A stretch of DNA of 64,000 nt from the NCBI GenBank assembly GCA_000004985.1, contig GG738860.1; one strand, given 5' to 3'. The DNA comes from Naegleria gruberi. Its lineage: Eukaryota. Of this stretch, positions 1-64,000 are shown one piece after another. The notes under the pieces were generated by a model. It did no database searches, had not been told where the DNA came from, and saw nothing but the letters and a program-made list of their open reading frames with translations. How positions within the stretch are numbered: the stretch's first letter is position 1; every line of letters begins with the position of its first letter. The position numbers and the translations under genes were made by a program.

Positions 1-517
1 TGAATTTGGCTCCTTTATCATATATTCGATTTCCACCAATATCAAGTGATGTTAATTGTTTCATTTCACTTATTGATTTGGCTCCTTCAGCATAAATTAG
101 ATTGTAAGAAATATCAAGTGATGTTAATTGTTTCATCTTAGTCATTTCATTTATGAATTTAGGTGTTTCTTCAGAGTTAAACAACATTTCAGAAAATTTA
201 ACATCAACAATACTACTCATAAATCGACTATTCATGAATAATTTAATTCTATATCCAGTAAATTTTTTTTTAAATTTAATAACCAGTTTGGAACGTTCCT
301 TGATCACATTAAAGAATTGTTTTGAAATTAAAACGCAATTTTTTAAAATAAACCACGAATCATCAATCATGGAAATTATTTCAAAACAAATATCATCTGA
401 AAATATTTCTTGTTCTGGGAGTGCAACAAGTTTTTTCTTTTTTGCCTTCTCCTCCATGTCATTATTGTCTAGCTCCTCCGAAATTAATATTTTTCTAATC
501 CTGCTTCGTTTGCTCAT
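1..517 (-). CDS. RNI-like leucine-rich-repeat protein, N-terminal part (gene runs off the window start; 3' end not in window)
   Basis: Minus-strand reading from ATG (complement of 515-517) gives MSKRSRIRKILISEELDNNDMEEKAKKKKLVALPEQEIFSDDICFEIISMIDDSWFILKNC...EMTKMKQLTSLDISYNLIYAEGAKSISEMKQLTSLDIGGNRIYDKGAKF. Tandem 'MKQLTSLDIs.N.IgdeGAK.IS' units are typical RNI-type LRRs. Not in the ORF track because it is open to the window edge. Confidence 0.5.
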   Translation of the reverse strand, partial: MSKRSRIRKILISEELDNNDMEEKAKKKKLVALPEQEIFSDDICFEIISMIDDSWFILKNCVLISKQFFNVIKERSKLVIKFKKKFTGYRIKLFMNSRFMSSIVDVKFSEMLFNSEETPKFINEMTKMKQLTSLDISYNLIYAEGAKSISEMKQLTSLDIGGNRIYDKGAKF

Positions 518-667
518 TTTTTTTGTAAAATTTCTAAAGCGCTGTTTTTTGCTTGATATCAAGTAAGTGCTTTACAATTTCTTTTTACAATTCATGTTTG
601 ATTGACTTCAAACTTCCACCAATAATAAGAAAAAATTTTAATGTGGAGGACTACGTGCTAAATTGTT

Positions 668-1492
668 GTGCAAAAAAAAATGGCGCGAACCAAACAAACC
701 AAAAGAAAAACATGCCCAAACACTGAAGAAGAACGAATCGAAAAGATTAAACAACGTAAAATCCTTCTTGGTCAAGAAAATCACTCATGGAAAAGAACCT
801 CTCCTTCCTTCATTCTCTACCCGACCGATATTTCCATCCGCTGCACGATTACCAACTCTGAAACTGATCCGAATTCTAATCAATTATTATTATTATTGGG
901 AAATAAGTTTGTAGAACATGTATGCTCTGATTCAACTTGTCATTGCGATCTTCCACGAATTAATTGGCAAAAAACTGGATTTTATACACAATTTTTTAGT
1001 GATGTTTTGGTTAACCCTAGAAATGATTATACGTTCCTAGGTGATGGGGAAGCTAGTGAAGAGTATTCAGAAAGGGCAATGAATATTCTTGAAAAAGTGT
1101 TAAATAATGTTCAAGCTTATGAAATGAATACGAAACTGATCGAATGTGAAAGAAAAAAAGAAAGTATCAACAGTATTACCATTGAATATTCAACATGTGG
1201 ATCAAAGTGTTATTACAAATCAAATTGTGATTATGAATATGAATTTGTAGTATTACTAGTGAGCGAGGATGAACATCTTGCATTTGGACATATTGGATGT
1301 CATGCTTTCTATTTATTACCTGGATTGGAATATTTAAATTCAGATGGAAGTTCACCCAATGTCTGCTCTGATTCCATTATAACCTATGATGAGGAGAATG
1401 ATATGTACCATCCAAATATTATTCCACTTTCTAAGGTTTTGAAAAAATCGAAAGAATTTTTAAGAAATGTTTTAGATGACAGATATCACTAG
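668..1492 (+). CDS. hypothetical protein; second Met begins MARTKQTKRK (histone H3 tail-like), Cys/His-rich middle
   Basis: 274-aa ORF with mixed composition. No family recognised from memory. Confidence 0.4.
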   Translation: MQKKMARTKQTKRKTCPNTEEERIEKIKQRKILLGQENHSWKRTSPSFILYPTDISIRCTITNSETDPNSNQLLLLLGNKFVEHVCSDSTCHCDLPRINWQKTGFYTQFFSDVLVNPRNDYTFLGDGEASEEYSERAMNILEKVLNNVQAYEMNTKLIECERKKESINSITIEYSTCGSKCYYKSNCDYEYEFVVLLVSEDEHLAFGHIGCHAFYLLPGLEYLNSDGSSPNVCSDSIITYDEENDMYHPNIIPLSKVLKKSKEFLRNVLDDRYH

Positions 1493-1638
1493 AGAGTTTA
1501 TTTTACATATTTGAATTATTGACTGGTACTGTAACAATAAAATTTATTTTTTGAAACGACAAAATTTGGCGGGGCTGTGTAATGGAAGATCCATATTATT
1601 CGAAACAAAAAGAAAGTACCTACGTGAATATTTCGTAA

Positions 1639-2631
1639 ATGAATGAACTCCATTCACAATTAAAACAATTAGAAAAATCAGAAGAAATTCTTTCGGAAAA
1701 TCCACACCGTTTCACTCTCTTTCCGATTCAATATCCTAAACTGTGGGAAATTTATAAAAAGAGATTGGCATCTTCCATTTGGAGTGTTGAACAATTTGAT
1801 CAAATTATTAGAAATGACATTTCTAAATTATCGGAAATTTGCAATTCTGATCACAGTTTCATCAAGATTATTCTTGCGTTTCTTGTTGCAAATTGTAAAC
1901 AGAAAACAAATCTATGGGGAGCATTCAAAGATATTCAAATACTAGAAGCAAAACATTTCCACGGCTTTCGGCTGGCCATGAAGAATATTCATTACGAAAT
2001 GTATTGTAATCTATTCGAAATTTTAACAGAAGAAACAGAAAGAAGTGAACTAATAGAAAAAATGATCAATTCAACCATGAAGAAATCTCAATATACAAAG
2101 AAATGGCTCAATTCTGACAATTTATTTTCTGAAAGATTGATAGGTTTAGTTTGCATTGAACAGATTTTCCTTTCTGCAAGTTTCTTTTCCATTTTTTGGC
2201 TAAAGAAGCGTGGATTAATGTCAGCTTTAACAATTTCCAACGATTTGATTTTCAGAGATGAAGAATTTCATTCCAATTTTTTATATTCTCTATATTCGAA
2301 TTTGAAACATTCTAAACTTCCTCAAACTCTCGTTCATTCACTTGTCAAGGAAGCAGTTGACATTGAAAAGGAATTTATTACAAGTTTACCCACTGAATTG
2401 ATTGAATTGGATAGAAACTCCATGTATCAGTATGTGGAAGTAGTTTCAGATAACATTCTAATTTCATTTGGTTATGAAAAACTCTTCCATACTGAAAATC
2501 AATGTTCATGGATTCAAGACATGTTAATGAACAAGTCGGGTTTCTTCTGGAAAATTGGATTAGAATCCTATTCTTCCATTCCACATTTCCCAACCATTAA
2601 CAATGAATTAAAATTGGATGAAGATTTTTAA
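1639..2631 (+). CDS. ribonucleotide reductase small subunit (R2/beta)-like protein, apparently metal-ligand-deficient
   Basis: [85 protein letters not shown] align to R2 motifs ENPRRFVIFPIEY..., [49 protein letters not shown]. Confidence 0.7.
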   Translation: [330 protein letters not shown]

Positions 2632-2716
2632 CCATTTTCCAAAACCTCAAATAATTTTGAACTACTTTATATATTTACAAGATTTTTTGAGCAAACAACT
2701 TATTGTTTTTGTTGGC

Positions 2717-2920
2717 TTAATGGTTGTTTTGATGTTGTGTTCCTTGTTCTTGGTAAACTTGTTCTGGATCAACTTGAGGATAAACTTGTTGGTAAGTATT
2801 TAGGGAGTGTTGTTCTCTTTGTGTTTGATAAGAAACTTGTTGTGGTTGAGTTTCTTGTTGACCTTGACTAATTGCTTTGGCTTGTTTCTTAATAAAAATG
2901 ACTGAAATAATGGCAATCAA
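2717..2920 (-). CDS. small single-pass membrane protein with Gln-rich tail (tentative)
   Basis: ORF extends upstream to ...VWFAIGYPLIAIISVIFIKKQAKAISQGQQETQPQQ... (one hydrophobic helix). No usable in-frame ATG without a 1-nt shift. Confidence 0.2.
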   Translation of the reverse strand: MIAIISVIFIKKQAKAISQGQQETQPQQVSYQTQREQHSLNTYQQVYPQVDPEQVYQEQGTQHQNNH

Positions 2921-3238
2921 TGGATAACCAATTGCAAACCAAACTCAGACTCATTCGCATTTGGCTGGCTGGTTCAGTAATTAGTCTTTCTCTCAATACA
3001 GACACTCCCTCCAATTAAGTAAATAGTCTCAAATATAGTTATCACAATTTTGAAAATGATGGAAAAGGAAGCTCTGTTGTTCTTTCACATAAGTGTTTAA
3101 TTGTTGACTACATTTCCGTACAACCAATTGATCGATTGAAATCTGCTTGAACTAATCCAAGTCTTTTTCCTTTGAAAATGTCGTAAAACTGAACTGTACT
3201 CGACAAGTGTTCAATGTTCTCAGACTCTCAAAAAAAAT

Positions 3239-4039
3239 TTGAGCCATCTTGAATCCATTGTAACTTTAAAAAAAATGGCAAACATGATTACTGACATTCC
3301 CAATGATGTTCTATTAGACATTCTCTCCGATTTTGACCTAAAAGATTTATTCAATCTCTCACTCTGTAATCAATTCTTTTTAAAATTAATATTCAATCAG
3401 ACATTGAAAGATTTCTCCAAGTTTAATCTTGTTAAAAATCTATCCGAAAAGCCAATACTCTCCCGATACGAATTTAGATATACGAAAGATGAGAAGGATT
3501 TTGAATTTTGTAAAACTCAGAATAGAATTTGGAGAATTCATTTGATTTCCTACTTTCCCAAATTTAAAAGTGATTTGAATGTGAAAAATTGGCTCCATGT
3601 ATTGAGGTGGGTAGTTTACAAAGTTTACAATAATTCCAATATTGAAACTCTTACATTTTTTATTTTAATGAAATATTGATTATTTATCATGAAAAGGAGG
3701 AGAATTCTCCATTTGAAATTGTATGATCCATCCAAATTACCCCTCACTCCAAATACAAATAGTAAATCATTCGAGGTGGAGAAGCCAATCTTTGTACATA
3801 GTAACAATGACTCGAAATTTATTGAAGGTTGTGAATGGATTTATAAGTGTCCACTCAAATATGAAGAATTATCATTTTTGAAGGAGAATTCAAGATTATG
3901 TAAGGAATGTTCCAAAGTTGTTTATTTTGTGAATAATATTGAGGATTTTACGGAAAAGATTGAGGAAGGAAAGTGTGTAGCATATCAAGCAAAGGTTAAA
4001 ACGAATTATGTTATTCACATGGGAAGAAAATGTTTTTAA
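3239..4039 (+). CDS. F-box protein with C-terminal Cys-rich region; 2 exons (3239-3606, 3697-4039)
   Basis: IPNDVLLDILSDFDLKDLFNLSLCNQFF F-box motif. GTGGGT donor after ...HVL, acceptor ...catgaaaag| restores frame into RRILHLKLYDPSK... Confidence 0.45.
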
Positions 4040-4351
4040 AATAATTCCATAAATGGAAATTTAAATTCTCAATTCCAAAAAGTGATGATGAGAACTCATC
4101 TCTCAGTTAATCTTTGAATAAGTTCAACACTCTAAATCTCTATCCAATTAATAAATGATAGTATGATGTGGAATTTATTGTAAATTTTACATTGTTACTT
4201 GAAAGTGGTAACATTCTCAGTTCATTAGAAAGGAAGTATGGAAAATATCACAATTCTAAATCATTGGTTGCAAAAGAGTGGATAAATATGTCATTTGTTA
4301 ATAAACCAGCGAACAGTCAACTTGAGGATAAAACTCAAAAAAAACATCATC

Positions 4352-4672
4352 ATGGCCATCACTTGTTGCTTCTCTGACAAACCAATCAATGCATGGGATA
4401 AAGGAGATTGGTTATTTGCTTTCATTTTGCTCATGTCTGTCATTTGTCCACCACTGACAGTTTGTTACTGCTTCTTTTGCATTCCACTCAATAAGAAGAG
4501 AATTCACGAGGTTATGGAAGATCCTAGCAGGAGTTTATGGTGTTCACCTGAAACTAATCCTGCACTTCATATATTCTTGAGCTTTTTATTCACATTACTG
4601 TTTTGGTTGCCTGGTGTTTTTCATGCTTGGTATGTCATCTTTGCAGTTTCAGTTGCTGTACATGGTAAATAA
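4352..4672 (+). CDS. PMP3/UPF0057-family small hydrophobic protein with extended loop
   Basis: FILLMSVICPPLTV ... HIFLSFLFTLLFWLPGVFHAWYVIFAV resembles Pmp3 motifs (LPPLaVfl ... FWLNILLTLLGyIPGIIHAlYVI). Start taken at ATG 4352. Confidence 0.45.
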   Translation: MAITCCFSDKPINAWDKGDWLFAFILLMSVICPPLTVCYCFFCIPLNKKRIHEVMEDPSRSLWCSPETNPALHIFLSFLFTLLFWLPGVFHAWYVIFAVSVAVHGK

Positions 4673-4810
4673 TTATAAACAGTATTCCAATAAAAGAACA
4701 CAATATAATGCTTATCTACTAAACCACGTAATTACTCCGTTGTCGATTAGTAAAAAAAACCTCAACACCAATTTCTCCGCTCAAATAATTTCATATTTAC
4801 AGTAAAAAAA

Positions 4811-6554
4811 ATGAAAAAAACCGTTGTAAATAATAAGGCAGACTCATCGGCAACAAAACCAACATTTCAACCGGAGACTTCACATAAGAAGGCCCTTTCA
4901 ATTTATGGAGGCAGTGCAAAGACGGTAGTAGCTCCCACTGCTGTGTCTACCTCAAAATCAAATTCTCAGCAAGCAAAAAAAGTTCCGATAATTGTTGATG
5001 CTTCTTCTGGTAGTAGTAGTAAATCACAAACAAAAGTTTCAATTAAGACGGCAACTGTGTCGTCTCAAAAGGATGCCTCTGTTACTCAATCGAAAGAAGA
5101 GAAATTAAAGGAATTGTTTGCTCAATTACCTCAAGAAATTGTGTTGCAAGTTTTGGATTATTATGTTGGTTCGGGATTTAAAGCTTGTTTTCCAAGATTT
5201 GAAAAATTGGCAAATACTAATTTTAAGGAAGCATTTGAATACGATTCTTTGAGTTTTGATGAATCAATGTTTTACAAACAATATTTTGGAAAGTTCAAAA
5301 ACAGAGGAGACACAAACCCAAAACCTATTTTCTGGAGGTCAGCAAGTGAAAATCTTGTAGATTTAAATAGAATTTCTAAGGAATTCCATTACTTGTTATC
5401 ATTGCAAATTTAGGTCGAGAACCTATTGATATTTATTACAAAAAGTTGTGTACTTTATATTTTGCAATTAGAAAGAAAAGACCAAGTGATCTGGAGCAAA
5501 TAGAGACCAGAAGATTGAATTATATTGCTAATATTTTCGAGAAGGATAAAGGCTTATGTGAAAAGGTTAAAATTCTTGATTTTTACGGATTGGAAACGTT
5601 TGAAGGGACTATTGATTTTGCAGCAAATAATTTTCCAAATATAGAAATACTAACACTAGGGTTTCAACAAGGATTACTAAAGGTTATGAATTTCGTAGAA
5701 CAATAGATATGTACCAAATTGTTTCTGCAATCTGCAAAATGAGCAAATTGAAGGAGTTCAAATTTAAGGGAAGGAACTTTTACTTTGAGGGCATTGAAGA
5801 AATCTCAAAGTCAACACCTCTTATTCAGAAATTTTCACTCATAGGCTCTAGATCAATTCTTGAATGTGGTAAATCTATTGGAAATTGGAAACATTTAAGA
5901 GAAATAGAAGGAGCAGTCCATTCCTACTTTGATAATAGTTCCATTGCAACTCCACCAACTCCACAAGAACAAACAAATTTCTTCACAGTCATTAATGAAA
6001 TTAATTTAGAAAAGTTAGAGCTGCTGAATGATGATATTTCCAGTGCCAAGTTCCATAAACTGCCATCTTCACTCATAACTCTTAACTTGGAAAGAACAAG
6101 AGTTAGTTCTAAATTATTTGAAGCAATTTCAGAGTTGGAAAATCTCAAGATTCTTATTCTTGACAGCACATCTGGGTTCGAAAGTGAAGATTTCCAACAT
6201 CTCAATAGTTTGCCAAACCTTGAAGAGTTATCACTTAATAAGAGTTCTCATTGTGGAGATGTTGGGTTGAAACACATCTCTGCCGTTAAAAGTTTGAAAA
6301 GAGTTTTCTTGAACAAGTGTGAGATACATGATGAAGGAGGAATCTCACTTTCCAAATTGAGTAATCTTGAAATTATTGACCTTCAATATTCTGATATTAC
6401 AGAGAAAACAATTAACAATATTGTTCAAAACTGTAAGAAAATCAAAAAGATTTGCGTGTATAAATGTCAGAAAATCTCTAAAAATAAGATAGCTGACCTT
6501 CCCAACATAAAACAGATTCTCTCAGAAAATCCAATCAACAGAGAGTATTATTAA
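4811..6554 (+). CDS. F-box/LRR-repeat protein (FBXL-like), three ORF segments 4811-5413, 5446-5706, 5709-6554 joined by short introns/frameshifts
   Basis: LPQEIVLQVLDYY F-box-like. Downstream ORFs are LRRs (LEELSLNKSSHCGDVGLKHISAVKSLKRVFLNKCEIHDEGGISLSKLSNLEIIDLQYSDITEKT). Putative intron 5397-5473 restores frame (donor non-canonical GTTATC). Confidence 0.45.
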
Positions 6555-6591
6555 CATTTAATGATTTGTTTGTTCGAACTTGAGACATTTA

Positions 6592-9399
6592 TTACAAAAA
6601 CTCACTAGTTTTTGCAGGACGTCTAATTGAATTTGTCATACCATCATGAAATTCCAAATACATGGTATGAATTGATTTGAGTTGAGATCGTCTTCTATTC
6701 TTTTGCTCAATAGCAACTTGAGCACTGACATTCTTTGGAGAGGCCATTGGAGAAGATTTAATCTTTTCTAACATTTCTTCATTGGTTTGTTCATTCTTCT
6801 TTTTGAACTTTCTCTCTAATTTTTCAAAGTGAAGAGCGGAAGAGATAATCTTTTTGAAAGACTCACTAATTACAACAGGATTATTTTCCTGGTTTGGAGT
6901 AGATGAGTTTGGTGGTTGTGGGATTGTTTTTTGGGAGGTTTTTTCTTGCTTTTGGTTGGATGGATACACACTCACTTCATCAAGTGGAGGATCAATCATA
7001 TTTTCATGAGTTTCATTCACATAGGTCTGTTTGACATTAATTCCATATGAAATACAAATATCCAAAATCCTCTCAAAAGCAAATCTTTCCATATCATTTC
7101 TAAACAGTTGTCTCAAACCCTTCATACCAGAATGAGCCAAGGAAGAAAGTGCTGATCCGCTGTTCAAATTTGCAAAGTGTTTGTTGGAAAGGATTTGATA
7201 AATAAATGGAGAGACATCGGTGGCCAAATCCTTTACTGACATGGCTGTTGGACATGTAGAGTAATCTTCACTATCATATGTATTTGGAGTGAAACAATTC
7301 GAATGTAAAGTCTTGAAAATATTTTCCTTATGTGTTAAGCTTCTCTTGAAATCACCTTGTTGTTTTGGATATTGAATAAAATCACTGGAAATATCAAATC
7401 CTGATTTTTTACAATCCTTAAATATCTTGGTAAGGGTAGCTACACGATAGACTTGAAGTGACCTTTCCTGATGTCTGTTAGAAGTAACATCCAACATATC
7501 AGACCATTCAACCCATTCCAAAACATTAGAAATATCCTTCATTGATGAACCAGTACTGAAAGTAGGATAATTTTCAAAGCAACCATTCATAAGACTATCC
7601 ATCTTATCCAACTCTCCCAACAAGTTATTATACAAGCTTAAAATATTATGTTGATATTTTGTGATTAGTGTTGAGTCTGCCTTTTTTGTTTTGAATATTA
7701 TGTTCATGGCATCGAAAATATCCTTCTTTACATCCTTGGTGATGGACATCATTTCTGTTATAGATTTAGACTTGTCAAAACTCATGAATTGGATAGTATT
7801 CAAACATGAACGAATATCATTGTCAGAGTCCTTTACAAAAAGTGTCAAATCATGTCTGGACACACTGCTTAATAAATGTTCCCTCTTCAATATCATGCTC
7901 AATCTATCCACAATTCTTTGAGTATTATCAGTTCTGACGTCATCTCTTCTAAAGACAAGTAATTTACTTCTTTGTCTCAATTCTTTCAATCCAGGTGAGT
8001 AACTGTATTATATTTCACAATTCCATATTGACATGTTTATAAATTAATAAAACAATTAAAATTATTAAATAGTATAAATAAGAAACATGTAAAATAATAC
8101 AAATACTCACTGATCATTGCAAATACAAATAATTGGACGCAAAAGTCCTGGATCTTTCTTCTTCTTATTCTTTTCAACTTTAACTCCTGATTTGTTCTTC
8201 TTACTCTTTGAAGATTCAGGCTTTTCCTTCTTTGTTTCTTTGGATACTTTTGGATAGGCAATTTTTAAAATTTCAGAAACAACCGACTTGTTCTCAGAGT
8301 TGTGCACTCCATCAATTTCGTCCAAAATCAATAGCTTTGGCTTTTTACTTCCAAAGACTGTTTGCATTTGTGTGACTTTTTGAATTTCTGGAATGAGTTT
8401 TTCCTTAGATCTATCATCAGATGCATTCACTTCAATTGGTTCATAACCTGCTTGCTTGGCTGCAATGTGAGCAAGAGTAGTTTTACCAATACCAGGAGGT
8501 CCAGCAATGAGGAGAATCTTGTGTTCAGGACCAATAGTTTGCTTCTTTTGAAACTTTTTAGAAGGATCATTATTTTGATGTTGTTGTTGTTGTTGTTGTT
8601 ATCCTTCTTTTGAGAATTGTTGTTATTGTTTGATCTTGGAGCAAAAAAGTTTCTTGCCTTATCTGAGGATGAGCTTGTTGTTGTAGAGGCATTACTCGAT
8701 TGTAAATTCTTCTTTTGTTTGGCCAATTCTGGGAAAACAATTGTATCCCATTCCTTTATCCATCTCAAAACTTCTGAATTTGTTTTCTTTACAGAATGTC
8801 ACATTAATAATGGCAAAATGACAACTTACATCATCAGTTAAGAGATCCAAGTATGACTTTGGAGAATACTTGTCGACCAATAGTTCAAACTTTTTTGGTT
8901 TTGTATCTACAATTTCCACATCTCCATCATTGTCATGTTTGGATGATACTTGTTCTTTACTCTTTAAATTTTCTCTTGCCTTCTTTTTAATTTCAGTCTC
9001 GTATCTGATCCTTTTGACATCTTCCAATAGATCGTTGAAAGGTGTTTTGAGAAAACTTCTTCCAATATTTAATTTACTGGAAACATTATCGAGAGGTTTA
9101 ATTTCATTGTCTTCTTCCATAAACGTCAGATAACACATATCACCATCCTTTGATCCAATGCAAGCAATAAAATCCTTGTCAGTTGGTGGCAAATCATCAT
9201 AGTAAATTCCTTTAAAAGTCTCCGATTTCATATCACTACTGTCCTCATCATCTACAATAATGGATGAACCGTAAACACTCAAAGTGTGTGATGGTGGTGA
9301 GTGAAACTTTAATCTCTTCAATTCTTGTTCGGCAAGAGAGTTTCCACCACAGTGTTTTTGATCCTTCTCTTCATAATCCAAACGATTTCTTTTAGACAT
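6592..9399 (-). CDS. Ctf18/RFC1-like clamp-loader large subunit (AAA+); exons 9399-8840, 8796-8111 (frameshift near 8579-8600), 8002-6592
   Basis: LLVDKYSPKSYLDLLTDD|KTNSEVLRWIKEWDTIVF (cf. yeast Ctf18 LWVQKWRPKKFLDLVGNEKTNRRMLGWLRQW). Walker A ILLIAGPPGIGKTTLAHIAA, Walker B LLILDEIDG, sensor RPIICICND. Introns 8797-8839 (43 nt, GTAAGT..AAAG) and 8003-8110 (GTGAGT..CAG). Confidence 0.7.
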
Positions 9400-9503
9400 T
9401 TTTTATTTATTTAAATTTTTCAAAATTTGAATGGCGGCAAACAAGAAAACTAGCCGTTAACAAATCAAAAAAATTCAAATCTCACCAATCCATCCGTGAG
9501 TCT

Positions 9504-10343
9504 TTATTTCGATGCAGAAGCAGATGAAGGTTTAGATTTTGGTACTCTGGCATTTCTACTCTTGTTTGCTACTCGTAAATCATTGATATATTGTTTCATC
9601 ATGGTATATTTGTGCTTTCCTAGAGCGTGCAGATAATTCCACGAGTAGATACCTGAATCGTGTCCATCCGAGAAGATTATCCTAATAGCATACGTTCCAA
9701 CCATTTCAATATTCGATATTTTAATTCCTCTCTTTCCAAAGACAAGTCGTTTCTGTCCTCCCTCACCTTGTACTTCAGCAGAGGGACTCTCCACTCGTAG
9801 AAATTCTGCCAACAGACTTGTTACTACTAGTGATTGTGGATTATTGATAGTAAAGTGGAGTTCGAGAGTGGTCTTTTGTTTCCTCAGCTTGATTTCCTTC
9901 ATTTGAATATTGTCTCCGTATGGCTTCTTTGGATCCATTGGAAGATCGATGGAGAGTTTTCTCGACTTGTTGATTTCATGTTGTTCTGTAGCTACAGTGG
10001 TTGCTGCTGGATTCATTCGTGAGGAAGCCCTTACCAAGTGATCAGGTATCGAGTGAGAATATTGTTGTATCATGTCTCTGAGTTTTTCTCTAGATGAAGA
10101 TGAGGGAGAAGAATTATCATTATCGGAACAAGCCTTCTCTTGATGTTGTGTAATGTGGTTAATATTATGTGAGAAGGAGCAATGTTGTTGATTGTTGCTG
10201 TAAAAGAAGTTGAAGAAATTGTTTTTGTAGTATGATGATGGAAGCTTGTTCTTCTTTAGCAGTAAGGAAAGCTTGAGTGTTGATGCAAACATTTTTTGAT
10301 AGGTTTGATTGTTCTCTATTCGTGCATGTTGAGTTGTTAACAA
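9504..10343 (-). CDS. DUF971-domain protein, probable mitochondrial presequence
   Basis: C-terminal ...LLAEFLRVESPSAEVQGE...VGTYAIRIIFSDGHDSGIYSWNYLHALG matches DUF971 (LR..CPCA.C ... W.DGH.SG.Y....L) with Cys replaced by Ser. MFASTLKLSLLLKKNK at the second Met looks like a targeting peptide. Confidence 0.5.
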   Translation of the reverse strand: MLTTQHARIENNQTYQKMFASTLKLSLLLKKNKLPSSYYKNNFFNFFYSNNQQHCSFSHNINHITQHQEKACSDNDNSSPSSSSREKLRDMIQQYSHSIPDHLVRASSRMNPAATTVATEQHEINKSRKLSIDLPMDPKKPYGDNIQMKEIKLRKQKTTLELHFTINNPQSLVVTSLLAEFLRVESPSAEVQGEGGQKRLVFGKRGIKISNIEMVGTYAIRIIFSDGHDSGIYSWNYLHALGKHKYTMMKQYINDLRVANKSRNARVPKSKPSSASASK

Positions 10344-10745
10344 TTAAATAATATTAAATATTATTCATTCAATGAACAGATTCTCAACCATTTCGAAATC
10401 TAACAATTATTGCTGCATACGTAGGATAACACAAGATTCTCAGGTTCATAAAGTTAAATTCTAATATTTAACGGATTAATATTCCCGCCAATTTAAAAAA
10501 GTGTTTTCTCAAAAAAAAGAGTGTGGTAATATTTTGAAAATTGCCAGAAAAGTTGTTGCAAGCTAAAAGGTGTGAAGAAAAACAAGACAGGAGAGGATTG
10601 ATCAAACACAAGAATAATCGGATGACCTTTTCATCATCAACAAGAAGAGCAACAAGACTTTAATATACAGATAAAAAGGAACAACATCAGCAACCTTTTC
10701 AAATTATCAATAATACCAACACAATAATTTATTAACAACTTCATC

Positions 10746-13715
10746 ATGTTCGGAAGTACAAACAATAAGACTCAATACAATTTTGAAACCACTTCAACAA
10801 CACCTTTCCAACAACAATTACACAATGAATCAACGAGAACTCCAAACACAGCACTAAACAATCTGATCGGAAGAAAATTAATCGATACTAGTCTCTATTC
10901 TACTGATTATTCAACAACTGAGGATGCTTCAGTGTTCTATACTCCCCATTCAAACTTGGGAGGCCAGCAAGCCGACATGTTAAAGAAGAACTCTTGCCCT
11001 CAAAATCCACCAATTTCAAACACTACCAAATTTGCCCAAGCACCCTTTGGTTCATTCAATAACGAATTGAGGGGTCAATTCAAGTCATCATCTCAAATCA
11101 ATAACCATACTCAAACGAGTGGTAACAATAGTTTACTTCGCAGAGCCATCTCTCAAAAGTATTCACCAAATGTTGCAGCAAACACTGTAACTTTTATAAG
11201 TAATAACACGACAGCAAGTACTGAGGATTTGGAAGATGATTGCTTTGGATCTCCAACAACACCATCCTCGTATCATCAACAGTATGAAGTTATGACTTCA
11301 GATTCTGCAACACCAGTTTCAAAGCTTAGTACGAGTACCATTTCCAAGAAATCTCCCCTTCTGACCGATGATTATTCCTCCCATCAATCTACTAATAAGA
11401 GTACAACAGGATGTAACACTTTGAGTAGTGGCAGGACCAAGTCAAGTGAGGCACTTTCATCTACCAAATCATCGTGGTCCAAGCCAAAAGCTTGTCACAG
11501 TTTTAAGATTGATAATCCATTTCTCAATGACAAGAGTCATTTAAATGAAAATTATTCTTGCTCGTATGTGAGAGAGGACAATTTCATGGCCAATCATCAC
11601 TTTAATCGTCACAATACCAGTGGTCATTGTAATAATAGAGAGAAGAAAGCCATTTTTGAATTAAGCGTCAATGAAGAAGATTTGAGAATACTCGAGGAGG
11701 GTATTCCATATCAAAACAATTCATCATCCAACACAACGTGGTTTAATACTACCATTCAACCACAACAATTTTCCAATAATAAGGAAGAGACAATCAAACC
11801 AGTCAACCCAATTTCACCTCCATTTTTGAATTCACCACAAAGAGATCATCAAGGCAATTTTACCAAGAGCCAAATCGAGACTGACAAAAGCTACAATAAC
11901 ATTAGCAAATCTTCCACTAGTAAGGACTCTGCAAGGTATTTATCAATAATAGACCATCAACATACTATTGCATCCACCAATTATGAAAATAACAAGTTAG
12001 AGAAAATCCATACTGATCACTGTGATCCATCACATCAAATTGATACCGCACGATGTGTTCCAAAAAATTCTACATTTGAAATCAATCTTGATGGGTCGAG
12101 AAGTTGTACATCAAGCAATGATAAGCTGCAAGACTTTAAAAGTTGTATGGAAGAAGTGCAAGAAAGTGCAAAATTCCAGCCTGAAAAAAAACAAACATCA
12201 TCTCGAGGCACTACATCTGCTGTGTTTTGCTCGAGTATCATCACTCATACTGCTGCTGAAACAGGAATTGAGAATAATCCTCTACTTGACGATTGTACTT
12301 TCCTACCATCACCAATATTACCAAAGGAGAGTGTCAGGTCAAACAATACATCGACTCTACATATCATTGATCATTCTTTATTGTTCAGAGACGATCAAGA
12401 AGAAGAAGAAACCAAGTCAATCGAAAAGACAACTTTGGTTAAGCCTGATATTAATAGCAGAGAATCAACACAAGGCGACAAGATGCTTCAAGCAGTTTCC
12501 ATCAGAAATGATTTGAACCACTTTTCTAATCAACTCCAATTTGTAAGAATGCCAATTGGTGGTAACAAGGCTAGACATCAACAACAAGAACAACCAATGG
12601 TCACCCTAAAGAAAGTTACTACCACACCAAAGAAGAATATTCTCAAGCAAGAGATTAATAGACCTGCTGCTATTTCCGAATTGGCTTGCTCATTCAAAGC
12701 TAATGACGGATTTTTCATGAATCAAAGCATACTTCATCAAGATGATATGGACATTGATGATTGTGAGGAATTCGAAAAGAATAAGCAAAGATTCAAGAAC
12801 AAGTTCATCAAGAGAAGAGCCAAACTCTTACTCAACTCTGAACAAGTCAATATCATTACAGCTAGAAGCTTGAGTGAAAATCTGAGAATTGTCACTGAAA
12901 AGGCTTGCCTTCTTCAAAAGCTCAAATTACAACTTGAAGAAAAGACCTTGGCCATCCAACGTGTTTGTGATAGAATTGTCCATGAAGATTTATCTTGGCA
13001 ATTGGAAGATATCATTACAGAGTCAACAACCTTTTGGTCAACATGTGATCAAGTGAATACTGCCTCACCTTTCTCTGTTCTTCAATTTTTAAATAAGGTC
13101 TGTGAATCTGAGAATGAAATCATCAATGCCATTGAAGATTTGATTGACTTTGTCATTACCTCAGCAAAGAGAATGTGTAAAAAGCATTCTTTAAACATTA
13201 ATATAATCCTAGATACAATCAGAGAGTCTGCTGCTATAGAATTATCGAGTACAAGATCATACACCCAACTCAAATCTGCTGCCAGTAAGCAGCAACAACG
13301 TTCCTCCTCTACCAAACCATCCACCACCATTAATCACCACATTTCCTCTAACTTTTCTCCAATCACATCCTTCTCCTCCACTAGTGAATATAGCCTATAC
13401 TCGATGAAACCATCCAACAAGAATATCACCAATTTTGAGCATACCACAACACCTGAAACACTTGACCAAGTTTTTGATATCAAGAAGAGAAGCGAGCTCT
13501 TTGAAATTATTGATAATAACGTAGATACAGTGCTGGATATTTGTTCTGCCATTCGTCACTATGCCAGTGATGAAAAGATGGAAGCTCTTGATACTGTATT
13601 TGAGGAAAAGTTTTCAGCATATTGCAAGATTTTGGATGAAATGAAAAATTACTCTGGTATTGATTTTGATATTTCCCTTAGTGGTTCAGATGTCTGTGGT
13701 GTTTCCTTTTACTAA
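10746..13715 (+). CDS. large Ser/Asn/Thr/Gln-rich low-complexity protein with structured C-terminal ~300 aa, function unknown
   Basis: Uninterrupted 989-aa ORF with purine-rich leader. C-terminus has normal composition (coiled-coil-like KLKLQLEEKTLAIQ). Confidence 0.45.
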   Translation: MFGSTNNKTQYNFETTSTTPFQQQLHNESTRTPNTALNNLIGRKLIDTSLYSTDYSTTEDASVFYTPHSNLGGQQADMLKKNSCPQNPPISNTTKFAQAPFGSFNNELRGQFKSSSQINNHTQTSGNNSLLRRAISQKYSPNVAANTVTFISNNTTASTEDLEDDCFGSPTTPSSYHQQYEVMTSDSATPVSKLSTSTISKKSPLLTDDYSSHQSTNKSTTGCNTLSSGRTKSSEALSSTKSSWSKPKACHSFKIDNPFLNDKSHLNENYSCSYVREDNFMANHHFNRHNTSGHCNNREKKAIFELSVNEEDLRILEEGIPYQNNSSSNTTWFNTTIQPQQFSNNKEETIKPVNPISPPFLNSPQRDHQGNFTKSQIETDKSYNNISKSSTSKDSARYLSIIDHQHTIASTNYENNKLEKIHTDHCDPSHQIDTARCVPKNSTFEINLDGSRSCTSSNDKLQDFKSCMEEVQESAKFQPEKKQTSSRGTTSAVFCSSIITHTAAETGIENNPLLDDCTFLPSPILPKESVRSNNTSTLHIIDHSLLFRDDQEEEETKSIEKTTLVKPDINSRESTQGDKMLQAVSIRNDLNHFSNQLQFVRMPIGGNKARHQQQEQPMVTLKKVTTTPKKNILKQEINRPAAISELACSFKANDGFFMNQSILHQDDMDIDDCEEFEKNKQRFKNKFIKRRAKLLLNSEQVNIITARSLSENLRIVTEKACLLQKLKLQLEEKTLAIQRVCDRIVHEDLSWQLEDIITESTTFWSTCDQVNTASPFSVLQFLNKVCESENEIINAIEDLIDFVITSAKRMCKKHSLNINIILDTIRESAAIELSSTRSYTQLKSAASKQQQRSSSTKPSTTINHHISSNFSPITSFSSTSEYSLYSMKPSNKNITNFEHTTTPETLDQVFDIKKRSELFEIIDNNVDTVLDICSAIRHYASDEKMEALDTVFEEKFSAYCKILDEMKNYSGIDFDISLSGSDVCGVSFY

Positions 13716-14242
13716 AGATGAATTAAGTTTCCTCTTTATCATTTAATGTGTAGCCATCTACCACCAAGTTCATCTCCATTCATTGATTGTTACACACAAA
13801 GAAGAAATAAATCTCTCCTTCTTAGAGAGACATTATTATTGATACCCACTACATTTTATACAATAAGAGCATGGATATTGATTGATTATCCAATCGATTG
13901 GAGGAACATTAATTGATCAACTAGAGTGACCCTTATTACAATTAATTGTAAACACTGTATCAATACCAATCCGAAATAGGTCATAAATAGGGTCGCAGCG
14001 TTATCAACTCAACCAACGAACCTTCAACAATCTGTTCATGAACATGCTCACTCTAGTAAGCTTTTTTGTAACACGACACGCAATGCGTGGCCTTAAAGCT
14101 TTGACCTCATTATTTTGAATAATTCCATTAAGCGCACAATGTTAAAATTGTCCAAATATGGGCAATTTTATGTTGTGGTCAGAGCCTTAAATACTCAACC
14201 AAAGATTAACTTTATTTCACACACAAGCAAACAAACAAAAAA

Positions 14243-14602
14243 ATGTCTTTCCCAATCCCATCTCCATACCAATACGACGATTCCTTCTGCGTTGGAAACG
14301 CTGAAATCAATGAGCAACATAAGAAGCTTTTCGAATTGATCAATGCTTTGGACGCCAACAGAACTTGTGGTACCACTTTGAAGACTTTGTTGGACTATGT
14401 TGTTATGCACTTCAAGACTGAAGAAGATTTGTTTGCCAAGCACGCTTGGTCTGAATCTGCTGCTCACAAGGAAATTCACGACAAGTTTGTTCAAGATGCT
14501 TTGGGTTTGACCTCAGTTGGTGATGCTGAAATGCAATTCATCAGACAATGGTTGGTTGATCACATTATGGGATCTGACATGAAGTACAAGGGTGTTATCT
14601 AA
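14243..14602 (+). CDS. hemerythrin (119 aa; Nfa1-like)
   Basis: All seven hemerythrin ligands present: H (NEQHKKLFELI), HxxxE (HFKTE), HxxxH (HKEIH), HxxxxD (HIMGSD). A 360-bp ORF with no intron. Confidence 0.85.
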   Translation: MSFPIPSPYQYDDSFCVGNAEINEQHKKLFELINALDANRTCGTTLKTLLDYVVMHFKTEEDLFAKHAWSESAAHKEIHDKFVQDALGLTSVGDAEMQFIRQWLVDHIMGSDMKYKGVI

Positions 14603-14731
14603 ATTCTCTGGAGAATAAAAACAATTGTATTTTTAAAGTAAAATAACCTTCATAAAATTGTTGTAATAAAGGAAATGAAATCATTGTTTTGGGAAAAGGA
14701 AACCAGGTTGCTAAACACCAGATAATTAAAA

Positions 14732-14819
14732 GGCGACTGAGGGAATTGAACCCTCGACCCTCAGTTATCTCAGCATTACTGCCTACAAGACTGATGCACT
14801 ACCACTGTGCTAAGCCGCC
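14732..14819 (-). tRNA. tRNA-Thr(UGU) with a 17-nt intron at the canonical 37/38 position
   Basis: Minus strand GGCGGCT-TA-GCAC-AGTGGTA-GTGC-A-TCAGT-CTTGTA[GGCAGTAATGCTGAGAT]A-ACTGA-GGGTC-GAGGG-TTCAATT-CCCTC-AGTCGCC. All stems pair, with one G-U in the acceptor stem. Confidence 0.75.
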
Positions 14820-15537
14820 TTACATGTAACTGAAAACATTTTAACATACATACAATATCAACACCAACCTTTATCGGCCAAGTGAACCAACGTTGAATGT
14901 TTTAATGATAATAATATTCTTATAGGGAAAATAATGTTATGAAACATCAGATTTATACTTTAGATATTGCTTGAATAATGTATGAAGATATGAAATTCAC
15001 ACCACCACCTTGGAAATATGATTTTTCAGAAGCTTTTTGGATGGAACACAGATCTTGAAATCAAATCGATTCACTTTCGTTTCATTTGACTATGGTGGAA
15101 TGAAATTTTTGATAAGTGTAAAAGTTGAACTTTGGATTTGAAAATAATATTATTGCTTGCCATTCAATTCGTTTTGATTTGTTCATTGATTGTATTGGTA
15201 TTAATCTGTTCCATGTCTATTGTGTGAAAGAGAGAAGGAAAGGAACAAGACACCACAATAAATTGAATACTCAACATTCAATAGACAATTTGTAAATTAA
15301 AATTGATCAAAACGTACTTTACACTATTTTACACTATAATTTCAATTAAACTTTTCAAATTCCTTTCCAAAATTATTATTCCGAATATTTCTCCCATTTC
15401 CTTTCCTTGAAATTACAAAACATCACAAAAAAATAGAACAAAGTTGCAACTAGATTTATTTAATTTCTTCTGCATGAAACTCTATCTCTCAAGATCCTTC
15501 TAGAAAAAAGAGAGATCATCACAAGTAGATAAAGACA

Positions 15538-17135
15538 ATGCACACTAAAGATTTTCTCTCCTTTGTAAATTCTTCCGAGCCATGTACTTCAAAAACTGGC
15601 TTACCATCATCATCAAGTAATAATAATACAACAACAACTACCACTACTAATAATACGAATACAAATACAAATAATAATAATACAACAGCAATAGTAAATA
15701 ATGGTATTACACCATGGAAACCCTATTCTATTGATACATTTTCTGCTAATTTTGCACAACCTTTGAATAGTAATTTTGCTAGTGAAGTAACAAATCAACC
15801 TTCTGTACAAAGTTCTTATCCGAATAGTAGTTGTATTAATAGTGATGTAAATTCGGATGCTTCACGTAATTCATCTCAACCTTCTTCTTTCTATGATTTC
15901 TTATTAATTAATACTGGTCTTATTTCATCGCCAACAATTCCCTTCTTGGCATCACCTTTTGATCAGAATGATCAACCTCTTGTTAGTATGTATCAATATT
16001 AATTATATAATTAATCGTCATCTTTAATTATTTTAATACAATTTTGTATACAGTACAAGGAAGTAAAGTTGGTAAAAAACTAATCTTTACAGTTGGACCT
16101 AATGGGTTAATGCCTGGAGAAATGTGTGAAGGTCATATTAATATACCCTATGATGATTTGGAGCTAGTAGGAAAATATGTGGGAAGTGGAAGTTTTGGAC
16201 ATGTTGTAGTTGCAAAACATAAAGTTACTGGAAAGAAGTATGCTCTCAAAATGATCTATCAAGATAGTAATCATTTGGAATTATCTCAAAAGATGGAATG
16301 GGCCGAGTTTGCAGCCATTTACTTTTGTGATCACTTGTCATTGATCAAGGTTCATGAATGTTACTATAGAAATTTATGTTTTTATATGCTATTGGATTAT
16401 TGTAATTGTGGAAGTTTGAGAGATATCTTAAAGGTAGTGCCAGTGGAAAATATCACTGAGAGAATATTATCAGTTATTGCAGAAAAGGTTTTAATTGGAT
16501 TGGACCATTTGCAACAAAATCATGTCATTCACAGAGACATCAAACCTGAAAATATTCTTGTAAACTATGACAAGACAATTAAGAAGGCTGAGATTAAAAT
16601 TGGAGACTTTGGACTCTGTGGACACAAGAAATTGGAGACTGGTTCTACATTTTTCAAGACAGTGAATGGAACATTTATCTATAGATCTCCAGAAAGACTT
16701 TTAGAGGATAATTACAACTATACAAGTGATATTTGGAGTCTGGGAGTGATGGCTGTAGAGCTCATAGTTGGAAGTCACCCTCTCATAGATATGGACATTA
16801 CTGATAGTAATAGAGACAACCTCTATCAAATACCAGAAATTATAATGAATGCTGTAAATAATCACAAGTTTGGAAAAAATTCTGAGAAGGTTCTGAGTGA
16901 AGAATTTAAAAATTTTGTAAAGAAGTGTTGTGAATATGAGCAACAGAAGAGACCATTTGCTCGTGAAATGCTCTCACACGCTTGGATTAAAAAGTTCAAA
17001 GACAGAGATAATGATGTTTTGTTTAGTGAGTGGCTAGCCTTATTCTATCTCAAAAAGAAGAATCAATTCAACATTCCAGCAGAATCACCTAAAAATCAAT
17101 TGAACGCCTTTACTGGATTCAGTCACCATAAGTAA
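15538..17135 (+). CDS. STE7-like MAP kinase kinase with Asn/Thr/Ser-rich N-terminal exon; exons 15538-15985, 16054-17135
   Basis: VGSGSFGHV, YALKMI, HRDIKPENILV, DFGLCG...YRSPE, DIWSLGV. Intron 15986-16053 (GTATGT...TACAG) joins ...DQPLV to IQGSKVGKK. Confidence 0.7.
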
Positions 17136-17277
17136 CCATTTCTTACAAGAATAAACGCAACACTACAAGAATTATAATACCAGCTAAGTCAGCTCGCAAG
17201 CGTATGTAGTACCACTAACAAGTGCTGGTTAAATTCCTTGCTTGCACGATTTGGCCTTAATACTATCTTAATCACCA

Positions 17278-17360
17278 GCCCGCGTAGCAGAGTGGTCAAA
17301 TGCGTAAGACTTAAGATCTTATCCCGAATGGGTTCGTGGGTTCGAACCCCACCGCTGGCA
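17278..17360 (+). tRNA. tRNA-Leu(UAA), class II with long variable arm, no intron
   Basis: GCCCGCG-TA-GCA-GAGTGGTCAAA-TGC-G-TAAGA-CTTAAGA-TCTTA-TCCCGAATGGGTTC-GTGGG-TTCGAAC-CCCAC-CGCTGGC-A. One C-T mismatch in the acceptor stem. Confidence 0.8.
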
Positions 17361-17478
17361 ATTCCTTTTGACATATTTCATTTTTTTACAACAATGTACA
17401 ATAACAACAGCAGAATTTACTATTGAGGAAGGGAGACTGAGATGGTGAGTTTATTTTTGTGAGAGCATTTAGAATAAA

Positions 17479-20400
17479 TCAGTTTGATTTAAGGAGCGAT
17501 CTAAGCTTTCCAAGTAGGTTAATCACAAAACAGATTAAGAACGGAATGGTCCATATAGTATCATCCTGTTCCTCCTCTTTTTTGGTTGTTTTCACAGTTG
17601 TGGGATAATGTTGATCATCCTCTTGCCTGCCGTGTTGATGAGATTCCTTTTCCTTCTCTCCAAAATATTCCTCAGGTTCCTCAATATCATCATCCTCTTG
17701 GTCAACTTCCTGGTCATCCTCAATATCTTGTTCTTCCTTTTTTTGAGCTTCTAATGTTTCTGGATCTTCTGAATAGAGTGTTGGAAAATGCTTACAAAAA
17801 CACCTTAATGACAAGCCAATATTAATCACATATTCCAAGTAAGATTTACCATTCATTTCAACCACTCGAGGCTTAAAGTATTTACCATTAATTGGCAACA
17901 TCATGGAATTATACATATTGTCTAACTGAATTCTCTTACGACGTGTTGACTCTGGAAGAAAATCTGAATTGGAGGAGAAGGCTTTGAGATTCACAAGGCA
18001 AACATTATTGCTAATAGAGTTGTAGTCAAAGGAACATAGAGTTAATTTGATTGTATCCTGGAGAGTTTTGTTTTCTAACAGCTCAGTAGTGCCGCCACTC
18101 TTTTCATTCATATAAATTCCAAGTGCAAATTTAAATCCAAAAACTTCGAATTGATCTCCAAATATCCAAGTTTCATGAGTTTTCATACAGACACGAATGA
18201 CACATGTTTGGATAAGGGTTGGGAACTTGTTTGCCAATGTGTAAATAAATGAAGGATAATTGGTTGAAGAAAGGTCCTTTCGTCCATTATGAATAATTTC
18301 CTCATTAAAATCTTGAATTGGTTCGAATTGTAAATTTCTCAATCCTACCACAAATTTGTAAACTAGAAAATCATCATTTCTTGAATAAGGTTCTAAGAAT
18401 TTCTTTTTTACATGATAGCTCATGACCCTTCCATTCCAATTAATTTTTCTGCTATTGGAAAAGTATGTTTGGGGTTCGAAATCATAATTACACATGACAA
18501 TATCCACCATTCCCCTTTGCTTAGTTTCTGGTTTAGTTTGTTGTAGATTAATTTTGAAACTGTCTTTAGTGGAATATAGCACGTATTTAGGATTTGGAAT
18601 AAACTCAATACACCATTCGTATCCTAGTGCATTAAAAGTTGTGCTTGTATACTCTTCATTTCTCAAATATTGATCAAGCAAGGGAACTTTAACCAACACT
18701 TCATTCAATATAAATTCCTTTCTATTAAACAAATTTGTGAAATATTCCAAATCTTTCTCAAGAATTGGTGATGTCTCAGTACTAGGTTTAAGAACCTGAA
18801 TTGTCTTGTGTGAGTGTTTGTAAAATTCATGCCCAATTAGAAACTCAATAAAACTATTCATTATCTTCTTGGCTGGAATGAAATGTTTTAGAGCTCCTTT
18901 TGCAATTTTCACAATATCGAACCCAGAGAATGATGTTAAATCCTGTTCTCCACTGATAAAATCAGTAAACAGTCTTTCGATAATGGCACTCGTCTCATCT
19001 GGAATGTCATTTTTCAGCATTAAATAACTAAGAGTCTCAATAACTGTAGAGTAGTATCCCAAATCAAGTAAAATTGGTGCAAACTGGCAAAAAGCTATTG
19101 AGGATCTTCTGGAAATGTTCTCCAAATATCCAATTTCAACCTTGGTGAATTCAATTTTCTTTTCATTCCACATCTTGTTAATTACTGGGAGAATTGAAGT
19201 GGCATCCCTAAGGTATGAATCATATCTGTAAGATTTGAGGAAAAGTTTGCAAATTTCGTCTAGATTTGGAATATCTTCAATTTGGTTTCCAAAATGGTGA
19301 AAAAGGCCAATAATAATTACATATGCTTCTTTCATATCTTGTGATTTCACTCTTTCCTTCACAGCTGACACTACTGAGTCAATTTTCGTATAGTCAAGTT
19401 TAGGATATAAAAGATTGCGCTTATCCATTTTTTGAGTCTTTCGTATTATGCAAACCTTTGGTGTTTCCTGACAAAATATGGAGAATTGTGAACCTAGTAC
19501 TGAATCACTGAAGCAATCCCAAAGCAAAACCCTACAATTCGTAAACTTTTTCAAATGTTCAATAGTTTCTAATGTGAGATCAGTATTGTATATAACAATG
19601 AGATCGTCCAATTGATAAGACATTGGTATAATTTTCTCAAAGAACCCATCTTGTAATTTTGAATTTTCAAATGAAAGTTTTTGTAAATTGACTGCTGATA
19701 GTAACATGTCAGAGAATCCACGTTCCATACCAGTTATTTCTCCACTAAATTTGATGGTGAGTAGAAATTTTGGGAGCTTACATTGAGAATAATCATTAAT
19801 CATTTCAGGAACATGCAAAATTAAACTATGTAAATTGGAGAAATTTGTCAATTTGGAGAAGTGATGAATGTTTCCATTATTCAGTTCCAACTGGAGATAC
19901 TTCATAGTATCCTGTGGCAGCATATCAACCAATGATGCACAACTATTATTTGAATGGAGCTTTTCCAATTTGCATTCTTTCATTGATTCTAATTGCTTTC
20001 GAATAAAAGTATTTGTGGATTTATCTTCACCATTTACCACCAATTCCACCAAGTTTTCACATTCAAATTCTACATTATCAATGGCATTCTTCCCATAGTT
20101 CCAACTCAGCTTTTTCAAATCTTTTGTAATGAAAGACTTGACAATATCAATATAGTCATCACAATCAAAATTTCCGATTGTTAAAGAATGCAGAGAAAGA
20201 TTTTCATGTAATTTGGCAAGTATTTCCATGTCTGTGAGAATAACATGTAAGGATTCCTTAAAGTTCAATTGTAAAGTTGCTAAATTAGACAGCTTGCTCA
20301 AACAATTCAATAATGGATCAATCACACGACTAGCATTTGATATTGAAAGTGTGTTGATTGTTAGATTTTCAAGAGTTGGTGCAAGATTACTCAAATTCAT

Positions 20401-21338
20401 GTGCCAGTTTGTGAAAGTTTGACTCGTTGTGAAATTCCAAATCAATTCGAGAGTCTTCAAGTTTGGAAATGAGTTTGATTTTTCGAATACTGAATAGAAA
20501 GGACCATGGATTGCATAATCATTCTTATAATTATAATCATAAACCAATTCCATTTTCTTAATTGTTTTAGAATATTTTGAAAGTGCCATCTTGGCTGCTT
20601 TGTCATTATACGGTATAAATTTCAATTCTGTTAAATTCTCACACTGCTCTGTAAATTGTGAAACAACCTTATCAGTTATCATCACAGTTTCAAAGGAAAG
20701 GCATTCTAGTGATCTAGGAAAGTTCATTTTCGTGCAACTCAAATCATCTTTATAATATGAATGGCCCAGGTAAGTGAAAGATATTTCAAGTTTTTTGAGA
20801 TTTTGAAATTCATTGAAAAATTGAAAACTATCCAATTCCAAATCACAAACTGATAAACTTTGTAAAGTTTCCAATATTGGGCTCTTATTAGAAATCCATT
20901 TGGAAATAAAACCTGCACAATTATTCAACAAACCCTTCCCAAATTTTAATTCTTCAACTTTCTTCAACTTTCCAATTTCAACCAATCCAAAACCTTGAAA
21001 TTATTAAAATTCTTGCAAGAAAATTCACTCAACTTACCATCAACCCGAATATTATTTAATTTTCCCTCGAAAAAATTACAATCAATTCTTGTCAAATTTT
21101 CCAATTTGATCAAATAATTGTCAATTATTTCACACAAAATCCGATCGGTGGCTGAGGAACGAATTGTAAAGGTTGTCTTGTTGTGGATCAGATAATTATT
21201 CACCCATTCGAAAAAGTGTGTTGAAACCAATCTCAAATTAAATAAATGGTGGTTTTCTTTCAAGAAGCAAAACACATGTTGAATGAAGAGTTCTGCAGGT
21301 AATTCCAACAGTTTCATTTTTTTCTTCTGGAATTGCAA
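17479..21338 (-). CDS. F-box / leucine-rich-repeat / tandem MATH-domain protein with acidic C-terminal tail; exons 21338-21038, 20993-17479
   Basis: N-terminal LPAELFIQHVFCFL (F-box). 44-nt intron 20994-21037 (GTAAGT...TTCAAG) joins ...NIRVDG to GFGLVEIGKLKKVEELKFGK. Long LRR region. Two MATH-like blocks (YEWCIEFIPNPKYVLYS..., KFALGIYMNEKSGG...). C-terminal DEEQ-rich tail. Confidence 0.65.
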
Positions 21339-21471
21339 GATTCAATTTCAAAGATTGATCAAAAGTTGCAATTATTTGATGATAAATTGATCAATAAAGT
21401 TATTTCTTATTATCTATCAAATTCTGATGGAAGGAGACAAGCAATTTGCTCTATAGAAATGGAGCGGTATT

Positions 21472-23342
21472 TTATTCATCTTCATCACTTATGCAATACC
21501 AATTCATTTCATTCCATTTTCTCAATTTTTTAAATCCAAAAGAAGTAATCAATGAGCTTTCCTTGATACCAATATTTCTCAATAATTTCAGTACTGTTTC
21601 ATTTGTTTCTGCATTAAAATTATTCCATAAATAATCAATATCATCATCAGAAAAGTAATATCCCAAACGATTCAAATTCTTGAAGGTTTCATTCTTTGCC
21701 AATATTTCAACAAAATCAATATCAACCACTTGCTCCTCATCAATTTCATCACCTTCATTATAAACTGAAAGATCTCGTAAATTTACGAGAATATTTGATT
21801 TGGCAAGATATTCTAAATCTGATATTGTTGATGGCATGGACAAGTGTAAAGTATTAAGGTTGGAAAAGTATTGGGAATCTGAATAAAATAACTTGAACCC
21901 ATTCAAGCAACTATTGGCTTTGTGAATTTCCAAACATTCAAGAGATTTTGCGGTCGAATTAATGACACTAACCAAATGGTCAGAACCGTGTTCTAGTTTG
22001 ACTTTTCCATTTATGAGTAATATTTGGAGATTGCTAATATAGTTGGATTGCATAATTTCATCAATATCACGAACTTGACTCAAAAATTCTAAATATGTCA
22101 TATTACTCAATGTTTCATTCTCTGAAAGTGATAAAACTCCCTTATTCGATATTTGAAACAGTGTTAAACTTTCTAACATTGGCATTTTGAACCTACAAAC
22201 AAGATCGGTAGCAAAGGATGAACAATCAAAAGTTAATGATACTAAATTTGGACATTCGATATTGATTTCCTCATTTTCCTTCTCACTACGCAATTCGAAC
22301 CAGTCTCCCTCATCAATAGTACAATATCTCAGGGATGGACATTCAAAAATCTCGAACAACTCTGCAAAAGAACAAGTGGCAGTCAAATTGTGCAATGTCA
22401 AATATTCTAATACTGGTAATGATGCAATGTAAGAAATTCCACTCGCATCCATATTTTCCAACTCCAAACTCCTCAAACAATTAGTATATCTGTTGACGTA
22501 TAGAGCTACATTATTCAAGCGTTTAGTACCTCTAATTGTCAGTGATGTTAAATTGTGCAACAAGTGTGAATCCAGATACATTCTTCCCTCTCCTGTCATC
22601 CAAAAATCCAAACGTTTAATATTCATAATGTTTACATTATCCAAATCTGAGAATAAGAGTTCAGATTGCAAACAGAGCTTTAGGCTTTTTAAATTTCCAA
22701 ATTGTTGAATATATCAGCAGGTCTGTCATATTCAGAAGATGTTATTATTGCATTTTCCATAGAGTTGAAATATTTAGATTTTACAAACTCAATCAAATCT
22801 GGTCTATTCTCATCTAAATAATAATGGAATTGCCTCAAATGTCCAACTGCTCTATAAAATTGTTTAGAAACAAGTAAAAGCTTAAAACCCTCCAAATTTG
22901 GCAAATAGGATAGAATGACAGCAATTACATCATCACAGGCATTTTCCATCACATTTTGCCGATGTTTCTTCTTTGAATTTTTTAACTTTGCTTCATCACA
23001 AATATTTGAATATTTTCTCTTCCGATCCAGTATTTCCAATTCCAAGTGTAAATGCTTAGTACGTTCCCTAGCCATCAGGAGTTGAAATATTTGATCGGAG
23101 TTCAATCCCACATCATTCAATGCTACCAATTCATTGTTAAGATTTCCATCAGAAATATTTTTTACATCTTGATTGGATAAAGATGGTTGTAGAGACATTT
23201 TTTTGGAATTGTTGCACTTTTTACAATAACAATTTATTTTTAATGCACAATAGAAGTTCATATTTAAATTTGAATATAAAAATAGAATTTTATAATAGAA
23301 TTTTATAAAAAAAAATGAGCGATTTGGCATCAAGCACAACAT
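21472..23342 (-). CDS. F-box/LRR-repeat protein; apparent 1-nt frameshift near 22690-22700 joining ORFs 23342-22689 and 22671-21472
   Basis: F-box DDVIAVILSYLPNLEGFKLLLVSKQFYRAV. Downstream frame opens as ...NLKSLKLCLQSELLFSDLDNV, then LRRs. Inserting one A in 'ttggaaattt' merges the frames. Likely start is MSLQPSLSN near 23199. Confidence 0.5.
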
Positions 23343-24466
23343 CCTATCATAGAGTTACACAATTTAATTCTCCTCATGCCTCCAATGTCCTTCCACAAAT
23401 ATTGAAACTCTTATCGGAGATTGAAAAGGAAAATCGAGTAAAAATTTTGTATGTTTGTGATGCTGGATCGAGAGCCATGTCGATTCATGATCAATCGGAG
23501 TGATTCTAGTGATTATGATGTTAGATTTGTATATGTTCATCCAGTTGATTGGTATTTGAGAGTTAGAGATGAAGTTGATTTGGAAATTAGAAAGAAGGTG
23601 ATGATTAAATTGGATCATTTGAAAGGAGATGAAACTGAGATTGATTTTGTTGGATATGAATTTAGGAAAATGTTGAGCTATACTGCAAAATCAAATCCTA
23701 CAGCAATGGAATGGATGGTTCAGAGTGAAATTATTTATTATTGTTATGATGAAAAGTGGTTGAAAGAAATGAAAGAATTTTGGAATGTTTATTATTTTAA
23801 TTTAAAGACAATTGGTATGTTCTTTCATTTGCTTTTTATTTACACAATTGATGTTTTGAATAATTTATATTTTACATATTTGGAAATATAGTATATCACT
23901 ATTTGAATATTGCAAAGGATAATTATTGTGATTATTTAAGAAACAAAGCAGAAGTGAATAGAAAAAAGTACATTTACGTAATGAGATGTTTATTGTGGGT
24001 TGAGCATGCCAAACTTTCTCACTTTTCAGCTTGGAAAAATGGACAAACTGTAGAAAAGATTACTCCAATTATACCTGTACCACCTTTCGATGTTAATCTT
24101 CTACTTTCTGAAACATTGGAAAAACAAAAGGAATATTTGGAATATCCTGAAAAGGATAAGTATCCAATACAGTTCAATTTCTTTGATAAGCAAACCCAAG
24201 CTCTTGAACAATTGAATTATTTGATTGATAGAAAGAAGGCTAGTTCTGGGCAATGGACTAAACAACCTAGAATTCCAGTATTAGACGATTGGCTCATGTT
24301 TCTTAGAATGGAAGAAAAAGTTTTTGCAGACAAGATTCTTTCACTAGAGAAGAGAAAGATTGATTGCATTACACAAGAAGAAAAGAACTCACTCCAACAA
24401 CGATTCGATTCTTTATTCTATGAGCATGTTATGGGTTTTGATAAGATTCCATCTGTATTAGAATAA
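23315..24466 (+). CDS. Pol-beta-superfamily nucleotidyltransferase, PF10127 (RlaP/YcgL)-like; frameshift near 23480-23495, intron about 23812-23891
   Basis: ILYVCDAGSRAMS ... SDSSDYDVRFVYVHP (GS...[DE]hDh NTase motif) split over two frames. GTATGT...ATATAG intron joins ...NLKTI-G to VYHYLNIAKDNYCDYLRNKAEVNRKKYIYVMRCLLWVEHA. Confidence 0.45.
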
Positions 24467-24514
24467 AGAGGTGAATTGAAAATGGAATTAATGTCTGCCA
24501 CGAATGCCTGACTT

Positions 24515-25933
24515 TCAATGGTTAACTTCTCTGGTATTTTCAAGATCGATATCATAGTCAACTTCTGGCACTTCTGATTCATGATCTTGGTATAATTCAA
24601 CTTTTTCGCTTTCTCTACGAACCATGAACCTTTCATCTCCTTCAAGACCGAATTCATTGGTGAGGGATTGTTCACGTTCTTGATTATTGGACTCATTTGA
24701 CTCTTCGCTGTTATCACTTACTGATTGATCTTTGTTTTCATCACCCTTGTCTTCGTCATTTGAGTAAGAAGGAGCATTTAATGAACTTGTATCCTTAATG
24801 TTTTGATTTCCAGATTCAACTTGGTCATTTGTTGGAGATTCAATTGAAACACTTGGTTTAGTAGACAGAGTATCCATTCTTGTGTTTGGAGGAAGAGGCA
24901 TTCCACTTTCGTCAACCGTTTTGCTGACCTCCTCTTCTGATTGTTGTGGAACTTCTCCTGGTGGAGAAATAGGCTTTTCATCCTCTTTCTCTAAATTTGT
25001 GCTGTCACTTGTCTGGGAATTAATTGGTGCTTCATTTTCTCCCAAGTTGATGATATTTGGTTGAAGAGGCTCTGGATTAATCATTGGAGGAAGAGGCATT
25101 CCACTTTCGTCAACATTTTTGCTGACCTCTTCTTCTGATTGTGAGGATTGAGCTGGTGGAACTTCTCTTGGTGGAGGAATATGCTTTTCCTCGTTAACTG
25201 AATCTGTACTCTCATTGGCCTGGGAATTACTACTACTATCGTCAGTAGCTGAACCTCTTTCCCTTGGAAGAGGTTCTGTTTGAGAAGAGCTTGTTTCCTG
25301 TGAAGGTGAAAGCGCAATTTCTGGTTCAGCAGTTGCTTTTTCTTCCTTTGGTTGTGATGCTGTTGAAGGATTTTGATTCTCTTCATTCTTAACAGGTTGT
25401 TGTTCTGAAACAGGTCCATCATTTGATTTTTCAGATTCTTCCTTTGGAAGAGGTTCAGAAGTTGGTTCAGATGACTTTGATTCATTTTCAATTGATTTTT
25501 CTGAAGGTTTCTCTGGAATTGGTTCAGATTTCAAACTAGCATCCTGCTTAATTTCAGTATTTTGCTTTTTGTTGGTAGTCCATAAATTACACATTTGAGA
25601 AAGCTCCCTTTTTGACATACCAAGCCATTTCTTTTCCTTTTTAATGTCATCCTTCAATTGTTGTAAATCTAAAGCGTACTGATTCTTCAACAAGGTATTC
25701 TTACTTCCCGAGTGAATGTTTTTAATCAATCTATTAAGAACCCTATTAGCTCTAATCATTTTCTTCATTTCATGCTTACTTCGCATTCTAATATCTAATA
25801 ATTTACATGCGTACTCATTCTCATCTGATACAACAGCACCCTCAACCATGCAAATCATCAGCATCAGTATGATGCTCATCAAGAACAGAACCAACACCCC
25901 AACGGCCCTCTTACCACCCTCTTTTCCCTTCAT
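24515..25933 (-). CDS. signal-peptide/TM-anchored acidic Ser/Glu/Pro-rich protein with internal tandem repeat
   Basis: N-terminal hydrophobic AVGVLVLFLMSIILMLMICMVEGA. Repeated ...EEEVSK(N/T)VDESGMPLPP blocks. Confidence 0.5.
   Translation of the reverse strand: MKGKEGGKRAVGVLVLFLMSIILMLMICMVEGAVVSDENEYACKLLDIRMRSKHEMKKMIRANRVLNRLIKNIHSGSKNTLLKNQYALDLQQLKDDIKKEKKWLGMSKRELSQMCNLWTTNKKQNTEIKQDASLKSEPIPEKPSEKSIENESKSSEPTSEPLPKEESEKSNDGPVSEQQPVKNEENQNPSTASQPKEEKATAEPEIALSPSQETSSSQTEPLPRERGSATDDSSSNSQANESTDSVNEEKHIPPPREVPPAQSSQSEEEVSKNVDESGMPLPPMINPEPLQPNIINLGENEAPINSQTSDSTNLEKEDEKPISPPGEVPQQSEEEVSKTVDESGMPLPPNTRMDTLSTKPSVSIESPTNDQVESGNQNIKDTSSLNAPSYSNDEDKGDENKDQSVSDNSEESNESNNQEREQSLTNEFGLEGDERFMVRRESEKVELYQDHESEVPEVDYDIDLENTREVNH
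24887..25290. repeat. about 200-bp tandem duplication inside the 24515-25933 CDS
   Basis: ggaggaagaggcattccactttcgtcaac...ttttgctgacctc.tcttctgattgt occurs at about 24887 and again at about 25087. Confidence 0.6.
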
Positions 25934-26265
25934 GTTTCAATAATACAAATAAACCAACTACAGTCACACAGATCTACAGTGATATGCTTAGTGGCTTTTT
26001 TTTTGATCTGATATTCTACATCGAATCATCAACCCTGTAAAACGACCTATTGAGATGGTGGAGAACTAACTGTAGTGTGAGGTTGATAGCTGGAGAGCGC
26101 ACATTTAAGCTAGTTATTGTAAAAAATTTAACACTACTGGTTGGAATGGATTGGATAAAATGGCATTGTATAATATGTTTGTTATCCATATATCAGCAAT
26201 TTTCAATAGATTATGAACATTTTGTAAAGTATTATTTAAAATTAATTATTTAAAAATTAAAAAAA

Positions 26266-27145
26266 ATGGCCAGTTTGGAAGAATTGTTGAGTAAACGTAT
26301 TGCAACCCTCTCACAAAATCATACACAATTTCTTCTCACAACCTCGAATGCACCCAAAATAGCCTACTATATGGGTGAAGCACTCGATGCAAAGGATGTT
26401 ACCTGGAAGAAATTTGTAGAGAAATTAAAGGCTGATTTTTCCATTGCGCAAGTGAGTGGTCAAATGATTCGGGATGGTTGTCTGGTTCGGGATGGATTTG
26501 ATATATTGTTCATGCCGGGAGGGGATCCTGCTCAACACGTCAAGTTGATGGGCGAAGAGGAAGGTATGAGGAGAGTGAAGGAATTCTTGTCTCTTCCATT
26601 GAAGGGATATGTTGGATCGTGTGCTGGAGCTTATTGTGCAATGGCTATGGAAACTATGGAAGGTTATCCGAAATTACAGGAATTTATGCCAAAAACTTTG
26701 GATATTTTGGAGGTAATTTTATAATAATTTTTAATTATTTAATCGATTGATGGAATATTGTTACAAATTATAGGGATTTATTATTAAAGATAGAGAAGTA
26801 CACAATTGGAAGAGAGGATTTGGAACATCATATGTTAAATTTACAGAAATTGGAAAGGAAATATTCGGAGAGAAGAGGGATGAAGCATCCATGTTTTACA
26901 GAAATGGTCCAATATTACATGTGACAGATTCATCTAAATGTCAGGTATTATGTGAATATACTAATGAGTTTACTGTCGATCCAGCTGTTCAGAAGGGATT
27001 CATGATTGGAAGTGCTGCCTCAGTATGTGGACGATTTGAGGGTGATAAGGGAAGAGTCTTGTTATTCTCTGCACATCCAGAAACATCTGGTGATGATATG
27101 AATCAATTATTAATCAATTCCTTCAAATTTGTTATCACTCCTTGA
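26266..27145 (+). CDS. class I glutamine-amidotransferase-like (BPL_N-type) domain protein; exons 26266-26712, 26774-27145
   Basis: DILFMPGG ... GYVGSCAGAYCAM (nucleophile-elbow Cys). 61-nt intron GTAATT...TATAG keeps frame into GFIIKDREVHNWKRGFG... Confidence 0.55.
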
Positions 27146-27471
27146 AGAAGAATCAAAGAATTTTGGAACATTTGAATTACCTGAAAAGTGGAGACAATGT
27201 CGGAAAGTTTGAAATAGAATGATGATCATCATTTCTAAAACAATGATCCATTCTAATATCATTCATCATAATACTACAAAATGATAATACTCCAATATAT
27301 ATATTTACATAAAGTATTAATCAAAGTTTTTATACAAGTAAAATTTACAAGCTGAATAGCGACAACTATTAAAAACTGTTCGACAATGAGTAATTATCGA
27401 ATCGTGTGTGATGGTGGTAGTAGGTACTAATATATCTGATGATGAAAACAACACACAATATCATTAGAAAT

Positions 27472-27828
27472 TTAGATTTCACCAAAGGTGTTTTCTCCAT
27501 TGTAGGTTACATACAAGAAACCATCATCGTCCTTTTGTTCTTCATAAAGTTGACTCATCAGTGTGGCGCTTGGTGGAAGAACGTTATTAACGAAAATGAA
27601 AATATTTGTTGTTGAATCAATCTTGATACGTTTACGAATAATATACACAAATTGTGCCACTGTAAGATCGGCAGGAACTAAATATTTCTTCTTATCAATA
27701 TCTGGGAAATTTGATTTATCAGCCTTTTCGCAAATGACTGGAATACGATCAGAGTAACGTTGTCTAATTCTAGAGGCTTCAGCTTGTCTCTTTTCAAAGG
27801 TATTTTCTGGGTCTTCCTTATATTTCAT
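27472..27828 (-). CDS. atg8: ATG8/GABARAP ubiquitin-like autophagy protein
   Basis: [36 protein letters not shown]...[22 protein letters not shown]...[12 protein letters not shown], with near-terminal Gly. Confidence 0.9.
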
Positions 27829-28209
27829 GATGATGATGTTGGTTTAAAATGCTGTTCTTTTTGATTTTTTTAATAAATTATTATTAATTATTTTTAAATC
27901 AAGGAGTTGTTTCACGTTTGTTTTGCTTTGCTTCAAAATAACTTCCAATTCATTCAAATAAAAGGTTACTGGAAGGTAATAGCAATTTGAAGAAGGGACA
28001 TTCGTTGTAGTGTTGTTGATTCTAATTGGTTTGGGGGTAGCCTTTCTTCGGATTTGAAAAGTATTATCTTAATATTCTTCTTATTAAAACTTATTGTCCG
28101 GTCTTTTTTGTATTCGAATAGTTGGAAGAATTTGATTTTGACTTGGTTTGAATTAGTGTTTGTCTCATCCTTAGAATTTTGCTGGAAGGAAATTTTGTGC
28201 AATCTTGGT

Positions 28210-29925
28210 TTAAATAAATTCAAAGAATTCCCGCTCCAAATCTCCCAAACTTTCTGAAGGTTTAAAAGTAGGAATGTTTTCTGAAACAGTTTGTGAAATT
28301 TCTTGAAGGTATCTCAGTACCGATTGTAACCTTTCATCTCTTTGTTGAAGAGGAATAGCACCATTCGAAACTCCTTGAGGAGGCAGTATGGAATTGTAAT
28401 TTGGCATTGTGATAATGAGTGGATTCTTTTGTCTTTCCAATATTTCTTCCATTTCTCTTACAATATTAGAGCATTTGTTTTTGATTCTCAAATATTTCTG
28501 AGAGAGTGATTGAAGAGCACGCAAATCCTTTTCCAAAACTTGAAAATAATCGACATATAATGATTTACCATTGGTTATGAGTGGAAGATTGTTTTGTCTC
28601 AACCCAGATTCAATTAATTTACAAATTTCAATGTGAATTTCACTAACCAACATGATGATAATCCCAGCATCAGAATAAATGTATCTTTGTTATTCAATAC
28701 AAGATGTGAGATACATGCTGAATACATGCAATAAACTTACTTGAAAAGTTCATGTTCAGTGGACAGTGTAATTTTGAGAGCCATTTCCTCGACTAGACTC
28801 CTCAATTCTGGAATATTTCTGTAGAAGGATAAGCTTGTAGAATTGTAAGTGAAAATAATGTGTAATTGCATAAATTCTGTAAACCTTTCAGTTCTACAAT
28901 CATTAAATAGTTTAAAATGTTCTGATTTGAGTGAAACGACAACTTTGAATACAAAATCAATTACTTGTTTGAATAGCATACAATTTTCAGATGTGACTTT
29001 TGCTGTTTTCATATAATCTAATGTTCCAGTTGTTAATAAATTATCCAATTTCTGATCTACAGACAATTCCACAATCCTTGGCATGTGTTCAATAAACTCA
29101 GGTAATGCACTAATCAATTCATCCATTGACTTGGACAAAAAGACAGTTCTCCTCTCTAAATTCTTACATATAATATCAGTTGTATCTTTCAAGCATTCAC
29201 TCACAAAATTTTCAACCATTGACAAGTAAATCTTTCTCTTTAGAATATCTCCCTTTCCGTTATAAAATGCAGACAATTGCTGACATGCACAATACAAGTA
29301 ATAATTCTGGGAATGATCCACAAACAATTTCCCAATTTCCACTTCAGCATTCTTTGCATACTGATCAGCCAAATCCAATTCAGCTCTCAATTGATGATGA
29401 ATAGCCTTTATCGACAAGTAAAATGCATAAATACAATTTACATCTTCCAAATTTGAAATAAACTCATTTTCCTCCAATGAAATCTTCCTCTTTGAAATGT
29501 TCTCTATCTTTCCCAGATAATTATTCAGAAAATGTTCTAAAACGCCACGTTTAATAACTGGATGTCCTACACATATAAAATCAAAATATTCATCAACAAA
29601 AGTTCCATCACCTTCTTTTTTCTTTTTGAGATTTTCTTGATATAATTCCGAAGCTCTTCCTCTTTTTTTAGGTTCTTCATACTATTTAAATATTTAATTA
29701 TTGAATAATTAAATAAATGTAATGGAATTAACTACTAACCACACATTCTAAATTTCTGGAAACACAATAGGAACATTTAGGCTCCAACTTGTCGCACTTT
29801 TTGTGATTTCTTTTGCATTGGACACAGGATGGCGTTGAATTATTGTTGGATTTTTTCTTTTTTTTAGAGTTTGATGATGAGGAACAAGTTGAAGGAGAGT
29901 CGTTAGCATTCTCAAATTCCGACAT
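28210..29925 (-). CDS. Gal4-type Zn(II)2Cys6 binuclear-cluster transcription factor; exons 29925-29740, 29681-28741, 28642-28210
   Basis: CVQCKRNHKKCDKLEPKCSYCVSRNLEC = C-x2-C-x6-C-x6-C-x2-C-x6-C. Intron 29682-29739 (GTTAGT...AAATAG) splices in frame into YEEPKKRGRASELYQ...EYFDFICVGHPVIKRGV... Intron 28643-28740 (GTAAGT...GTTAG) joins ...EHELF-N-EIHIEICK. Confidence 0.6.
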
Positions 29926-30437
29926 TTTTTTTGAATCATGAAAAATTTTGTAACAAATTCAGATATTTTCAAATAGCAAATTAACGTTAACTTTAGAATT
30001 AATTGTTGGAATATTACCTTTGAATATTCATATTAAAACCAATTTCTATGTAATTGCTCTTATAAAAGTATCACCTTATTCATTGACCTTAAATTCTATT
30101 GATTCAACTATACTCTATCCTTTACAATAATTCTAAACCAAAATATTCCATGGCAGTAAATGCGGCCAAACTTTACAACGTTCAGCCAAATGAACTCTGT
30201 TGGCCAAAATATTTCGAATTCGAAAGACATGGAAAAAATGGTGCGCGCTCATTTTTTCTTTCTAAAACAAAAAAAGCGTAAAACCTTGCAAGTGCGCTTT
30301 AAAGAAATTTCATATTTTAAAAAAACTGAATTCATCACTAACCATCATCAAAAACTTCGGAGAAAATTTTGCTCTAGTTGATGAAGAATTTAACGAATAA
30401 TAATACGAGAAGAAATCTACTGAATACAATAACGAAA

Positions 30438-31711
30438 ATGAAGGCTATGATTATTGAGGATTATTGTGAGGAACCAGATTTTAAATTGGTTACCGATTTT
30501 GAAAAACCTAAAGTTTCATCTTCCAAGCAAGTTCTTGTGAATTTAAAGACTGCTTCTGTCAATCCTGTGGATTACAAGTTGAGAAAGGGAGCAATGAAGA
30601 TGGCTGCATCTATGAAATTCCCAGCAATTCTTGGAAAGGATGGTTCTGGTGTTGTGGAGCAAGTCGGAGCTAAGGTTGATAGATTTAAAGTGGGAGATCG
30701 TGTGACTGGATTCTTGCCAAATAACAAAACTGGAAGTTATGCTGAGTATGCTGTGTTTGAGGACGATGAATTGACACTCTATCCTGACCAATTGACTCAC
30801 CAACAAGCAGCTGCATTTCCATTGGCTGGTAAGTTTCAAGCTAATTATTTTAACTAATTTGGAAATTTATCTTGTTTAAATATAATTGGAATTTCAATTA
30901 ATAATTGATCACAGGATGTACTGTTTTGGAAATGTATAGAAGACATCCACTTATTGGAGAAGTTTTAGATAGAGAAGGTGAAAGTGCCTACAAGACTGGA
31001 AAGATTTCTGATGCACTCACTGGTACAAAGAAGGATTTGAAAATTCTCATTATTGGAGCATCTGGCGGCACTGGTAGTATTGCTGTAATGGTTGCTAAAC
31101 AATTCTTGAGTAGATATTTCAACACCAAGATTTATGCAGTTTGTTCAGAGAGAAATTCTCAATTTGTTACTTCTCTTGGAGCTGATGTCGTAATTGATTA
31201 TAACAAGACCTCTGCAAAGGCCGGTGCTCACACTACACACGCATCTGGTGGTTTGGCAGATAGTATGAAGAGTATTTGTCAATTGATTAGTGAAACACAT
31301 GGTGACAAGTATGTGGATATTGTTATTGACACAGTTGGCGGATATTATTACTATGAGGATGTTTGTCAACATTTGGACTGTAAATCAGCTGAAAAGGGAG
31401 TTACATTCTCAACCATTTCTACACCTAATCCAAACGAATATACTTTGACCTTCTCCAGCTTGGTAAAGATTGGTTGTTACATTTCCTCAAACAAACTCAA
31501 ATCAATGTCCAGCTGCTATCCATCCTATCATATGGTATTTCTTGGAAAGAATGCAAAGGATATGAATTTACTTTTGAATCACATTGTTGTTTCAAATGAT
31601 GCCTACAAATTATTGCCTCTCATTCCATTCTCATTGGAAAATACTAAGGATGCTCACTTACAAATGCAATCTCAAAGAACAGTGGGTAAAATCATCATTG
31701 ACATTGAATAA
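30438..31711 (+). CDS. MDR-superfamily zinc-type alcohol dehydrogenase / quinone oxidoreductase-like; exons 30438-30828, 30915-31711
   Basis: KAMIIEDY...VLVNLKTASVNPVDYKLRKG...FPAILGKDGSGVV...VGDRV...YAEYAV...AAFPLAG|G...LIIGASGGTGSIAVMVAKQF (Rossmann GxGxxG). Intron GTAAGT...CACAG, phase 1. Confidence 0.75.
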
Positions 31712-32279
31712 ACAACTGTAAATAATACTCTTCACTTTCTACTGTAAATTGAAATTCGAAATACCCATAAAAACATTATTAGAAAATTGGGTATTCTACT
31801 GCCATTTCCAAATAAAGAAAACTGGCCATCACCCACGTCAGGTTATGAAATATCCTCCTTTCCCCTTAAATCACTTACTAGAATCAATTATCACTAGCCA
31901 CATTTCTTAATACTCTTAATCACCACACAAGAGATTCAAATAATGCGTTTCATTATCCCTCGAGTAGGGACATTCATTGTGTGACTACATTGATTTAACC
32001 TGGTTTTCTCACTCTTTCAAGTAATACGGATAATATTCCTAACACTGACCCACTCAATAACTTAGTATCACAATTGTTGTAATAACTGATTCGATGTGTA
32101 TGCCCTCTCCCCATAAAAAGAAAGAAAACTCTTTTAAGACTGTTGAACAAATTCAAAAAAAACAACACAAACAAACTCTCCTCCATTCGAACATCTCTCA
32201 AACACGATTATTATAACTGAGCGAGAAAAAACTTATTAACAGTCGGAAGAAGAAGAATAATACATCAAATATATAAAGA

Positions 32280-34276
32280 ATGGCTCCTCAAAGTAATAAG
32301 TATTCTAACAAGGTGGATGATGAAGATTATGAAGATTCATTTTCTGCAGCAATGATGGATGATACCGGAGGTGATAATTCATATGAAAATAATAGGCTTC
32401 AGCTGGAAGAAACAGGAGGAAGACTACACATTGACGATCACCATCTACAAGAAACAGAATTACAAGATGTGGATTTGGTAAAAAGTTCAAATTCTAGTTC
32501 TGCCAACAGTAGAGAACCATTGAAAGAGGATGATGTGGCGGAGTTGAAAGTTATGACAAATACAAAGAAGAGATTGTCACCCAAAGAGATTTTAGCAAAT
32601 ATGAAATCAGTCTTGTTGACAAAGGCCTTTTTACAAACCATGTTATTGAACTTTGCCATTTTGTGCATGTGTATTTCGTGTAAGTTTTACTGTTGAATTT
32701 CATAGTAATGTAATTGATTATTATCCATTTCACATTTTGGGCAAATTATTTCATCATCTTCATCATCTGTTGATCAACATTATTTCAATACAATGAAACA
32801 GCTAGTAGTGTAGGATCACTTATCAATGTTTTTGCCAAACAAACCAATACAGACCGATCTGAAGTTGGTATTGTTTTCACAATCAGAGGTATCGGAGCAC
32901 TTGTGACAACACTTATTGGAGGATTTGTCATGGATGCAATGAAGAAATTTATGGACAAGAAGATTAAGGATCATCACAAGAGAACTCTCTATGAAACTCT
33001 TACAAATTATGCATTGATTATTGTGTCCATTCTCATCATGACTCTTGCATCTGCATTGATGCCTTTTGGTTCTTCATTGTGGTCTCTATGTGCAATCTTC
33101 TTACTGTGGGGTGTAGGGCAGGGATATTTAGGTATTTGTGCTCAAGCTTTATTATTCAGTATTTGGAATGAGATGAAGATTAATGTCACACCATTCTCAC
33201 AATTATTCCACTTTTCTGCAGGTCTTGGTTTATTCTTTGGACCATTTACTGTTTTGGTTGTGAATAGTATTTTGGGAGTTGATAATTCACAAGTTGTAGT
33301 TCCTGCTGATGAAGGTGCTGAATCATTGTCATCCATTTTACAAAATAATGTGACATTTATTAATTCTACCATTGGAAATTCTACTGAGGGAACACCAGCT
33401 GGATTTATTGAAGGAACACTCATTTCCAAGTCTGTTTTGGGAACTAACTTTATTGTCTGTCTCTTGTACTTGCTTTCCATTGGTTTGTTCATTATTTACA
33501 TGGTCTACATGTGGATGAAGAGAAACGAAATCTCTGACGATGTTAAACCAATCAATGATGGAGAAGAGGATGACACTGCTTCTGTTGGTAGTATTGAACA
33601 TGGAGAAGCAAAGAAACCAAATAATTCTAGAACTGTATTCCTTACCAAGCTTTTTGTTACCATTTTGGTTGCTTTGGCTCTTTTATCATACTGTATGGCT
33701 GAGAGCACTTATGGTAACGTTATTTATTCATACTTGACTGCTATGGAATTGGCAGATGACAGTGAAGCAAACATGATCAATTCTGGTTTTTGGCTGTTGT
33801 TCACAATTGGCAGAGGTATTGCCATTCCAATTTCATATTTCATTCCACCATTTATCATGTTACTTGTTGACTTTATTGGAATTACGATTAGTGTTTCGTT
33901 ATTATGGATTTTCTCTACCAATATTTCAGTTTTGTGGGTTGCAAGTCTCTTGTTAGGTCTTTCCATTGCCAGTTTGTATCCAACAACCATTTCAATTCCA
34001 TCATCAGTAATGAATTTGGAAATTACTGGCTTAATGACCAGTTTGATGGTTTTGGGAGGCTCTGGAGGTGCAATGTCTGGTCCATACATTACCCTTGCTC
34101 TCTTCAAGAAGATTAGTCCAAAAGTTATCTTTGCAACAGTTACAATCAGTGTAGTTTGTTTGGCCCTCGTTATTATTTCTCTATTCATTTTCAGCCGTAT
34201 TTACAATAGAAGAAGAAATACCAAAGAAGTTGCCACTCAATCTGAAAAAGTTCATGAAGTTTCTCCAGTTGAGTAA
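32280..34276 (+). CDS. major facilitator superfamily transporter; exons 32280-32679, 32802-34276
   Basis: 12 hydrophobic segments. Intron 32680-32801 (GTAAGT...AACAG) joins ...LCMCIS to SSVGSLINVFAKQTNTDRSEVGIVFTIRGIGAL. Confidence 0.65.
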
Positions 34277-34354
34277 TTTTCTTCAAAGACTTTAAACAAC
34301 GAGAAATCAATTAATTTAGTTTACAATAAAAATATTTATTTCAATTAAAAAAAA

Positions 34355-36238
34355 ATGAAAGAAAACAAACATTGTGATGAAACAACTCCTGGAGGATCAT
34401 CAGGAGAAGAAGGAATTTCAGGAAAATACTCTCAAATATTAATTGCCATCCTTCCCACATTTCTAACGAGTATTCTCGATGTTTATATTGATATGCACTT
34501 GACTAAATATTACATGGAAGATATTTGTAAATATTATTCGGATAAATCATGTATAGAGGCTTCAAGGTTTGGATTGGTAAATTCCTTCATCCGATCATTA
34601 AGTTTAATAACAGATTTCTTCAGTGCAACCTTGATTGATTCAAGTAGCCTTGGACAACAAACTCTCTTGATGATTTGTGCACCAATTTATTGGATGAGTA
34701 TTGTTGGATTGTTTTTGGGACCTTCATTGTATAGATCGGAGATGATTCCCACATTTATTTGGTTTATTATTTGTTCATTATTGAAGAATATGGTACCACT
34801 GAGAGTTTTATATGATACATCAATTGTGAGAATGTGTAAATTGTGGAATGTGAAGGATAGATCGGATTTATTTTCTGTGAAACATCAAGCTTCAATGTAT
34901 GGAGGAGTTTTGGGAGCATTCTTGCCATCGCTGCTGAGATTTATATTATCTTCGTTGACTTTGAGTGAAAATCAAATTACAAGAGTATATATCATGATTG
35001 GAAGTTTACTAATTATTGGATCTTATGTATTCATGTCGAGTTTCTTTCGAAATTCAAGAGAAATGAATAGTTTCAAAAAGGAAAAAACAGAGGAAAAGAA
35101 ATCAGTCTCATGGATTCCTGCATTGAAAAAGTGCTTTGAAAATAGAGCCTTTGTAGCTCTACTTTGCTTGTTTAGTTATGAAACATTGAGAGGATTATTG
35201 TGGAATGGTCTATACATTTTCTACATTACTAAAGTATTGAATTTGGAGGGAGCTAATTTTGATTTTTGGACTGGAGTTCTCAACACGACTGGAATGATAT
35301 TTGCCATGATATTCTCCCCACTATGGCAATATATGGCTTCCAAGTATGGTAATTATAATACTTGGCTAGTTTCATATCTAGTTCAGATACCTATTGGTGT
35401 TTTTGTGTACTTGTTTGTGGATTATTCGAGTACAGAACCTCAAATTTGGAATTATCTTCCATTCTTTGTCTTGCTGACAATTACTGGAAGGTCTAGCGGA
35501 TTCCTTCTCGATAGTATCAAGACTACCGTCTTTGATTATGATGAATTGAGAACTGGAGAGAGAAGGGAAATTTCTTTGGAGGCCACCTGGTCGTTCCTAC
35601 CAAGATATATTGATTTAATATCTAGCTCTGTATCTTTTGGAATTTTATCATATTTCAATACTTATGGACTGTCTGTTGAGGAGAGAACATCTTTGAAGAG
35701 TGGAACTTATACCCTAATGGGAAAACACTCGATATCTGTGCAAGCTGCTCTACTCCCAAGCTTGACCTCAATAGTATGCCTTTTCCTCATGTACAGATTC
35801 CCAATCAACGATCAAAAACATGCCGAAATTTTGGATTTAATCAGGAAGAGAAAGGAAGAGGATAATCACTCTAAAATTATTGATCCATTAACAGGAGAGG
35901 AAATCATAATCCATGAAGAATCCGACAAGAATTCTCAAAAAATCAATAAGAAATCAAGAGAGGAAGAGGATTATTTCTTTACCTTTGAATTGGACATGAT
36001 AAAGAGTAACACTAGTTGGTATGGTAAATGGTTGGTAGAAATTGAGATTATCACCACCATTTCCATGACCATTCTCTTTGGAATATTTGGCTACAAATTT
36101 ATAATGAATGTTTTATTTGGTGAGGATATCTACGCAAGTTTATTCCTTTGGTTAAGCTCTGTAACATTTACCTTGTCCACATTCTTCCTCTCCAGAATAA
36201 GTGTTGCTAAGAAATTGAGGAAACAAAATTGTTTTTGA
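34355..36238 (+). CDS. GPH-family (MFSD2/MelB-like) cation:solute symporter
   Basis: Multi-TM protein with the GPH signature DYDELRTGERREIS. Confidence 0.6.
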   Translation: MKENKHCDETTPGGSSGEEGISGKYSQILIAILPTFLTSILDVYIDMHLTKYYMEDICKYYSDKSCIEASRFGLVNSFIRSLSLITDFFSATLIDSSSLGQQTLLMICAPIYWMSIVGLFLGPSLYRSEMIPTFIWFIICSLLKNMVPLRVLYDTSIVRMCKLWNVKDRSDLFSVKHQASMYGGVLGAFLPSLLRFILSSLTLSENQITRVYIMIGSLLIIGSYVFMSSFFRNSREMNSFKKEKTEEKKSVSWIPALKKCFENRAFVALLCLFSYETLRGLLWNGLYIFYITKVLNLEGANFDFWTGVLNTTGMIFAMIFSPLWQYMASKYGNYNTWLVSYLVQIPIGVFVYLFVDYSSTEPQIWNYLPFFVLLTITGRSSGFLLDSIKTTVFDYDELRTGERREISLEATWSFLPRYIDLISSSVSFGILSYFNTYGLSVEERTSLKSGTYTLMGKHSISVQAALLPSLTSIVCLFLMYRFPINDQKHAEILDLIRKRKEEDNHSKIIDPLTGEEIIIHEESDKNSQKINKKSREEEDYFFTFELDMIKSNTSWYGKWLVEIEIITTISMTILFGIFGYKFIMNVLFGEDIYASLFLWLSSVTFTLSTFFLSRISVAKKLRKQNCF

Positions 36239-36410
36239 AATATGATCTCTGCATTGAAATGATTCGTGCATTACTTTTGAAACGCCCTCTCATGTTCTGG
36301 TATGTCTGTTACAATCTGTTGATTATAAAATACATTTTAGTAAATGAGGACATTTTTTTAAACAACAAGATTAGTCTGTCACTTCGACGAATCATCTCAA
36401 ATATAGATGT

Positions 36411-37065
36411 ATGAAAAAAAACATGGCAGAACGGAAAACTAATCTCACACTCTTTTTAATTTTCTGCCTGAGCATTTGTTGTCTTTGTTTGTGTTGTGTG
36501 AATGCCACTGCTTCAACATGTAATAGTCCACATGCAAACATGATATCGAGCTCTAAAAGAAGTGTTGTTGTTTTGGCAAATGAACAGCTTCTAACAGGAG
36601 TAGTACCACTACGACCAATGTAAGTACTATTAAACATACATGTTTATTCGAAATATTCAGAAATTGGACGAAAGCCAACCTTCACTCTCAACCTCTTCTT
36701 ATCCAATTTCTCCAGAGGCAAAATATTACATTGACAAACAACCATCCACATATCACATTACAGGTCCACTCAATCTCAAACTCTCCAAAAGATCAAGAAC
36801 ATTTCATGGCTCTGACCAAGCAACCAAATGTGTTGCATGTAGGTTAGATTGCATGAAGAAGATCCATCCAGAAATTGGTTCCTTCTTTGAATCATGTAGA
36901 AATCAATACTATTACTATGGTTGTAAGAAGAGACATCCGTGCTATGAGGAAGGTGATGGAGATTTTGTGATGGAGATGGCTATTGGAATTTGTTTGGAAA
37001 AGAATGGATGTATTATGAGAAGGGAATTCCTTAGTAATGTCGACGATGATCAGGATGAACAATAA
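36411..37065 (+). CDS. small Cys-rich protein, possibly secreted (signal-peptide exon + 36640-37065 exon); model tentative
   Basis: MAERKTNLTLFLIFCLSICCLCLCCVNATAS signal-like, GTAAGT at 36621. Downstream ORF has 10+ Cys (CVACRLDCMKK...CRNQYYYYGCKKRHPCYEE). The acceptor is ambiguous. Confidence 0.3.
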
Positions 37066-37195
37066 TTTAGTTTGCATTAACAAGTTCTGGCAATTCTTTG
37101 AAATTCTTCCTTCTCAGCACCTTGTTGCCATTCAAGTTCGAATAAATGATGATGGAAGATCTGTTCATTGTTTATCTTTAGAATGGAAACTGAAT

Positions 37196-37340
37196 ATTTT
37201 AGATACAAATTTATAATAAATGTTTTATTTGGAGAGGGATATGTACGCTAGCTTATTCTTTTGGTTAAGCTCTGTAACATTTACTTTGTTCGCATTCTTC
37301 TTCTCGAGAATAAGTGTAGCTCAAAAATTAAACAAATAAA
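37196..37340 (+). pseudogene. diverged duplicate of the last ~140 nt (C-terminal about 45 codons plus stop) of the 34355-36238 transporter gene
   Basis: acaaatttataat.aatgttttatttgg.gag.gata...tttggttaagctctgtaacatttac.ttgt.c.cattcttc.tctc.agaataagtgt.gct aligns to 36093-36238 at about 85% identity. Confidence 0.55.
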
Positions 37341-37539
37341 TTACTTTACAAAATATTACTAGCTCAATATTATTAACCAGATGTAACAAGTTGGACAACG
37401 TCTTCATCTGCCAATTCGTGACTCAAACCAACTCTTTGAGGTGTATGTTTAGCTCTATTTGTGTTCATATTATAGAATAACGGAATATAAGAAGTAATAG
37501 GAGAAAAAAATAGAATAAATAAAAATATTGTAAAAAAAC

Positions 37540-38845
37540 TTACGATTTGCCCCACACAATAGCATATTTAAAGTTCTTCTTCATGTCCTTGTGTACGCTG
37601 TTACAGATATCTTCAATTGTGGAACCTTCTCTCAAAACGACTGGATCTTTGAAATCTGGAGCACAACCTCTCTTCTTGGTATAAGCTCTAACCAATCCCA
37701 AGTGTTCCCAAATTTGTTCAATCAAGTAATCCAAATTCAAATCCCAGTTACATGATATCACAACAGAGTTTTCCCTCTTGGCCAACTTGTCAACTTCTTC
37801 CAAAGTTATGGTATCGACCTTGTTGTAAACACAGAGACACTTAATATATTGTCTGTTACCTTCCACCAAATCAATAAAGTCATCAATTTCAGCATCGTAT
37901 CTGATAACAACTTCAGCATTGTGAATCTTTTGTTCTCTCAAGATGTCAGAAACAAGCTTTTCAGTAACACCCTTAGTTTGTTTACAAGTTGTTGTAAATC
38001 TGAGACCACCAGTTTTAAGTGGTTTGAAGTACATGTTTGGTTTTGGTTTGTTCAATCTGATACCAACACTTTCCAATTCTTGTTCCAAAAGATGTTTGTG
38101 AATTTCACCCTTTGAGGCATCCAACATCATCAAAACCAAATCAGCAGTTCTTGCAGTAGCAATAACTTGTTTACCTCTTCCTTTACTATTTTCCATAAAG
38201 TCATTAGTAATATAATCAATTTTTAAATTATCCAAATATTTCAGCAAATAGTTTTGATGATAATTCAAGTACATTCCGTTTTCAATAGAGTAATCATATT
38301 ATCATTTGTTATAATATTATTATTATTGTTAATATTGTTAATATATTGATAATGATAATAAACAAACATACCCTTCAGCAGCACCTTCAATAATACCAGG
38401 CAAATCCAAAAGTTGGATTCTTGATCCGTTATATTCAATAACACCAGGAATACAAGTCAATGTAGTAAATTCATAGGCACCAGTTTCAGATTCAGTTCCT
38501 GTAATCTTATTCAACAATGTAGATTTACCAACAGATGGGAAACCAATCAAAGCAACACGAGCATCACCTGCTTTTCTGGCTTCAAATCCATCACCACCTC
38601 CACCACCTCCTTTCTTTTCAGAGTCAATGAGTTGTGAACGTACTATCAATTTATCAATTCAATAATCAAGTTGAAATTTTGTATCATTCCATATGTGATC
38701 GGATTGTTGTTGTTGTTGATATTCATATTGTTGAGTGTTAATACTTACACCTGGCCAATCTAGCCTTCAACAGACCAATGTGGTATTCAGTGGCCTTGTT
38801 CTTTTGGGTTTTGTTCATTTCATTTTCAATATCTATGATTATCAT
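37540..38845 (-). CDS. drg: developmentally regulated GTP-binding protein (DRG, Obg family); exons 38845-38749, 38642-38338, 38274-37540
   Basis: [32 protein letters not shown], ...[44 protein letters not shown]-like C-terminus. Introns 38643-38748 (GTAAGT...GATAG) and 38275-38337. Confidence 0.85.
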
Positions 38846-39112
38846 CCGATAAATATATTTAAATTAAATTCCAAATCAACAAAATTATTATCAGTGTGAT
38901 AATATATCCATCACATTATTTTCCATCACATCATTAATTAAATATATTACCGAAACAAAAGTAACAACTCACCCTTTATCTTTTCTAGAATGCCCATTTT
39001 TAATTTTTTTAAATTCGAATTTTATTGTTCAATTCTTTCTTTTCTATTTTTCAACTTTAAAGTCACACATGAATAGAGGTGCACCTATATTTAAAATTGT
39101 TGATGAAATAGT

Positions 39113-40660
39113 TTATCGTTTTTCAGTTTTTGTATCGTTAGATTCTTTTGGTTTTCTATTGTGTCTCTTTACAGCAATGTAACGTCTGTATACCCACTTT
39201 TCAACACTCTTTCTCATCTTTTCTTCATCCTTCTTGTACTTTTCAATCCATGGGTGTGAAACGAGTTGAGATGCAGATGGTCTTTGCTTACGATCAAATG
39301 TCATGCATTGATAAACAAATGATTTAAATTCAGGTGAATATTCCTTTTCATCGATTGGAAATGGTTCAGCTCCAGTCTCTTCCAAATATTCAAACATGGA
39401 CCAAATTGTAAATTCTGGTTTGAGTGTGAATGGGAATATTCCCATACCTAATTGAGCTATTGTCAAGCCAAGTGACCAAATGTCGCTATCAAAACTATGT
39501 GATTGTCCTCTAATTCTTTCAGGAGACATGTAAACTGAAATTAGTTATTCATTGTAAAAGTTAAATAAATTAGTTATTTTGACTAGTACGTACTATAAGT
39601 GCCACAAAATGTATCGAATTTGGCTGTCTTTTGAATTTCTTCCAATTTTGATTTAATCCAGAAACCACTCATACCAACTACATTATTATTAATTGAAATA
39701 ATAGATATTAATCATACAGCTATCATTTAGAAACTTACAATCTGCAATCTTACAGAGACCTTTGCTATTGAGTAAAATATTAGCAGGCTTAATATCTCTG
39801 TGAATAATATAACATTCCTCATGAATATATTGTAAACCTTTCAAGATTTGATAAGTCATTCTGCTGAGTATTTTCTCTGGAATCTTTTTAGATATTTTAA
39901 TGACATCTTCCAAAGATCCACAATCCATATATTCCAAAATCATCATTATAGCTCCTTCTCGGTAATATGAGTCAATTAATTTGATAATGTGAGTATTTCT
40001 GTTAGTGTAGAGAGCTTTAATTTCGTGTATTATAGACTTGGCCAACTGTTTTTCTACATAGATCTTTTTCATGGCATAGACAGTCTTTTTCTTTTCTGGG
40101 TCATCCTTATTTTCTGAATTAGAAGGCTCAAGTCTTGCTCCAACTCCAATATCAAATTCGGAAGGTTGATGGTACACTTTGAATACAGAAGCCGATGATC
40201 CACTTCCTAATTTTACAAATCCAGATAATTCCTCATATCTAATTAATCCTGTTAGTGAATTAAAATCATCAGCACTTGGTGATGATGAATCTTTTTCCAG
40301 AGAGGAAGCATTTGTAGTGTTCAGTGTTGATGGTACATCGAATATTGTTGATTCAATAACAGTAGAAGAGAGTGGTGTCTTTTCTCTGTCTATTCCTCTA
40401 GGTCCTATACTTAATTCATTTTCATATTCAAACCTCTCGTGAGATCTTGAGAAAATTAATCACTTTTAATTATTGCAGTGAATAACCTACATTCTTACAC
40501 TGTCCTCATTAAAACTCTTCTTTTTACTAATATTTTGTGGTACCTCTGGTTCTTCCAATTTTAAAATTGGTTTCTTGGGTGATTCAATTGTTTCAAAATC
40601 GACATGATCCGAAGGATTACCCAACATTAATTTTGCTTTTGATTTCGACATTTTCTATCC
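39113..40660 (-). CDS. second STE7-like MAP kinase kinase; multi-exon (kinase exons 40177-39703, 39638-39556, 39529-39113; 5' exon about 40660-40500 uncertain)
   Basis: LGSGSSASVFKV, YAMKKIY, HRDIKPANILL, KIAD|FGMSGF...FCGTYIYMSPER, DIWSLGL. GTAAGT and GTACGT donors flank a short 28-codon exon. N-terminal MSKSKAKLMLGNPSD...KKPILKLEE is D-site-like. The 5' exon junction does not close in frame. Confidence 0.6.
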
Positions 40661-40904
40661 AAATAATAATTATCCACAAAACGATGCCAAAATACTTGTC
40701 GTGCAATGCTTTTTTTCTTGAGGACAAAAGAGAGTGATGTAAAATTCTTCCGAATCCAATTAAAATATAATTGTTCAAAAGGTTGTTTTTGTGTTGTGTG
40801 ATGAAAAAGTTCTCCTGCTTTTGAATGGTGTAATTTTTTTTAAATAATATAAAATGAGAGCAAACCACAATTTAATGTTGTGAATTGGTTGAAGGCAAAA
40901 CTTG

Positions 40905-41095
40905 AGAGTGTAAAACTTACCAAGGAATTAAACCGATATCAAGATCTTCTATTGCTGGTCTAGTTAGGTCCTAAAAGACAGCTCGACCCGTTCCCGATGA
41001 TCAATAGAATTTCGTGTCTATGTTGTAGGGGGTTGGTGATAAATACCAATTCACGATCTATAGGTGCCAGTACACCACTAATATCATTCTTTTAT
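40905..41095. ncRNA. candidate small structured RNA in a GC-enriched intergenic patch
   Basis: Region between two converging/diverging genes, with local GC well above flanks. Begins ..AAACTTACCAAGG (complementary to the GTAAGT donor consensus, like the U1 snRNA 5' end). Contains AATTTCGTG (Sm-site-like) followed by hairpin GGTTGGTGATAAATACCAATTC. No confident family assignment. Confidence 0.15.
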
Positions 41096-41171
41096 CTTTT
41101 TTCAAATAGAATACTTTGCAATTGATTTCAAAGTATTTTCTAAAATAAATTGATTAACACAATAATTGAGT

Positions 41172-42389
41172 TTAATTAGAACCTTCTTTATTTTCAACAA
41201 CAGGTTGCTGACATGATTCAATAGCAGCCAACAAGTTTGATACATTTTCACTACTCTTTTTGAGATGTAATTGTGTTTGTTGCATATTTTGAAGGGTTCT
41301 TGTCATTCCATTACTCAATCTCATTAATTCTACATTGATATGTTCCAAAGTATTTGAGTACTTGGTGTGAATTGTTTGCTCTAATTGTTCATTTGAATGT
41401 TTCAAATCTTTCATTCTGTGTGTAACTTTAAGAATAATTTGATTAGGATTTTTCAGATCATGGCTTGGCTCTCCAGTTAGTGCCTTCTTCAACTTTTCAA
41501 CTGGCTCTGCAAGAGTAGAGGTCTGTAATTCACTCTTAAGCTTGTTGAGAACACCAGAGAAATAAGTTGAATAACTTGGAGATCCAGATGTTGGTTGAGT
41601 GTTTTGATTGTGTGGAGGTGTTTTTGGTGGTTGTGGCTCTTCATCTGATATTTCATTATTTACATTTGTTTCACCATTGGTTTTTTCCACAACAGTGGTG
41701 GTCGTTTCACTTGTTGATGTCACTACTTGAGAAGTTGTTGAAGGAGGAACAGTTGTACCTTGAGGTGGTGTCGAAGTAATAATACTAGTAGAGGTAATAG
41801 CTTGATTGGTTGTGGTTACAACAGTAGCTACATTACTCTTGAATGATTTCCAAAAGGTTGACAACTTTCTGGTGGCTCCCTCCACAAGAGCTGCACCTTG
41901 TTGGGATGCAGTAGGTGTAACTGGTGTTGCAGATTCCGAAATGGTATCTGAAATTTGTGGATTGGTAGTAATGGATGTATTGGTTGTTGTTCCTTCACTC
42001 ACGTTCGAAGCACTTGATGATGTCCTTTCGTGAGAGGCAACAGATGGCGTTGTCAATGTGGTAGCTGTGTTTGTTGTAGTAGGTTTTTGAACAGTGCTTG
42101 TTACAGTAGTGGTTACAGACAAAGATGTAGTTGTTGCAGCAGGTTGTTCTTCCTCCTCTTCCTCATCTTCTTCATCGTCTTCTCCTTCAATTTCCTGTGG
42201 TTCCTCTTCTTCCTCATCATCCTCTCCGTCCACATTTTTACCTTCATCAATTACCATAGCAACAACATTTGCTTGATTTGTTGTTGGTTCTTCAATTTCT
42301 TCTTCTTCCTCCTCTTCCGAATCTTCACCAGCAATAACTTTCACTTCCTCTTCTTCACTCATTTTTTGATTTTTATTATGTTTGATCAA
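41172..42389 (-). CDS. acidic, Thr/Ser-rich protein with C-terminal coiled-coil-like segment; unknown function
   Basis: 405-aa ORF with poly-E/D N-terminus, T/S-rich middle and helical C-terminus (LKKALTGEPSHDLKNPNQIILKVTHRMKDLKHSNEQLEQTIH). Confidence 0.4.
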   Translation of the reverse strand: MIKHNKNQKMSEEEEVKVIAGEDSEEEEEEEIEEPTTNQANVVAMVIDEGKNVDGEDDEEEEEPQEIEGEDDEEDEEEEEEQPAATTTSLSVTTTVTSTVQKPTTTNTATTLTTPSVASHERTSSSASNVSEGTTTNTSITTNPQISDTISESATPVTPTASQQGAALVEGATRKLSTFWKSFKSNVATVVTTTNQAITSTSIITSTPPQGTTVPPSTTSQVVTSTSETTTTVVEKTNGETNVNNEISDEEPQPPKTPPHNQNTQPTSGSPSYSTYFSGVLNKLKSELQTSTLAEPVEKLKKALTGEPSHDLKNPNQIILKVTHRMKDLKHSNEQLEQTIHTKYSNTLEHINVELMRLSNGMTRTLQNMQQTQLHLKKSSENVSNLLAAIESCQQPVVENKEGSN

Positions 42390-42470
42390 TGTAAGCCGGA
42401 CGAATAATATTATCTGATGAACAGACGTATGTGTTCTTTTTAAATAATTAGTAAAGTATTACAAAATAAT

Positions 42471-43057
42471 TTATTGACCTTCAAGCAAGTGCTTCTTGAC
42501 AAGAGATTGAATGTTTGATTTATCGGCAAATCCAACATGTCTGTAAACAAATTTACCACCTGGTTGAACAAAGAAGAGAGTTGGCAATGCTTCCACTCCG
42601 AGTTCTCCAGCAAGATCTGGCAAGTTATCAGAATTAATGGTAACAAGTTCAATCTTTCCATTATGTTCAGTGACTACATTTTGAAGAATTGGTCCAAGCC
42701 TATGTATTATTTAATCATTTTCAATCATTATTATTAAAATTTAATATTATTTTGAATATTAATTCATCATTAATCCACACATTCCGAATAATATCATCCG
42801 AAAAGAATCACAACATTTAATGAATATTAATTAATAAACATTAAGACTTACATTTTACATGGTCCACACCAATCAGCATAAACATCAATAATGAATGGCT
42901 TTGTAGTTTCCTTCAAATGTTTAATGAAATGATCATCATCCTTGATGGAAATAACATGTTCCGAAGTGGCAGAGGCATAGAATCTAGTTTGAAGAGATGT
43001 GATTCTCAAATTCTTAGAGGCAACTGATTTAATCAACTTGGATGATTGTCTGAGCAT
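42471..43057 (-). CDS. thioredoxin with mitochondrial-type presequence; exons 43057-42852, 42699-42471
   Basis: MLRQSSKLIKSVASKNLRITSLQTRFYASA presequence. FIIDVYADWCGPCK-M|LGPILQNVVTEHNGKIELVTINSDNLPDLAGELGVEALPTLFFVQPGGKFVYRHVGF. Intron GTAAGT...ACATAG, phase 2. Confidence 0.8.
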
Positions 43058-43398
43058 TTTTTATTGTATTTTGGCTTTTTAATTGATTGAGTTGTTTTGC
43101 AAGCTTATATTAACAATGGAAATGCATTTCGGAGAATCCTCTCAACCCGACCATTGTTTAATAGGAGGATTATTAATAATCTTAGTGCCCTTGATTTATT
43201 GAATTCAAATACTAGCTGAAACTTAAATCAACCTAGGATTGTAAAGTCTCAATGACATAACTATTGCATAATTATAAATCTAATCATATGATCACTTTAA
43301 GGAATATACAAGTTCATTATTTGAAAATAAAATTGATTAATTGGGAATAAACTTTATCTCTCTAAGGCTATGCTCAGCAACAACAAAAGATAAACAAA

Positions 43399-45826
43399 AT
43401 GACAGCACAATCATCAATACCTCTCAAATGGCCTTCTTTGATAGAATTTCTACCAGTTGTCTTGGTTGGAATCATCATAGAGTGGTGTTGGGCAGATAGG
43501 AGTGGATTTGCTCTGGCCCAAACTCCAGAAATCAATCAGTATTTAGGATTTAGGATCATCACTGAACAAATTAATGCTTCTTCTACAATAGTTTCGAATA
43601 TTTCATCATCATCAAATGATTCGCTAATATGTCATCCAATATTATTGAGTCAAGGTTTTAAGAGTAACTTGGGGCTGTGTGATGATTATTTTTCTTCCTA
43701 TATTGTAATGGGAACTATTCTTTCATGTTATTCTATTCTTTTGCTGATAACATTGAGTGGTCTGTTCTACAAATTGAGGAAATTAAAACAGGCTGAACAG
43801 TTCAATCATTTAAAGGTGAACTTTATCAGTGCTAGAAATCCTGTCCTTATGATTTGGGGTGCAGTAGTTGGCTGGTTGTATACCTTAATCATGTCATCGA
43901 GGGTATTGATAGGTCGTAAGATATTCCCCTGTTTTTTATTTTCTCTAATCTACTACTTGTCTGTACCTGGATTGGCCAGCACTATTATCATTAGATGTGT
44001 TAGACTTATAGCCCTAACAAAGTTGCACGAATTGAAAGTTAGGATTGGAAAACGTGAAATGCTCCAAGAGAAGGAAGAAGGAAAAATAAGTACAATTCAA
44101 ATAACGAATAATAAGGAAGTGAAACAATTTGAAAATGAAAGTAATATCCAAATTGTCATTAAAATGGCAGAATCCTTTGATAATATTATGCCACCTCCTC
44201 CAATCTATAACAAACCTCTCTCCACTGACCTCTCCAATACGACAACCACTGTGACAACAATGACAACAAATAGCCAAGAGGAGACAGACACCCACTCAAC
44301 TAGAGAGCACAATTCATTTCATAATGAAGTTTGCGAAATGAATAATCATCAAAGAAGTAATTCTGTCATATCCAATGAAGGCTTACAACCATCATCTGTG
44401 AGTACCCCAAGCACTGTAAATACTTTGGTTTCCTGTGGAATGAGTGTTTCTCCATCGAGAACCTATTCTTCAGCAAATGGTGTTCTACATCTAATACAAT
44501 CAAATGATGAAGAACCATGTCAACAACATTCTATCATTGTGGATATTACCAAATTGCACGAATTGGATCTAAGTACTCGACAAAATGAACCCAAACAAGC
44601 AGATAAATTCTATGGTAATGAATTCAGATTATCTAATGTAAATTTTGAAAATGGAAAATTGTTGAGATTGTTAAGATTTCTAACAGGATCCAAATTCATC
44701 TTGATATTTTACATTCTCATATTGGGAACTCACACATTGGTCTATTTGATTGTGGGAATTGTTGATTATTTCAATTACAAAAGTCCAGATCCAAAACTCA
44801 ACAGCATCAATAAGAAGAATGCCTTTGTGGTGGATACATACCTATTCTCCCCAAATGGTTGTGGAACTGGAAGTTACAATACTAATTACTTCCTTGGAAT
44901 GTTATCAGTGTATGCTTCATTTTCAGTCTTGTTGGCCATAGTTGCCATTGTAGTGATGAAGAAGGATGTTTGGCAAGTGAAGAGAGAAGTTGTACTAGTT
45001 GCCATTAATTGGATTCTATGTATTGCAATTTTTGGTATTCCAAATATGTTCAGTAGTATTACCACATTGTAAGTATTAAATCTCATGTGTATTAATGAAT
45101 GATAATAATACTTCGAATAATAGAGTGGATTATTACTTTCCATGGACTTCTACCATCCTCTTGTCATGTTTATCAGACATGATAATTTCCTGTACTATTC
45201 CAGTGTTCTTCCTACAGCAAGTGGACAATTCTAATAGCAAGAATAACATCAAAGAAATTGGAGACGCTGATCTACACAAGTGTTTAAAGAATCAAAAGTG
45301 GAATGGTCTCTTTTTAAAGTATTCAGAGCAGTGTTTTGCTTGTGAAGATATCATGTTTTGGAATGCTGTAGAGCAATTCAAGAGTGTTACAGCAGAGAGG
45401 CTCAAGAGAGAACTCTTCTACAACATCTACAGGACCTATATTAGAATTGGAGCACCACTAGAGTTGAATATTGCACGAAGAGAGTTTGGAATACCAGAAA
45501 TTGAAAGTCAATTTAATGTTCTATGCAAGCAAGTATCCTATCATCATGAAACTTTATCAGTTGTAGGGAAATCCAATAATAATAATAATAATAATAATCA
45601 TCAAATGGGAATGTCCAAGTCGAGATATGTAGACTTGTCCAGCAGTGAGAATATTAGTGTGAGGAGTGATATCTTTGATCAAGTACAATTAGGTTGCGAG
45701 CACAATATGAGAGACAACTTTTATAGATTTAACTTGACTCATAGTGAAATGTCTGCTAAATTGGTGCGCAGAGGGTTGGTGCATAATGATGATAATGAAG
45801 GTGTCCTGTTCAACCCGGTTGAATAA
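43399..45826 (+). CDS. seven-transmembrane protein fused to a C-terminal RGS domain (7TM-RGS); intron near 45070-45180, exact junction unresolved
   Basis: Multiple hydrophobic helices in 43399-45072. RGS core LHKCLKNQKWNGLFLKYSEQCFACEDIMFWNAVEQFKSV...LFYNIYRTYIRIGAPLELNI. GTAAGT at 45070. Confidence 0.6.
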
Positions 45827-45977
45827 TTATCTTCAAGAAAACAAAGTCTCCACTAAATTACAGCAAAGAAGCTTGTTGCATTGTTTTTCTTTTGAGATTT
45901 ATTTGAAACGGAATGCGACAAGAGGAGCGCTTTAAAAAACCGTTACGAAAAAATTAAAAAAAATTCTTGAAGCTATA

Positions 45978-46698
45978 ATGGCCAAATTCTCTTTCGCTGA
46001 CAAGCTTGTCTTCTTGTGGCTCATCATTGACTTGCTTGTGCACGGCATCTTGGAAGCCTCCTTCGTGTATTTTAGTGTAACGACCACTGTTGCAAAGGCT
46101 CAACCTACCACTGCTATTGGCAAGTGGTTGCTTTGGACATGGACAGAGTATGGTTCAAAGGCTGATTCAAAATGGTTAATCTTGGATCCATGTATTGTTT
46201 CTGTGGAATTATTGACTTGTACTTTTGACACCTTGTTGTGTGCTATTATCTTGTATACTGTATGTTGTTATTATTCATCCGAATGTGTTAATTTATTATT
46301 ATTATTATTGATTGTTAATTTGAAAATATGAAAATAATTCAATAACACGAAAAATTGTTGTAATAATCGATTATCGATTCTACATAATTCTGTGATGTAT
46401 CAAAATACTATTTGGAAATATTGATTATTAATGTAAAATATTGGAATAGATGTGGACAAACAAACCAAGCAGACACTTCTGGCAAATTGTTTTGTGTACG
46501 TGTGAGTTATATGGCGACTGGATGACTTTTGTGCCTGCTATCTTTGAAGGAGGAAGCAATTTAAATATGGATCCTTTCTACTTCTATGTTTACACTGTTG
46601 GTTCCAATGGTGTTTGGGTTATTGTGCCTATTTTAATGTTAATTCAATCATACAACTATTTGGTATCTGCTTTGTCACAAAAACAAAAGAGTAATTAA
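45978..46698 (+). CDS. emopamil-binding-protein (EBP) family sterol isomerase; exons 45978-46259, 46450-46698
   Basis: WTWTEYGSKADSKWLILDP...ELLT and RHFWQIVLCTCELYGDWMTFVPAIFEGGSNLNMDPFYFYVYTVGSNGVWVIVP (EBP signature). Intron 46260-46449, GTATGT...AATAG, phase 0. Confidence 0.7.
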
Positions 46699-46938
46699 AC
46701 AGTTATTCTGTTATTATTTGGTTCATCTCAGAATTATTAGTTGACATCTGACTTTTGGACCCAATTGCAAAGTATTGAACCTCAAACTAGTTGTTTTATA
46801 CATTCTATTTGTATCTTTGAAATAATTAACCATGTCAAAGGAATCTCAAGCTGTTGCATTTATTTTTAAGGAAATTAAACGTTATGAATTAATATTTTAC
46901 CGCCTTAAATAACAGTTATTAAAATCATTTTAAAAAAA

Positions 46939-47766
46939 ATGGCTACTCAAGCACCACCACAATTAAATCAATCCTTCAGTGGTATTGGTTTTGGTAATCA
47001 TCATAGGCTTCCTCAACAACAGCCCCTCAAGACGCCAGAACGAAGACCTCTAAGGGCCTCTTTCCAAGCATCATCATCATCTCAAAAGACCACCCTATTG
47101 AATCCAATCATCTCAAATACACCAAATATCCAACCGACTCCAATTCTTAATAATAAGGCAACACCAAGTACACCAACACCAAATCGTCATGCTCATCACT
47201 CTCGATCTAAATCCTATTGTGGAGTTGCACACTATGGCATTGGCTCCACCACTGAAATTATCATTACCAGTAAATCAAGGCTCCAGAACAAGTTGGTTAA
47301 GGAGGAACCTGTTCATTCGTCACCTTCAATGCTATTGGATGATAAGGAGAATGCAGTGAATAATCTACCACCACCTCCTTCTCCTTCAAAAGCTGTCCCC
47401 CAACATTTCAATTCGGATGCAATGCCATCTTTGCCTGCATTGGCTGCTGTGAAAAAGTCTTGGCAATTGAACTCACCTCAAAAGAATGGATCCACTCCGA
47501 CAAAGAAACGTTCAACATCTTGTTTAACTCCATCGACACCATTGAGTATTTCAACAAGTTTGACCACCATTAGAGAACCTCTTACAATGGTTCTCACCCC
47601 AAAGAGTAGAGCAAGATATCAAGGTATTTCAGGAACACACAAATTCAATGCCTACAGTAGAATTAATAACATTGATGCCATCTCTATTTCTATATCTGAA
47701 GATGAAGGTACTGAGGTTTGGTGTGGTGAACGTAAGGGTATTATTGCAGTAAGTGTTTTCAATTGA
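46939..47766 (+). CDS. Ser/Pro/Thr-rich ORF, possibly the 5' exon of the downstream WD40 gene
   Basis: 275-aa ORF ending at a GTAAGT (47749). Junction to the WD40 ORF not resolved in frame. Confidence 0.3.
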   Translation: MATQAPPQLNQSFSGIGFGNHHRLPQQQPLKTPERRPLRASFQASSSSQKTTLLNPIISNTPNIQPTPILNNKATPSTPTPNRHAHHSRSKSYCGVAHYGIGSTTEIIITSKSRLQNKLVKEEPVHSSPSMLLDDKENAVNNLPPPPSPSKAVPQHFNSDAMPSLPALAAVKKSWQLNSPQKNGSTPTKKRSTSCLTPSTPLSISTSLTTIREPLTMVLTPKSRARYQGISGTHKFNAYSRINNIDAISISISEDEGTEVWCGERKGIIAVSVFN

Positions 47767-47888
47767 TTTCTGACTAACTTTATAATACTATTGTTTATAT
47801 TGATATCAAAAATTTACCAGATATTCGACACCAATTCTTGTAAACCAGTATCAACAATATATGAGGAGAAGGAGAAACTCTACGTTTC

Positions 47889-49682
47889 ATGTATGTGTCC
47901 AGTTGGAGAATTCATGTGTGGGCTGGTATGGCAGATGGCAGTATTAATATTTACAATATCAAGAAGAGGTGCTTGGTTAAAAATCTTCATGGGCATATTG
48001 GAACAGTGACAGATATTGTCTATCTTGGCAATGATGTGATTGCATCTTGCTCTGTTGACTTTTCTATCAGATTATGGGACAGTTCATCTTTTACACCAAA
48101 GGTAAATTGTATTGGAATGAGATCACTTTGGGTCAATACATTGTGCTCAGTTTCAGGGTTGTTGTGGAGTGGATCCGATGATTCTCTGATTAGAGTATGG
48201 GATACCAATACTGGTTTAACTATTAAGGAAATTACACACTCACCTCAATTGTCTAAAAATAAGAGTGTTGAAAGTTTGGATGATTCTTCCTTTGTGTCAT
48301 CTTTCTCGAGTGGTACTTCCAATCATGATAATTCAAAGAATAGTATAACTAATGCAGGCGTAACTCAATTGAGTTATTGTACCAAGACGAATAGAGTATG
48401 GAGTGCTTCCAGAGATTGTAGTGTAAAGATTTGGAATCCAACAAGTTTTATTTGCGAACACACTATTAACTTTCCTTCCTATGTAAATTGTATGCACATT
48501 GCTGGTCAGTACGTGTGGGTTGCTACTAACAAGGAATTGTCAATCTGGAATGTTAATGACAAGTCACTGGTTGCCAGATTTCCTGTCAATGGCTTTGTGT
48601 GGTGCATCAAGACTGTTGGAGATAGAGTTTGGATTGCATGCAGTGATAAATCAATTAGAGTTTACAATATTAATGAAACTGGTGTAACTCAAGTGGAGAA
48701 GAGACATTTTCATGGCTCCAAGAGATTATCCTCAGAATTTATTTTAATGGATGTAACATCACCACTTGGTCAGCAGCCAATCATGCCACTATTCCCCACC
48801 AATCATCATGATAGTGAACAGGCTGAAGAAGAGCAACAACCAATACAAGTTGAAGAAGAAGTGGATGACGAACATCTGTTGATTAAGGAAATTAACTACA
48901 ATGACTTTGCTCCTTCCCAAACAATGACCTTAATTGTTTCAACTGCGCTCGAGCAACAACAGATCGGGGCACAAGAATCAAGACCTGTAATTGGTACATT
49001 TAGCGTTGATGATATCTCTATCATGCTACAAACTGATGTTATGAACATTGACGAAGCCAAAAATGATGATTTGACTTTACAAAAATCGTTTGATATTTTA
49101 TCTTCAGAACCGAGCTGGATTAATTCTGAAATGGTGGAAATCTCTCCTTTAAGGGAACCTCCATCATTAGAAACATTTCAACTTCAATCACCATCCAACA
49201 GAGATTCCGAGCAGAAATCTACTACTACTGAGCTTTCCTCGTTCACAACATCTCCCATCAAAAGTTTACAACCAGTACCTCAACAAACGATGAAGCAATT
49301 TGTTGAATCCACTATTGATTCTGCTGCATTGGTGCAGCAGCGTAATACATCGCTTATTCTTCCACCTATAGACAATTCCACCTCCATAACAAATGTAAAA
49401 ATTAAGCGAGCCGTATCGGAGGAAAATAATCAGTCCTTATTAGGATTTAAGGCTGATTCACCAAAGCCACAATCCATAGAACTGCGAGAGTCTTCTAACT
49501 CACCCCAAAGTTCTCCTTCCTCCTCTGATAATTGTCTTAGCTTTTCCAATGCAAGACTTTTATTTACTGGTGACGACGTAGTGGATTTTGAAGAACCTCA
49601 CCACAAGTCAAGAGGATGCGCTTCGATATTCGCTAAAGTGTTGGGAAGGGTTTTTGCGTGCTTTTCACTTCCAAATAAATAA
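47889..49682 (+). CDS. WD40-repeat protein with Ser/Thr-rich C-terminal half
   Basis: Repeats: HGHIGTVTDIVYLGNDVIASCSVDFSIRLWD, LWSGSDDSLIRVWD, SASRDCSVKIWN, ACSDKSIRVYN. Confidence 0.6.
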   Translation: MYVSSWRIHVWAGMADGSINIYNIKKRCLVKNLHGHIGTVTDIVYLGNDVIASCSVDFSIRLWDSSSFTPKVNCIGMRSLWVNTLCSVSGLLWSGSDDSLIRVWDTNTGLTIKEITHSPQLSKNKSVESLDDSSFVSSFSSGTSNHDNSKNSITNAGVTQLSYCTKTNRVWSASRDCSVKIWNPTSFICEHTINFPSYVNCMHIAGQYVWVATNKELSIWNVNDKSLVARFPVNGFVWCIKTVGDRVWIACSDKSIRVYNINETGVTQVEKRHFHGSKRLSSEFILMDVTSPLGQQPIMPLFPTNHHDSEQAEEEQQPIQVEEEVDDEHLLIKEINYNDFAPSQTMTLIVSTALEQQQIGAQESRPVIGTFSVDDISIMLQTDVMNIDEAKNDDLTLQKSFDILSSEPSWINSEMVEISPLREPPSLETFQLQSPSNRDSEQKSTTTELSSFTTSPIKSLQPVPQQTMKQFVESTIDSAALVQQRNTSLILPPIDNSTSITNVKIKRAVSEENNQSLLGFKADSPKPQSIELRESSNSPQSSPSSSDNCLSFSNARLLFTGDDVVDFEEPHHKSRGCASIFAKVLGRVFACFSLPNK

Positions 49683-49787
49683 CTTGAACATTTTTGAAAT
49701 CAATTAAAAAAACTATCAACAAACCTCCAAACCTTACAAAGAGCCACCAACAACATTGTACTAGAGCTTTAAGAAGAAAACAACACC

Positions 49788-52550
49788 ATGACACGAATTG
49801 CACCCTCAACGGATAAAGATGAAGAAATGGATGATAATCATGCATTATCAGATGAAGACTCTCAACAAGAAGAGGTAACTCCAAAAGAGAGGAAACCACC
49901 AGCCTCTATCAAGTGTCTCTTAATTGTATTGGTGGTTGTCGCTGTTGTCGCCACCGTTCTTCTTCTCACGACCATTTGGATTTCATGTTTCTCATCGAGT
50001 GTTTCATCCCTTTCTGTCTCACTCATGTCAGAACAATTTACCAAAATCATAAGTTTCACAGACTCTACTATTAAGGATGTAATAATGGTCTCTGAGAATG
50101 CAAAGAATACCATGTGGTGGGATTANNNNNNNNNNNNNNNNNNNNNNNNNNNNNNNNNNNNNNNNNNNNNNNNNNNNNNNNNNNNNNNNNNNNNNNNNNN
50201 NNNNNNNNNNNNNNNNNNNNNNNNNNNNNNNNNNNNNNNNNNNNNNNNNNNNNNNNNNNNNNNNNNNNNNNNNNNNNNNNNNNNNNNNNNNNNNNNNNNN
50301 NNNNNNNNNNNNNNNNNNNNNNNNNNNNNNNNNNNNNNNNNNNNNNNNNNNNNNNNNNNNNNNNNNNNNNNNNNNNNNNNNNNNNNNNNNNNNNNNNNNN
50401 NNNNNNNNNNNNNNNNNNNNNNNNNNNNNNNNNNNNNNNNNNNNNNNNNNNNNNNNNNNNNNNNNNNNNNNNNNNNNNNNNNNNNNNNNNNNNNNNNNNN
50501 NNNNNNNNNNNNNNNNNNNNNNNNNNNNNNNNNNNNNNNNNNNNNNNNNNNNNNNNNNNNNNNNNNNNNNNNNNNNNNNNNNNNNNNNNNNNNNNNNNNN
50601 NNNNNNNNNNNNNNNNNNNNNNNNCTGCTTCAAATGAGACTGATATATCGGGGATCAACTTTGATTGGTACTTTGGATTTGATATTTCTGTTGCAACTAT
50701 TAGTAATTATCTAAAAGATATAACTGAAAAAATCACTGGATCTTTGGCTTTTATCATTGAAATTGAGACAGAATTTATTGTTGCCTCAAGTTATCCAGAG
50801 ATTCCCGTGACCAAATGGGATGATAAAGGAAATCAAGAAAGAAAGAAGGCTATCAATTTTGGAGTACCAGAAGTTGAGCAAGTTGGTCTATTCCTCTATG
50901 AAAGATATCAGAAAAAGTTGGATTCATTAAGTTGTGGAACTTTTGAGTTTTTATCATTTCAGGATAGATATGTTAATGTGTATAGAATGTGCAATCAAGC
51001 CAACATTAATTGGTAAGTATCCTGTAAATATTAATTACTGACCGGTGGAAAAGGTTATTTGTATTCTCAGTTCCTCAATGGAACTATCTAGGAACCATGA
51101 TTATCGCCATAATTGCAGCTCTTTCTTCATCTATTGTAATTGTCATTGTTGGTCTCTTATTTGGGGTATATTCCTCCTTCAAGATTGTAAAGCCGTTCCA
51201 TAATTTAATAGATTTATTTGCAAGTGTTTCAAACATGGATTTGGATAATATCATTGTTCTTCCATCTCCTTTCAGAGAAGTTCATCAATTACAATTACAC
51301 TTCAAAACTATGGTTGTTAAGATTAAACAATATCGATGCTTTATTCCTCCTCACTTACTAGCTCAAATTGATGCCGAAGGAGCTGGTGATGAAAATGATA
51401 GGGATTTTGAAAAACCTTCCATTAGAGCCGCCAAGGATCACAATACAACACAATCTTCTCTGAGAAGTGGGAAATCTTCGAGACATTCTGGAATTTCACG
51501 TTCAGGAAATGCAACATCAAATTATCATTCAACCTCCAACCAATCATCATTCCGTCCCGTCTCCAAATCACTTTTCAAATTGGGGCTTGAAAAGAAGAAG
51601 ATTACAGTGGCCAACTTTTATTTTGTGGGATTGGACTATTGTATGGAAAATTTATCAGACTCAGAGCTTGTAACAGTAATGTCAGATTATTTCGAAGTCA
51701 TTCAAAAAGTTGCCAAACTCACTCTAGGACAATTGGGTTCTTTTGAGGATAATTCAATGACCATCAGCTGGAATTCAACATCAGAAGTTTCCAATCATGA
51801 AGAGAAGGGTGTTGCCTCCTCTCATCAAATCCTCCTTAAACTTTCACAATTGAAAGAAACTAAATGGAAAAAGAAGGAACATTTAGTTAAGAAAGATTTA
51901 TTACAAAACGTTGATTTTAGAGCTTCAATTTTAACACAAGTTTGTAGATGTGGTAATTTAGGTATGTTTAATTGATTGAAATTTAGTCTAATTTACATTA
52001 TTAGGTACGCAAGAAATTAAAACCTACTCAATTGTTGGAAGTTATCTTCACAATTTACACAAGATTATGAAACATGGTTTGAAGTTGAATGTCAAATTGA
52101 TTGCTTCTGAGGAAACTTTGTTTAAATCGAATGATACTCACCAACATAGATTGGTGGGAGTGAAGAAGGTTCTTTCTCCAGATGAAACAAGCGCAGAATT
52201 CTTCTCTGACTCTCAAAAGGTAAATAAGAGAAAGATTAAATTATTTGAGATTGGAGAAACTAATCAAGTCAATGAGGATGGTAAGTTTATTTTACAATTT
52301 CTTTGAAATTTTTAAACGAACACAATCAGAGTGGATGTATGAATTACAACAACATAAATCAAAGGAAAAATGGAAACTCTACAATGAAGCCTGTCTATTA
52401 ATGGAAGAGGAAAAGTATGAAGATGCCATTACTAGTTTCGAATCCTACTTGTTATCATATAGAGCAGAAACCAATGAAGATATATGTGCTTGTTATATGA
52501 TTAAGAAATGTTACAAATTGCTGCAAAACAAAGCTAACCAAAACAATTGA
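49788..52550 (+). CDS. two-TM receptor with extracellular Cache-like sensor, HAMP-like linker and a degenerate (likely inactive) class III cyclase-homology domain plus helical C-terminus; 5 exons, interrupted by assembly gap
   Basis: TM1 LLIVLVVVAVVATVLLLTTIW. Sensor ITGSLAFIIEIETEFIVASSYPE. TM2 IIAIIAALSSSIVIVIVGLLFGVY. KITVANFYFVGLDYCMENLSDSELVTVMSDYFEVIQKVAKLTLGQLGSFEDNSMTISWN parallels cyclase VTVLFSDIVGFTSL...YFT...IE..GGTV.KFIGDAVMAVFG with both metal Asp replaced. Introns 51976-52018 and 52272-52331 verified in frame. The 51017-51095 junction is not in frame. Confidence 0.5.
50126..50624. other. assembly gap (499 N)
   Basis: Run of N inside the CDS above. Confidence 1.
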
Positions 52551-52695
52551 TTCAAATTCAACTCTTCAATTTCAATTTCAAAGTTTACTTGCAGCGACAG
52601 ATATCAATGACAACAATTTAACACCAGATTCTAAATAAGAAATAACATAAAAAAATATTAAAATTGATTAAATCATCACTTCAAAACCATCTTCA

Positions 52696-54969
52696 ATGAC
52701 ACAGAAAAAACAAAAACAGAAGAAGGCAAAGAAGGAGAAGGAACTTTGGGGAGATGATGTTTCTCCCATGCCAACCACCATGAAGGATTACTTTGCACAA
52801 TTATCACAAGATTGTTCCGAACAGGAGGCAACCATTCTTGATCATGAACCTGTACAACACTGTAAGAAGGAACGAAATCCTCCGAGTGAAAAGAAGAAGG
52901 AAAAGAAAAAGAATGCCCAGCCAGCATCTTCTTCAGTTGCCGCCACTTCTTCGGACGTTGTGGATAATGATGAGAATAATGAAACTGATCGTGGAAAAAC
53001 GCAAGAATCTAAAAAGAAGAAACAAATGTCGAATAGTGATTATTTGGAATTATTGGAATCTTCTCTTGATGATGAAGAGAAGATGATTTATTCGAATTCA
53101 TCAAGGATTACAACAACTGCAGCAATGACATCATATATCTATGCAACACCATATAAAGTACTACCACCAGTACAGCCACCCAAAAGAATTGAGCTACCTC
53201 CAACCTTTGACAAGATTGAAGATCTTCTTAAGGAACTCAGTTTAACCTTTGAATATTTCAAAGTTCAGGATAATTCAACAAGCAAAACAATATATTTGGA
53301 AAAATTAGTCCACATGACAGATTCTCTCTCTAAAAAGTGTTTTCAGAAGGCAGATAAGAATGCTATTTTCATGCTAGGAGGGTTGAATTTTGTATGTGTA
53401 TTGTTTGCATATTTTGCCTCTGGAGAGAATGAAAATGAACAATATGAAAAGATTATCAATTCACTTTCCTATGTTCTGTATAGATTTTCAGATCACAATA
53501 GAGCTAGAAGTGCCATGTTGACAACTGGTGTATTCTATTCTCTGTGGTATGTTGGAGGGTTGAGTAAGAATATTTCTACACTTTCACATGTGAACGAAGT
53601 GATTGACTTGTTGGGAGGTCAATTATCTATTGGATTCGAGTTGAGTAATCTATTGACCAAATCAAATAGCCAACTATTGGATATTTCTTACATTTCAACA
53701 GAAAAGACTGTTGATTCTTCATCACAAACAATCTATTCAGATGGTTTCACTTTCCCAGATACATTTTTGGGCGTTGGAACAGATTTTGTATCATTATCGG
53801 AGAATAACTTTCCAATCCAATTACATTATTCGATTATCATTTCTAGAACTAGTAATTTCCTCTCTGATTTTTGTGTCAAGTGGGATCCAACAACGGGACA
53901 AGTTGTAGAGAATTCTAAAAACCCTGGCTTTTATCTAATGAAAGATAGTAACATTTCTTGGTATGCTCTTTTGAAATTCGTACAGTTATTGTACACTGAC
54001 AAAATTTCTGTATGTAAAGAAGAAAGAGAAAGAGAGCTGAAGAATAGGAATTCAATTTTTGAATCCAAACTAGTGTCGGAGGGTTTTCCTCGCTTATTAA
54101 CTACATTGAGAAATCAAAAAACTAGGGAAAATGCCATAAATTGTATGAGCACTTTAACATCTATGGAGGATCACGAGGAGTGTGATAATGGTGGACTATT
54201 TGATGAATTCGATAATGAGCTCGTCAATGATGAGTTGAATTACTTTTTTGGAAAGCCACTCAATTATTGGTATTTACCAAAACCAAAAGAGAATAACTTC
54301 TCAACTGATTTTTTGAGAAAAAAGGAGAAAATTAGACAACAAGCAATTTTATTGAGTGGATTGGAACAAGATCTGGGATCTTTATATGTGGAAATGATTA
54401 GCAGTCAGACATTTAAAGCCGAGGAAGCTAAAGCTCTGTCATTCTATCCAAATGTTAAGGTAATGCTCGCCGACACTCTCGGAGAAATAGACCACATTTT
54501 GGAAGAGCATATTAATTCAATTCCAGTTTTGAAGAATATTATTGATTGTAAAGGATTCTACCTTCACAAATCAATACTTGCAACAAGAAGTGAATTTATG
54601 AAAAAGCTAATGCAATACGATTTGGAACAAACAGAAAATGGCATGGATGTGGTCTATATCAACAACTTTTCCCTTTCAACTTTATTCACAGTTTTCCAAT
54701 TCATGTATGGTGGATTGAGTGAAGAAGGTTTCCCACTCCTCTTCACTGAAAACTTAGTGGAATGCTTTTTAGCAGCTGACATGTTTCTTCTCTTTGGATT
54801 GAAAAAGTATGCAGAACAGAAAATATGTGAACAAATTACATTGGAAAGTGTACAGGATCTATACCACATTTCAATCATTTACAATTCTGACCTCATTAAG
54901 GATAAGTGCATTGAAATCATGTCCAAGAATAATATTATCTATGAGAGTGATATCAAAAAGTTAAAGTAA
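52696..54969 (+). CDS. BTB/POZ-domain protein with Lys-rich N-terminus
   Basis: C-terminal DCKGFYLHKSILATRSEFMKKLMQ...VVYINNFSLSTLFTVFQFMYGG...ENLVECFLAADMFLLFGLKKYAEQKI (BTB plus BACK-like). Confidence 0.6.
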   Translation: MTQKKQKQKKAKKEKELWGDDVSPMPTTMKDYFAQLSQDCSEQEATILDHEPVQHCKKERNPPSEKKKEKKKNAQPASSSVAATSSDVVDNDENNETDRGKTQESKKKKQMSNSDYLELLESSLDDEEKMIYSNSSRITTTAAMTSYIYATPYKVLPPVQPPKRIELPPTFDKIEDLLKELSLTFEYFKVQDNSTSKTIYLEKLVHMTDSLSKKCFQKADKNAIFMLGGLNFVCVLFAYFASGENENEQYEKIINSLSYVLYRFSDHNRARSAMLTTGVFYSLWYVGGLSKNISTLSHVNEVIDLLGGQLSIGFELSNLLTKSNSQLLDISYISTEKTVDSSSQTIYSDGFTFPDTFLGVGTDFVSLSENNFPIQLHYSIIISRTSNFLSDFCVKWDPTTGQVVENSKNPGFYLMKDSNISWYALLKFVQLLYTDKISVCKEERERELKNRNSIFESKLVSEGFPRLLTTLRNQKTRENAINCMSTLTSMEDHEECDNGGLFDEFDNELVNDELNYFFGKPLNYWYLPKPKENNFSTDFLRKKEKIRQQAILLSGLEQDLGSLYVEMISSQTFKAEEAKALSFYPNVKVMLADTLGEIDHILEEHINSIPVLKNIIDCKGFYLHKSILATRSEFMKKLMQYDLEQTENGMDVVYINNFSLSTLFTVFQFMYGGLSEEGFPLLFTENLVECFLAADMFLLFGLKKYAEQKICEQITLESVQDLYHISIIYNSDLIKDKCIEIMSKNNIIYESDIKKLK

Positions 54970-55183
54970 CCTATCAATATCAACATTACCTTATGACCAT
55001 TAGTGTGTAACCTTCAAAACAACCTCTCTAGAATTACCCAAACCTTGATCAAAAAAGCCCCGAATTGAAAACTCCGTTTGTGTTGGGTACTGTAATGTCA
55101 TCAGACCACTAAGTACTTTAGAAAAAATTAAAACACACCTTTGCTGTTCAGTATCATCATTTATTTGAACAGCTAGCTTCATA

Positions 55184-56785
55184 ATGTTGTCAGCCCTCTC
55201 ACAAAATATTCTTTCTAGTAGTACTGGTTCAAATGGGAAAAGCCTTTCCGATGTGTTGAAGAATGATAGGGAATCACTGTTGAAGAATCCGATCCAACTT
55301 ATTCAGCTAATTCATCACGAAATTGATCACATGGTTGAAAAATCAAGGAAAATTGAAGGAGAGTTGAGTACTCACTTTTTGAATAAGGATTCAAGCATGT
55401 TTGTTAAAAAGGAAGATGATGATAAGAATTCTTCATCACCAATTACAATGATTTCACAATTTGTGGAAAAGTTGAATGGTTCTGAGGGTGGAGTCTTGGC
55501 AAGCTTTCCAATTAATACTGAGCTTGTTGAAAAATTCAAAGGATCTTCTGATATATTACTGAAGGCCTTTGATACTATCAAGGATCATTTGGGAGATGGT
55601 TCACTTGTTTCAGGTGGGTGTATGTTTAGTATTGTTGCATGTTGTGTTGCTGCCATGTTGGAAGAAATTGAAAATAATGCAAAGGAAGAATGGCAGAAAC
55701 TCTATTCAGAAGCAAAGGAAACTATTGATGAATTCAAACAAAAGATTTCATCTACACTAGTGGAAACTATTGCCAAGTTGAAGGAAATTGGAACTGAAAC
55801 ATTGAATGAAATCAAACGATCCATTCAAAAAGGTTGTGAGTTGGCCTCAAGTTTCCCTAAGGAAGTTAGAGAAGAAATTGAGAATATTGCAAAGAGACAT
55901 TTGGAAGAGTTCAAGAATGTCACCAATCTCATGAAACACTTGAAGGAAAAGAACTTTTTAACAAATCAATTCGAACAATTCCATCAAGAGTTCAAGGCTC
56001 TTGTCACTAGTTTTGCCGACAGATTTATCAAGGAATTATTAGGAAATATTATTGGAACCATTGTCAAATTTTTTAAATCTATTGCTCAAGTCTTTAGAGG
56101 TTTGATTAAGGAATCTTTTGGAATTATTATTGAAATTGTGAAAAAGATCTTTGAATTTGTCAAGTCAGCCCCAGAGAGATTGAGAAAGATATTTGACTTT
56201 TCAGGAAATTGTATGGCCATGCTATGTTTATCTGCTCCACAGGAGATGATTGATAAGGCAGCCAATGAAGCAACCAATTTAATGAACATGATTCCAGTCG
56301 ATAAGATTATTTCACCACTCGAAGAANNNNNNNNNNNNNNNNNNNNNNNNNNNNNNNNNNNNNNNNNNNNNNNNNNNNNNNNNNNNNNNNNNNNNNNNNN
56401 NNNNNNNNNNNNNNNNNNNNNNNNNNNNNNNNNNNNNNNNNNNNNNNNNNNNNNNNNNNNNNNNNNNNNNNNNNNNNNNNNNNNNNNNNNNNNNNNNNNN
56501 NNNNNNNNNNNNNNNNNNTTCAACTCTATTGTAGCTCAAGCAGAGGAAAAGATGGAAGGAATTGAAAAACTTACTCCTCTCTTTGAAGAACAACTCCATC
56601 TCTTCTCTCAATTTGATTCTGATTTAGATCATGTCAAAGTTCTTGTGGCCGAAATTGAAGAAAAGGGAATGAATCTTGTTGGAGATAAACTTGACAAGGT
56701 TTTAGAAAAGGTTTCAGATGTATTACACATACCAAAACTTGGAGGAGAATCATCACCACTTGCTGGTATTAAAAAGTTGTTCTAA
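55184..56785 (+). CDS. alpha-helical repeat/coiled-coil protein of unknown function (interrupted by 192-N gap)
   Basis: 533-aa ORF with heptad-like EEIENIAKRHLEEFKNV, IAKLKEIGTETLNEIKRSIQ. Confidence 0.4.
   Translation: MLSALSQNILSSSTGSNGKSLSDVLKNDRESLLKNPIQLIQLIHHEIDHMVEKSRKIEGELSTHFLNKDSSMFVKKEDDDKNSSSPITMISQFVEKLNGSEGGVLASFPINTELVEKFKGSSDILLKAFDTIKDHLGDGSLVSGGCMFSIVACCVAAMLEEIENNAKEEWQKLYSEAKETIDEFKQKISSTLVETIAKLKEIGTETLNEIKRSIQKGCELASSFPKEVREEIENIAKRHLEEFKNVTNLMKHLKEKNFLTNQFEQFHQEFKALVTSFADRFIKELLGNIIGTIVKFFKSIAQVFRGLIKESFGIIIEIVKKIFEFVKSAPERLRKIFDFSGNCMAMLCLSAPQEMIDKAANEATNLMNMIPVDKIISPLEEXXXXXXXXXXXXXXXXXXXXXXXXXXXXXXXXXXXXXXXXXXXXXXXXXXXXXXXXXXXXXXXXFNSIVAQAEEKMEGIEKLTPLFEEQLHLFSQFDSDLDHVKVLVAEIEEKGMNLVGDKLDKVLEKVSDVLHIPKLGGESSPLAGIKKLF
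56327..56518. other. assembly gap (192 N)
   Basis: Run of N. Confidence 1.
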
Positions 56786-57192
56786 CAAATTATATATTTC
56801 ATGTTAAAATTTTTTTGCTAATGTTTGTTATAAAGCTTTTATTCAGTAGTCCATTACATCGTTGCAATGTTGTCAATGTTCATCAAAAGTGGAGTTCATC
56901 ACAGCAGTTAAATTGTCCTATTTGCAGAATTTCAACCTATAGAGATAAGAAGTAAAACATGTAAGTTTATTATTATTAATAATGTCTCTTGTATCAATTA
57001 CTACCTGAGACCACATTTCCACTATATTAAGACTCTGTTCAGCGCGATTCTTTTGAGATTTCATGCCACTCAAATGAACGTTCGTAATACTTTGGTCTTA
57101 CTGTTAGTTTTCAGCTATTATGCCGCACACCTTAAGATTCTCATTCACTCTCCTTAGATTCAATGATTAAATAAGTAAATTATGCAATTTGG

Positions 57193-60100
57193 ATGTTTGT
57201 TGTTTCCCCTTCCAAAAAAAAACAATCTCTACCCAAAAAATTGTACAAGTTTTACCTTAGACACTGTTTCCTTAGAGAAAACAACAAAAATATCAACACC
57301 AGCAGCACTCATCACTCTATTCAATCTATCTATTTGGTCATGAATAGTACATCTAATATTTTAGCCACGGGGGATGTATCGAGCAGTTTGGGAAGAGACT
57401 CTCGTTCATTTGAGAGAGGTTTCTTCTCCATGGCTACATCTCAGGCTCATGTGGGAGGAAGTGGTTCCATTGTTTCTAGTAATTCGAATGGTGATGGCTC
57501 CGATTCATTATCTGAATATACAAATTCTTCCATTGTGGCCAGTTTTGAGGAGAAGATTTCCACATTAATCTTGAGTCTACAACAACATTCAGGCTTGAAA
57601 GAAACAAATTGGTGGAACTTTTTCTTTACACTTTTCTATCATTGTATTGTTATATGGAGTATGGTATTTCTTCCGTCCATAGACGAGAGAGGTATGAATT
57701 GGGATGCCAATGGAAAGTGGTTGTGGAGAGCAACCAATTATTTAGTAACTCTCTCCCTCAATATTTCTTCCTTTGATGTTGTCATTGGTATTCTGGTGGG
57801 TTTCTTTGTTATTATTACTACATGTATTATCATGGTAGGTGTATCATATAAGGCCATCCAATCAACGAGCAAATATTGGAATAGAATCAAGGTGATCACA
57901 AGAGTAGTATTGGGCTTTCTTCTTTTAACTTCAATGATTTATTCCTATGTCTATAGTTTGATTCTGTCATGTAATTATGGCACCAAAGTTCAATTAGTTG
58001 TTAATGAACAAACTGTGGAGGTTTTGCGAGACTTTCAACTTGTGGCTTGTACAAGCTCTATGAATTCTGCTTTCATTGCTGTGGGTGGTTTCTTTTTCAT
58101 TGTTTTACTAGTACTAAACATACTAGCAACACTAGTTCTCTTTGACAACAATCCAACGAGTAAGAATTGGTTTTGTGCAGAGACCAACCTTGCCTTTATT
58201 CCAATAGTACCATTGAGTAGCGTTTTTATTATCCTGATGGGTGTGTTACCTAATCGAGCTTCATTTGCTTTTATTCTTCCAATTATTTACATTGTTTTTT
58301 CTCTAGGATATATTGTATTCTTCTTCTACATGTTACCCTTCTACCGAAGAATGGAGAACTCTATATATGTTGGATTTCATTTTGCTAGGTTAGGATCTGC
58401 TATTGGTTATTTAATTTCTAGTATTGTAAATAACATCTCAGGAGTATCAGACACTGTGAAATTAGGCATGTTGGGAGTTGTATTGGGACTGGCTATTATA
58501 TTTGCAATTTCTGCCTTTTTTGCATGTGAATTGTACTTGAGATTGGCTTGTGCCTCCATTAGACAAATTTTAACTGAAAGTGAGCTCTCCAAAGATGAAA
58601 AAACTGGAGGAGGAAGTGTAGCTGTCAATATTGAACGAGATGCAACATTCCTCTATCAAATTATAGAATCTCAAGGCAAACTAAGACAATTGAAATTATT
58701 CTTCCGTTTCTGCAAGTCTTACAAGAAGATGGTTGGTGATGATATATACACTGATCTGGACTCATGTCTCAGATTAATTAAGGGGTTATTTTCTCAGAGA
58801 ACCACCAGTAAGATGCCTTTTGGTGTTTTACTTTCCTCTGCTGTTATTGTTGCCTATTTTAATCCAATTATTGTATTGAGTATTTCAGTTTCAACAACAA
58901 TGCTAAAGAGAGCTCAAAAACAAGTGCACAACATTATTGGAAGATATCTTGTCTTGGAGAAGACTAAAGATTTTGAGTTCCTCTATGGTAAGGATGCATC
59001 TGGTAAAAACATTATGGAAATTAAGAATTTGATTTCCAAATTAGAAAGGAAGCAATTAATTATTCATTATTTACACAAGGCCTTTTGGAAAGAATTTATT
59101 CAAAACGATCAGATTGATGTTGGTAAGGTGGAGAGTATTAATAGACAAATTACCTCCCTCACTTTATCTTGTAACAGTTCGTACGAGGCTCTCTCACAAA
59201 GTTATCCAAGTGACAAGACTATAATCAGATCTCATGCAAGATTTGTTGAAGAATGTTTATTTCAACCTGAAAGTGCTAATGAAATGTTCCAAGAAGCTCA
59301 GCAAATTGAAGAAGAAGAAACTGTTAATGCAAGAAAGTTCTTACAAAAGAATAGGACAAATAAGATTGTTCCAACCATGTCCACTCTAATAATTGATCAT
59401 TCAACTGAGCAAATGAAACAAAATCCAATTAATTCGTCAATGGACCACGATGACGATATTGAAAATGAAAGATTTGATGGTGTTGAAAATACAGAGTCAG
59501 CCACCAAAAAGGTAGACTTGCTATTCAGATCCTCCCTTGCCTATTCTATGAAAAATCAAATTCAACTTTCATCATTTATTGTATTTTCCATTATTTCAGT
59601 AATCTTATTATTGTGTGGTATGATTTTGAGCATTGTAATCTCCTTAAATGTTTCGGGAGATATTTATTTATCCAAAGATATATGTATGCCGGCTGCTGTA
59701 CCACTTGGGTTAACAAGAAGAGTAAGAGAGAAACAAGCAAGAATGACACTTCTCCCTTCTGATATGGAATGGCAAGCTAATCATGTTTCAAAATTGCAAA
59801 ACTTTTTCAAAACTCTTCACACGTTACAAGATTTGAGTAGCACTAATGAGATATCTCCTGCAGTAAGAGCTGATTATGTAAAGAACACAAGAAAATATCG
59901 TCAACCATTGTTGATTTATTCAGACACCAATGTGAATGTTTGGAAGAATTATTCAATTGATAGAAATATTTCTGTTGCAGATATTACAACTTCACTGATC
60001 AATAACTGTGAAGTGATGATTGATTATACTGATGAACAATACAATCATACTGCTGATAGTATGAATTTCATGTACCTATACCTTAATAGAATTAACTTTA

Positions 60101-62444
60101 GTTTAGGATATGAAACATTTTGTAATGAATTCTTGCTTAGAAATCAAGAAAAGAGTACCATGTACAGAGATACCTTCCTTATTTACTATGCATCTTCAAC
60201 TGCCTTGTACGTATTGTGTGCTCTTGTCATGATTCTAGCTACCAATTATTTCCTGTCCTCCCTAAAAGATGCAATCAAGTTGATAGACAAACGTATTCCA
60301 AAAGATAAGATAGGAAAGATTTATCAAACTTTGAATACAAAGATTAATGACGACATGCAAATAGGAAATTCCGGTTTGTTTGCTACGCTTACTAAACCAA
60401 ATAATCTTATTGCTATATTAGTTATTTCTATCATAGTGGTTACAGTTGGATGTGTTTCATTATTCTTTGTTGAGACTACCATTAATTCTCAATTTTCTGC
60501 AAACGCCATTCAAAATATTCAAGCCAGTGTGGTAATTATCATGACTTCACAACGTATTGGTTTGAGATTACAGGAAATTTTCATTTATGGTGTGAAGGAT
60601 ATATCTAGCAGCTTGCCATTAAAGAAATCCACCTTAACTTCAGCCACTGAACTTCAAAATTTCCATGAAGACCACAAAAACTTGGTCACTCTTATTAGAA
60701 CTAAATGGAATGGTTTACTTTATGGTACAGAAGATAATGACTATCAAAAATTGACAGGTGTTTATCAAAAGATTGATAATATCATTAATGGTATTGATGA
60801 TCGTAATCAAACAAGTTTGATTAATGGTACATCTAGTTGTGAAAGTTTGTCTGATCTCATTACTTATATCCTTAACTCGGGCACTTTATTCAATGAAGAC
60901 GTTTATTACAATCCAAACAAGTACACTGGTCCACAAGTATTTGCATGGTCTCAACAATTGTTTTTCAAAATAGATCACTTGGGAGAATCTCTTACTAAAT
61001 TTATTGAAGCATATTCCAATTATGCAAAGAATCCATCCCTTGCCATTACAATTTCTTTCTTTATATTTGGTTTCATAGCTCTGATTGTTTTGATTTATAT
61101 CACCTATACATCAATGAGATCTTTCTGGGATGAATACAAACAGTTTAGAATAATGTTGAACTTTTTCCCAAGTGACTTGTTGGATGATGAGGTATTGAAA
61201 AAGTTTATTCTCCACAAGGAACTTCCATCAAAAATACAAATCAAGAAGAAACAAACTTCAGCTGCAAGTGGATCAGAAATTAATGACGTAATGCACAGTT
61301 CTGTAGACGGAACAGTAATGTGTAATGAAAAGGGTGAAATTTGCTTATTCAATCCTGTAGTGGAAAGTTTCTTCAGTCTCAAAAGTGGAGATGTAGTAGG
61401 ATTGAATGTTTTAACACTTTTTAGTGAACCTTATCATGGACCAATCAGTAAAGTTATGAACCACTTGATTGACAAGTCTATAACAAAGGGAGAATCTCAT
61501 GAAGTGGAATGTGTAAGAAAGAATCAATCCTATTTCCCTGCAAGAGTTAACATTTTTGCAAGCCATGCCAAGATTATTTTCATTATTAGAGACATTACTG
61601 CTGAAAAGAAACAAAACATCCTTCTTGAAGAAGAGAAGAAAAAATCCGAGTCCTTATTGAGAAACATCCTTCCAGAGGAGGTGGCCAAACGTTTAAAGTC
61701 AGGTGAAACATTTATTGCCGATAATTTTCCTGATATTACATGTTTCTTTTCTGATATGGTAGGATTTACAGCAATTAGTTCCACAATGACAGCCACTGAT
61801 CTCGTTAAAATGTTGAATACTATTGTGAATGGATTTGATGATTTAACAGACTTCTATAAATTGGAAAAGATCAAGACTATTGGTGGTAAGTTTTTAGTGA
61901 TTATATTTTAAATAACTATTGAGTAGATGCTTACTTTTGTATTGGAGGTATTTCTGTTGGTCACACATCAAGCGATCACCCAGAAAAGGTTTTAAAGTTT
62001 GCCATTGATGTTTTTAATGTTCTAAAGAGTTATAATTCTCAAAATTTTGACAAGCAAATTAATATTAGAGCTGGATTAAATACAGGTAGTGCTGTTGCAG
62101 GAGTAATTGGTAAACGAAAATTTGCTTTTGGTAAGTTGGAATAGTTACTGAGCTTGGATTTTAATATTTTACAAGACTTGTGGGGAGACGCGATTAACAC
62201 CGCTTCTAGAATGGAAAGTACATCTGAAACTGGAAGAATTCAAGTTAGTAGATCAACTTATGAAAGAGTATACGATTTGGGATACTCATTTGAGGAAAGA
62301 GAGCAAAATGTTAAAGGAAAAGGAATGATGAAATGTTATTTATTAGACAAGTCCCATCATGTTGATCCAATTGTAAGGGATAACTTTACTACAACAGATT
62401 TTTCTGATGTCGACAGCAAGGATGATCAAATTGTGTACAAGTAG
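57193..62444 (+). CDS. large multi-pass membrane protein with PAS domain and C-terminal class III adenylyl/guanylyl cyclase catalytic domain; exons 57193-61885, 61927-62130, 62176-62444
   Basis: More than 12 hydrophobic helices. PAS: VDGTVMCNEKGEICLFNPVVESFFSLKSGDVVGLNVLTLFSEPYHG...ARVNIFASHAKIIFIIRDITAEK. Cyclase: FFSDMVGFTAISS...LEKIKTIG|DAYFCIGG...RAGLNTGSAVAGVIGKRKFAF|DLWGDAINTASRMESTSETGRIQVS. Introns of 41 and 45 nt (GTAAGT...AG). Confidence 0.8.
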
Positions 62445-64000
62445 GCCATCAAATAAATATCAACAACAAGATAATCCTTCTATTGTTTTTCTCAACTACC
62501 TTTCTTTAATTGAGAAGTTTCCTTATCAACAAATTCAGATAAATAGTAAACTTTGGAAAGTATAAATTATGATTTTCTATGGTTTTCTGAAAAGCAGCTA
62601 TTTTGATATGAGCTGATGAAATACCTTCTATCTCAATTAATTTGACAGATATTGAAATAATAAATTGTACAGAGAGAGAGTATATCACTGGGAATCTATC
62701 TTCTTCTAATGAATGTTTCTCATCCCTTATTCATTGGATAAAATAGTAAAGTATCACAAATATTAAAAGTAAAATATATAATAGTGAAAATTACAGTAAA
62801 AGATAAACATCTGGTAGAGAATGGATGACATGCTATTCGTGATGTTGCAGTGAGAAGTCATTATCCAAATCATGAGAAAAACAATAACAACATGAAAATA
62901 TCAGATATCCACGATTTTCAGAAATTATGCTACAAGACTCGAAATTATACATTTAATAACATAATAAACATTATGAATTGTTGTTTTATTGTTGTTTGAT
63001 TTGTAATTGGGCTATGAATCAACTCTGGTAGCATCAAATATCGGAATTTGGTAAATTGACAACATGACGAAAATCTGATAATAAATATGATGTTTATTAT
63101 CTATTTAAATAGTAGTACTAAAAGACATGATTCAAGTTGGTGAAGTACATGTTGAGTTATGATCCATGTACTTTTTCAAAATTCACATCTACCTATCCCT
63201 ATCATAACTTGACCAAAATTGATAAGAGAAAGTTCTCCTACCTACTATTGACCATTCCGAACAATACTACATTGACAGTTTTCCAACTTGTCCAGTAGAT
63301 CCAGCAGTGATGATGAATTTAGTGAAAATTTTGACATTGCACCAAAATTACATTACTAAAAATTAATTTCCACAAATACTATTATTATATTGATGGAAAA
63401 CAATAATGATGGTTGGTGAATGATCCGATGATGGAACACCAAATTGTGATTTTCCATCATGAAAAATAAATTCCAATTTCATGATGATAATCCACCAATA
63501 AAAATTACTATTATTACTACTATATAGATCATGTTGAGATGATGATGTGAAAGTTTGGTGGTTTCATGATGTAAAACCACTCCGAAAATCATCATGCCCA
63601 TAGAGGACCATTTGGTGAATATTTTTTGATTCTTATCTTGGTCTAGGGAAGATTGTCATAATTACGACCCTCACTTTTTGACCCACCCAACCTCACTGTA
63701 AGATCGTCCCAACAAATCCTGGCCACTGCATGTGAGCTTTTTCACACATGTTACCGCTGAAAGTTGAATGTTCTGACCGTTAAATATTCAACAAAAAAAA
63801 CAACAAACAACAATTACCCATGATTTCATCACCACCCTGCTAACTACCAACATCAGTACCAGGAGGAGAGTTCTCCCTTTGCCTCCTTCCACATCAGCCA
63901 TAGCACATTCAACCATAACAATCCAGATGAATGCCTGCCCAAAGTTGTTGGTACACAAACAATCAAGAACCCAGAAGTACTTGTTGCTAGCAGAACAAGT

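Follow-up and report, generated by a model that had tools for sequence, protein, structure and literature searches.

Class Ia R2 subunits of ribonucleotide reductase (RNR) hold a diiron centre in which iron site 1 has an Asp residue as its terminal ligand and both irons are bridged by the Glu residue of the ENIH motif. An open reading frame of the amoeba Naegleria gruberi encodes an R2-like protein in which these two of the six ligands appeared to be missing, as had been proposed in an earlier note that mapped the residues by eye. The locus thus raises the question of what an R2 protein with an incomplete metal site could do in its host, and whether it arose within Naegleria, descends from a known family of deficient R2 proteins or was acquired from elsewhere. 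Here we address this question by residue-level alignment, structure prediction, phylogenetic placement and a comparison with the known ligand-deficient R2 proteins.

The protein encoded by the open reading frame (Table 1) is identical to the N. gruberi 'predicted protein' XP_002678788.1 (EFC46044.1; UniProt D2VB17; locus NAEGRDRAFT_32493). Its match to PF00268 is full length, spanning positions 1–280 of the 281 positions of the profile (E = 2e-64); its score of 218 bits compares with a curated cut-off of 33.6 bits. Lundin et al. 2010 already listed the gene in their supplementary tables as 'N_gruberi_NrdB2' (JGI Naegr1 32493), together with NrdB1 (56348) and the large-subunit gene NrdA (58675); it formed a very long branch (0.37) in their neighbour-joining (NJ) tree and was absent from their maximum-likelihood tree (PMC3019208). 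A literature search by its accession or locus tag returned no match, and the protein, hereafter referred to as NrdB2, is catalogued yet not described. The surrounding 64-kb window (the whole stretch of DNA that was analysed) is AT-rich, with about 31–38% G+C, and gene-dense, and no further RNR genes were found in it. An E2F-like motif upstream of the start codon could conceivably be a cell-cycle promoter element, but such motifs occur twice across the window against 2.35 matches expected, which is the chance level.

Table 1 Features of the NrdB2 locus (positions in the 64-kb window; residue numbers refer to NrdB2).
Feature	Position	Strand	Basis or remark
E2F-like motif TTTGGCGG	1565..1572	+	67 nt upstream of the NrdB2 ATG; weak candidate for a cell-cycle promoter element
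NrdB2 coding sequence, complete, single-exon, 330 aa plus TAA	1639..2631	+	Diverged class Ia R2 paralogue
Trp48, radical-transfer pathway, kept	1780..1782	+	Equivalent to E. coli W48 and mouse W103; exact alignment
Asn85-Cys86, where Fe1 would have its terminal Asp ligand	1891..1896	+	AASDG to VAN-CK, one-residue deletion
Lys115, in place of the bridging Glu ligand	1981..1983	+	ENIH to KNIH
His118, Fe1 ligand, kept	1990..1992	+	Exact alignment
Tyr122, tyrosyl-radical position, kept (NIHYEMY)	2002..2004	+	Exact alignment
Glu174 (Fe2 ligand, kept) and Gln175 (for an invariant Gly)	2158..2163	+	VEG to IEQ
Asp207-Glu208-Glu209-Phe210-His211	2257..2271	+	RDEGLH to RDEEFH
Tyr311, disordered tail, 19 residues from the C terminus	2569..2571	+	AF2 pLDDT below 50 for residues 300–320
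C-terminal heptapeptide LKLDEDF	2608..2628	+	Matches the large-subunit-binding motif of eukaryotic R2

Alignment confirmed that both ligands are gone. Lys115 lies opposite the Glu of ENIH in the phmmer, MAFFT, profile-HMM and BLASTP alignments alike, and the Asp site (ANCKQ) lacks a carboxylate in all of them. A one-residue deletion in NrdB2 makes the Asp column itself ambiguous: the canonical stretch at this point is FFAASDGIVNENL, the motif AASDG lies opposite A84-N85-C86-K87-Q88 of NrdB2, and the Asp falls on C86 (phmmer), on N85 (MAFFT and BLASTP) or in a gap (profile HMM). Under all four aligners, neither Asp nor Glu occurs among residues 84 to 90. The residue mapping made by eye was correct at the two lost positions and also in what it counted as retained, namely the radical Tyr (Y122) and the ligands H118, E174, E208 and H211, so that NrdB2 carries four of the six ligands by which an R2 is recognized. 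The pathway residue Asp207, the bridging ligand Glu208 and the Fe2 ligand His211 are retained, but the conserved Gly that follows Glu208 has become Glu209; together with G175Q, this G209E replacement removes the two invariant glycines beside the remaining Glu ligands.

To place these changes in the family, we compared NrdB2 with other R2 sequences. The full signature of ligands and radical-path residues, WDEHYEDEHY, is complete in 331 of the 385 R2 sequences surveyed, whereas NrdB2 reads W/-/K/H/Y/E/D/E/H, a pattern found in no other sequence of this survey. The Asp and ENIH-Glu columns are D and E in all 234 canonical homologues compared. These 234 homologues define 134 columns with at least 95% conservation; NrdB2 keeps 78 of them and differs at 56 (42%), including 27 invariant ones. 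Given the uniformity of the two ligand columns and the 56 changed conserved columns, ligand loss by chance was set aside.

Despite this divergence, the ferritin-like R2 fold is kept in the predicted structure. An AF2 model computed from a 40-sequence alignment is all-helical, with a mean pLDDT of 82.3 and a pTM of 0.82, and only the C-terminal tail is predicted to be disordered. In a Foldseek search, the model was closest to the human, mouse, Plasmodium and yeast R2 proteins, with target-normalized TM scores of about 0.9 and an rmsd of 1.9–2.2 Å. By sequence, too, the solved proteins most similar to NrdB2 are R2 subunits of eukaryotic class Ia, from Plasmodium, yeast (Rnr2), mouse and human, with E values of about 1e-59 to 1e-61; yeast Rnr4 follows at E = 4e-46, and bacterial NrdB and NrdF structures are much weaker. 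R2lox proteins, which had been mentioned as possible counterparts, were set aside, as NrdB2 groups with the eukaryotic class Ia proteins and has retained both its radical Tyr and its C-terminal tail. Within the tail, Tyr311 is offset by a single residue from the conserved Tyr of the pathway (Y356 in E. coli, Y370 in mouse), and the terminal heptapeptide LKLDEDF compares with FRLDDDF in the canonical Naegleria R2 and with FTLDEDF in canonical proteins. Judged from this motif, the LDEDF tail should bind the large subunit (alpha).

The closest relatives of NrdB2 are found in its own lineage. Over profile columns, it is 47–48.4% identical to the five canonical R2 proteins of Naegleria and Willaertia, and at most 44.9% identical to anything else. 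It also has in common with them two motifs, 'QLEK.EEIL.ENPHRF' near the N terminus and 'KLPQ..VHSLV.EAV', and an HMM of the Naegleria/Willaertia clade scores NrdB2 at 315 bits, compared with 243–271 bits for profiles of other heteroloboseans, plants, fungi and Bacteroidota. In an NJ tree computed without other long branches, NrdB2 falls inside the Naegleria and Willaertia clade in 89% of 500 bootstraps, on a branch of length 0.77 as against 0.04–0.10 for its relatives. NrdB2 is thus a lineage-specific duplicate within the vahlkampfiid Naegleria/Willaertia R2 and has evolved roughly 10 times faster. A first NJ tree, which included the aberrant R2 proteins, had joined NrdB2 to Chlorella-like deficient R2 sequences (53%), a grouping that we attribute to long-branch attraction and that disappeared on re-analysis. 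At the sites at which the two canonical N. gruberi genes differ, NrdB2 matches one copy (R2b) at 5 and the other (R2a) at 1, and these matches are mostly homoplasious. NrdB2 carries no N. gruberi-specific states at informative sites, which are too few to place the duplication relative to the splits among Naegleria and Willaertia.

When the closest canonical relative was used as the seed of a homology search, two fully canonical R2 proteins from the same genome were recovered, NAEGRDRAFT_56348 (NrdB1; P0122 in our sequence set) and NAEGRDRAFT_31365 (P0123), which bears out the expectation that the ligand-deficient protein is a paralogue standing beside a canonical R2. The two proteins are 91% identical to each other and 338 residues long each, show the signature WDEHYEDEHY and keep 133 of the 134 conserved columns. 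They resemble NrdB2 in length (338 versus 330 residues), are collinear with it over the full length, carry the same lineage-specific N-terminal and helix motifs and, at 47–48% identity, are among its closest relatives; they differ in having all ligands and 133 of the 134 conserved columns, where NrdB2 has lost two ligands and keeps 78. Besides its class Ia genes, N. gruberi carries a class II RNR (PMC3605638).

The arrangement of a deficient paralogue beside a canonical R2 recalls the yeast protein Rnr4 (Y4, beta-prime; PDB 1jk0_B and 1sms), and NrdB2 had been labelled tentatively as Rnr4-like. As an analogy, the label is apt. Rnr4 is likewise a class Ia R2 paralogue that has lost part of its iron ligands, and it too keeps the radical-site Tyr, the Trp, the Asp, the tail Tyr and an acidic C-terminal tail ending in DF; it retains 87 of the 134 conserved columns, compared with 78 in NrdB2. 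As a statement of descent or of ligand set, the label fails. Read off the PDB sequence 1jk0_B, the signature of Rnr4 is WDEYYEDRYY (ENIY, RDRGAY), in which the Asp and the Glu of ENI are kept, and a His, a Glu and a His are replaced by Tyr, Arg and Tyr. NrdB2 shows the complementary pattern (W-KHYEDEH), with the Asp and the bridging Glu lost and both His residues kept. The conserved positions lost by NrdB2 and Rnr4 do not overlap significantly (odds ratio 1.8, p = 0.14). Moreover, Rnr4 groups with fungal Rnr2 in the first NJ tree and NrdB2 lies in the Naegleria and Willaertia clade; the two stem from independent duplications, one fungal and one vahlkampfiid. The likeness to Rnr4 is therefore convergent, and NrdB2 is not an Rnr4 orthologue. 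Rnr4 is conserved and is essential or near-essential in yeast, whereas NrdB2 has no orthologue even in sister species.

Other ligand-deficient R2 proteins are scattered across the family. Among the 150 cluster representatives most similar to NrdB2, about ten are ligand deficient, including proteins of Chlorella sorokiniana, C. ohadii, Parachlorella kessleri and the foraminifer Nonionella stella, and a metagenomic sequence (P0276) that resembles NrdB2 in having a Glu-to-Lys replacement at the ENIH position. The Chlorella proteins and other scattered cases differ in lineage and in ligand pattern (for example, WDQHVSDENM in Chlorella). The lost positions of NrdB2 overlap modestly with those of other deficient R2 proteins, with odds ratios of 2.3–3.0 (p = 0.003–0.02) in five of seven comparisons and no significant overlap in the other two. 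A further non-canonical eukaryotic paralogue of unknown role beside a canonical R2 is the apicomplexan R2_e2 described by Munro et al. 2013 (PMC3824934), an old, phylum-wide clade that branches as sister to the standard eukaryotic R2 proteins as a whole and in which most members have lost the radical Tyr (PMC3824934). NrdB2, by contrast, is a single-species offshoot inside the canonical clade and has kept the Tyr. Its placement in the canonical heterolobosean clade, in a tree that held no R2_e2 sequence, excludes assignment to R2_e2.

Taken together, NrdB2 is an independently evolved, non-canonical and probably non-catalytic R2 paralogue. With the Asp and the bridging Glu lost, a cationic Lys introduced and bulky residues in place of two glycines, NrdB2 would not be expected to assemble a mu-oxo diiron cluster, and would then make no tyrosyl radical of its own through the canonical reaction with O2. 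The ammonium group of Lys115 probably fills the vacated site and neutralizes it against Glu174 and Glu208. Because canonical radical generation would be impossible in the absence of a diiron cluster, a non-catalytic role follows from this reading, in which NrdB2 would work by protein contacts as a beta-prime subunit. Its most likely role would be to form a heterodimer with one of the two canonical R2 proteins of N. gruberi, as in the yeast Rnr2–Rnr4 pair, and it may dock on the large subunit via its conserved tail. Rnr4 itself, in which key diiron-centre residues are missing, may have a chaperone function (PMC3824934). We give about an even chance to the proposal that NrdB2 is a non-catalytic beta-prime subunit that contacts a canonical R2, the large subunit or both. 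Why an inert subunit would retain the radical Tyr and the pathway residues, as NrdB2 does, is not obvious, but Rnr4 keeps them too. The set of ligands lost by Rnr4 differs, so the analogy is a loose one. With 56 of the 134 conserved columns changed, compared with 47 in Rnr4, the dimerization surfaces of NrdB2 could be damaged as well.

In a different reading, NrdB2 is a functionless or nearly functionless relic, either a relaxed duplicate nearing loss or a protein co-opted outside RNR. The distribution of the gene bears on this. The annotated proteomes of N. fowleri, N. lovaniensis and Willaertia magna each contain a canonical R2 but no NrdB2 orthologue, and none was found among 15 billion proteins. 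A word-index search of a 5.8-billion-cluster database gave no match above 46% identity; an exhaustive phmmer search of 1.84 billion representatives left NrdB2 a singleton, the next match being 40% identical; and a metagenome DNA scan recovered only one canonical-type R2, at 39% identity. With no orthologue in these related amoebae or in any metagenome, NrdB2 is evidently not needed by the genus. This isolation, the branch of about 10 times the canonical length and the loss of so many highly conserved and invariant columns are what a decaying duplicate would show. The absence of an orthologue also means that constraint on NrdB2 is not measurable by dN/dS, and we turned instead to the reading frame. 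The frame is intact and free of stop codons at about 52% amino-acid divergence, and all indels relative to the canonical R2 are in frame; the remaining five frames of the ORF contain 17–28 stops each. When a back-translated canonical sequence was allowed to drift neutrally to the divergence of NrdB2 under the local base composition, about 25 stop-creating hits were expected (never fewer than 11 in 400 runs), so that the Poisson probability of observing none is about 1e-11. An intact frame at this divergence implies that selection has kept NrdB2 open through most of its history, although under clearly altered constraint. Along with the confidently predicted fold, a GC3 equal to that of neighbouring genes and the retention of specific features (four ligands, Tyr122, Trp48, Asp207 and the terminal LDEDF), this speaks against a relic, which we regard as a rather doubtful explanation.

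A role that would combine a conserved LDEDF tail with a defective metal site is that of an alpha-binding decoy, or negative regulator, in which cofactor-less NrdB2 homodimers would compete with active R2 for the tail cleft of the large subunit and so dampen dNTP synthesis, for instance when cells differentiate, encyst or are short of iron. Such a role would sit well with the genetic background: N. gruberi has two self-sufficient canonical R2 genes and its sister species manage without NrdB2, so that a helper for cofactor assembly is not obviously needed. On the other hand, the first residue of the heptapeptide is Leu where Phe is usual, and no precedent for a decoy derived from R2 was found in the literature searched. 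We consider the decoy unlikely.

The retained Tyr122, Trp48, Asp207, tail Tyr and putative large-subunit-binding tail could alternatively mean that NrdB2 is an active, radical-generating subunit with a remodelled cofactor. Three such cofactors can be envisaged: a mononuclear site formed by Glu174, Glu208 and His211; a dinuclear site that takes Cys86 or Asn85 as a ligand, with a carbamylated Lys115 as the bridging carboxylate; or a metal-free radical on a modified Tyr, convergent with the bacterial class Ie. The third draws on a real precedent, as class Ie R2 proteins have a Lys in place of a ligand Glu, keep the radical-site Tyr and are active without metal (PMC11846895). These are NrdF proteins of the QSK and VPK types that use a metal-free DOPA radical, keep the Asp and require NrdI (PMC11846895), and the resemblance does not extend far. 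In class Ie, three Glu residues are replaced in a fixed pattern (Q or V, S or P, and K), the Lys occupies the other bridging position and the origin lies in class Ib NrdF, whereas NrdB2 has replaced the Asp and one Glu, keeps E174 and E208 and belongs to the eukaryotic class Ia clade. NrdF structures are correspondingly distant from NrdB2 (E about 1e-4; 19% identity), compared with about 1e-60 for eukaryotic class Ia R2, and assignment to class Ie was rejected. In addition, the divergence of NrdB2 is spread over the whole protein and not focused on the site, its changes are conserved in no other organism, and canonical R2 genes are present in N. gruberi. An active subunit of this kind is thus very unlikely, and we hold it scarcely more than conceivable that NrdB2 functions as a radical subunit by means of a cofactor so far unseen in eukaryotes. 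If true, the NrdB2 radical would be a new eukaryotic RNR cofactor, although this is unlikely, and such an unconventional cofactor would let N. gruberi make deoxynucleotides under iron scarcity.

Finally, an origin by giant-virus insertion or horizontal transfer is barely credible: NrdB2 stands beside the long branches of mimivirus, ASFV and Hydra in the 2010 NJ tree (PMC3019208) and was joined to other long branches in our own first tree, but both placements reflect long-branch attraction, as shown by its position once other long branches are removed, and the clade HMM score, the identity values and the clade motifs all favour Naegleria and Willaertia, a protein scan of viral contigs revealed no viral relative, and the GC and GC3 of the gene match those of its neighbours.

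Ligand-deficient R2 paralogues are an established theme, represented by yeast Rnr4, apicomplexan R2_e2 and the scattered Chlorella and foraminifer cases, and NrdB2 extends it by a case that arose independently and very recently, in a free-living relative of the pathogenic amoeba N. fowleri. For annotation, metabolic reconstructions of Naegleria should leave NrdB2 out of the count of active R2 proteins. Furthermore, as NrdB2 and Rnr4 have undergone opposite losses, a comparison of the two could show what a non-catalytic R2 must keep, namely the fold, the tail, the Tyr and the pathway residues.

The DNA upstream of canonical R2 genes from two Naegleria sources carries a set of shared motifs, GAAATTTTAAAA, GTAACGG and ACAAAACCGTT, which are common to positions 660–745 of L001, the locus from an environmental Naegleria, and positions 2815–2900 of L003, its counterpart from N. 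lovaniensis. These motifs are Myb-like (AACGG/CCGTT), and in L001 they include an inverted repeat. By contrast, the DNA upstream of NrdB2, the diverged R2 paralogue, contains just a degenerate TGTGTAATGG, at about 1576–1585 of the window. An E2F-like TTTGGCGG also lies 5′ of NrdB2 and may be a candidate regulatory element, but because the 64-kb window contains 2 matches to TTTSSCGS against 2.35 expected by chance, we regard this site as a lead only.

Features of the window around NrdB2 and further downstream
Feature	Position	Strand	Remarks
E2F-like site TTTGGCGG	1565–1572		67 nt 5′ of NrdB2 ATG; surrounding DNA 31% G+C
ORF run, same strand as NrdB2	3239–6554	+	Directly 3′ of NrdB2
F-box protein ORF	3239–3679	+	In run 3′ of NrdB2
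LRR protein ORF	5709–6554	+	In run 3′ of NrdB2
Other TTTSSCGS match	9434–9441		Directly 3′ of minus-strand ORF 9504–10343, in gap preceding ORF 8692–9399
GBBH-like_N (DUF971) domain ORF	9504–10343	−	E=6e-23
tRNA-Thr(TGT)	14730–14820	−	91 nt
Imperfect tandem repeat CAAATAATAATAATACAACAACAATA	15614–15702		27 bp, 3.3 copies; directly 5′ of protein kinase ORF
Protein kinase ORF	16044–17135		
tRNA-Leu(TAA)	17278–17360	+	

Within the run of ORFs 3′ of NrdB2, those at 3689–4039 and 4811–5413 (both plus strand) had no Pfam match. The tRNA-Thr gene is long enough to leave room for an intron. The G+C content of the window reaches its minimum, 0.256, at 50001–52000, and the ORFs at 49788–50714, 50114–51016 and 50028–50633 (minus strand) overlap one another, which suggests low-complexity or repetitive coding sequence around this region.

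Several vahlkampfiids have a duplicated canonical R2 (protein pairs P0122/P0123, P0388/P0389 and P0124/P0392). The two canonical loci of N. gruberi are 91% identical, Willaertia magna likewise has two copies, and N. fowleri has one full copy together with a 198-aa fragment model (FDP41_008058).

Metal ligands are also replaced in eight R2 homologues outside the window (P0336, P0359, P0356, P0276, P0314, P0380, P0362 and P0378). Those from Chlorella sorokiniana/ohadii and Parachlorella kessleri have the signature WDQH[V/L][S/E]DENM (canonical, WDEHYEDEHY) and lack the radical Tyr, and ligand-substituted R2 also occurs in Nonionella stella and in several Logan/JGI proteins. The metagenomic homologue P0276 resembles NrdB2 in that both carry a Glu-to-Lys replacement at ENIH.

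Follow-up and report, generated by a model that had tools for sequence, protein, structure and literature searches.

The plus-strand locus at 23315-24466 of the window (the whole 64,000-nt stretch of DNA analysed) raises the question of how a nucleotidyltransferase gene of a mostly bacterial family comes to lie in the genome of N. gruberi, and whether the break that divides its active site between two reading frames belongs to the organism or to the deposited sequence. An HMM search with the frame-corrected protein matches Pfam PF10127 (RlaP) with E = 2.3e-37 and 129.5 bits, far beyond chance and against a gathering cut-off of 23 bits, which bears out the family proposed in the preliminary description; the aligned part comprises profile positions 4-163 of 249 only. 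The existing GenBank model at the locus (XP_002678796.1 / D2VB28, 332 aa) reaches 82.7 bits in the same comparison. The RlaP family is mostly bacterial (PMC12776372), and the named matches among the listed relatives are likewise bacterial, bar a few eukaryotic proteins, in agreement with what had been claimed from the sequence. An NCBIfam scan of the protein gave no match and a literature search on the locus tag returned nothing. Window ORFs are exact matches to XP_ proteins of N. gruberi. We identify the locus with high confidence as the N. gruberi orthologue in a heterolobosean clade of RlaP-family Pol-beta-fold nucleotidyltransferases, encoded by a two-exon nuclear gene; the gene is unremarkable within this known family, its annotation problem being minor.

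The open reading frames and their translations correspond to the pieces described earlier, and together they make up a 1,074-nt coding sequence whose predicted product, were the gene intact, would be ~358 aa long (Table 1). All residues of the Pol-beta catalytic set (G51 and S52, D67 and D69, D111) are encoded, but they are split over two reading frames, and no single uninterrupted frame carries the full set in the sequence as deposited.

Table 1. Parts of the RlaP-family gene and the additional intron of the GenBank model, in window coordinates
Feature	Coordinates	Strand	Description	Basis
Exon 1 part a, frame A	23315..23500	+	Met1-Glu62; runs from ATG 23315 to TGA 23501-23503, ending in ILYVCDAGSRAMSIHDQSE; GS(R) motif GGA TCG AGA at 23465-23473; 64-72% identity to orthologues in this frame	ORF list, translation, codon alignment; tblastn with orthologues
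Frameshift site	23501..23501	+	Lone T, first base of the frame-A stop TGA	Codon alignment
Exon 1 part b, frame B	23502..23814	+	Asp64 onward, resuming with DSSDYDVRFVYVHP; DxD motif GAT TAT GAT at 23511-23519; third catalytic Asp111 at 23643-23645; 3' end is the first base of a Val codon; family-invariant residues kept	
Genuine spliceosomal intron	23815..23891	+	77 nt, GTATGT...ATAG, phase 1, 19% GC; excision joins NLKTI to VYHYLNIAKDNY, matching all orthologues	
Exon 2	23892..24466	+	Helical C-terminal half including KKYIYVMRCLL and RKKASSGQW; reading frame with KKYIYVMRCLLWVEH ends at stop TAA 24464-24466	
GenBank-model 'intron', judged almost certainly spurious	23449..23524	+	76 nt; deletes YVCDAGSRAMSIHDQSE and DSSDYDVR	

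Orthologues that align over nearly the full length of the window protein are present in N. lovaniensis (C9374_002427, 64% identity), N. fowleri (an unnamed product, 60%) and Willaertia magna (ABK040_010408, 52%), and further orthologues occur in Acrasis kona ('ycgL', KAL0476686.1) and on a eukaryotic metagenome contig. The heterolobosean orthologues share the RKKxSSGQW and VNRKKYIY motifs with N. gruberi. Within Naegleria they also share the position and phase of the intron, which measures 62 nt in N. lovaniensis and 40 nt in a metagenomic Naegleria contig (L004) and is unrelated in sequence among them; both of these genes carry a second intron that N. gruberi lacks. The orthologues in Willaertia, Acrasis and the eukaryotic metagenome contig lie in eukaryotic gene context. 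Microsynteny with the N. gruberi locus is partial: the gene is followed downstream by CFAP77 in N. lovaniensis, Willaertia and L004, but not in N. gruberi. The common intron and the eukaryotic neighbours uphold the earlier view that the gene is genuinely resident in a eukaryotic genome. In a family so overwhelmingly bacterial one might suspect contamination or a very recent insertion from bacteria, but this is refuted by the GC content of the locus (30-37%, as in the remainder of the window), the intron shared with other Naegleria, the 537-kb scaffold on which N. gruberi genes flank the locus on both sides, and the identity of the nearest relatives, which are heterolobosean (52-64%, versus 32-42% for bacterial proteins); we give this explanation practically no weight. 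An old horizontal transfer, raised as a possibility in the preliminary description, is compatible with the data but not proven by them, as the eukaryotic sequences group with only 43% bootstrap support in a neighbour-joining tree, from which no donor lineage emerged. Bacteria or their phages are the probable source of the gene, which would have been taken up before Naegleria, Willaertia and Acrasis split and retained under purifying selection thereafter.

The likeness to characterized RlaP proteins extends to the active site. RlaP from P. fluorescens and P. aeruginosa and NrdC.11 from phage T4 match the Naegleria protein at the HMM level over the nucleotidyltransferase domain, and their GS and DxD motifs and third Asp, together with the invariant KSNP, E-W, HY, KKY-Y-R, PP and K elements, are also found in the Naegleria protein. 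For the N. lovaniensis orthologue, an AlphaFold model (pLDDT 85.7, pTM 0.85) predicts an N-terminal nucleotidyltransferase fold, whose beta-alpha core spans residues 47-120, and a domain of helices over residues 121-370, the same architecture as in RlaP, the PfRlaP crystal structure being compared by description only (PMC12776372). Unlike RlaP, the Naegleria gene is eukaryotic, nuclear and intron-bearing, with a frameshift in the N. gruberi reference copy, and the proteins of Naegleria and Willaertia are longer by four residues in the GS-DxD loop and by ~100 residues inserted in the C-terminal half. A sequence search against PDB chains found no match, and the best fold matches of the N. lovaniensis model in a Foldseek search of the PDB are KNTase/ANT(4'), Tam41 and the Hailong protein HalB (probability ~1.0, E = 1e-4 to 1e-3). 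These have the Pol-beta fold and a helical domain in common with the model, but their identity to it is only 10-15%, their TM-scores are 0.26-0.43 and their substrates differ.

Addition of one or two NMPs to RNA 3'-OH ends has been shown for two Pseudomonas enzymes only (PMC12776372), and such nucleotide addition to damaged RNA ends by bacterial RlaP was demonstrated only recently. By homology to those enzymes, the intact Naegleria protein would probably have the same activity, with two-metal catalysis through the GS motif and the three Asp residues, and its likely role would be to replace, ahead of ligation, the nucleotides that tRNA or other RNA has lost through damage. A conserved, intron-bearing clade in Heterolobosea, which includes the pathogen N. 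fowleri, suggests that a repair step of this kind was adopted and retained by a eukaryotic lineage. The heterolobosean lineage already relies on RtcB-type ligation for tRNA splicing. Neither the window ORFs scanned nor the genes adjoining the homologues in N. lovaniensis (L001), Willaertia (L002), L005 and L006 include an RNA ligase gene (RtcB or 5'-phosphate ligase), so the operon context behind the RlaP name is missing here. Linkage to an RNA ligase of the operon type is not expected in a eukaryote and is also absent from some PF10127 members.

The frame break announced in the preliminary description is real in the deposited sequence, but it lies at 23501 and not at 23480-23495 as had been stated. 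Codon alignment sets TCG GAG --T GAT TCT in the window against TCC GAA ATG GAT TCT in N. lovaniensis, a single T thus replacing one codon, with a net loss of 2 nt. The corresponding codon is ATG, AAG or TTA in N. lovaniensis, the metagenomic Naegleria contig L004 and Willaertia magna, and the N. fowleri protein also has a residue there, which makes four relatives intact at the site; the frame is open through the active site in all heterolobosean orthologues and is broken in the N. gruberi NEG-M sequence alone. The break falls in the loop connecting the GS and DxD motifs. In the NEG-M reference, with codon 63 cut to a single T, translation would stop at the TGA, and removal of the genuine intron leaves this stop in place after codon 62. 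The claim that there is no room for an intron must be qualified in one respect: frame-restoring GT..AG pairs do exist, but each such splice loses conserved catalytic residues. Short GT-AG introns at 23479-23509 (31 nt) and 23479-23500 (22 nt), and the other frame-restoring pairs, were rejected because each removes conserved residues; an alternative genetic code in which TGA is a sense codon was rejected because frame A meets a TAG and further stops straight after.

The GenBank model regains an open frame by removing a 76-nt segment across the break, and a scan of donors at 23430-23469 against acceptors at 23500-23539 shows that its coordinates in Table 1 are the only ones giving the 332-aa product. 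If that segment were a real intron, the locus would encode a catalytically dead RlaP derivative without the GS and DxD motifs. The segment has canonical ends (GTATGT...TAG), its donor hexamer is that of the true intron, its length is 76 nt against 77 nt, its removal restores the frame, and a GT..AG pair brackets the same stretch in N. lovaniensis, the latter because the coding sequence is conserved. Against these features, its GC content is 41% as opposed to 19% in the true intron, and it encodes 17 and 8 residues, in two frames, that are nearly identical to those of the orthologues, with 11 of its 18 nucleotide differences from N. lovaniensis at third codon positions. No orthologue has an intron there. 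The spliced product lacks 7 of the 28 family-invariant residues and its Pfam match begins at profile position 43; judging from the fold model, it would lose the end of strand beta-1, the GS helix and the DxD strand of the fold core. The 76-nt intron is almost certainly a spurious prediction artefact bridging the frameshift, and we consider it very improbable that the GenBank model is right. In XP_002678796.1 / D2VB28 the active site is thus missing through mis-modelling, and a model that is corrected, or flagged for the frameshift, should take its place.

Apart from the break, the gene shows every sign of constraint. All 28 family-invariant residues are kept, no other defect occurs in the 1,074 nt of coding sequence, and the codons next to the break either match those of N. 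lovaniensis or differ from them synonymously. Divergence from N. lovaniensis amounts to dN = 0.30 and dS = 2.45 (dN/dS ~0.12), and dN to Willaertia is 0.379 for N. gruberi and 0.371 for N. lovaniensis, without acceleration on the N. gruberi branch. The gene was kept under purifying selection in the past. Because the remainder looks selected, the break is either very recent (a null allele or a young pseudogene) or an assembly error, and the lack of any other decay means that a real lesion would be very young.

The fully conserved downstream frame also speaks for programmed +1 frameshifting, with GAG decoded, the U of the in-frame UGA skipped and GAU read next, yielding a full-length active enzyme one residue shorter than the orthologues. 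An exact +1 shift would be required, at an in-frame UGA with U as the next base, which parallels antizyme (UCC-UGA-U) or bacterial RF2. To our knowledge, however, GAG-UGA-U is no known shift motif and has no precedent. Neither a slippery or hungry-codon motif nor a stimulatory RNA element was found (shuffled sequence folds at least as well as the 100 nt downstream, z = +1.7), and the shift is not conserved in relatives: since four orthologues have an ordinary codon at the site, it would be a unique recent invention, and no regulatory rationale is evident. We rate this explanation lower still than the GenBank splice; if true, active RlaP would be made only when UGA termination is inefficient, and an RNA-repair gene of Heterolobosea would have newly evolved a site of regulated recoding.

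The choice thus rests largely between a sequencing or assembly error, in which case living NEG-M would have an intact codon 63 and express a normal active RlaP of ~359 aa, and a genuine 2-nt deletion. An error of assembly or base calling in an 8x Sanger draft fits the preserved remainder of the gene equally well: the break is the sole defect, every invariant residue and the codons on either side are intact, the N. gruberi branch is unaccelerated, and four relatives have the codon. On the other hand, the loss of two adjacent bases in non-repetitive, non-homopolymer sequence (GAG-T-GAT) is atypical for a Sanger consensus error. An N. gruberi-like strain with 99.4-99.5% identity to the window is represented in the metagenome assembly ENA ERZ929261, whose contig L003, which covers part of exon 2, is 99.5% identical over 23961-25985 without a gap, the NEG-M assembly thus matching an independent contig in length base-for-base over 2,025 nt. 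Real frameshift variants are also seen when N. gruberi strains of near-identical sequence are compared: the D2VB23 ORF is split by a 1-nt deletion in metagenome contig L007, whose identity to the window is 99.4%. None of these points is decisive.

Neither an independent read or transcript nor sequence from a second strain was found across 23501; contig L003 reaches only to 23961, which leaves 460 nt between its end and the site. Exact look-ups of all plausible ORF products near the frameshift site gave no match, nor did a degenerate DNA pattern spanning it in JGI metagenomes; a protein-guided metagenome scan returned distant relatives only, and no contig of a near-identical strain came up in homology searches with exon 1 or with the F-box gene upstream. 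The word-indexed search used for the latter is lossy: both the N. gruberi model and the ENA fragment escaped it and surfaced only through an exhaustive representative search and a cluster look-up, so its negatives (for relatives, exon 1 and the F-box gene) are weak.

On this evidence we prefer a genuine 2-nt deletion, which would make the gene a pseudogene of very recent date or, in a heterozygous clone, a null allele, at slightly better than even odds, and regard an assembly error as a serious but somewhat less probable alternative. For the reading as a whole, in which an RlaP orthologue of bacterial or phage ancestry and probable RNA 3'-end activity has suffered a real lesion that the GenBank model bridges with an artefactual intron, we estimate a probability of roughly 0.5. 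A real frameshift would make NEG-M naturally RlaP-deficient, and other strains could then be compared with it.

The preliminary description took the split open reading frame for a PF10127-like nucleotidyltransferase, and a profile search agrees, with the ORFs arranged as it described them. Joining the ORF pieces with a placeholder at the break yields a 358-aa frame-corrected product that matches Pfam PF10127 (RlaP, "RNA repair pathway DNA polymerase beta family") with E = 2.3e-37 and 129.5 bits, against a gathering score of 23, and also matches a phage nucleotidyltransferase PHROG (E = 5e-37); no model matches in an NCBIfam scan of the same product. The frame-corrected protein retains all 28 family-invariant residues in a 65-sequence alignment, including the G and S of the GS motif, both DxD aspartates and the third Asp.

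Features of the RlaP locus and of the surrounding window
Feature	Position	Strand	Remarks
First ORF piece	ATG 23315 to TGA 23501-23503	+	MSDL...KILYVCDAGSRAMSIHDQSE
Second ORF piece, +1 frame	continues to 23814	+	DSSDYDVRFVYVHPVDWYL...
Intron, GT...AG	23815-23891	+	77 nt, phase 1, 19% GC
Third ORF piece, after intron	to TAA 24464-24466	+	VYHYLNIAKDNY...KKYIYVMRCLLWVEH...
GS motif	23465-23470	+	
DxD motif	23511-23519	+	
Extra intron of public model, GTATGT...TAG	23449-23524	+	76 nt, 41% GC
LRR protein ORF	21472-22671	-	behind D2VB27
F-box protein gene D2VB27	22689-23198	-	divergent; begins only 116 nt upstream of RlaP ATG
XP_002678927.1 gene	24515-25933	-	convergent; 48 nt downstream of RlaP gene; 472 aa, Ser/Glu/Pro-rich
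Internal repeats of XP_002678927.1 gene	24886-25022 and 25084-25229		~140 nt, ~79% identity
Counterpart of N. lovaniensis BPL_N	26275-27139		
Counterpart of N. lovaniensis thioredoxin	42486-43003		
tRNA-Thr(TGT)	14730-14820	-	91 nt
tRNA-Leu(TAA)	17278-17360	+	
Overlapping long ORFs	49788-51016	both	several frames
GC minimum of the window	50001-52000		25.6%
1572-aa ORF	57193-61911	+	TmcB-type TPR, PAS, start of adenylate/guanylate cyclase domain

A frame break in the nucleotidyltransferase region had likewise been noted, and codon alignment now locates it at 23501, in the loop between the GS and DxD motifs. The window here reads ...CAA TCG GAG T GAT TCT AGT GAT TAT GAT and N. lovaniensis ...CAA TCC GAA ATG GAT TCT AGT GAT TAT GAT; the codon at the break site is AAG in a metagenomic Naegleria contig and TTA in Willaertia, and the N. 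fowleri protein has Lys. A single T standing in place of one codon amounts to a net change of -2 nt. Apart from this break the gene carries no other damage, suggesting that the lesion is very young or not real. Relative to N. lovaniensis, dN/dS is ~0.12 (dN = 0.30; dS = 2.45, saturated). The dN to Willaertia is practically equal for N. gruberi (0.379) and N. lovaniensis (0.371), giving no sign of relaxation on the N. gruberi lineage.

We slightly favor a real deletion, producing a null allele or a very recent pseudogene (probability about 0.5-0.55). Sanger consensus errors do not usually take the form of two adjacent bases missing from non-repetitive sequence. An assembly error at 23501, though a serious contender, stands somewhat short of even odds. 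The metagenome assembly ENA ERZ929261 holds an N. gruberi-like strain, one contig of which is 99.5% identical to window 23961-25985 (10 mismatches, 0 gaps) with only one change in the RlaP part, a conservative E to D; this contig stops 460 nt short of 23501, and exact ORF-product look-ups, DNA pattern, homology and metagenome scans, together with a lossy word-indexed protein search, retrieved no contig across the break. Two further contigs of the strain match the window at 99.4%. One of them (k127_128461), compared with window 10588-13794, has in-frame indels of 3 nt (11775-11777) and 6 nt (after 12583) and a 1-nt deletion at 12487 that breaks the orthologue of the 989-aa D2VB23 into 588 and 390 aa. 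This break in a second gene is either a frameshift polymorphism or an assembly error; unless the contig itself is misassembled, frameshift variants do occur between near-identical N. gruberi genomes.

Programmed frameshifting at GAG-UGA-U is formally possible: a shift of exactly +1 would restore the product, and the in-frame UGA has a U after it, as in antizyme. However, the motif has no known precedent, the 100 nt downstream of the break fold less well than their shuffled controls (z = +1.7) and none of the orthologues has a shift, making this reading very improbable. Decoding TGA as a sense codon gives no rescue, as more stops follow at once in the first frame.

The public model at this locus, identified by cluster look-up, is EFC46052.1/XP_002678796.1/D2VB28 (NAEGRDRAFT_79267, 332 aa), which reads ...EKENRVKIL|FVYVHPVDW... 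Within the range scanned, only removal of the 76-nt interval reproduces it. That interval codes in two frames for YVCDAGSRAMSIHDQSE and DSSDYDVR, both nearly identical to the orthologues, and it differs from N. lovaniensis at 18 nucleotides, 11 of them in third codon positions. Of the 28 invariant residues the splice drops 7, and the public model aligns to the Pfam profile only from position 43 onward. Mapped onto an AlphaFold model of the N. lovaniensis orthologue (pLDDT 85.7, pTM 0.85), the lost segment takes in the GS helix together with the last part of strand beta-1 and the first part of the DxD strand. We take the extra intron to be a product of gene prediction that steps over the frameshift. 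Every other frame-restoring GT..AG pair also removes conserved residues.

By contrast with this artifact, the downstream intron is genuine. Its excision fuses ...NLKTI to VYHYLNIAK..., in exact agreement with the orthologues, and an intron occupies the same codon and phase in N. lovaniensis (62 nt) and the metagenomic Naegleria contig (40 nt), with unrelated intron sequences. These two share a second intron absent in N. gruberi; the Willaertia and Acrasis genes have no intron. Together with partial microsynteny (two N. lovaniensis neighbors have counterparts in the window), the common intron indicates that the RlaP gene is a long-standing resident of these genomes, bearing out the earlier proposal of a spliceosomal intron in a gene resident in the eukaryotic genome. 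Contamination is ruled out by the intron, the heterolobosean orthologues and the scaffold context: five single-exon ORFs of the window are letter-identical to N. gruberi GenBank/RefSeq proteins of a 536,960-bp scaffold (e.g. XP_002678793.1, XP_002678927.1). GC content is 30-38% throughout, 50001-52000 (26%) being the sole exception.

The nearest proteins are from N. lovaniensis (64% identity, 373 aa), N. fowleri (60%) and Willaertia magna (52%), followed by hundreds of ~260-aa proteins with 30-43% identity over the N-terminal half; most of the latter are metagenome sequences, and those with a source name are all bacterial (Pseudomonas, Bacillus and others). The word-indexed protein search is lossy: it passed over an ENA fragment of 99% identity (P0133) together with the N. 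gruberi model that clusters under that fragment, and a second such search missed the N. lovaniensis orthologue, so its negatives are weak. When 1.84 billion representatives were searched exhaustively with a profile, only five proteins fell below E = 1e-30, all within one eukaryotic group, with the next matches from ~1e-30: a Willaertia representative, fragments of two Naegleria-like metagenome contigs, Acrasis kona "ycgL" (KAL0476686.1, 277 aa; flanked by D123 (CDC123-family) and ABC-transporter genes) and a 310-aa protein on a 24.7-kb metagenome contig, whose Vps16, MCM5, SET-domain and RGS/GPS neighbors indicate a eukaryote. Motifs common to the eukaryotic proteins include VNRKKYIY and RKKxSSGQWxKEP. 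A neighbor-joining tree combined seven eukaryotic sequences with 74 bacterial-type representatives, 70 of which came from the profile search and 4 from the first search. In it the eukaryotic seven form one group with weak support (43% bootstrap), and Naegleria plus Willaertia are joined at 100%. The data are most simply read as one old acquisition in Heterolobosea, compatible with the possible old horizontal transfer suggested earlier, although monophyly and donor are not firmly established.

PF10127 is called RlaP because many bacterial and phage members lie within RNA-ligase operons; a small number are eukaryotic (PMC12776372). In a December 2025 preprint, two Pseudomonas RlaP enzymes are shown to extend RNA 3'-OH ends by one or two NMPs, with a preference for damaged RNA; they combine a nucleotidyltransferase domain at the N-terminus with a helical C-terminal domain and carry three strictly conserved Asp. 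The authors propose that RlaP restores ribotoxin-removed nucleotides ahead of ligation (PMC12776372). The Naegleria protein shares these catalytic residues and the two-domain build, but its GS-DxD loop carries an insertion of 4 residues and its helical half several more insertions, and its gene, unlike ligase-operon members, has no ligase neighbor. A PDB sequence search gave no match, and the nearest solved structures are generic Pol-beta nucleotidyltransferases (ANT(4'), Tam41 and HalB; TM-scores 0.26-0.43). With moderate confidence, by analogy, the Naegleria enzyme would add nucleotides to RNA 3' ends with the chemistry of Pseudomonas RlaP. The gene belongs to a known enzyme family, as an ordinary eukaryotic member that had not been described before, and does not represent a new kind of system; its value lies in curation of a faulty public gene model, with mild interest for eukaryotic RNA repair and horizontal transfer.

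The short spacing between D2VB27 and the RlaP gene suggests that they probably have a short bidirectional promoter region in common. On the other side, XP_002678927.1 has no Pfam match, and the downstream neighbor in N. lovaniensis, Willaertia and the metagenomic Naegleria contig is CFAP77, not its counterpart. Elsewhere in the window, the length of the tRNA-Thr gene indicates that it probably contains an intron, and the 1572-aa ORF, which has no exact match among deposited proteins, is probably one exon of a larger gene. At the GC minimum, the overlap of long ORFs in several frames on both strands suggests a low-complexity or repetitive stretch.

Follow-up and report, generated by a model that had tools for sequence, protein, structure and literature searches.

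The question raised by this Naegleria gruberi locus, which lies in a window of 64,000 nucleotides (the whole stretch analysed; contig GG738860.1, assembly GCA_000004985.1), is whether a receptor-like membrane domain and an RGS box encoded in adjacent reading frames belong to a single polypeptide and, if so, what such a protein would do. A first-pass annotation had reported a seven-helix domain, a long Ser/Thr-rich cytoplasmic loop and an RGS box at 43399-45826; ORF listing and splice reconstruction recover all of these features there, with the start codon ATG at 43399 and the stop codon at 45824-45826. The reading favoured here, to which we assign a probability of about 0.85, is that of one two-exon gene predicted to encode a 790-residue 7TM-RGS protein, which would be a membrane-anchored GTPase-activating protein (GAP) for heterotrimeric Gα subunits. 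Proteins of this type are numerous in Naegleria and already well known, and the gene is an ordinary further paralog of a large, described family; the only new point is a correction of the gene model, in which a 55-base intron was missed, and with it TM7 and the RGS domain.

Gene structure and the splice junction

The intron at the junction of the two reading frames, whose GTAAGT had been placed at 45070 and which had been considered impossible to close with a canonical acceptor, starts with GTAAGT at 45069-45074 and closes in frame, the donor GT being at 45069-70 and the acceptor AG at 45122-23. Exon 1 ends with the first two bases of a Leu codon, split as TT/A; the exon join, once spliced, would read ...ACCACATT/AGTGGATTAT..., and the product across the junction is ...SSITTL-VDYYFPWTSTILLSCLSDMIISCTIPVFFL..., which settles the sequence of TM7, previously held to be uncertain. 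Another acceptor, the AG at 45124-45125, was rejected, being incompatible both with the frame and with the gap-free paralog alignment.

Comparison with related genes bears on the same junction: SSITTL/VDYYFPW can be aligned without gaps to uninterrupted N. gruberi and N. lovaniensis paralogs which carry a Pfam RGS domain; in the ortholog L002 (75% identical), whose neighbouring genes are the same as those at the N. gruberi locus, an intron of 47 nt, versus 55 nt here, is found at the identical codon position; in L001 the intron is of 55 nt with 2 substitutions; and all 9 relatives whose sequences are raw ORF calls terminate at ...TTL. The presence of the 7TM domain and the RGS box on one polypeptide, as the first-pass annotation had it, is thus supported by the in-frame splice, by the continuity of the paralogs, by the intron position in the ortholog and by purifying selection on both exons; a pseudogene was rejected on the paralog alignment across the junction, the ortholog intron position and the purifying selection. 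Since TM7 comes from exon 2, and exon 1 alone would provide six of the seven helices, a transcript separate from that of the 7TM ORF appears very unlikely for the RGS exon.

Exon 1 corresponds to the public "predicted protein" EFC46058.1 / NAEGRDRAFT_66080, of 557 aa, and is identical to it except for the read-through "L*"; this model is truncated because the intron is read through to an in-intron TAA, and the public N. gruberi annotation closes the gene at 45072. The RGS exon is absent from every protein record matched in the database protein search. NAEGRDRAFT_66080 therefore needs to be extended over the 55-nt intron, so as to include TM7 and the RGS box. Proteome surveys would have missed the gene as a 7TM-RGS because the public model is devoid of the RGS exon; moreover, heterolobosean proteome counts of 7TM-RGS proteins are likely to be too low, since in at least 9 related ORF-called public proteins the sequence breaks off at this conserved intron.

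Table 1. Features of the predicted 7TM-RGS gene and protein (positions in the window; residues of the spliced product)
Feature	Position	Strand	Residues and remarks
Exon 1	43399..45068	+	aa 1-556 and 2 nt of the next codon; probable signal peptide, ectodomain, TM1-TM6, long ICL2
Hydrophobic N-terminal segment LIEFLPVVLVGIIIEWCWA	43438..43494	+	aa 14-32; Kyte-Doolittle peak 2.02; conserved in L002
Ectodomain motif NDSxxCHPxLLxxGxxSxxGLCDD	43615..43689	+	aa 73-97; motif residues invariant in both alignments (A1, A2)
TM1	43690..43800	+	aa 98-134, including basic cytoplasmic extension; hydropathy, P0003 model helix H28-64
TM2	43840..43911	+	aa 148-171; hydropathy and P0003 model
TM3 and long cytoplasmic helical extension	43930..44118	+	aa 178-240; starts at invariant Pro-Cys (P177, C178); alignment and model
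Disordered Ser/Thr/Asn-rich ICL2 core	44119..44637	+	aa 241-413; pLDDT <50 in equivalent region of paralog model
Cytoplasmic helical extension and TM4	44638..44784	+	aa 414-462; hydropathy and P0003 model
Extracellular loop 2 hairpin, invariant G-C-G (C488)	44785..44871	+	alignment and P0003 model
TM5	44872..44949	+	aa 492-517; hydropathy, alignment, model
TM6	44977..45045	+	aa 527-549; hydropathy and P0003 model
Intron	45069..45123	+	55 nt, GTAAGT...AATAG, phase 2; in extracellular loop TM6-TM7
Exon 2	45124..45826	+	1 base finishing Leu codon, aa 558-790, stop; TM7, linker, RGS box
TM7 STILLSCLSDMIISCTIPVFFL	45149..45214	+	aa 566-587, in exon 2; hydropathy and model; dN/dS 0.014
RGS box, N-terminal part	45269..45550	+	aa 606-699; includes FLKYSEQCFACEDIMFW and GAPLELNI
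Poly-Asn low-complexity insert in RGS box	45551..45676	+	aa 700-741, ~40 aa; between Pfam-matched part and last helices
RGS box, C-terminal helices ...QVQLGCEHNMRDNFYRF...	45677..45805	+	aa 742-784; conserved in all paralogs; model helices H594-623

The membrane domain and its loops

The hydropathy profile consists of an N-terminal signal-like segment followed by seven TM segments, which map one-to-one onto the helices of a confident AlphaFold2 model, built from an alignment of 73 sequences for the paralog P0003 (pLDDT 81.8, pTM 0.80), a protein 43% identical to the one encoded in the window and not that protein itself. The receptor-like seven-helix domain proposed earlier is borne out by this correspondence; the fold is GPCR-like, with the N-terminus outside and the C-terminus inside.

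The segment at aa 14-32 is probably a signal peptide or a signal anchor and, together with three N-glycosylation sequons (at aa 59, 67 and 73) and the two invariant Cys residues of the ectodomain motif (C78 and C94), it indicates from sequence that the N-terminus is built for the outward side. The ectodomain, of ~65 aa past the signal segment, has no Pfam match, and a large Venus flytrap or Cys-rich ligand-binding ectodomain is absent; the class C orphans GPRC5 and GPR156 likewise lack a large ectodomain. Given their invariance and the precedent of GPCRs, C178 and C488 (ECL2) are probably joined by a disulfide. After TM5, ICL3 is short and nearly invariant (KKDVWxVKxE, aa 520-530).

The long loop between TM3 and TM4, which the first-pass annotation had described as cytoplasmic and Ser/Thr-rich, is ICL2, spanning aa ~208-424 (about 175-215 aa); Ser and Thr together make up 21% of the entire loop and 33-38% of aa 270-375, compared to 16% for the whole protein, while the identity of the loop to the ortholog is 64%, versus 87-90% for the TM core.

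As judged from the AlphaFold2 model of the 43%-identical paralog, the 7TM fold appears nearest to that of class C GPCRs, whose transmembrane domains (mGlu, GABA-B, GPR158, GPR156, GPRC5D; Pfam 7tm_3) are among the closest known systems. The window protein itself has no match to PF00003 (7tm_3) at E<=1 and does not reach the gathering score; a distant family member, P0119, matches Pfam 7tm_3 with E=2.2e-10 (41.1 bits versus a gathering score of 33.5), and the P0119 group aligns to the window subfamily with an hhalign E=1e-41. When searched against PDB sequences, the 7TM-domain profile retrieved nothing at E<=10, and the profile of the P0119 group retrieved RGS domains only.

The RGS box

C-terminal to TM7, a search with Pfam PF00615 gave a match at aa 607-675 (E=1.8e-8; 35.2 bits, the cut-off being 23.9), in agreement with the clear RGS box seen at first reading. 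The match ends at profile position 70 of 117, before the poly-Asn insert, a region whose equivalent is disordered in the paralog model and which is 49% identical to the ortholog; the remaining RGS helices (IFDQVQLGCEHNMRDNFYRF) resume past it, and an Asp and an Arg of these last helices, which we take to match RGS4 residues, are conserved in all paralogs. With phmmer the box aligns to the PDB structures of RGS7, RGS6 and RGS16, the Glu of "SEEN" and the catalytic-loop Asn ("ELNI") being kept; the Asn equivalent to RGS4 Asn128 is carried by GAPLELNI, while the equivalent of RGS4 Asn88 is an Asp (FACED). Foldseek, run with the paralog model, matched RGS16, RGS8, RGS4 and RGS1 with probability 1.0. 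On these matches the RGS box is predicted to be complete and on the cytoplasmic side; GAP activity or Gα selectivity could differ, given the Asp at the Asn88 position and the ~40-aa insert.

Selection and the heterolobosean family

Purifying selection acts on both exons: in the comparison with L002, dN/dS is 0.10-0.12 for TM1-6, 0.014 for TM7, 0.20-0.25 for the two RGS halves and 0.23 for exon 2 as a whole. The protein matches of N. gruberi and N. lovaniensis have E values from 1e-106 to 1e-149, and the full-length motifs of the family (CHP...GLCDD, IGRKxxPC, GCG, KKDxWxxKxE and DYYxP) are kept, which places the protein within the heterolobosean (Naegleria/Willaertia) 7TM-RGS family. A profile search based on an alignment of the 7TM domain only returned 133 representatives, of which those named, a sample, are all from Naegleria or Willaertia; an RGS domain is carried by 59 of the 73 long representatives. 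There are 229 RGS proteins in N. gruberi. A six-frame motif scan of the 64 kb found no Gα gene.

The Naegleria 7TM RGS proteins (Nf 7TM RGS1-4 of N. fowleri, paralogs P0003-P0007) belong to the same genus and have the same order, 7TM followed by a C-terminal RGS box. Paralogs P0003-P0007, annotated in N. gruberi or N. lovaniensis as "RGS domain-containing", are 36-44% identical to the window protein over the whole length and share its ectodomain, ICL3 and RGS motifs; compared to them, the window protein and its close orthologs have in addition the N-terminal signal segment and the poly-Asn insert in the RGS box, and an ICL2 of ~215 aa, whereas that of other Naegleria paralogs is of ~100 aa. 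The EGF, lectin and GPS ectodomains of Nf 7TM RGS1-4 are missing from the window protein. The isolated RGS domains of three N. fowleri 7TM-RGS proteins are GAPs for Nf Gα2, 3, 5 and 7 (Bosch, Jeck & Siderovski 2022, PMC9283941).

Proposed function and alternative readings

By analogy with N. fowleri 7TM RGS2-4 and with AtRGS1, the RGS box would speed up GTP hydrolysis by binding one or several of the many Naegleria Gα subunits in the transition state, and would thereby keep nearby Gα, including the fast-exchanging, "self-activating" subunits, bound to GDP. Placed at the membrane by the 7TM domain, this GAP activity would probably respond to a cue from outside the cell or from the membrane. More speculatively, the disordered, Ser/Thr-rich ICL2 may be a region of phosphorylation and adaptor binding which controls removal from the membrane, to be compared with the phosphorylated C-tail of AtRGS1, and the short invariant ICL3 may touch Gα or the RGS box.

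A different role has to be considered for the membrane domain, namely that of a true GPCR, in which the class-C-like 7TM acts as an exchange factor for Gα and the tethered RGS box merely shortens its own signal, a self-limiting arrangement as proposed for the fungal class VI receptors of the GprK type. Class C receptors couple G proteins through ICL2 and ICL3, and this reading is favoured by the fold, apparently nearest to class C, by the short, invariant ICL3 and by the long ICL2. Both slow-exchanging and self-activating Gα of Naegleria engage 7TM-RGS proteins (PMC9283941), which also speaks for it; on the other hand, GAP activity is what the characterised proteins show, namely AtRGS1, a Trichomonas RGS and Nf 7TM RGS2-4 (PMC3865004, PMC9283941), and no 7TM-RGS protein is known to act as an exchange factor. 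Sequence does not separate the two modes; taken together, we consider a true GPCR unlikely. Somewhat less credit still is given to a non-catalytic RGS box, serving as a Gα-binding or scaffolding module in a protein which would be an anchor or an effector of active Gα instead of a GAP: the Asp at the equivalent of RGS4 Asn88 and the fast-evolving insert splitting the box would fit, and some RGS domains are without GAP activity and act as scaffolds (PMC3971589, citing Anantharaman 2011); against this, all paralogs keep the key Glu and the catalytic-loop Asn, together with the Asp and Arg of the last helices, both RGS halves are under purifying selection, and AtRGS1, the plant RGS1 consensus being AGES/AGET at this position, also lacks the Asn and is yet an active GAP.

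Highly improbable, finally, is a pair of genes, one for a six-TM membrane protein (the 557-aa model) and the other for an independent small RGS protein starting from the ATG at 45095, although the public annotation does stop the gene upstream of this codon and the ORF 45095-45826 has an ATG of its own. This ATG lies inside the segment that is 8 nt longer than in the ortholog (55 versus 47 nt) with both flanks conserved, and the paralogs are uninterrupted across the junction; exon 2 opens with TM7, which is conserved more strongly than any other helix of the bundle; the division would yield an RGS protein with one orphan TM helix and a six-helix bundle without TM7, and no database protein matches the stand-alone RGS product.

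Comparison with known 7TM-RGS systems

The view that the 7TM-RGS architecture is rare outside plants and some protists did not stand: 28 such genes are described in N. fowleri (PMC9283941), PMC3971589 reports the architecture for many bikonts, chytrids, filastereans and ichthyosporeans, and ascomycetes have it in their class VI GPCRs (PMC10794492). The latter (GprK, GprR, MoRgs7) have the same 7TM plus cytoplasmic RGS, belong to a different lineage, and are likened to the Naegleria protein by architecture alone; no fungal protein occurs in the named sample of the 133 matches of the 7TM profile. GAP activity is reported for class VI members of Aspergillus oryzae (PMC10794492), and cue-dependent endocytosis and phosphorylation for MoRgs7 (PMC10184898).

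The designation of the protein as AtRGS1-type holds for the architecture, since AtRGS1 and the other plant RGS1 proteins also have seven TM helices followed by a cytoplasmic RGS box, and apparently for the class of fold, the 7TM of AtRGS1 being closest to class C GPCRs (PMC11580166); it does not hold for demonstrable sequence homology of the 7TM domains, whose alignment to plant RGS1 by hhalign gave E=0.11-0.19 and a probability <1% in local, low-mact and global modes. The RGS boxes of the Naegleria family and of plant RGS1 are homologous (hhalign probability 97.8%, E=1.3e-12). No plant protein was present among the name-checked matches of the 7TM profile search; one plant RGS1 gave a full-length, sub-threshold match to 7tm_3 (E=2.8e-6). 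The two systems also differ in copy number, with one RGS1 in plants and dozens of 7TM-RGS in Naegleria, and in the placement of Ser residues: AtRGS1, whose mechanism is described elsewhere (PMC3386157, PMC3865004), combines short loops with a C-tail that carries a cluster of phosphorylated Ser, whereas the Naegleria protein has a short, Ser-poor tail and a Ser/Thr-rich ICL2.

In a scenario which we regard as tentative and rather doubtful, the fusion of a class-C-like 7TM with an RGS box arose once, early enough to be common to heteroloboseans and plants and hence near the eukaryote root, and was not the outcome of repeated independent fusions, the phospho-switch having moved from the C-tail, as in AtRGS1, to the ~200-aa disordered ICL2 in this Naegleria subfamily. 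If true, the protein would be a receptor-GAP with its membrane residence set by ICL2 phosphorylation. The apparently class-C-like fold common to the Naegleria protein and AtRGS1, together with the functional parallel of GPR158-RGS7, makes the locus a small comparative point on the origin of GAP-based G-protein control.

Splicing and Gene Structure

The open reading frame (ORF) encoding the membrane domain and that encoding the RGS box, which lie in different frames of the same strand, are joined by a 55-nt intron; splicing from the GT at 45069 to the AG at 45122-45123 joins TT and A into a Leu codon, leads into the reading frame of the second ORF and gives a product of 790 aa, whose junction reads ...NMFSSITTL-VDYYFPWTSTILLSCLSDMIISCTIPVFFLQQ... 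The first ORF closes with ACC ACA TTG TAA, and its last four bases (GTAA) open the GTAAGT donor. The first-pass annotation had placed this donor at 45070 and held that no canonical acceptor closes the intron in frame; both statements were wrong. An alternative AG, two bases past the acceptor, was rejected because it is out of frame.

From sequence comparison, we strongly infer that the splice is real, on four independent lines. The spliced product aligns gap-free at TTLVDYYFPW with five annotated N. gruberi and N. lovaniensis paralogs, all uninterrupted there; in the ortholog L002 (Logan contig, 75% identity), GTAAGT...AATAG occurs at the identical codon position, the intron (47 versus 55 nt) being unalignable from donor to acceptor and both flanks conserved, and the intron of L001, a metagenomic copy at 99% identity, is likewise 55 nt long and differs by two substitutions. 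Against L002, the window gene has an overall dN/dS of 0.24, with 0.10-0.12 in TM1-6 (exon 1), 0.014 in TM7 (exon 2), and 0.20 and 0.25 in the two RGS halves, so each exon codes for protein in the frame that the splice requires. Finally, nine relatives called as raw ORFs by public pipelines, mostly on metagenomic or Logan contigs (P0001, P0002, P0012, P0016, P0019, P0024, P0049, P0055, and P0058), all end in ...TTL or ...xL at the aligned intron position, as would the products of read-through of a conserved TT/GTAAGT intron; these shared ends suggest both conservation of the intron and a systematic truncation of the subfamily in protein databases.

Gene order around L002 is the same as in the window (DRG-type GTPase, thioredoxin, 7TM-RGS gene, EBP-like gene).

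Features of the locus and of the encoded protein; topology elements from the ectodomain to the linker are mapped from a model of the paralog P0003
Feature	Position	Strand	Remarks
405-aa ORF	41172-42389	-	Long poly-Glu/Asp and Thr/Ser-rich runs, no Pfam match; syntenic ORF of similar length in L002 (3246-4427, -), likewise without Pfam match
Thioredoxin gene	~42471-43057	-	Directly upstream; apparently two exons (ORFs 42848-43057, 42471-42623); thioredoxin neighbour (PF00085) also in L001 and L002
First ORF	43399-45072	+	ATG 43399 to TAA 45070-45072
Donor GTAAGT	45069-45074	+	
Second ORF	ends 45826	+	
EBP-like (emopamil-binding-protein) gene	45978-46698	+	Next gene downstream; resembles EBP-type membrane protein; apparent GTATGT...AATAG intron (~46261-46449); syntenic L002 counterpart matches PF05241
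Overlapping ORFs	50028-51016		Artefacts of first run of N
Runs of N (assembly gaps, two)	~50170-50625, ~56370-56520		
Signal-like segment	aa 14-32		Hydropathy
Ectodomain			~65 aa; three N-glycosylation sequons, invariant CHP...GLCDD
TM1-TM3			TM3 starts at invariant Pro-Cys, reaches far into cytoplasm
ICL2	core aa ~241-413		TM3-TM4 loop, disordered
TM4, ECL2 hairpin			Invariant G-C-G in hairpin
TM5, ICL3			ICL3 short, near-invariant KKDVWxVKxE
TM6, ECL3, TM7			Intron falls in ECL3
Linker, TM7 to RGS box			18 aa
PF00615 match	aa 607-675		Profile positions 2-70 of 117

Public Annotation

By exact-sequence look-up, EFC46058.1/XP_002678802.1, the 557-aa "predicted protein" NAEGRDRAFT_66080 of a 536,960-bp scaffold, is exon 1 read through into the intron, and two neighbouring ORFs are exact N. 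gruberi proteins too. This model has no Pfam domain and only six of the seven helices, and it lacks TM7 and the RGS box because it reads through the intron to the TAA within it. The second ORF has no exact match in the protein collection, and no high-identity protein among 5.8 billion clusters covers aa 558-790 when the full-length query is used; the RGS exon thus lacks any annotation, and proteome surveys of 7TM-RGS proteins would for this reason have missed the gene.

Membrane Domain and Family

Besides the signal-like segment, hydropathy identifies seven TM segments, in agreement with the seven-helix domain first proposed. Topology was mapped from an AlphaFold2 model of P0003, a 43%-identical N. 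gruberi paralog, built on an alignment of 73 family sequences (mean pLDDT 81.8, pTM 0.80). The long Ser/Thr-rich cytoplasmic loop noticed at first sight is ICL2, in which Ser and Thr make up 33-38% of aa 270-375 versus 16% of the whole protein.

A 7TM-only profile matched only 133 proteins among 1.84 billion representatives (27 below 1e-30), and all named matches belong to N. gruberi, N. lovaniensis or Willaertia magna; a Pfam RGS domain is present in 59 of the 73 long family members. A distant member, P0119, passes the class C GPCR model 7tm_3 (E=2.2e-10, 41.1 bits versus 33.5), and its group matches the window subfamily from TM1 to TM7 (hhalign, E=1e-41). Two N. lovaniensis paralogs, P0004 and P0005, have adjacent locus tags on one contig (C9374_002444 and C9374_002445), which points to growth of the family in part by tandem duplication.

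RGS Domain

The RGS box read from the sequence is borne out by Pfam (PF00615, 35.2 bits versus a cut-off of 23.9). The remainder of the domain is preceded by a poly-Asn insert of ~40 aa, fast-evolving (49% identity to L002), which corresponds to a segment predicted as disordered between helix 538-560 and helices 594-623 of the P0003 model. In phmmer alignments with RGS7, RGS6, and RGS16, FACEDIMFW falls on FSSENLRFW and GAPLELNI on GAPSAINL, so that a Glu and a loop Asn are retained, which we take to be Glu87 and Asn128 of RGS4; the position equivalent to RGS4 Asn88 is Asp, and plant RGS1, an active GAP, likewise lacks Asn there (consensus AGES). The modelled P0003 domain resembles RGS16, RGS8, RGS4, and RGS1 in Foldseek (probability 1.0, target TM-scores 0.7-0.79).

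Proposed Function

The protein is most probably a membrane-anchored GAP (about 85% for its overall identity). As judged from N. fowleri and Arabidopsis relatives, it would keep neighbouring G-alpha subunits GDP-bound, the 7TM domain supplying location and probably cue-dependence; the disordered Ser/Thr-rich ICL2 is a plausible phosphorylation and adaptor region for the control of internalisation, a speculation by analogy with the AtRGS1 C-tail. When assayed in isolation, the RGS domains of Nf 7TM RGS2-4 speed up GTP hydrolysis by Nf G-alpha 2, 3, 5, and 7, and two of these subunits are self-activating (PMC9283941). A genuine receptor that acts as an exchange factor and carries the RGS box as a tethered brake is unlikely. 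Slightly less likely again is a non-catalytic G-alpha anchor, a reading favoured by the Asp at the Asn88 position and opposed by the retained Glu and loop Asn; two separate genes, as the unjoined ORFs would have it, are very improbable beside the in-frame splice. A six-frame motif scan found no G-alpha gene in the 64-kb window; N. gruberi reportedly encodes about 44 (PMC8584482).

Comparison with Other 7TM-RGS Proteins

The architecture had been called rare outside plants and some protists, a view that the literature contradicts: N. fowleri has 28 genes of the 7TM-RGS type beside 79 further RGS genes (Bosch, Jeck and Siderovski 2022, PMC9283941), N. gruberi has 229 RGS proteins, and the 7TM-RGS layout is found across many bikonts as well as chytrids, filastereans, and ichthyosporeans (de Mendoza et al. 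2014, PMC3971589); ascomycete class VI GPCRs share it (PMC10794492). The module is among the most expanded in N. gruberi signalling, and the gene is a previously mis-modelled member of a known, locally abundant family, its novelty being low.

For plants, an RGS1 sequence served only as bait (93-100% identical to database RGS1 entries). The Naegleria family aligns with the plant set by hhalign (probability 97.8%, E=1.3e-12), mainly through the RGS box, and stays in register across TM5-TM7; with the RGS box removed, the similarity of 7TM to 7TM is not significant (E=0.11-0.19). About one-sixth of the listed plant RGS1 proteins (e.g., P0163, P0185, P0192, and P0234) have a precomputed 7tm_3 match; re-scanning confirmed one, a full-length match in Carya below the gathering score (E=2.8e-6). 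The AlphaFold 7TM domain of AtRGS1 is closest to mGlu1 (Lou et al. 2024, PMC11580166). A common origin of the two 7TM-RGS fusions is not demonstrated, and of the AtRGS1-type architecture first claimed, what stands is that the window protein and AtRGS1 have in common their layout, RGS homology, and probably fold class.

Follow-up and report, generated by a model that had tools for sequence, protein, structure and literature searches.

A sensor receptor gene of Naegleria gruberi with a degenerate cyclase-homology domain

Class III cyclases work by an established two-metal mechanism. What does a receptor do if its cyclase-homology domain (CHD) has lost both of the aspartates that bind these metals? 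The question is raised by a gene on the plus strand of a 64,000-nucleotide stretch of the Naegleria gruberi genome (contig GG738860.1; hereafter the window). A preliminary description read the gene as a sensor receptor with two transmembrane segments (TM) and a catalytically degenerate CHD. This core reading holds on profile, fold, residue mapping and constraint. Judged from sequence and structure models, the protein appears to be a constrained receptor pseudo-cyclase, for which we infer an output mechanism below.

Gene model and receptor architecture

The gene is a real spliced gene that runs from an ATG at 49788 to a TGA at 52550. We searched exhaustively for GT-AG introns and selected the single surviving model that is collinear with the orthologs. 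The visible model has four exons and three introns, and replaces the five exons proposed earlier. Its junctions (ANINW/LFVFSVPQW, CGNLG/TQEIK and NED/EWMYEL) agree with the N. fowleri ortholog (P0001), and the spliced protein aligns collinearly with the full-length orthologs of N. fowleri and N. lovaniensis. Two other splice sites were rejected. Donor 51952, the choice of the public model, would remove NLG from the family-invariant CGNxG motif. Acceptor 51070 for intron 1 breaks the frame, whereas the 41-nt intron brings back collinearity with the orthologs. The sole public model of the locus, XP_002678806.1, is a chimera in which the receptor gene is fused to two downstream genes. This three-gene model needs correcting.

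As the preliminary description noted, the ectodomain is interrupted by an assembly gap. The true length of this gap is not 499 nucleotides, because the reading frame changes between its two sides. The features of the gene are as follows.

49788-52550, plus strand: whole gene; exon 1 49788-51012 (with the N gap inside), exon 2 51054-51961, exon 3 52005-52280, exon 4 52330-52550 (ending in TGA)
51013-51053 (41 nt), 51962-52004 (43 nt) and 52281-52329 (49 nt), plus strand: introns, all canonical GT-AG
49908-49991, plus strand: TM1 (IKCLLIVLVVVAVVATVLLLTTIWISCF), Kyte-Doolittle 19-residue peak 3.23; the roughly 40 aa before it form an acidic, cytosolic N-terminus
49992-50125, plus strand: the ectodomain begins here, with the dCache fold's long N-terminal helix up to the gap; 71% identity to P0001, corresponding to helix 2-45 of the P0001 model
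50126-50624, no strand: assembly gap of 499 N, in which about 137 residues are missing from the membrane-distal dCache module, where the ligand-binding pocket is expected
50627-51090, plus strand: membrane-proximal part of the dCache fold, spanning intron 1; 55-58% identity to P0001
51091-51180, plus strand: TM2, Kyte-Doolittle peak 2.86
51181-51330, plus strand: juxtamembrane two-helix HAMP-like module (KIVKPF...NMDLD...EVHQLQLHFKTMV); 69% identity to the ortholog, the best-conserved region
51331-51372, plus strand: helix YRCFIPPHLLAQID, collinear with ARYVPKAVVKEL of the bacterial cyclase P0124; it resembles a cyclase transducer element (CTE) at the pattern level only
51373-51570, plus strand: non-conserved Ser/Thr/Asn/Gln-rich linker of 66 aa between the CTE-like helix and strand beta1 of the CHD
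51571-52171, plus strand: degenerate class III CHD, spanning intron 2, by family profile against PDB sequences and by ortholog fold
51619-51621, plus strand: Asp1 site, Tyr (codon TAT); FxDIxGFT has become NFYFVGLD
51751-51753, plus strand: Asp2 site, Asn (codon AAT); KFxGD has become SFEDN, and the adenine Lys (K of KFxGD, four residues upstream) is Ser
52052-52066, plus strand: NLHKI, by HMM alignment; the catalytic-position Asn is kept (52052-52054) and the transition-state Arg is Ile (52064-52066)
52172-52276, plus strand: variable insert between CHD and tail; residues 185-246 of the ortholog model have pLDDT <50, and identity to the ortholog is 30%
52277-52523, plus strand: conserved helical TPR-like tail, starting DEWMYEL and spanning intron 3; three helices in the ortholog model

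The domain order is TM1, a dCache-fold ectodomain, TM2, a HAMP-like module (unproven as a HAMP domain), the CTE-like helix, the 66-aa Ser-rich linker, the CHD and the TPR-like tail. Both of the proposed TM segments are present (Kyte-Doolittle peaks of 3.2 and 2.9).

The ectodomain has a dCache fold, as judged from a structure model of the N. fowleri ortholog P0001 (pLDDT 89, pTM 0.86). The model is a double PAS-like (PDC) fold with a long N-terminal helix. Its top 50 matches in PDB are all dCache ligand-binding domains (E between 2e-8 and 1.5e-5); TlpQ (6fu4, E=2e-8) is the best and the others include PctD, Tlp3, PctA-C and HK1S-Z. No Pfam Cache family, dCache_1 (PF02743) included, matches the window protein (E<=10) or any of 11 members, and the profile of the ectodomain has no match among PDB sequences. 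The Cache-like reading given earlier rests on the fold of the ortholog and not on a Pfam dCache match in the window protein.

A HAMP domain is a parallel four-helix bundle to which each monomer gives two amphipathic helices. For the HAMP-like linker, position and pattern fit: the module follows TM2, its helix 1 carries a Pro, and it has both a DL connector and the pattern ExxxLxxxFxxM. Yet HAMP is unproven. The Pfam HAMP model (PF00672) matches one of 11 members (E=0.073) and does not match the window protein even at E<=10; the juxtamembrane profile finds no match among PDB sequences. With hhalign the module aligns with the equivalent region of the bacterial dCache_1-cyclase P0124 over 65 gapless columns (E=3.4e-4), a region that is itself not a Pfam HAMP.

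A CTE is a conserved helix of about 19 residues directly N-terminal to the CHD. The window protein has FIPPHLLAQI, which lines up with YVPKAVVKEL from a bacterial cyclase that is intact, and 66 aa of linker lie between this helix and the CHD. The linker that follows is 45-66 aa long in the aligned members, with 40-56% S/T/N/Q and 11-28% identity. Across 48 core members its length ranges from 30 to 78 aa, compared to about 7 residues at the same place in the bacterial relatives. A flexible linker of 30-78 aa would weaken the coupling of the membrane to the CHD, which is awkward for a simple conformational-relay model.

Homology and catalytic positions of the cyclase domain

The domain beyond the linker is, at the level of profile and modelled fold, significantly homologous to class III CHDs. 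A cyclase HMM search, suggested in the preliminary description, gives a divided answer. PF00211 has no match in the window protein at E<=10 (the Pfam gathering score is 21.9 bits) and appears in only 2 of 11 aligned members (E=0.02). The family profile, however, reaches solved cyclases: it matches ten distinct cyclase sequences in PDB with E from 5.6e-10 to 4e-4, among them CyaB (3r5g, E=5.6e-10), Cya2 (2w01, E=9.6e-8) and CyaC (E=2e-5).

The structure prediction for the segment after TM2, likewise suggested, supports the claim. Here the AlphaFold model is that of the N. fowleri ortholog, which is 53% identical to the window protein over CHD and tail. Its confidence is moderate overall (pLDDT 72.9) and about 90 for residues 10-130. 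Foldseek returns only CHDs, whose core is beta-alpha-beta-beta-alpha-beta, among the top 50 PDB matches (E 8.8e-10 to 9e-7, TMt up to 0.83). In HMM and MAFFT alignments alike, the domain runs collinear with those of class III cyclases. Pfam found nothing in the window protein for cyclase, Cache or HAMP; as the profile and fold tests are positive, we do not read this as a refutation.

We mapped the catalytic residues by HMM alignment; CyaB, as a control, returned D/D/K/T/N/R. The window protein shows Y, N, S, S, N and I at these positions. Aligned independently by MAFFT with bacterial cyclases that are intact, it again has Tyr and Asn at Asp1 and Asp2, so the reported replacement of both metal-binding aspartates (D to Y, D to N) stands. 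In class III cyclases the base is specified by a pair of residues, Lys with Asp/Thr for adenine and Glu with Cys for guanine. In the window protein both are Ser, which at the second position is a conservative replacement of Thr.

The block further downstream had been called unrecognisable. This is not the case: FRASILTQVCRCGNLGTQEIKTYSIVGSYLHNLHKIM of the window protein aligns with IRMGINTGYCTVGNFGADTRMDYTIIGREVNLASRLE, and the Asn, the Ser/Thr and the beta4 Arg are kept. MAFFT and HMMER differ by a shift of one residue at the Asn/Arg site: for the window protein, and for no other, the MAFFT version would put a His in the place of the Asn and a Lys in that of the Arg. In the ortholog model the helix register at this site agrees with the canonical alpha4.

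The core family (55 representatives at 50% identity) has diverged at the same positions. Asp1 is acidic in 0/53 representatives and is occupied by Y, H, L, K, F, R, Q, C, S or M. Since ten different residues occur there, no alternative catalytic residue has been selected at this position. At Asp2 (n=55) we find D in 26, G in 10, N in 9 and E in 9, which makes 35/55 acidic. The adenine Lys is kept in 2/55 representatives. The transition-state Arg is kept in none of the 55, all of which have L, M, I or V. Other positions are mostly retained: Asn in 49/55, Thr/Ser in 43/55, Arg/Lys at the beta4 Arg position in 43/55, and E or D at the Glu of FEN (position -2) in 50/55. The loss of the residues is observed; given the two-metal mechanism, we expect no synthesis of cAMP or cGMP.

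The degenerate domain is nevertheless not decaying. Compared with its N. fowleri ortholog, the protein is 56% identical in the CHD and 28% in the adjacent linker, which argues that the CHD is kept for a non-catalytic role. The ectodomain (58%) and the tail (51%) are conserved to a similar degree. In the tail, the D-E pair of DEWMYEL is present in every member that has this segment. TPR_2 is found in 4/11 members, below the cut-off (best E=0.017), and designed TPR proteins match the profile at E=2-9. Most of the intact bacterial relatives also carry a TPR_2-like tail.

An exhaustive profile search finds hundreds of relatives. The pseudo-CHD family also occurs in Acrasis and Percolomonas, and another Naegleria protein joins the same pseudo-CHD and tail to a NIT sensor. 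Nearest among the intact relatives looked up are CHASE2- or dCache_1-cyclases of bacterial or metagenomic origin, and most of these have a weak TPR_2-like tail. Several members of the family have been named automatically as 'Guanylate cyclase domain-containing protein' (UniRef) or 'adenylate cyclase'. Our literature searches on pseudo-cyclases and degenerate cyclases returned essentially nothing. Heterolobosean amoebae have a large, undescribed family of receptors with such a degenerate domain, which databases now count as cyclases.

The bona fide PAS-cyclase reported 4.6 kb downstream is indeed there. This canonical PAS and cyclase gene starts at 57193 (PF00211 177.7 bits, PAS_9 E=6e-13). Its similarity to the family profile is marginal (hhalign E=0.074), it does not share the tail, and its synteny with the receptor gene is absent in N. 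fowleri. On these grounds we reject a close kinship or functional link between the two genes. Because the arrangement is not conserved in N. fowleri, we give their nearness no functional weight.

Possible roles of the degenerate domain

As in the preliminary description, we infer that the CHD serves dimerisation or regulation. The reading that we favour, with slightly better than even confidence, is a dCache receptor of bacterial-type ancestry in which a non-catalytic pseudo-CHD acts as a dimeric conformational switch. The extracellular dCache-fold domain would sense a small-molecule ligand, and the juxtamembrane two-helix module together with the CTE-like helix would pass the signal across the membrane, as the fold and the bacterial receptors suggest. 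The CHD would be unable to make cAMP or cGMP without Asp1 (Tyr), Asp2 (Asn), Lys (Ser) and Arg (Ile); it is under purifying selection along with the TPR-like tail. Most likely it is the switch itself: a ligand-dependent rearrangement of the pseudo-CHD dimer and the tail would control the binding of cytosolic partners. The kept Ser/Thr, Asn and beta4 Arg may permit nucleotide binding without turnover. The gene belongs to a multigene family of Naegleria and further Heterolobosea, and this family probably descends from bacterial-type sensor-cyclase-TPR receptors.

Alternatively, the protein could serve a heterodimeric cyclase as its non-catalytic or modulatory subunit. It would pair with a competent Naegleria CHD and complete or poison one site (a dominant-negative effect), so that the dCache domain tunes cAMP or cGMP indirectly. 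There is precedent in tmAC C1/C2, in sGC and in NeoR/RGC (PMC10622942), Naegleria encodes at least 81 cyclases as possible partners (PMC9928731), and the family keeps Asn, Ser/Thr and beta4 Arg. However, neither half-site role fits: a C1-like role lacks Asp1, and a C2-like role lacks Lys and Arg. Among the best 150 representatives, a sample of which was named, no catalytically intact Naegleria protein has the same CHD subtype, and the neighbouring PAS-cyclase is neither more than marginally similar nor syntenic in N. fowleri. We thus regard a heterodimer subunit as unlikely, though still the strongest competitor. The same retained residues can be read differently. ATP-binding pseudokinases and GTP-binding degenerate GGDEF domains are analogues for a pseudo-enzyme that senses nucleotides, whose vestigial pocket would bind, but not turn over, ATP, GTP or a cyclic nucleotide and so gate the output. 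The residues that contact base, ribose and phosphate are selectively kept (Thr/Ser, Asn and beta4 Arg/Lys, at the frequencies given above), most members have an acidic residue at or beside Asp2, and the residues of the chemistry are gone. Three residues conserved in the family (the E of FEN, the Q that stands for the G in HTG, and the N in HNL) fall in the alignment at positions lining what was the active site. But the argument comes purely from the alignment, a domain that has lost both metal ligands and the Lys would also bind nucleotides less well, and the dimer interface could just as well account for conservation at these positions. A nucleotide sensor therefore seems to us a little less probable again than a heterodimer subunit.

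A further reading is a cyclase that is still active through residues outside the canonical set, such as the invariant Glu in FEN together with a neighbouring Asp or Asn. The Glu at -2 is nearly invariant, Asp2 is often acidic, the window protein has an adjacent Glu-Asp pair (FEDN), and several members bear the guanylate cyclase label in UniRef. Yet bacterial relatives that are intact already have the same Glu (KYEGD, KFEGD), which makes it an ancestral residue and not a compensating one. Moreover, the beta1 Asp position is unconserved, the Arg position is always hydrophobic, and PF00211, which gives 177.7 bits for a real cyclase in the same window, has no match here. Activity of this kind is very improbable. 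Least credible, and in our view almost negligible, is a decaying pseudogene or an artefact of annotation or assembly caused by the N gap. The gap does lie inside the gene, the frame changes across it and the public model is chimeric. But the frame is intact over three canonical GT-AG introns, the protein is collinear with the full-length orthologs, the CHD matches the sensor domain in conservation, and the same substitutions occur family-wide.

A broader proposal we consider possible but short of probable. Heterolobosea would have a whole receptor class in which a bacterial-type cyclase domain has turned into a non-enzymatic module of pseudo-CHD and TPR-like tail, in dCache and NIT types and with many paralogs per genome. 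The module may act as a ligand-gated scaffold or a nucleotide sensor, and a Ser-rich linker with motifs for basophilic kinases, of the form [RK][RK]x[ST], may couple it to cAMP/PKA feedback. If true, this output mechanism would have no described counterpart among receptors, and a sizeable fraction of Naegleria 'cyclases' would not be cyclases. The at least 81 cyclases of Naegleria genomes have been read as rich cAMP and cGMP sensing (PMC9928731). The core family would inflate this count with proteins that produce no cyclic nucleotide. Pfam-based surveys list a single Naegleria dCache protein (PMC4822843); dCache-type sensing would be far commoner in a eukaryote than that one protein implies. 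The family would also offer a natural, family-wide case of a cyclase fold repurposed as receptor output, and a handle on CHD dimer signalling without catalysis. N. fowleri has orthologs, and therefore the receptors may be relevant to how this pathogen senses its environment.

Comparison with known systems

The use of a catalytic fold as a regulatory or ligand-binding module is familiar from GTP-binding degenerate GGDEF domains and from the kinase-homology domain of receptor guanylyl cyclases. These pseudo-enzymes share the concept, but belong to other folds or families and serve as an analogy only. The PAS-cyclase at 57193 is, like the receptor, a Naegleria membrane protein with a C-terminal domain of CHD fold. 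Unlike the receptor, it is canonical and class IIIa-like (FFSDMVGFT, KTIGDAY, GLNTG, GDAINTASRMES) and has no TPR-like tail.

A further parallel lies in heterodimeric class III cyclases such as mammalian tmAC C1/C2 and sGC alpha/beta, head-to-tail CHD dimers in which one site may be degenerate. In chytrids, the cyclase domain of NeoR is inactive alone and forms an obligate heterodimer with RGC; CcNeoR4 lacks a canonical CTE as well as the metal- and base-binding residues (PMC10622942). Like these degenerate subunits, the Naegleria receptor has a receptor-linked CHD that would be inactive alone and kept for a structural or regulatory role. The degenerate domains of NeoR, tmAC and sGC, however, keep one full half-site and have a close active partner, often encoded next door. 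In the Naegleria family neither half-site is complete, the best 150 representatives include no active Naegleria partner with this CHD subtype, and the whole multigene family is degenerate.

Sensor domains of the dCache type are known from cyclases, for instance Rv2435c of M. tuberculosis (PMC4822843). The closest known systems are bacterial class IIIb sensor cyclases: the metagenomic dCache_1-cyclase P0124 and the CHASE2-cyclase-TPR proteins P0098, P0099 (of Cand. Peregrinibacteria), P0101 and P0152. Among catalytically intact relatives, these score best on the family profile. In contrast to the window protein, they have the full set of D, D, K, T, N, R and reach 87-95 bits with PF00211. They also have about 7 residues before beta1, where the Naegleria family has a disordered insert of 30-78 aa. 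The architecture is otherwise held in common: an extracytoplasmic sensor between TMs, a juxtamembrane helical module that aligns without gaps, a helix of the 'YVPxxV' type, the CHD and, in most of these bacterial proteins, the short TPR-like tail.

The gene and its neighbours

The AT-rich, eukaryotic DNA of the window (G+C ~33%) opens a reading frame at ATG 49788 on the + strand, preceded by an in-frame stop. This frame enters a 499-N assembly gap (50126-50624), which conceals ~137 residues of the membrane-distal ectodomain module, and is shifted beyond it. Hence the gap length of 499 is only nominal. We searched all GT-AG combinations near the candidate splice junctions, and a single model was collinear with the orthologs. 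It has four visible exons, not the five proposed in the preliminary description.

Ortholog-collinear GT-AG model of the pseudo-cyclase gene
51012, + strand: end of exon 1
51013-51053, + strand: intron 1, 41 nt
51962-52004, + strand: intron 2, 43 nt
52281-52329, + strand: intron 3, 49 nt
52550, + strand: last nucleotide of the stop codon

An exhaustive protein search identified XP_002678806.1 / EFC46062.1 (1446 aa, 'predicted protein, partial [Naegleria gruberi]') as the public model of the locus. It begins at a Met within TM2 (51097), and its donor at 51952 deletes the NLG of the family-invariant CGNxG motif. Spanning 51097-56224, it fuses three genes into a chimera, namely the pseudo-cyclase, a BTB-domain gene (52702-54963) and a coiled-coil gene (55217-56224). 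Thus no public model represents the pseudo-cyclase gene correctly. Inside the coiled-coil gene, at 55184-56785, there is another assembly gap, of 192 N (56327-56518).

The N-terminal region of the neighbouring PAS-cyclase (57193-62700) exceeds 1200 aa; many of its segments are hydrophobic, and it contains no recognised domain. Two short introns split its cyclase domain, one in the KTIG|D codon and the other in the KFAF|D codon. At the N. fowleri locus of the ortholog (VFQX01000043.1:26431-49103) synteny with the window is limited to the upstream WD40 gene; none of the BTB, coiled-coil and PAS-cyclase genes lies within 10 kb downstream. Elsewhere in the window, the interval 43399-45826 holds a multi-TM ORF and, after it, an ORF encoding an RGS domain (PF00615, E=1.9e-9). 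The two are probably one spliced 7TM-RGS gene, a kind described in N. fowleri (PMC9283941).

A receptor with a degenerate cyclase-homology domain

The degenerate class III cyclase domain proposed after TM2 finds no counterpart in Pfam, where PF00211 gives no match in the window protein at E<=10, but its fold similarity is significant. The canonical cyclase of the same window, our positive control, scores 177.7 bits on PF00211, and only two of 11 relatives match this model, at E=0.02. Against PDB, the single-sequence query ranks three adenylyl cyclases at the top (E ~0.02). A ten-sequence family profile reaches CyaB (3r5g, 5.6e-10), in an alignment spanning most of the cyclase-homology domain (CHD), and Cya2 (2w01, 9.6e-8), with CyaC, OaPAC and bPAC each below 1e-3. 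The AlphaFold model was built on the N. fowleri ortholog segment in place of the spliced window protein, with pLDDT ~90 across residues 10-130. Its top 50 PDB matches are all class III cyclase domains (E 8.8e-10 to 9e-7, target TM-scores up to 0.83). Profile and model together show that the domain is predicted to adopt the CHD fold.

Catalytic positions were read from a family-HMM alignment of all retrieved sequences, in which CyaB, as control, gave the expected D, G, K, D, R, G, T, N, R.

Catalytic positions (canonical residue, then window protein; family-HMM alignment)
Asp1: D, Tyr
GFT Gly: G, Gly
Adenine Lys: K, Ser
Two before Asp2: variable, Glu
Asp2: D, Asn
Beta4 Arg: R, Arg
Gly of HTG: G, Gln
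Thr: T, Ser
Asn: N, Asn
Arg: R, Ile

The replacement of both metal-binding Asp, by Tyr and Asn, is thus as first described. A MAFFT alignment made independently, with seven intact cyclases included, gives the same reading, save for a one-residue register shift near Asn/Arg. In the ortholog model the invariant Asn is the fourth residue of helix 147-161, the register of the canonical D-T-V-N-L-A-S-R, which favours the HMM alignment here. The RIGIHTG / NxxSR block had been called unrecognisable; FRASILTQVCRCGNLG...HNL is that block.

Class III cyclases use a two-metal mechanism, in which one protomer supplies both Asp and its partner supplies Lys, Asp/Thr, Asn and Arg. With the residues it lacks, the window CHD would be unable to complete either half-site. 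As judged from the alignments, its catalytic residues are lost.

Two strong hydrophobic segments, the transmembrane helices, flank the ectodomain. Its sequence matches no Cache HMM and no PDB sequence. The 50 best PDB matches of the ortholog ectodomain model (pLDDT 89, pTM 0.86) are all dCache ligand-binding domains, from bacterial chemoreceptors and histidine kinases. The juxtamembrane module resembles HAMP, as proposed, without statistical support; it aligns collinearly with the corresponding part of a bacterial dCache_1-cyclase (E=3.4e-4). In this comparison 'FIPPHLLAQI' and 'F.L.LEKK.IT' are the two ends of the usual short connection from the cyclase transducer element to beta1. In core members a Ser-rich, non-conserved insert of 30-78 aa parts them; that of the window protein is 66 aa long. 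At the C-terminus, the DEWMYEL tail consists of helices with a weak resemblance to TPR.

Across 48 core-family proteins these linkers (51373-51570 in the window) are 22% Ser and hold 34 copies of [RK][RK]x[ST], a motif of basophilic kinases, in 25 of the 48. Composition-preserving shuffles, which ignore kinship, gave 12.7 +/- 3.2 and reached 34 in 0 of 1000. The window protein's own linker lacks the strict motif. Lying immediately upstream of the pseudo-CHD, the motifs may be PKA/AGC phosphosites.

Distribution and constraint of the family

The first homology search returned three fragments and a set of full-length relatives, 790-995 aa in length, which belong to N. fowleri (at 52% identity), N. 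lovaniensis and N. gruberi. None carries precomputed Pfam domains, and several bear the UniRef label 'Guanylate cyclase domain-containing protein'. When 1.84 billion representatives were scored with a C-terminal-region profile, 60 proteins passed E<=1e-30 and 674 passed E<=1e-10. A core family comprises 55 representatives, and a more divergent shell has the ectodomain and juxtamembrane module in common with it. Acrasis kona, Percolomonas cosmopolitus and the diplonemid Lacrimia all contribute proteins to the shell. Many metagenomic shell members (P0071-P0151; JGI/Logan contigs) are 1150-1190 aa long, and one, P0075, has N-terminal ankyrin repeats and matches the family profiles of ectodomain, juxtamembrane module and CHD plus tail. 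In N. fowleri P0027 (XP_044560960.1) a nitrate/nitrite-sensing NIT ectodomain (PF08376, E=5.7e-13) is joined to the same degenerate CHD and tail; hence Naegleria pairs the dead-cyclase module with no fewer than two sensor types.

Asp1 is acidic in none of the 55 core representatives (Y 14, H 12, L 8, K 7, F 4, R 3, others), and the Arg position is never basic (L 30, M 20, I 3, V 2). The adenine Lys remains in two. Asn is retained in 49; Thr/Ser and beta4 Arg/Lys are each retained in 43, and the Asp2 position is acidic in 35. Compared with the N. fowleri ortholog, the ectodomain is 58% identical, the juxtamembrane module 69%, the CHD core 56% and the tail 51%, against 28% for the linker and 30% for the post-CHD insert. 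Invariant, family-specific CHD residues are the E of FEN, NHEEK, SQxCxCGNxG and HNL. By this sequence constraint, the pseudo-CHD is evidently not decaying.

Mechanism and origin

We propose that the dCache domain would sense a ligand, that the receptor would signal as a dimer, and that its output would be non-catalytic, via the pseudo-CHD and the TPR-like tail. Alternatively, the pseudo-CHD could be one partner in a heterodimeric cyclase, for which chytrid NeoR/RGC provides a precedent (PMC10622942). This explanation is weakened because neither half-site of the window CHD is complete and no active partner of the same subtype was seen among the best 150 representatives; for the neighbouring PAS-cyclase, similarity is marginal and synteny is lacking in N. 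fowleri. The pseudo-CHD may also bind nucleotide without turnover.

A Pfam-based survey (PMC4822843) counted a single Naegleria Cache protein, described as 'a bacterial-type adenylate cyclase'. Structure modelling shows that proteins with a predicted Cache fold are many more. Among intact relatives, the highest scores belong to CHASE2-cyclase-TPR and dCache_1-cyclase proteins of bacterial or metagenomic origin, whose catalytic sets, unlike that of the window protein, are full. The data fit an origin from a bacterial-type receptor cyclase, with catalysis lost early in Heterolobosea and diversification afterwards.

Receptor cyclases and degenerate CHD subunits are both already known. In the available literature we found no large, constrained, family-wide class of dead-cyclase receptors with a TPR-like tail.

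Follow-up and report, generated by a model that had tools for sequence, protein, structure and literature searches.

The mycobacterial Rv1625c/Cya (PDB 5o5k, 7yzi, 4p2f) is a membrane-anchored homodimeric class IIIa adenylyl cyclase. It shares with the Naegleria gruberi protein discussed here a single catalytic domain per chain with all six canonical catalytic residues, a transducer helix before that domain and a polytopic membrane anchor. The sequence matches are at 1e-49 to 1e-50, and for homodimeric catalysis Rv1625c/Cya is the closest mechanistic parallel. However it is a bacterial protein with a simple 6-TM anchor, and lacks the PAS domain, TPR region and large putative extracellular loops of the N. 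gruberi protein.

The top-scoring solved relatives are AC9, AC8 and AC5 (AC9 at 3.8e-63), and both C1 and C2 of AC9 align to the single Naegleria domain, including the helical segment LLRNI(L/I)P..VA..LK. The mammalian enzymes and Dictyostelium ACA also resemble the N. gruberi protein in having roughly twelve TM helices, but theirs are in two 6-TM cassettes with two unlike catalytic domains, which form a pseudo-heterodimer with one active site, whereas the N. gruberi protein has one catalytic domain, an unrelated TM layout (7-8 + 4), and PAS and TPR regions. A preliminary description of the locus drew this contrast with the two-domain animal and Dictyostelium enzymes, and it holds, there being a single PF00211 stretch. 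A membrane adenylyl cyclase of ACA type was ruled out by that single stretch and by the 7-8 + 4 TM helices with TPR and PAS in between. G-protein regulation cannot be inferred from the likeness to AC9, AC8, AC5 or ACA.

Dictyostelium TmcB (“tiny macrocysts protein B”), the namesake of PF25474, to our knowledge has no cyclase domain. It shares the TPR_TmcB domain with the N. gruberi protein (64 bits, well above threshold), a likeness demonstrated only for this TPR segment of about 100 aa. TmcB is reported to regulate cAMP signalling (Muramoto et al. 2005, as cited in PMC12750705), which fits the direct fusion of TPR and predicted adenylyl cyclase in N. gruberi. Soluble guanylyl cyclase (H-NOX-PAS-CC-CHD), cyanobacterial CyaB1 and the LOV/BLUF photoactivated cyclases have the same order of sensor, coiled coil, transducer and catalytic domain, but are soluble, whereas the N. 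gruberi protein is a membrane protein without H-NOX. In such PAS-linked class III cyclases the signal is passed by a change in helix register or orientation (PMC5995499).

With regard to the locus itself, the sequence indicates that it is a real three-exon gene of N. gruberi NEG-M, with a product of about 1670-1720 aa. The window (the whole stretch of 64,000 nucleotides analysed) was assigned to NEG-M from exact matches of five of its other ORFs to NEG-M proteins. Taken as a whole the locus is best explained as a three-exon gene for a class III adenylyl cyclase of receptor type, homodimeric and specific for ATP, and we think this probably correct. Residue numbers throughout count from the ATG at 57193 (1721-aa protein). 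The features are as follows.

57340..61885, + strand: exon 1 from its probable start codon; N-terminal tail, all TM helices, TPR region, PAS, coiled coil and first third of the cyclase domain
57610..58557, + strand: predicted N-terminal TM bundle, residues 140-455; seven strongly hydrophobic helices and one amphipathic (386-413)
58618..59346, + strand: putative cytosolic all-helical TPR-like region, residues 476-718, from model secondary structure
59011-59322, + strand: TPR_TmcB (PF25474), residues 607-710; 1.2e-17, 64.4 bits (cutoff 27)
59557..61119, + strand: predicted second membrane module, residues 789-1309
61288..61602, + strand: PAS domain, residues 1366-1470; PF13426 at 4.3e-12 and PF00989 at 9.3e-6, ending in a conserved DIT motif (IIRDITAEKK)
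61603..61719, + strand: coiled-coil linker and cyclase transducer element (...EEEKKKSESLLRNILPEEVAKRLKSGETF), residues 1471-1509
61720..62348, + strand: class III cyclase catalytic domain (PF00211), residues 1510-1690, with both introns inside
61753-61755, + strand: codon of D1521
61873-61875, + strand: codon of K1561
61885 and 61927-61928, + strand: codon of D1565
61886..61926, + strand: intron 1, 41 nt, GTAAGT...GAGTAG, phase 1, within the codon of metal-binding Asp1565
61927..62130, + strand: exon 2, 204 nt; rest of the D1565 codon to ...KRKFAF and the first base of the D1633 codon
62067-62069, + strand: codon of R1612
62130 and 62176-62177, + strand: codon of D1633
62131..62175, + strand: intron 2, 45 nt, GTAAGT...TACAAG, phase 1, within the codon of adenine-specifying Asp1633
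62176..62444, + strand: exon 3; remainder of the catalytic domain and a non-conserved tail of 31 residues, with stop TAG at 62442-62444
62196-62198, + strand: codon of N1640
62208-62210, + strand: codon of R1644

The protein was described as multi-pass, and a Kyte-Doolittle scan gives 11-12 hydrophobic helices. The AlphaFold model, in which the helices of the first bundle mostly have pLDDT >85, suggests that this bundle has 7-8 TM helices, the choice between 7 and 8 being uncertain. The loop charge bias is weak and topology was taken from model and hydropathy, which suggest that the first bundle is followed by the cytosolic TPR region and four more helices with two extracellular domains. A disordered acidic linker (residues 720-767) follows the TPR region, and the second module then runs in the order TM9, domain A, TM10, a short cytosolic loop, TM11, domain B and TM12. 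In the model (pLDDT 84-85; pTM 0.80 for the TM9-12/ecto module) ecto-domain A (residues ~823-993) is helical with a beta-hairpin, and ecto-domain B (~1100-1279) is helical. The TPR_TmcB domain, the two putative extracellular domains and the gene-family context are additions to the preliminary description.

Fold comparison of the ecto module gave generic helical bundles at 4-14% identity, including the bacterial periplasmic four-helix-bundle/NIT sensors NasR, PilJ, PcaY, NarQ and TorS; scores nearly as high were reached by designed helical bundles, talin and spectrin, and the Pfam search found no NIT or 4HB match in the N. gruberi protein. The likeness to these sensors is one of modelled fold. 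Ecto-domain A is about as well conserved in the Naegleria lovaniensis ortholog (68% identity) as the catalytic domain (69%), yet is among the most variable regions between paralogs (0.34 vs 0.75). Conservation between orthologs with variation between paralogs is the pattern to be expected of a receptor, and a sensor role for the modelled ecto-domains is plausible. The membrane part could instead be a transporter or channel, with the cyclase reporting on, or gated by, transport or ion flux. There are precedents in the K+-channel-adenylyl cyclase and P-type-ATPase-guanylyl cyclase fusions of ciliates and apicomplexa. We consider this unlikely for the N. gruberi protein, and treat the membrane part as a putative ligand receptor.

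The PAS domain of the preliminary description is present (PAS_9 in Pfam, 4.3e-12, residues 1372-1470), and a LOV motif of NCRFLQ type is absent from its sequence as read from the family alignment. The nearest solved PAS domains are those of DosP/EcDOS of E. coli (6e-5) and FixL (0.018), both haem-PAS domains, which raises the alternative of a haem gas sensor of the DosP/FixL type, with a cyclase regulated by O2, NO or CO and the membrane part a mere anchor. A His (in EPYHGP) lies 3 residues upstream of the site aligned to the proximal His77 of DosP and is retained in the N. lovaniensis ortholog (SESSHAT). However the residue aligned with His77 itself is Ile, the nearby His is not kept by the paralogs, and RpfR, with a fatty-acid-binding PAS, scores about as well. 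We regard a haem sensor as unlikely.

The coiled coil and transducer segment that follows is the most conserved of the family, with 79% identity to the ortholog and 0.77 column conservation. It aligns to the helical segment before C2 of AC9 (LLRNIIPYHVAEQLK), and for its transducer part we use the concept of the cyclase transducer element (CTE; PMC5995499).

The catalytic domain matches the PF00211 profile over its full length (1.8e-51; 174.8 bits, with a cutoff of 21.9; residues 1510-1690, profile 4-182 of 183), and this was the only PF00211 stretch found, in line with the single domain reported earlier. The hallmark motifs listed for it, FSDMVGFT, IGDAYF, RAGLNTG and DLWGDAINTASRME, are all in the spliced product. 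The metal aspartates D1521 (FFSDMVGFT) and D1565 (TIGDAYF) align with the Asp residues of AC9 C1, and the transition-state-stabilising N1640 and R1644 (DAINTASRM) with the AC9 C2 motif NIASRM. The specificity pair is K1561, directly before TIGD (KIKTIGD), and D1633 in DLWGD, which we take to be the counterparts of K938 and D1018 of AC2 (Tesmer 1997; Linder & Schultz 2003). One domain therefore holds the full set of six canonical catalytic residues (D1521, D1565, K1561, D1633, N1640, R1644). Homodimerisation had been presumed from the single domain, and this was sound, as the two metal Asp of C1 type and the Lys, Asp, Asn and Arg of C2 type are all found in that one domain. Because it carries the metal aspartates, the Lys/Asp pair and the Asn/Arg pair, a homodimeric and ATP-specific cyclase is predicted.

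A check of the substrate-specifying residues had been proposed, and K1561/D1633 point to ATP, in place of the Glu/Cys of the GTP type, so that from its sequence we predict an ATP-specific adenylyl cyclase. Guanylyl or dual specificity needs to be weighed, as both activities fall under PF00211, the significant PDB matches include receptor and soluble guanylyl cyclases (1e-20 to 1e-40), and soluble guanylyl cyclase has a similar order of PAS, coiled coil and CHD. However Lys and Asp, not the Glu/Cys of guanylyl cyclases, are at the specificity positions, and the closest solved relatives are adenylyl cyclases, AC9/8/5 and the homodimeric Cya/Rv1625c at 1e-49 to 1e-63, with guanylyl cyclases weaker at ~1e-40. 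Nor did the Pfam search of the protein find an H-NOX match; HNOBA reached 16.1 bits, under its cutoff of 23.4, with only profile positions 190-216, its C-terminal helix, weakly matching the coiled-coil/transducer segment. Guanylyl or dual specificity is thus very unlikely, and an adenylyl cyclase remains the preferred reading.

The gene model rests on an ORF at 57193..61911 (+) of 1572 aa in the ORF listing for the window. The G+C content of the window is ~33%, for which stops make up ~7.5% of random codons, and by arithmetic from that frequency the chance of an open stretch of this length is ~1e-53. The ORF of 1572 aa is as first described, but as an exon length the figure is wrong, as 8 of its codons are read-through of intron 1, which meets TAA at 61909-61911. 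Exon 1 ends at 61885, with 1564 codons and 1 nt counted from 57193, and its last base, G, is the first base of the Asp1565 codon. Removal of 61886-61926 and 62131-62175, as in the original splice model, gives a clean frame: 57193-61885, 61927-62130 and 62176-62444 join into a CDS of 5166 nt with one terminal stop, encoding 1721 aa. The start at ATG 57193 is doubtful. The sequence comparison makes ATG 57340 (1672 aa) the more likely start codon, because the N. lovaniensis ortholog aligns only from about residue 60 and its own ATG is directly preceded by an in-frame stop. The stretch 57193-57339 has A-runs and no conservation, and 57193, the first ATG of the ORF, probably lies in the 5' UTR.

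The two introns, 41 and 45 nt with GTAAGT...AG, are exactly as stated in the preliminary description, which however took them to be as short as spliceosomal introns get. They are ordinary here: other candidate introns joining long ORFs in the window are of 41, 43, 44, 55, 56, 68, 72, 77 and 86 nt, and the eight introns of the ortholog are of 45-68 nt. Ciliates and nucleomorphs have far shorter introns, of 15-30 nt. We infer that both are unremarkable U2-type GT-AG introns, of a length usual in Naegleria: they have GT...AG termini, their removal restores frame and domain, and the ortholog has an intron at or near each site. Intron 2 is identical in position and phase to the 56-nt intron 7 of the ortholog (FAY|DMWGD), and a 50-nt intron of the ortholog lies 5 nt downstream of the intron 1 site (GDA|YF, phase 0). 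The PF00211 match is without gaps, and the alignment to AC9 C1/C2 ungapped, across both splice junctions. Several homolog fragments known only as ORFs end at the intron 2 site. The published neighbouring model EFC46058.1 appears to be truncated by short introns.

No N. gruberi protein was retrieved for the locus: five variants were absent from a collection of 15 billion proteins, and the homology searches returned no N. gruberi match. That the locus is a pseudogene or truncated gene, with introns retained and a stop at 61909-61911 leaving a membrane/PAS protein whose cyclase domain would be incomplete and inactive, would agree with this and with the unspliced ORF ending in intron 1, but is scarcely credible given that exons 2 and 3 are open in the needed frames and encode perfectly conserved catalytic motifs, both introns have canonical GTAAGT...AG ends, an intron of the ortholog lies at or next to each site, and 69% catalytic-domain identity to the ortholog over all three exons is unexpected for untranslated sequence.

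The ortholog, C9374_008680 (P0001), has 59% identity over 95% of the length, is labelled [quoted passage not shown] and agrees with the N. gruberi protein in its Pfam matches (TPR_TmcB, PAS, PAS_9, Guanylate_cyc). It differs in having 8 introns against 2, with the position of intron 2 common to both, in its N- and C-terminal tails, which are not conserved, and in its flanking genes. Naegleria fowleri and N. lovaniensis paralogs (e.g. FDP41_011611, FDP41_001627, C9374_003576) have the full architecture and the K/D residues in common with it, and our literature search found no experimental characterisation of C9374_008680 or the Naegleria paralogs. The family numbers at least 100 sequence clusters, with 133 representatives, and the members named to organism are all Naegleria and have a common architecture. 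TPR_TmcB and PAS were found in 28 of 30 members and PF00211 in 25 of 30; for P0035, the one apparently cyclase-less model inspected, the cyclase domain had been called as a separate adjacent gene. The K and D pair is kept in every member where the motifs were found. Distant non-heterolobosean matches (e.g. Cyanophora P0150) cover only the surroundings of the TPR, residues ~520-770. Naegleria species encode 80-108 nucleotidyl cyclases (PMC9928731, PMC9283941), and the N. gruberi gene is an unexceptional member of a large cyclase family in Naegleria.

We envisage that two chains would dimerise through coiled coil and catalytic domains, with two symmetric active sites at the dimer interface as in Rv1625c/Cya. 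The two helical loops would be extracellular and serve as the paralog-specific sensing part, and a conformational signal would reach the PAS domain from TM12 by way of the conserved juxtamembrane segment. The PAS domain may also bind another cue, from the cytosol. From there the signal would be relayed by the DIT-motif coiled coil and the transducer element, changing how the two catalytic domains are oriented to each other and so setting the rate of cAMP synthesis.

Far more tentatively, the TmcB-like membrane/TPR module may be an unrecognised eukaryotic receptor unit with cAMP as its native output, fused in Naegleria to PAS and adenylyl cyclase, and with twin extracellular helical bundles sensing paralog-specific ligands. 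This we regard as doubtful. If true, the cyclase-less Dictyostelium TmcB would act in trans on the cAMP pathway, explaining its reported role as a regulator, and the expanded Naegleria family would amount to a set of dozens of chemoreceptors that signal without G proteins. The TmcB link is a gene-fusion hint at how Dictyostelium TmcB might work.

Current understanding is not overturned by the locus, which provides a clean, corrected gene model for one Naegleria cyclase. Short introns (41-55 nt) truncate ORF-based models in the N. gruberi genome, and Naegleria cyclase counts and domain inventories may be affected by annotation. The locus also points to a whole sub-family of one architecture, with a TmcB-type TPR, four TM helices and two helical ecto-domains, PAS, transducer and catalytic domain, and the putative ecto-domains, conserved between orthologs and variable between paralogs, are the place to seek ligands.

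The gene at 57193-62444 (+) is predicted to encode a receptor-type homodimeric adenylyl cyclase, a member of a family expanded in Naegleria. Five other long ORFs of the window are exact full-length N. gruberi NEG-M proteins (EFC46044, EFC46049, EFC46056, EFC46058 and EFC46183), and G+C is about 33% throughout, which matches the value published for N. gruberi (PMC8296547). The locus is thus a nuclear gene of this heterolobosean amoeboflagellate.

The ORF scan of the window found an ORF of 1572 aa at 57193..61911 (+), which the preliminary description took as the first exon. However this ORF includes 8 read-through codons, and exon 1 ends at 61885. The splicing proposed there does hold, as joining 57193-61885, 61927-62130 and 62176-62444 gives an open 5166-nt CDS for 1721 aa with a single terminal stop. 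Both removed segments start with GTAAGT and end with AG, and their lengths are 41 and 45 nt as described. With regard to the start codon, the alignment with the N. lovaniensis ortholog, C9374_008680, begins only at about residue 60 of the product, and a stop codon lies directly before the start codon of that ortholog, so that ATG 57340 is a more likely start than ATG 57193. The segment 57193-57339 is A-rich and not conserved.

Word-index homology searches, using either the full protein or its N-terminal 1287 aa, found the N. lovaniensis ortholog alone and no N. gruberi protein. An exact look-up of five model variants in a collection of 15 billion proteins found none of them, and neighbouring N. 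gruberi proteins are present in that collection. The cyclase gene may be missing from the published N. gruberi annotation, or mis-modelled in it.

The single catalytic domain (CHD) of the preliminary description is a near-complete match to PF00211 (1.8e-51, residues 1510-1690, profile positions 4-182 of 183). The best matches to solved structures are adenylyl cyclases, AC9 at 3.8e-63, then AC8 and AC5, and the homodimeric Cya/Rv1625c group of mycobacteria (1e-49 to 1e-50). Guanylyl cyclase structures score weaker, at 1e-40 or worse. The one CHD aligns with both halves of AC9, and has the C1-type metal aspartates (D1521 and D1565) together with C2-type Lys1561 (just before TIGD), Asp1633 (within DLWGD), Asn1640 and Arg1644. 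The reference residues in AC2 are K938, D1018, N1025 and R1029, of which the first two are replaced by Glu and Cys in guanylyl cyclases. In the AC9 alignment Lys1561 and Asp1633 form the adenine-type pair, and as they fit the established assignment of K938 and D1018 in AC2 the enzyme is predicted to be ATP-specific. Since each chain would be able to supply every catalytic residue, homodimerisation is expected, as had been presumed, and we infer a symmetric dimer with two active sites like that of the homodimeric Rv1625c.

The alignment with bovine and human AC9 is ungapped across both exon junctions (…KIKTIGDAYFCIGG… and …KRKFAFDLWGDAINTASRM…), and the chosen splice sites thus restore the CHD exactly. 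The exon structure of the ortholog was rebuilt exactly from its genomic locus (L001), showing eight GT-AG introns 45-68 nt long. Its intron 7 (…KKFAY|DMWGD…, phase 1) is identical in position and phase to N. gruberi intron 2, and its intron 6 (…TIGDA|YFCVGG…, phase 0) is 5 nt 3' of N. gruberi intron 1 (…TIG|D, phase 1). Several ORF-only homolog fragments from metagenome or SRA assemblies end exactly at FAY|D or MLNxIV|G, which are ortholog intron positions, and the gene call for the homolog in GCA_041937235.1 is broken at a phase-1 intron in FFS|DMVGF (about 7215-7284 of its locus, L003). The intron positions in the ortholog and the fragment ends at intron sites make the two introns credible on comparative evidence.

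The 5-nt offset and change of phase between ortholog intron 6 and N. gruberi intron 1 could reflect intron sliding or independent gain. Over L001 6001-11412 and window 57340-62444 there are eight introns in the ortholog versus two, the N. gruberi sequence being continuous at six of the positions. Both N. gruberi introns are phase 1 (61885-61928 and 62130-62177) and each falls within the codon of a catalytic Asp, the metal-binding D1565 and the adenine-specifying D1633; the phase-1 intron of the GCA_041937235.1 homolog is likewise within the codon of the first metal Asp, in FFS|D. This may be coincidence or a preference for G|AT as insertion site.

The two introns had been presented as being at the lower size limit for spliceosomal introns, and this we do not uphold. 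Introns of 15-30 nt occur in ciliates and nucleomorphs, and a scan of the window for GT..AG segments joining long ORFs gave candidates of 41, 43, 44, 55, 56, 68, 72, 77 and 86 nt. Beside these candidates of 41-86 nt in the same window, introns of 41 and 45 nt are ordinary in size for the N. gruberi genome.

Candidate short GT-AG introns joining long ORFs, from the scan
15986-16053, strand not stated
20994-21037, (-)
23815-23891, strand not stated
28685-28740, (-)
30829-30914, strand not stated
47749-47820, strand not stated
51013-51053, strand not stated
51962-52004, strand not stated

The scan suggests that several multi-exon genes of the window would be fragmented under ORF-based calling. 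The 55-nt candidate at 45069-45123 (GTAAGT…AATAG) joins ORF 43399..45072 (+), which is the published EFC46058.1 (557 aa, about 6-7 hydrophobic segments), in frame to ORF 45095..45826, which has an RGS domain (PF00615, 1.9e-9). Joined over 43399-45826, the two would encode a 7TM-RGS-like protein of 790 aa, a kind described in N. fowleri, and read-through into the intron seems to have truncated the published EFC46058.1 model. Elsewhere, G+C is low (0.256) at 50001-52000, where a tandem-repeat check of the 50-52 kb region found none, and within 49788-51016 long ORFs overlap one another, in several frames of both strands, with no Pfam match.

The PAS domain of the preliminary description was also found, with PAS_9 at 4.3e-12 (residues 1372-1470) and PAS at 9.3e-6. 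Its C-terminal end is a DIT motif, followed by the transducer helix. Within the family no part is better conserved than the segment EEEKKKSESLLRNILPEEVAKRLK before the CHD. It aligns with the helical segment preceding AC9 C2, and corresponds to what has been described in class IIIa/b cyclases as the “cyclase transducer element” (PMC5995499). HNOBA matches weakly and below threshold, over only the helix preceding cyclase domains (residues 1475-1501).

Among solved structures the PAS domain comes closest to haem-PAS domains, those of E. coli DosP/EcDOS (6e-5) and of FixL (0.018), and to RpfR. Family conservation gives a haem-PAS reading no support: the proximal His of DosP aligns to Ile, and a His three residues upstream of that position is kept in the ortholog and absent in paralogs. 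Haem binding is for these reasons rated a minor possibility.

The multi-pass membrane part was borne out by hydropathy, with seven strong hydrophobic segments within residues 140-455 and four more at 788-826, 994-1025, 1064-1099 and 1280-1309. Between them is a TPR_TmcB domain (PF25474, 1.2e-17, residues 607-710) that had been missed. An AlphaFold model of residues 130-1329, made from 43 family sequences (mean pLDDT 83.8), predicts 7-8 membrane helices bundled at the N-terminus, then a TPR-like, all-helical region at 476-718 and a disordered linker. After the linker four long helices run on beyond the membrane and lead into a pair of helical domains, ecto-domain A at about 823-993 (with a beta-hairpin) and B at about 1100-1279. 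Modelled on their own, residues 775-1335 give a compact structure of good confidence (pLDDT 85.2, pTM 0.80).

TPR domains are normally cytosolic, and as the PAS domain and CHD must be so too, the simplest placement of both large loops in the predicted topology is extracellular. The near-invariant cysteines and N-x-S/T sites of the loops agree with this; the charge bias is weak. Foldseek with the 1200-aa N-terminal model against PDB gave nothing below E = 0.07, and only generic solenoid/TPR proteins. Fold matches of the ecto-module have 4-14% identity, with designed bundles, talin and spectrin scoring about equally, so that the fold searches are not diagnostic. The modelled ecto-domains would be helical bundles of the general type used as sensors in bacteria, with no claim of homology.

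A HMMER scan with the N-terminal 1200 residues against 1.84 billion representatives gave 133 proteins at E ≤ 1e-3, 55 of them at E ≤ 1e-30. Named full-length members are from N. fowleri and N. lovaniensis, labelled only as cyclase-domain-containing or hypothetical. TPR_TmcB and PAS_9 are present in 28 of 30 representatives and PF00211 in 25, and of the members whose motifs were found, all keep the Lys and Asp pair. “Cyclase-less” members are rejected as a class of their own: in the single case examined PF00211 is in the next called gene, the model having been split at an intron. Distant relatives, for example a Cyanophora paradoxa protein, share the TPR_TmcB region alone, often with PAS.

Identity to C9374_008680 is 59% over 95% of the length, with ecto-domain A and the TM10-TM11 hairpin (68-71%) as well conserved as the CHD (69%). 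When paralogs are compared, the ecto-domains rank among the most variable regions (conservation 0.34-0.35 versus 0.75). Such a pattern, conserved between orthologs and variable among paralogs, is as expected for putative ligand-binding parts in a diversified receptor family.

Two genes lie upstream.

52696-54969, same strand as the cyclase gene, BTB-domain protein gene
55184-56785, same strand as the cyclase gene, gene without assigned function

Downstream, ORFs longer than 60 aa are absent for over 1 kb. The ortholog has different neighbours (P5-ATPase and methyltransferase genes upstream, RTC and eRF1-like genes downstream), so no gene cluster is conserved between the two. A search with the upstream neighbour gave only an ENA metagenome contig (ERZ929261, k127_235050), too short to reach the cyclase gene. 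It encodes a protein 99% identical to the 55184-56785 product, and an N. gruberi-like amoeba is thus present in that public metagenome.

A literature search gave no paper on this particular architecture and no experiment on any family member, and almost no full text on TmcB. The Dictyostelium TmcB, namesake of PF25474, resembles the N. gruberi protein in the TPR segment, and is a cAMP-pathway regulator according to Muramoto et al. 2005 as cited in PMC12750705; the TPR_TmcB-cyclase fusion is consistent with that reported role. At least 81 cyclases are given in a Naegleria pangenome study (PMC9928731), and N. fowleri has 80, of “diverse topologies and domain combinations”, 62 of them expressed, with PAS among the domain abbreviations of the figure legend (PMC9283941).

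Overall the locus, architecture and main interpretation of the preliminary description stand, and the micro-introns as a striking feature do not, being ordinary for this genome. The more interesting parts are the TmcB-type module and the twin ecto-domains it had missed, which we put forward as hypotheses, and the gene adds one member to the known Naegleria cyclase family.
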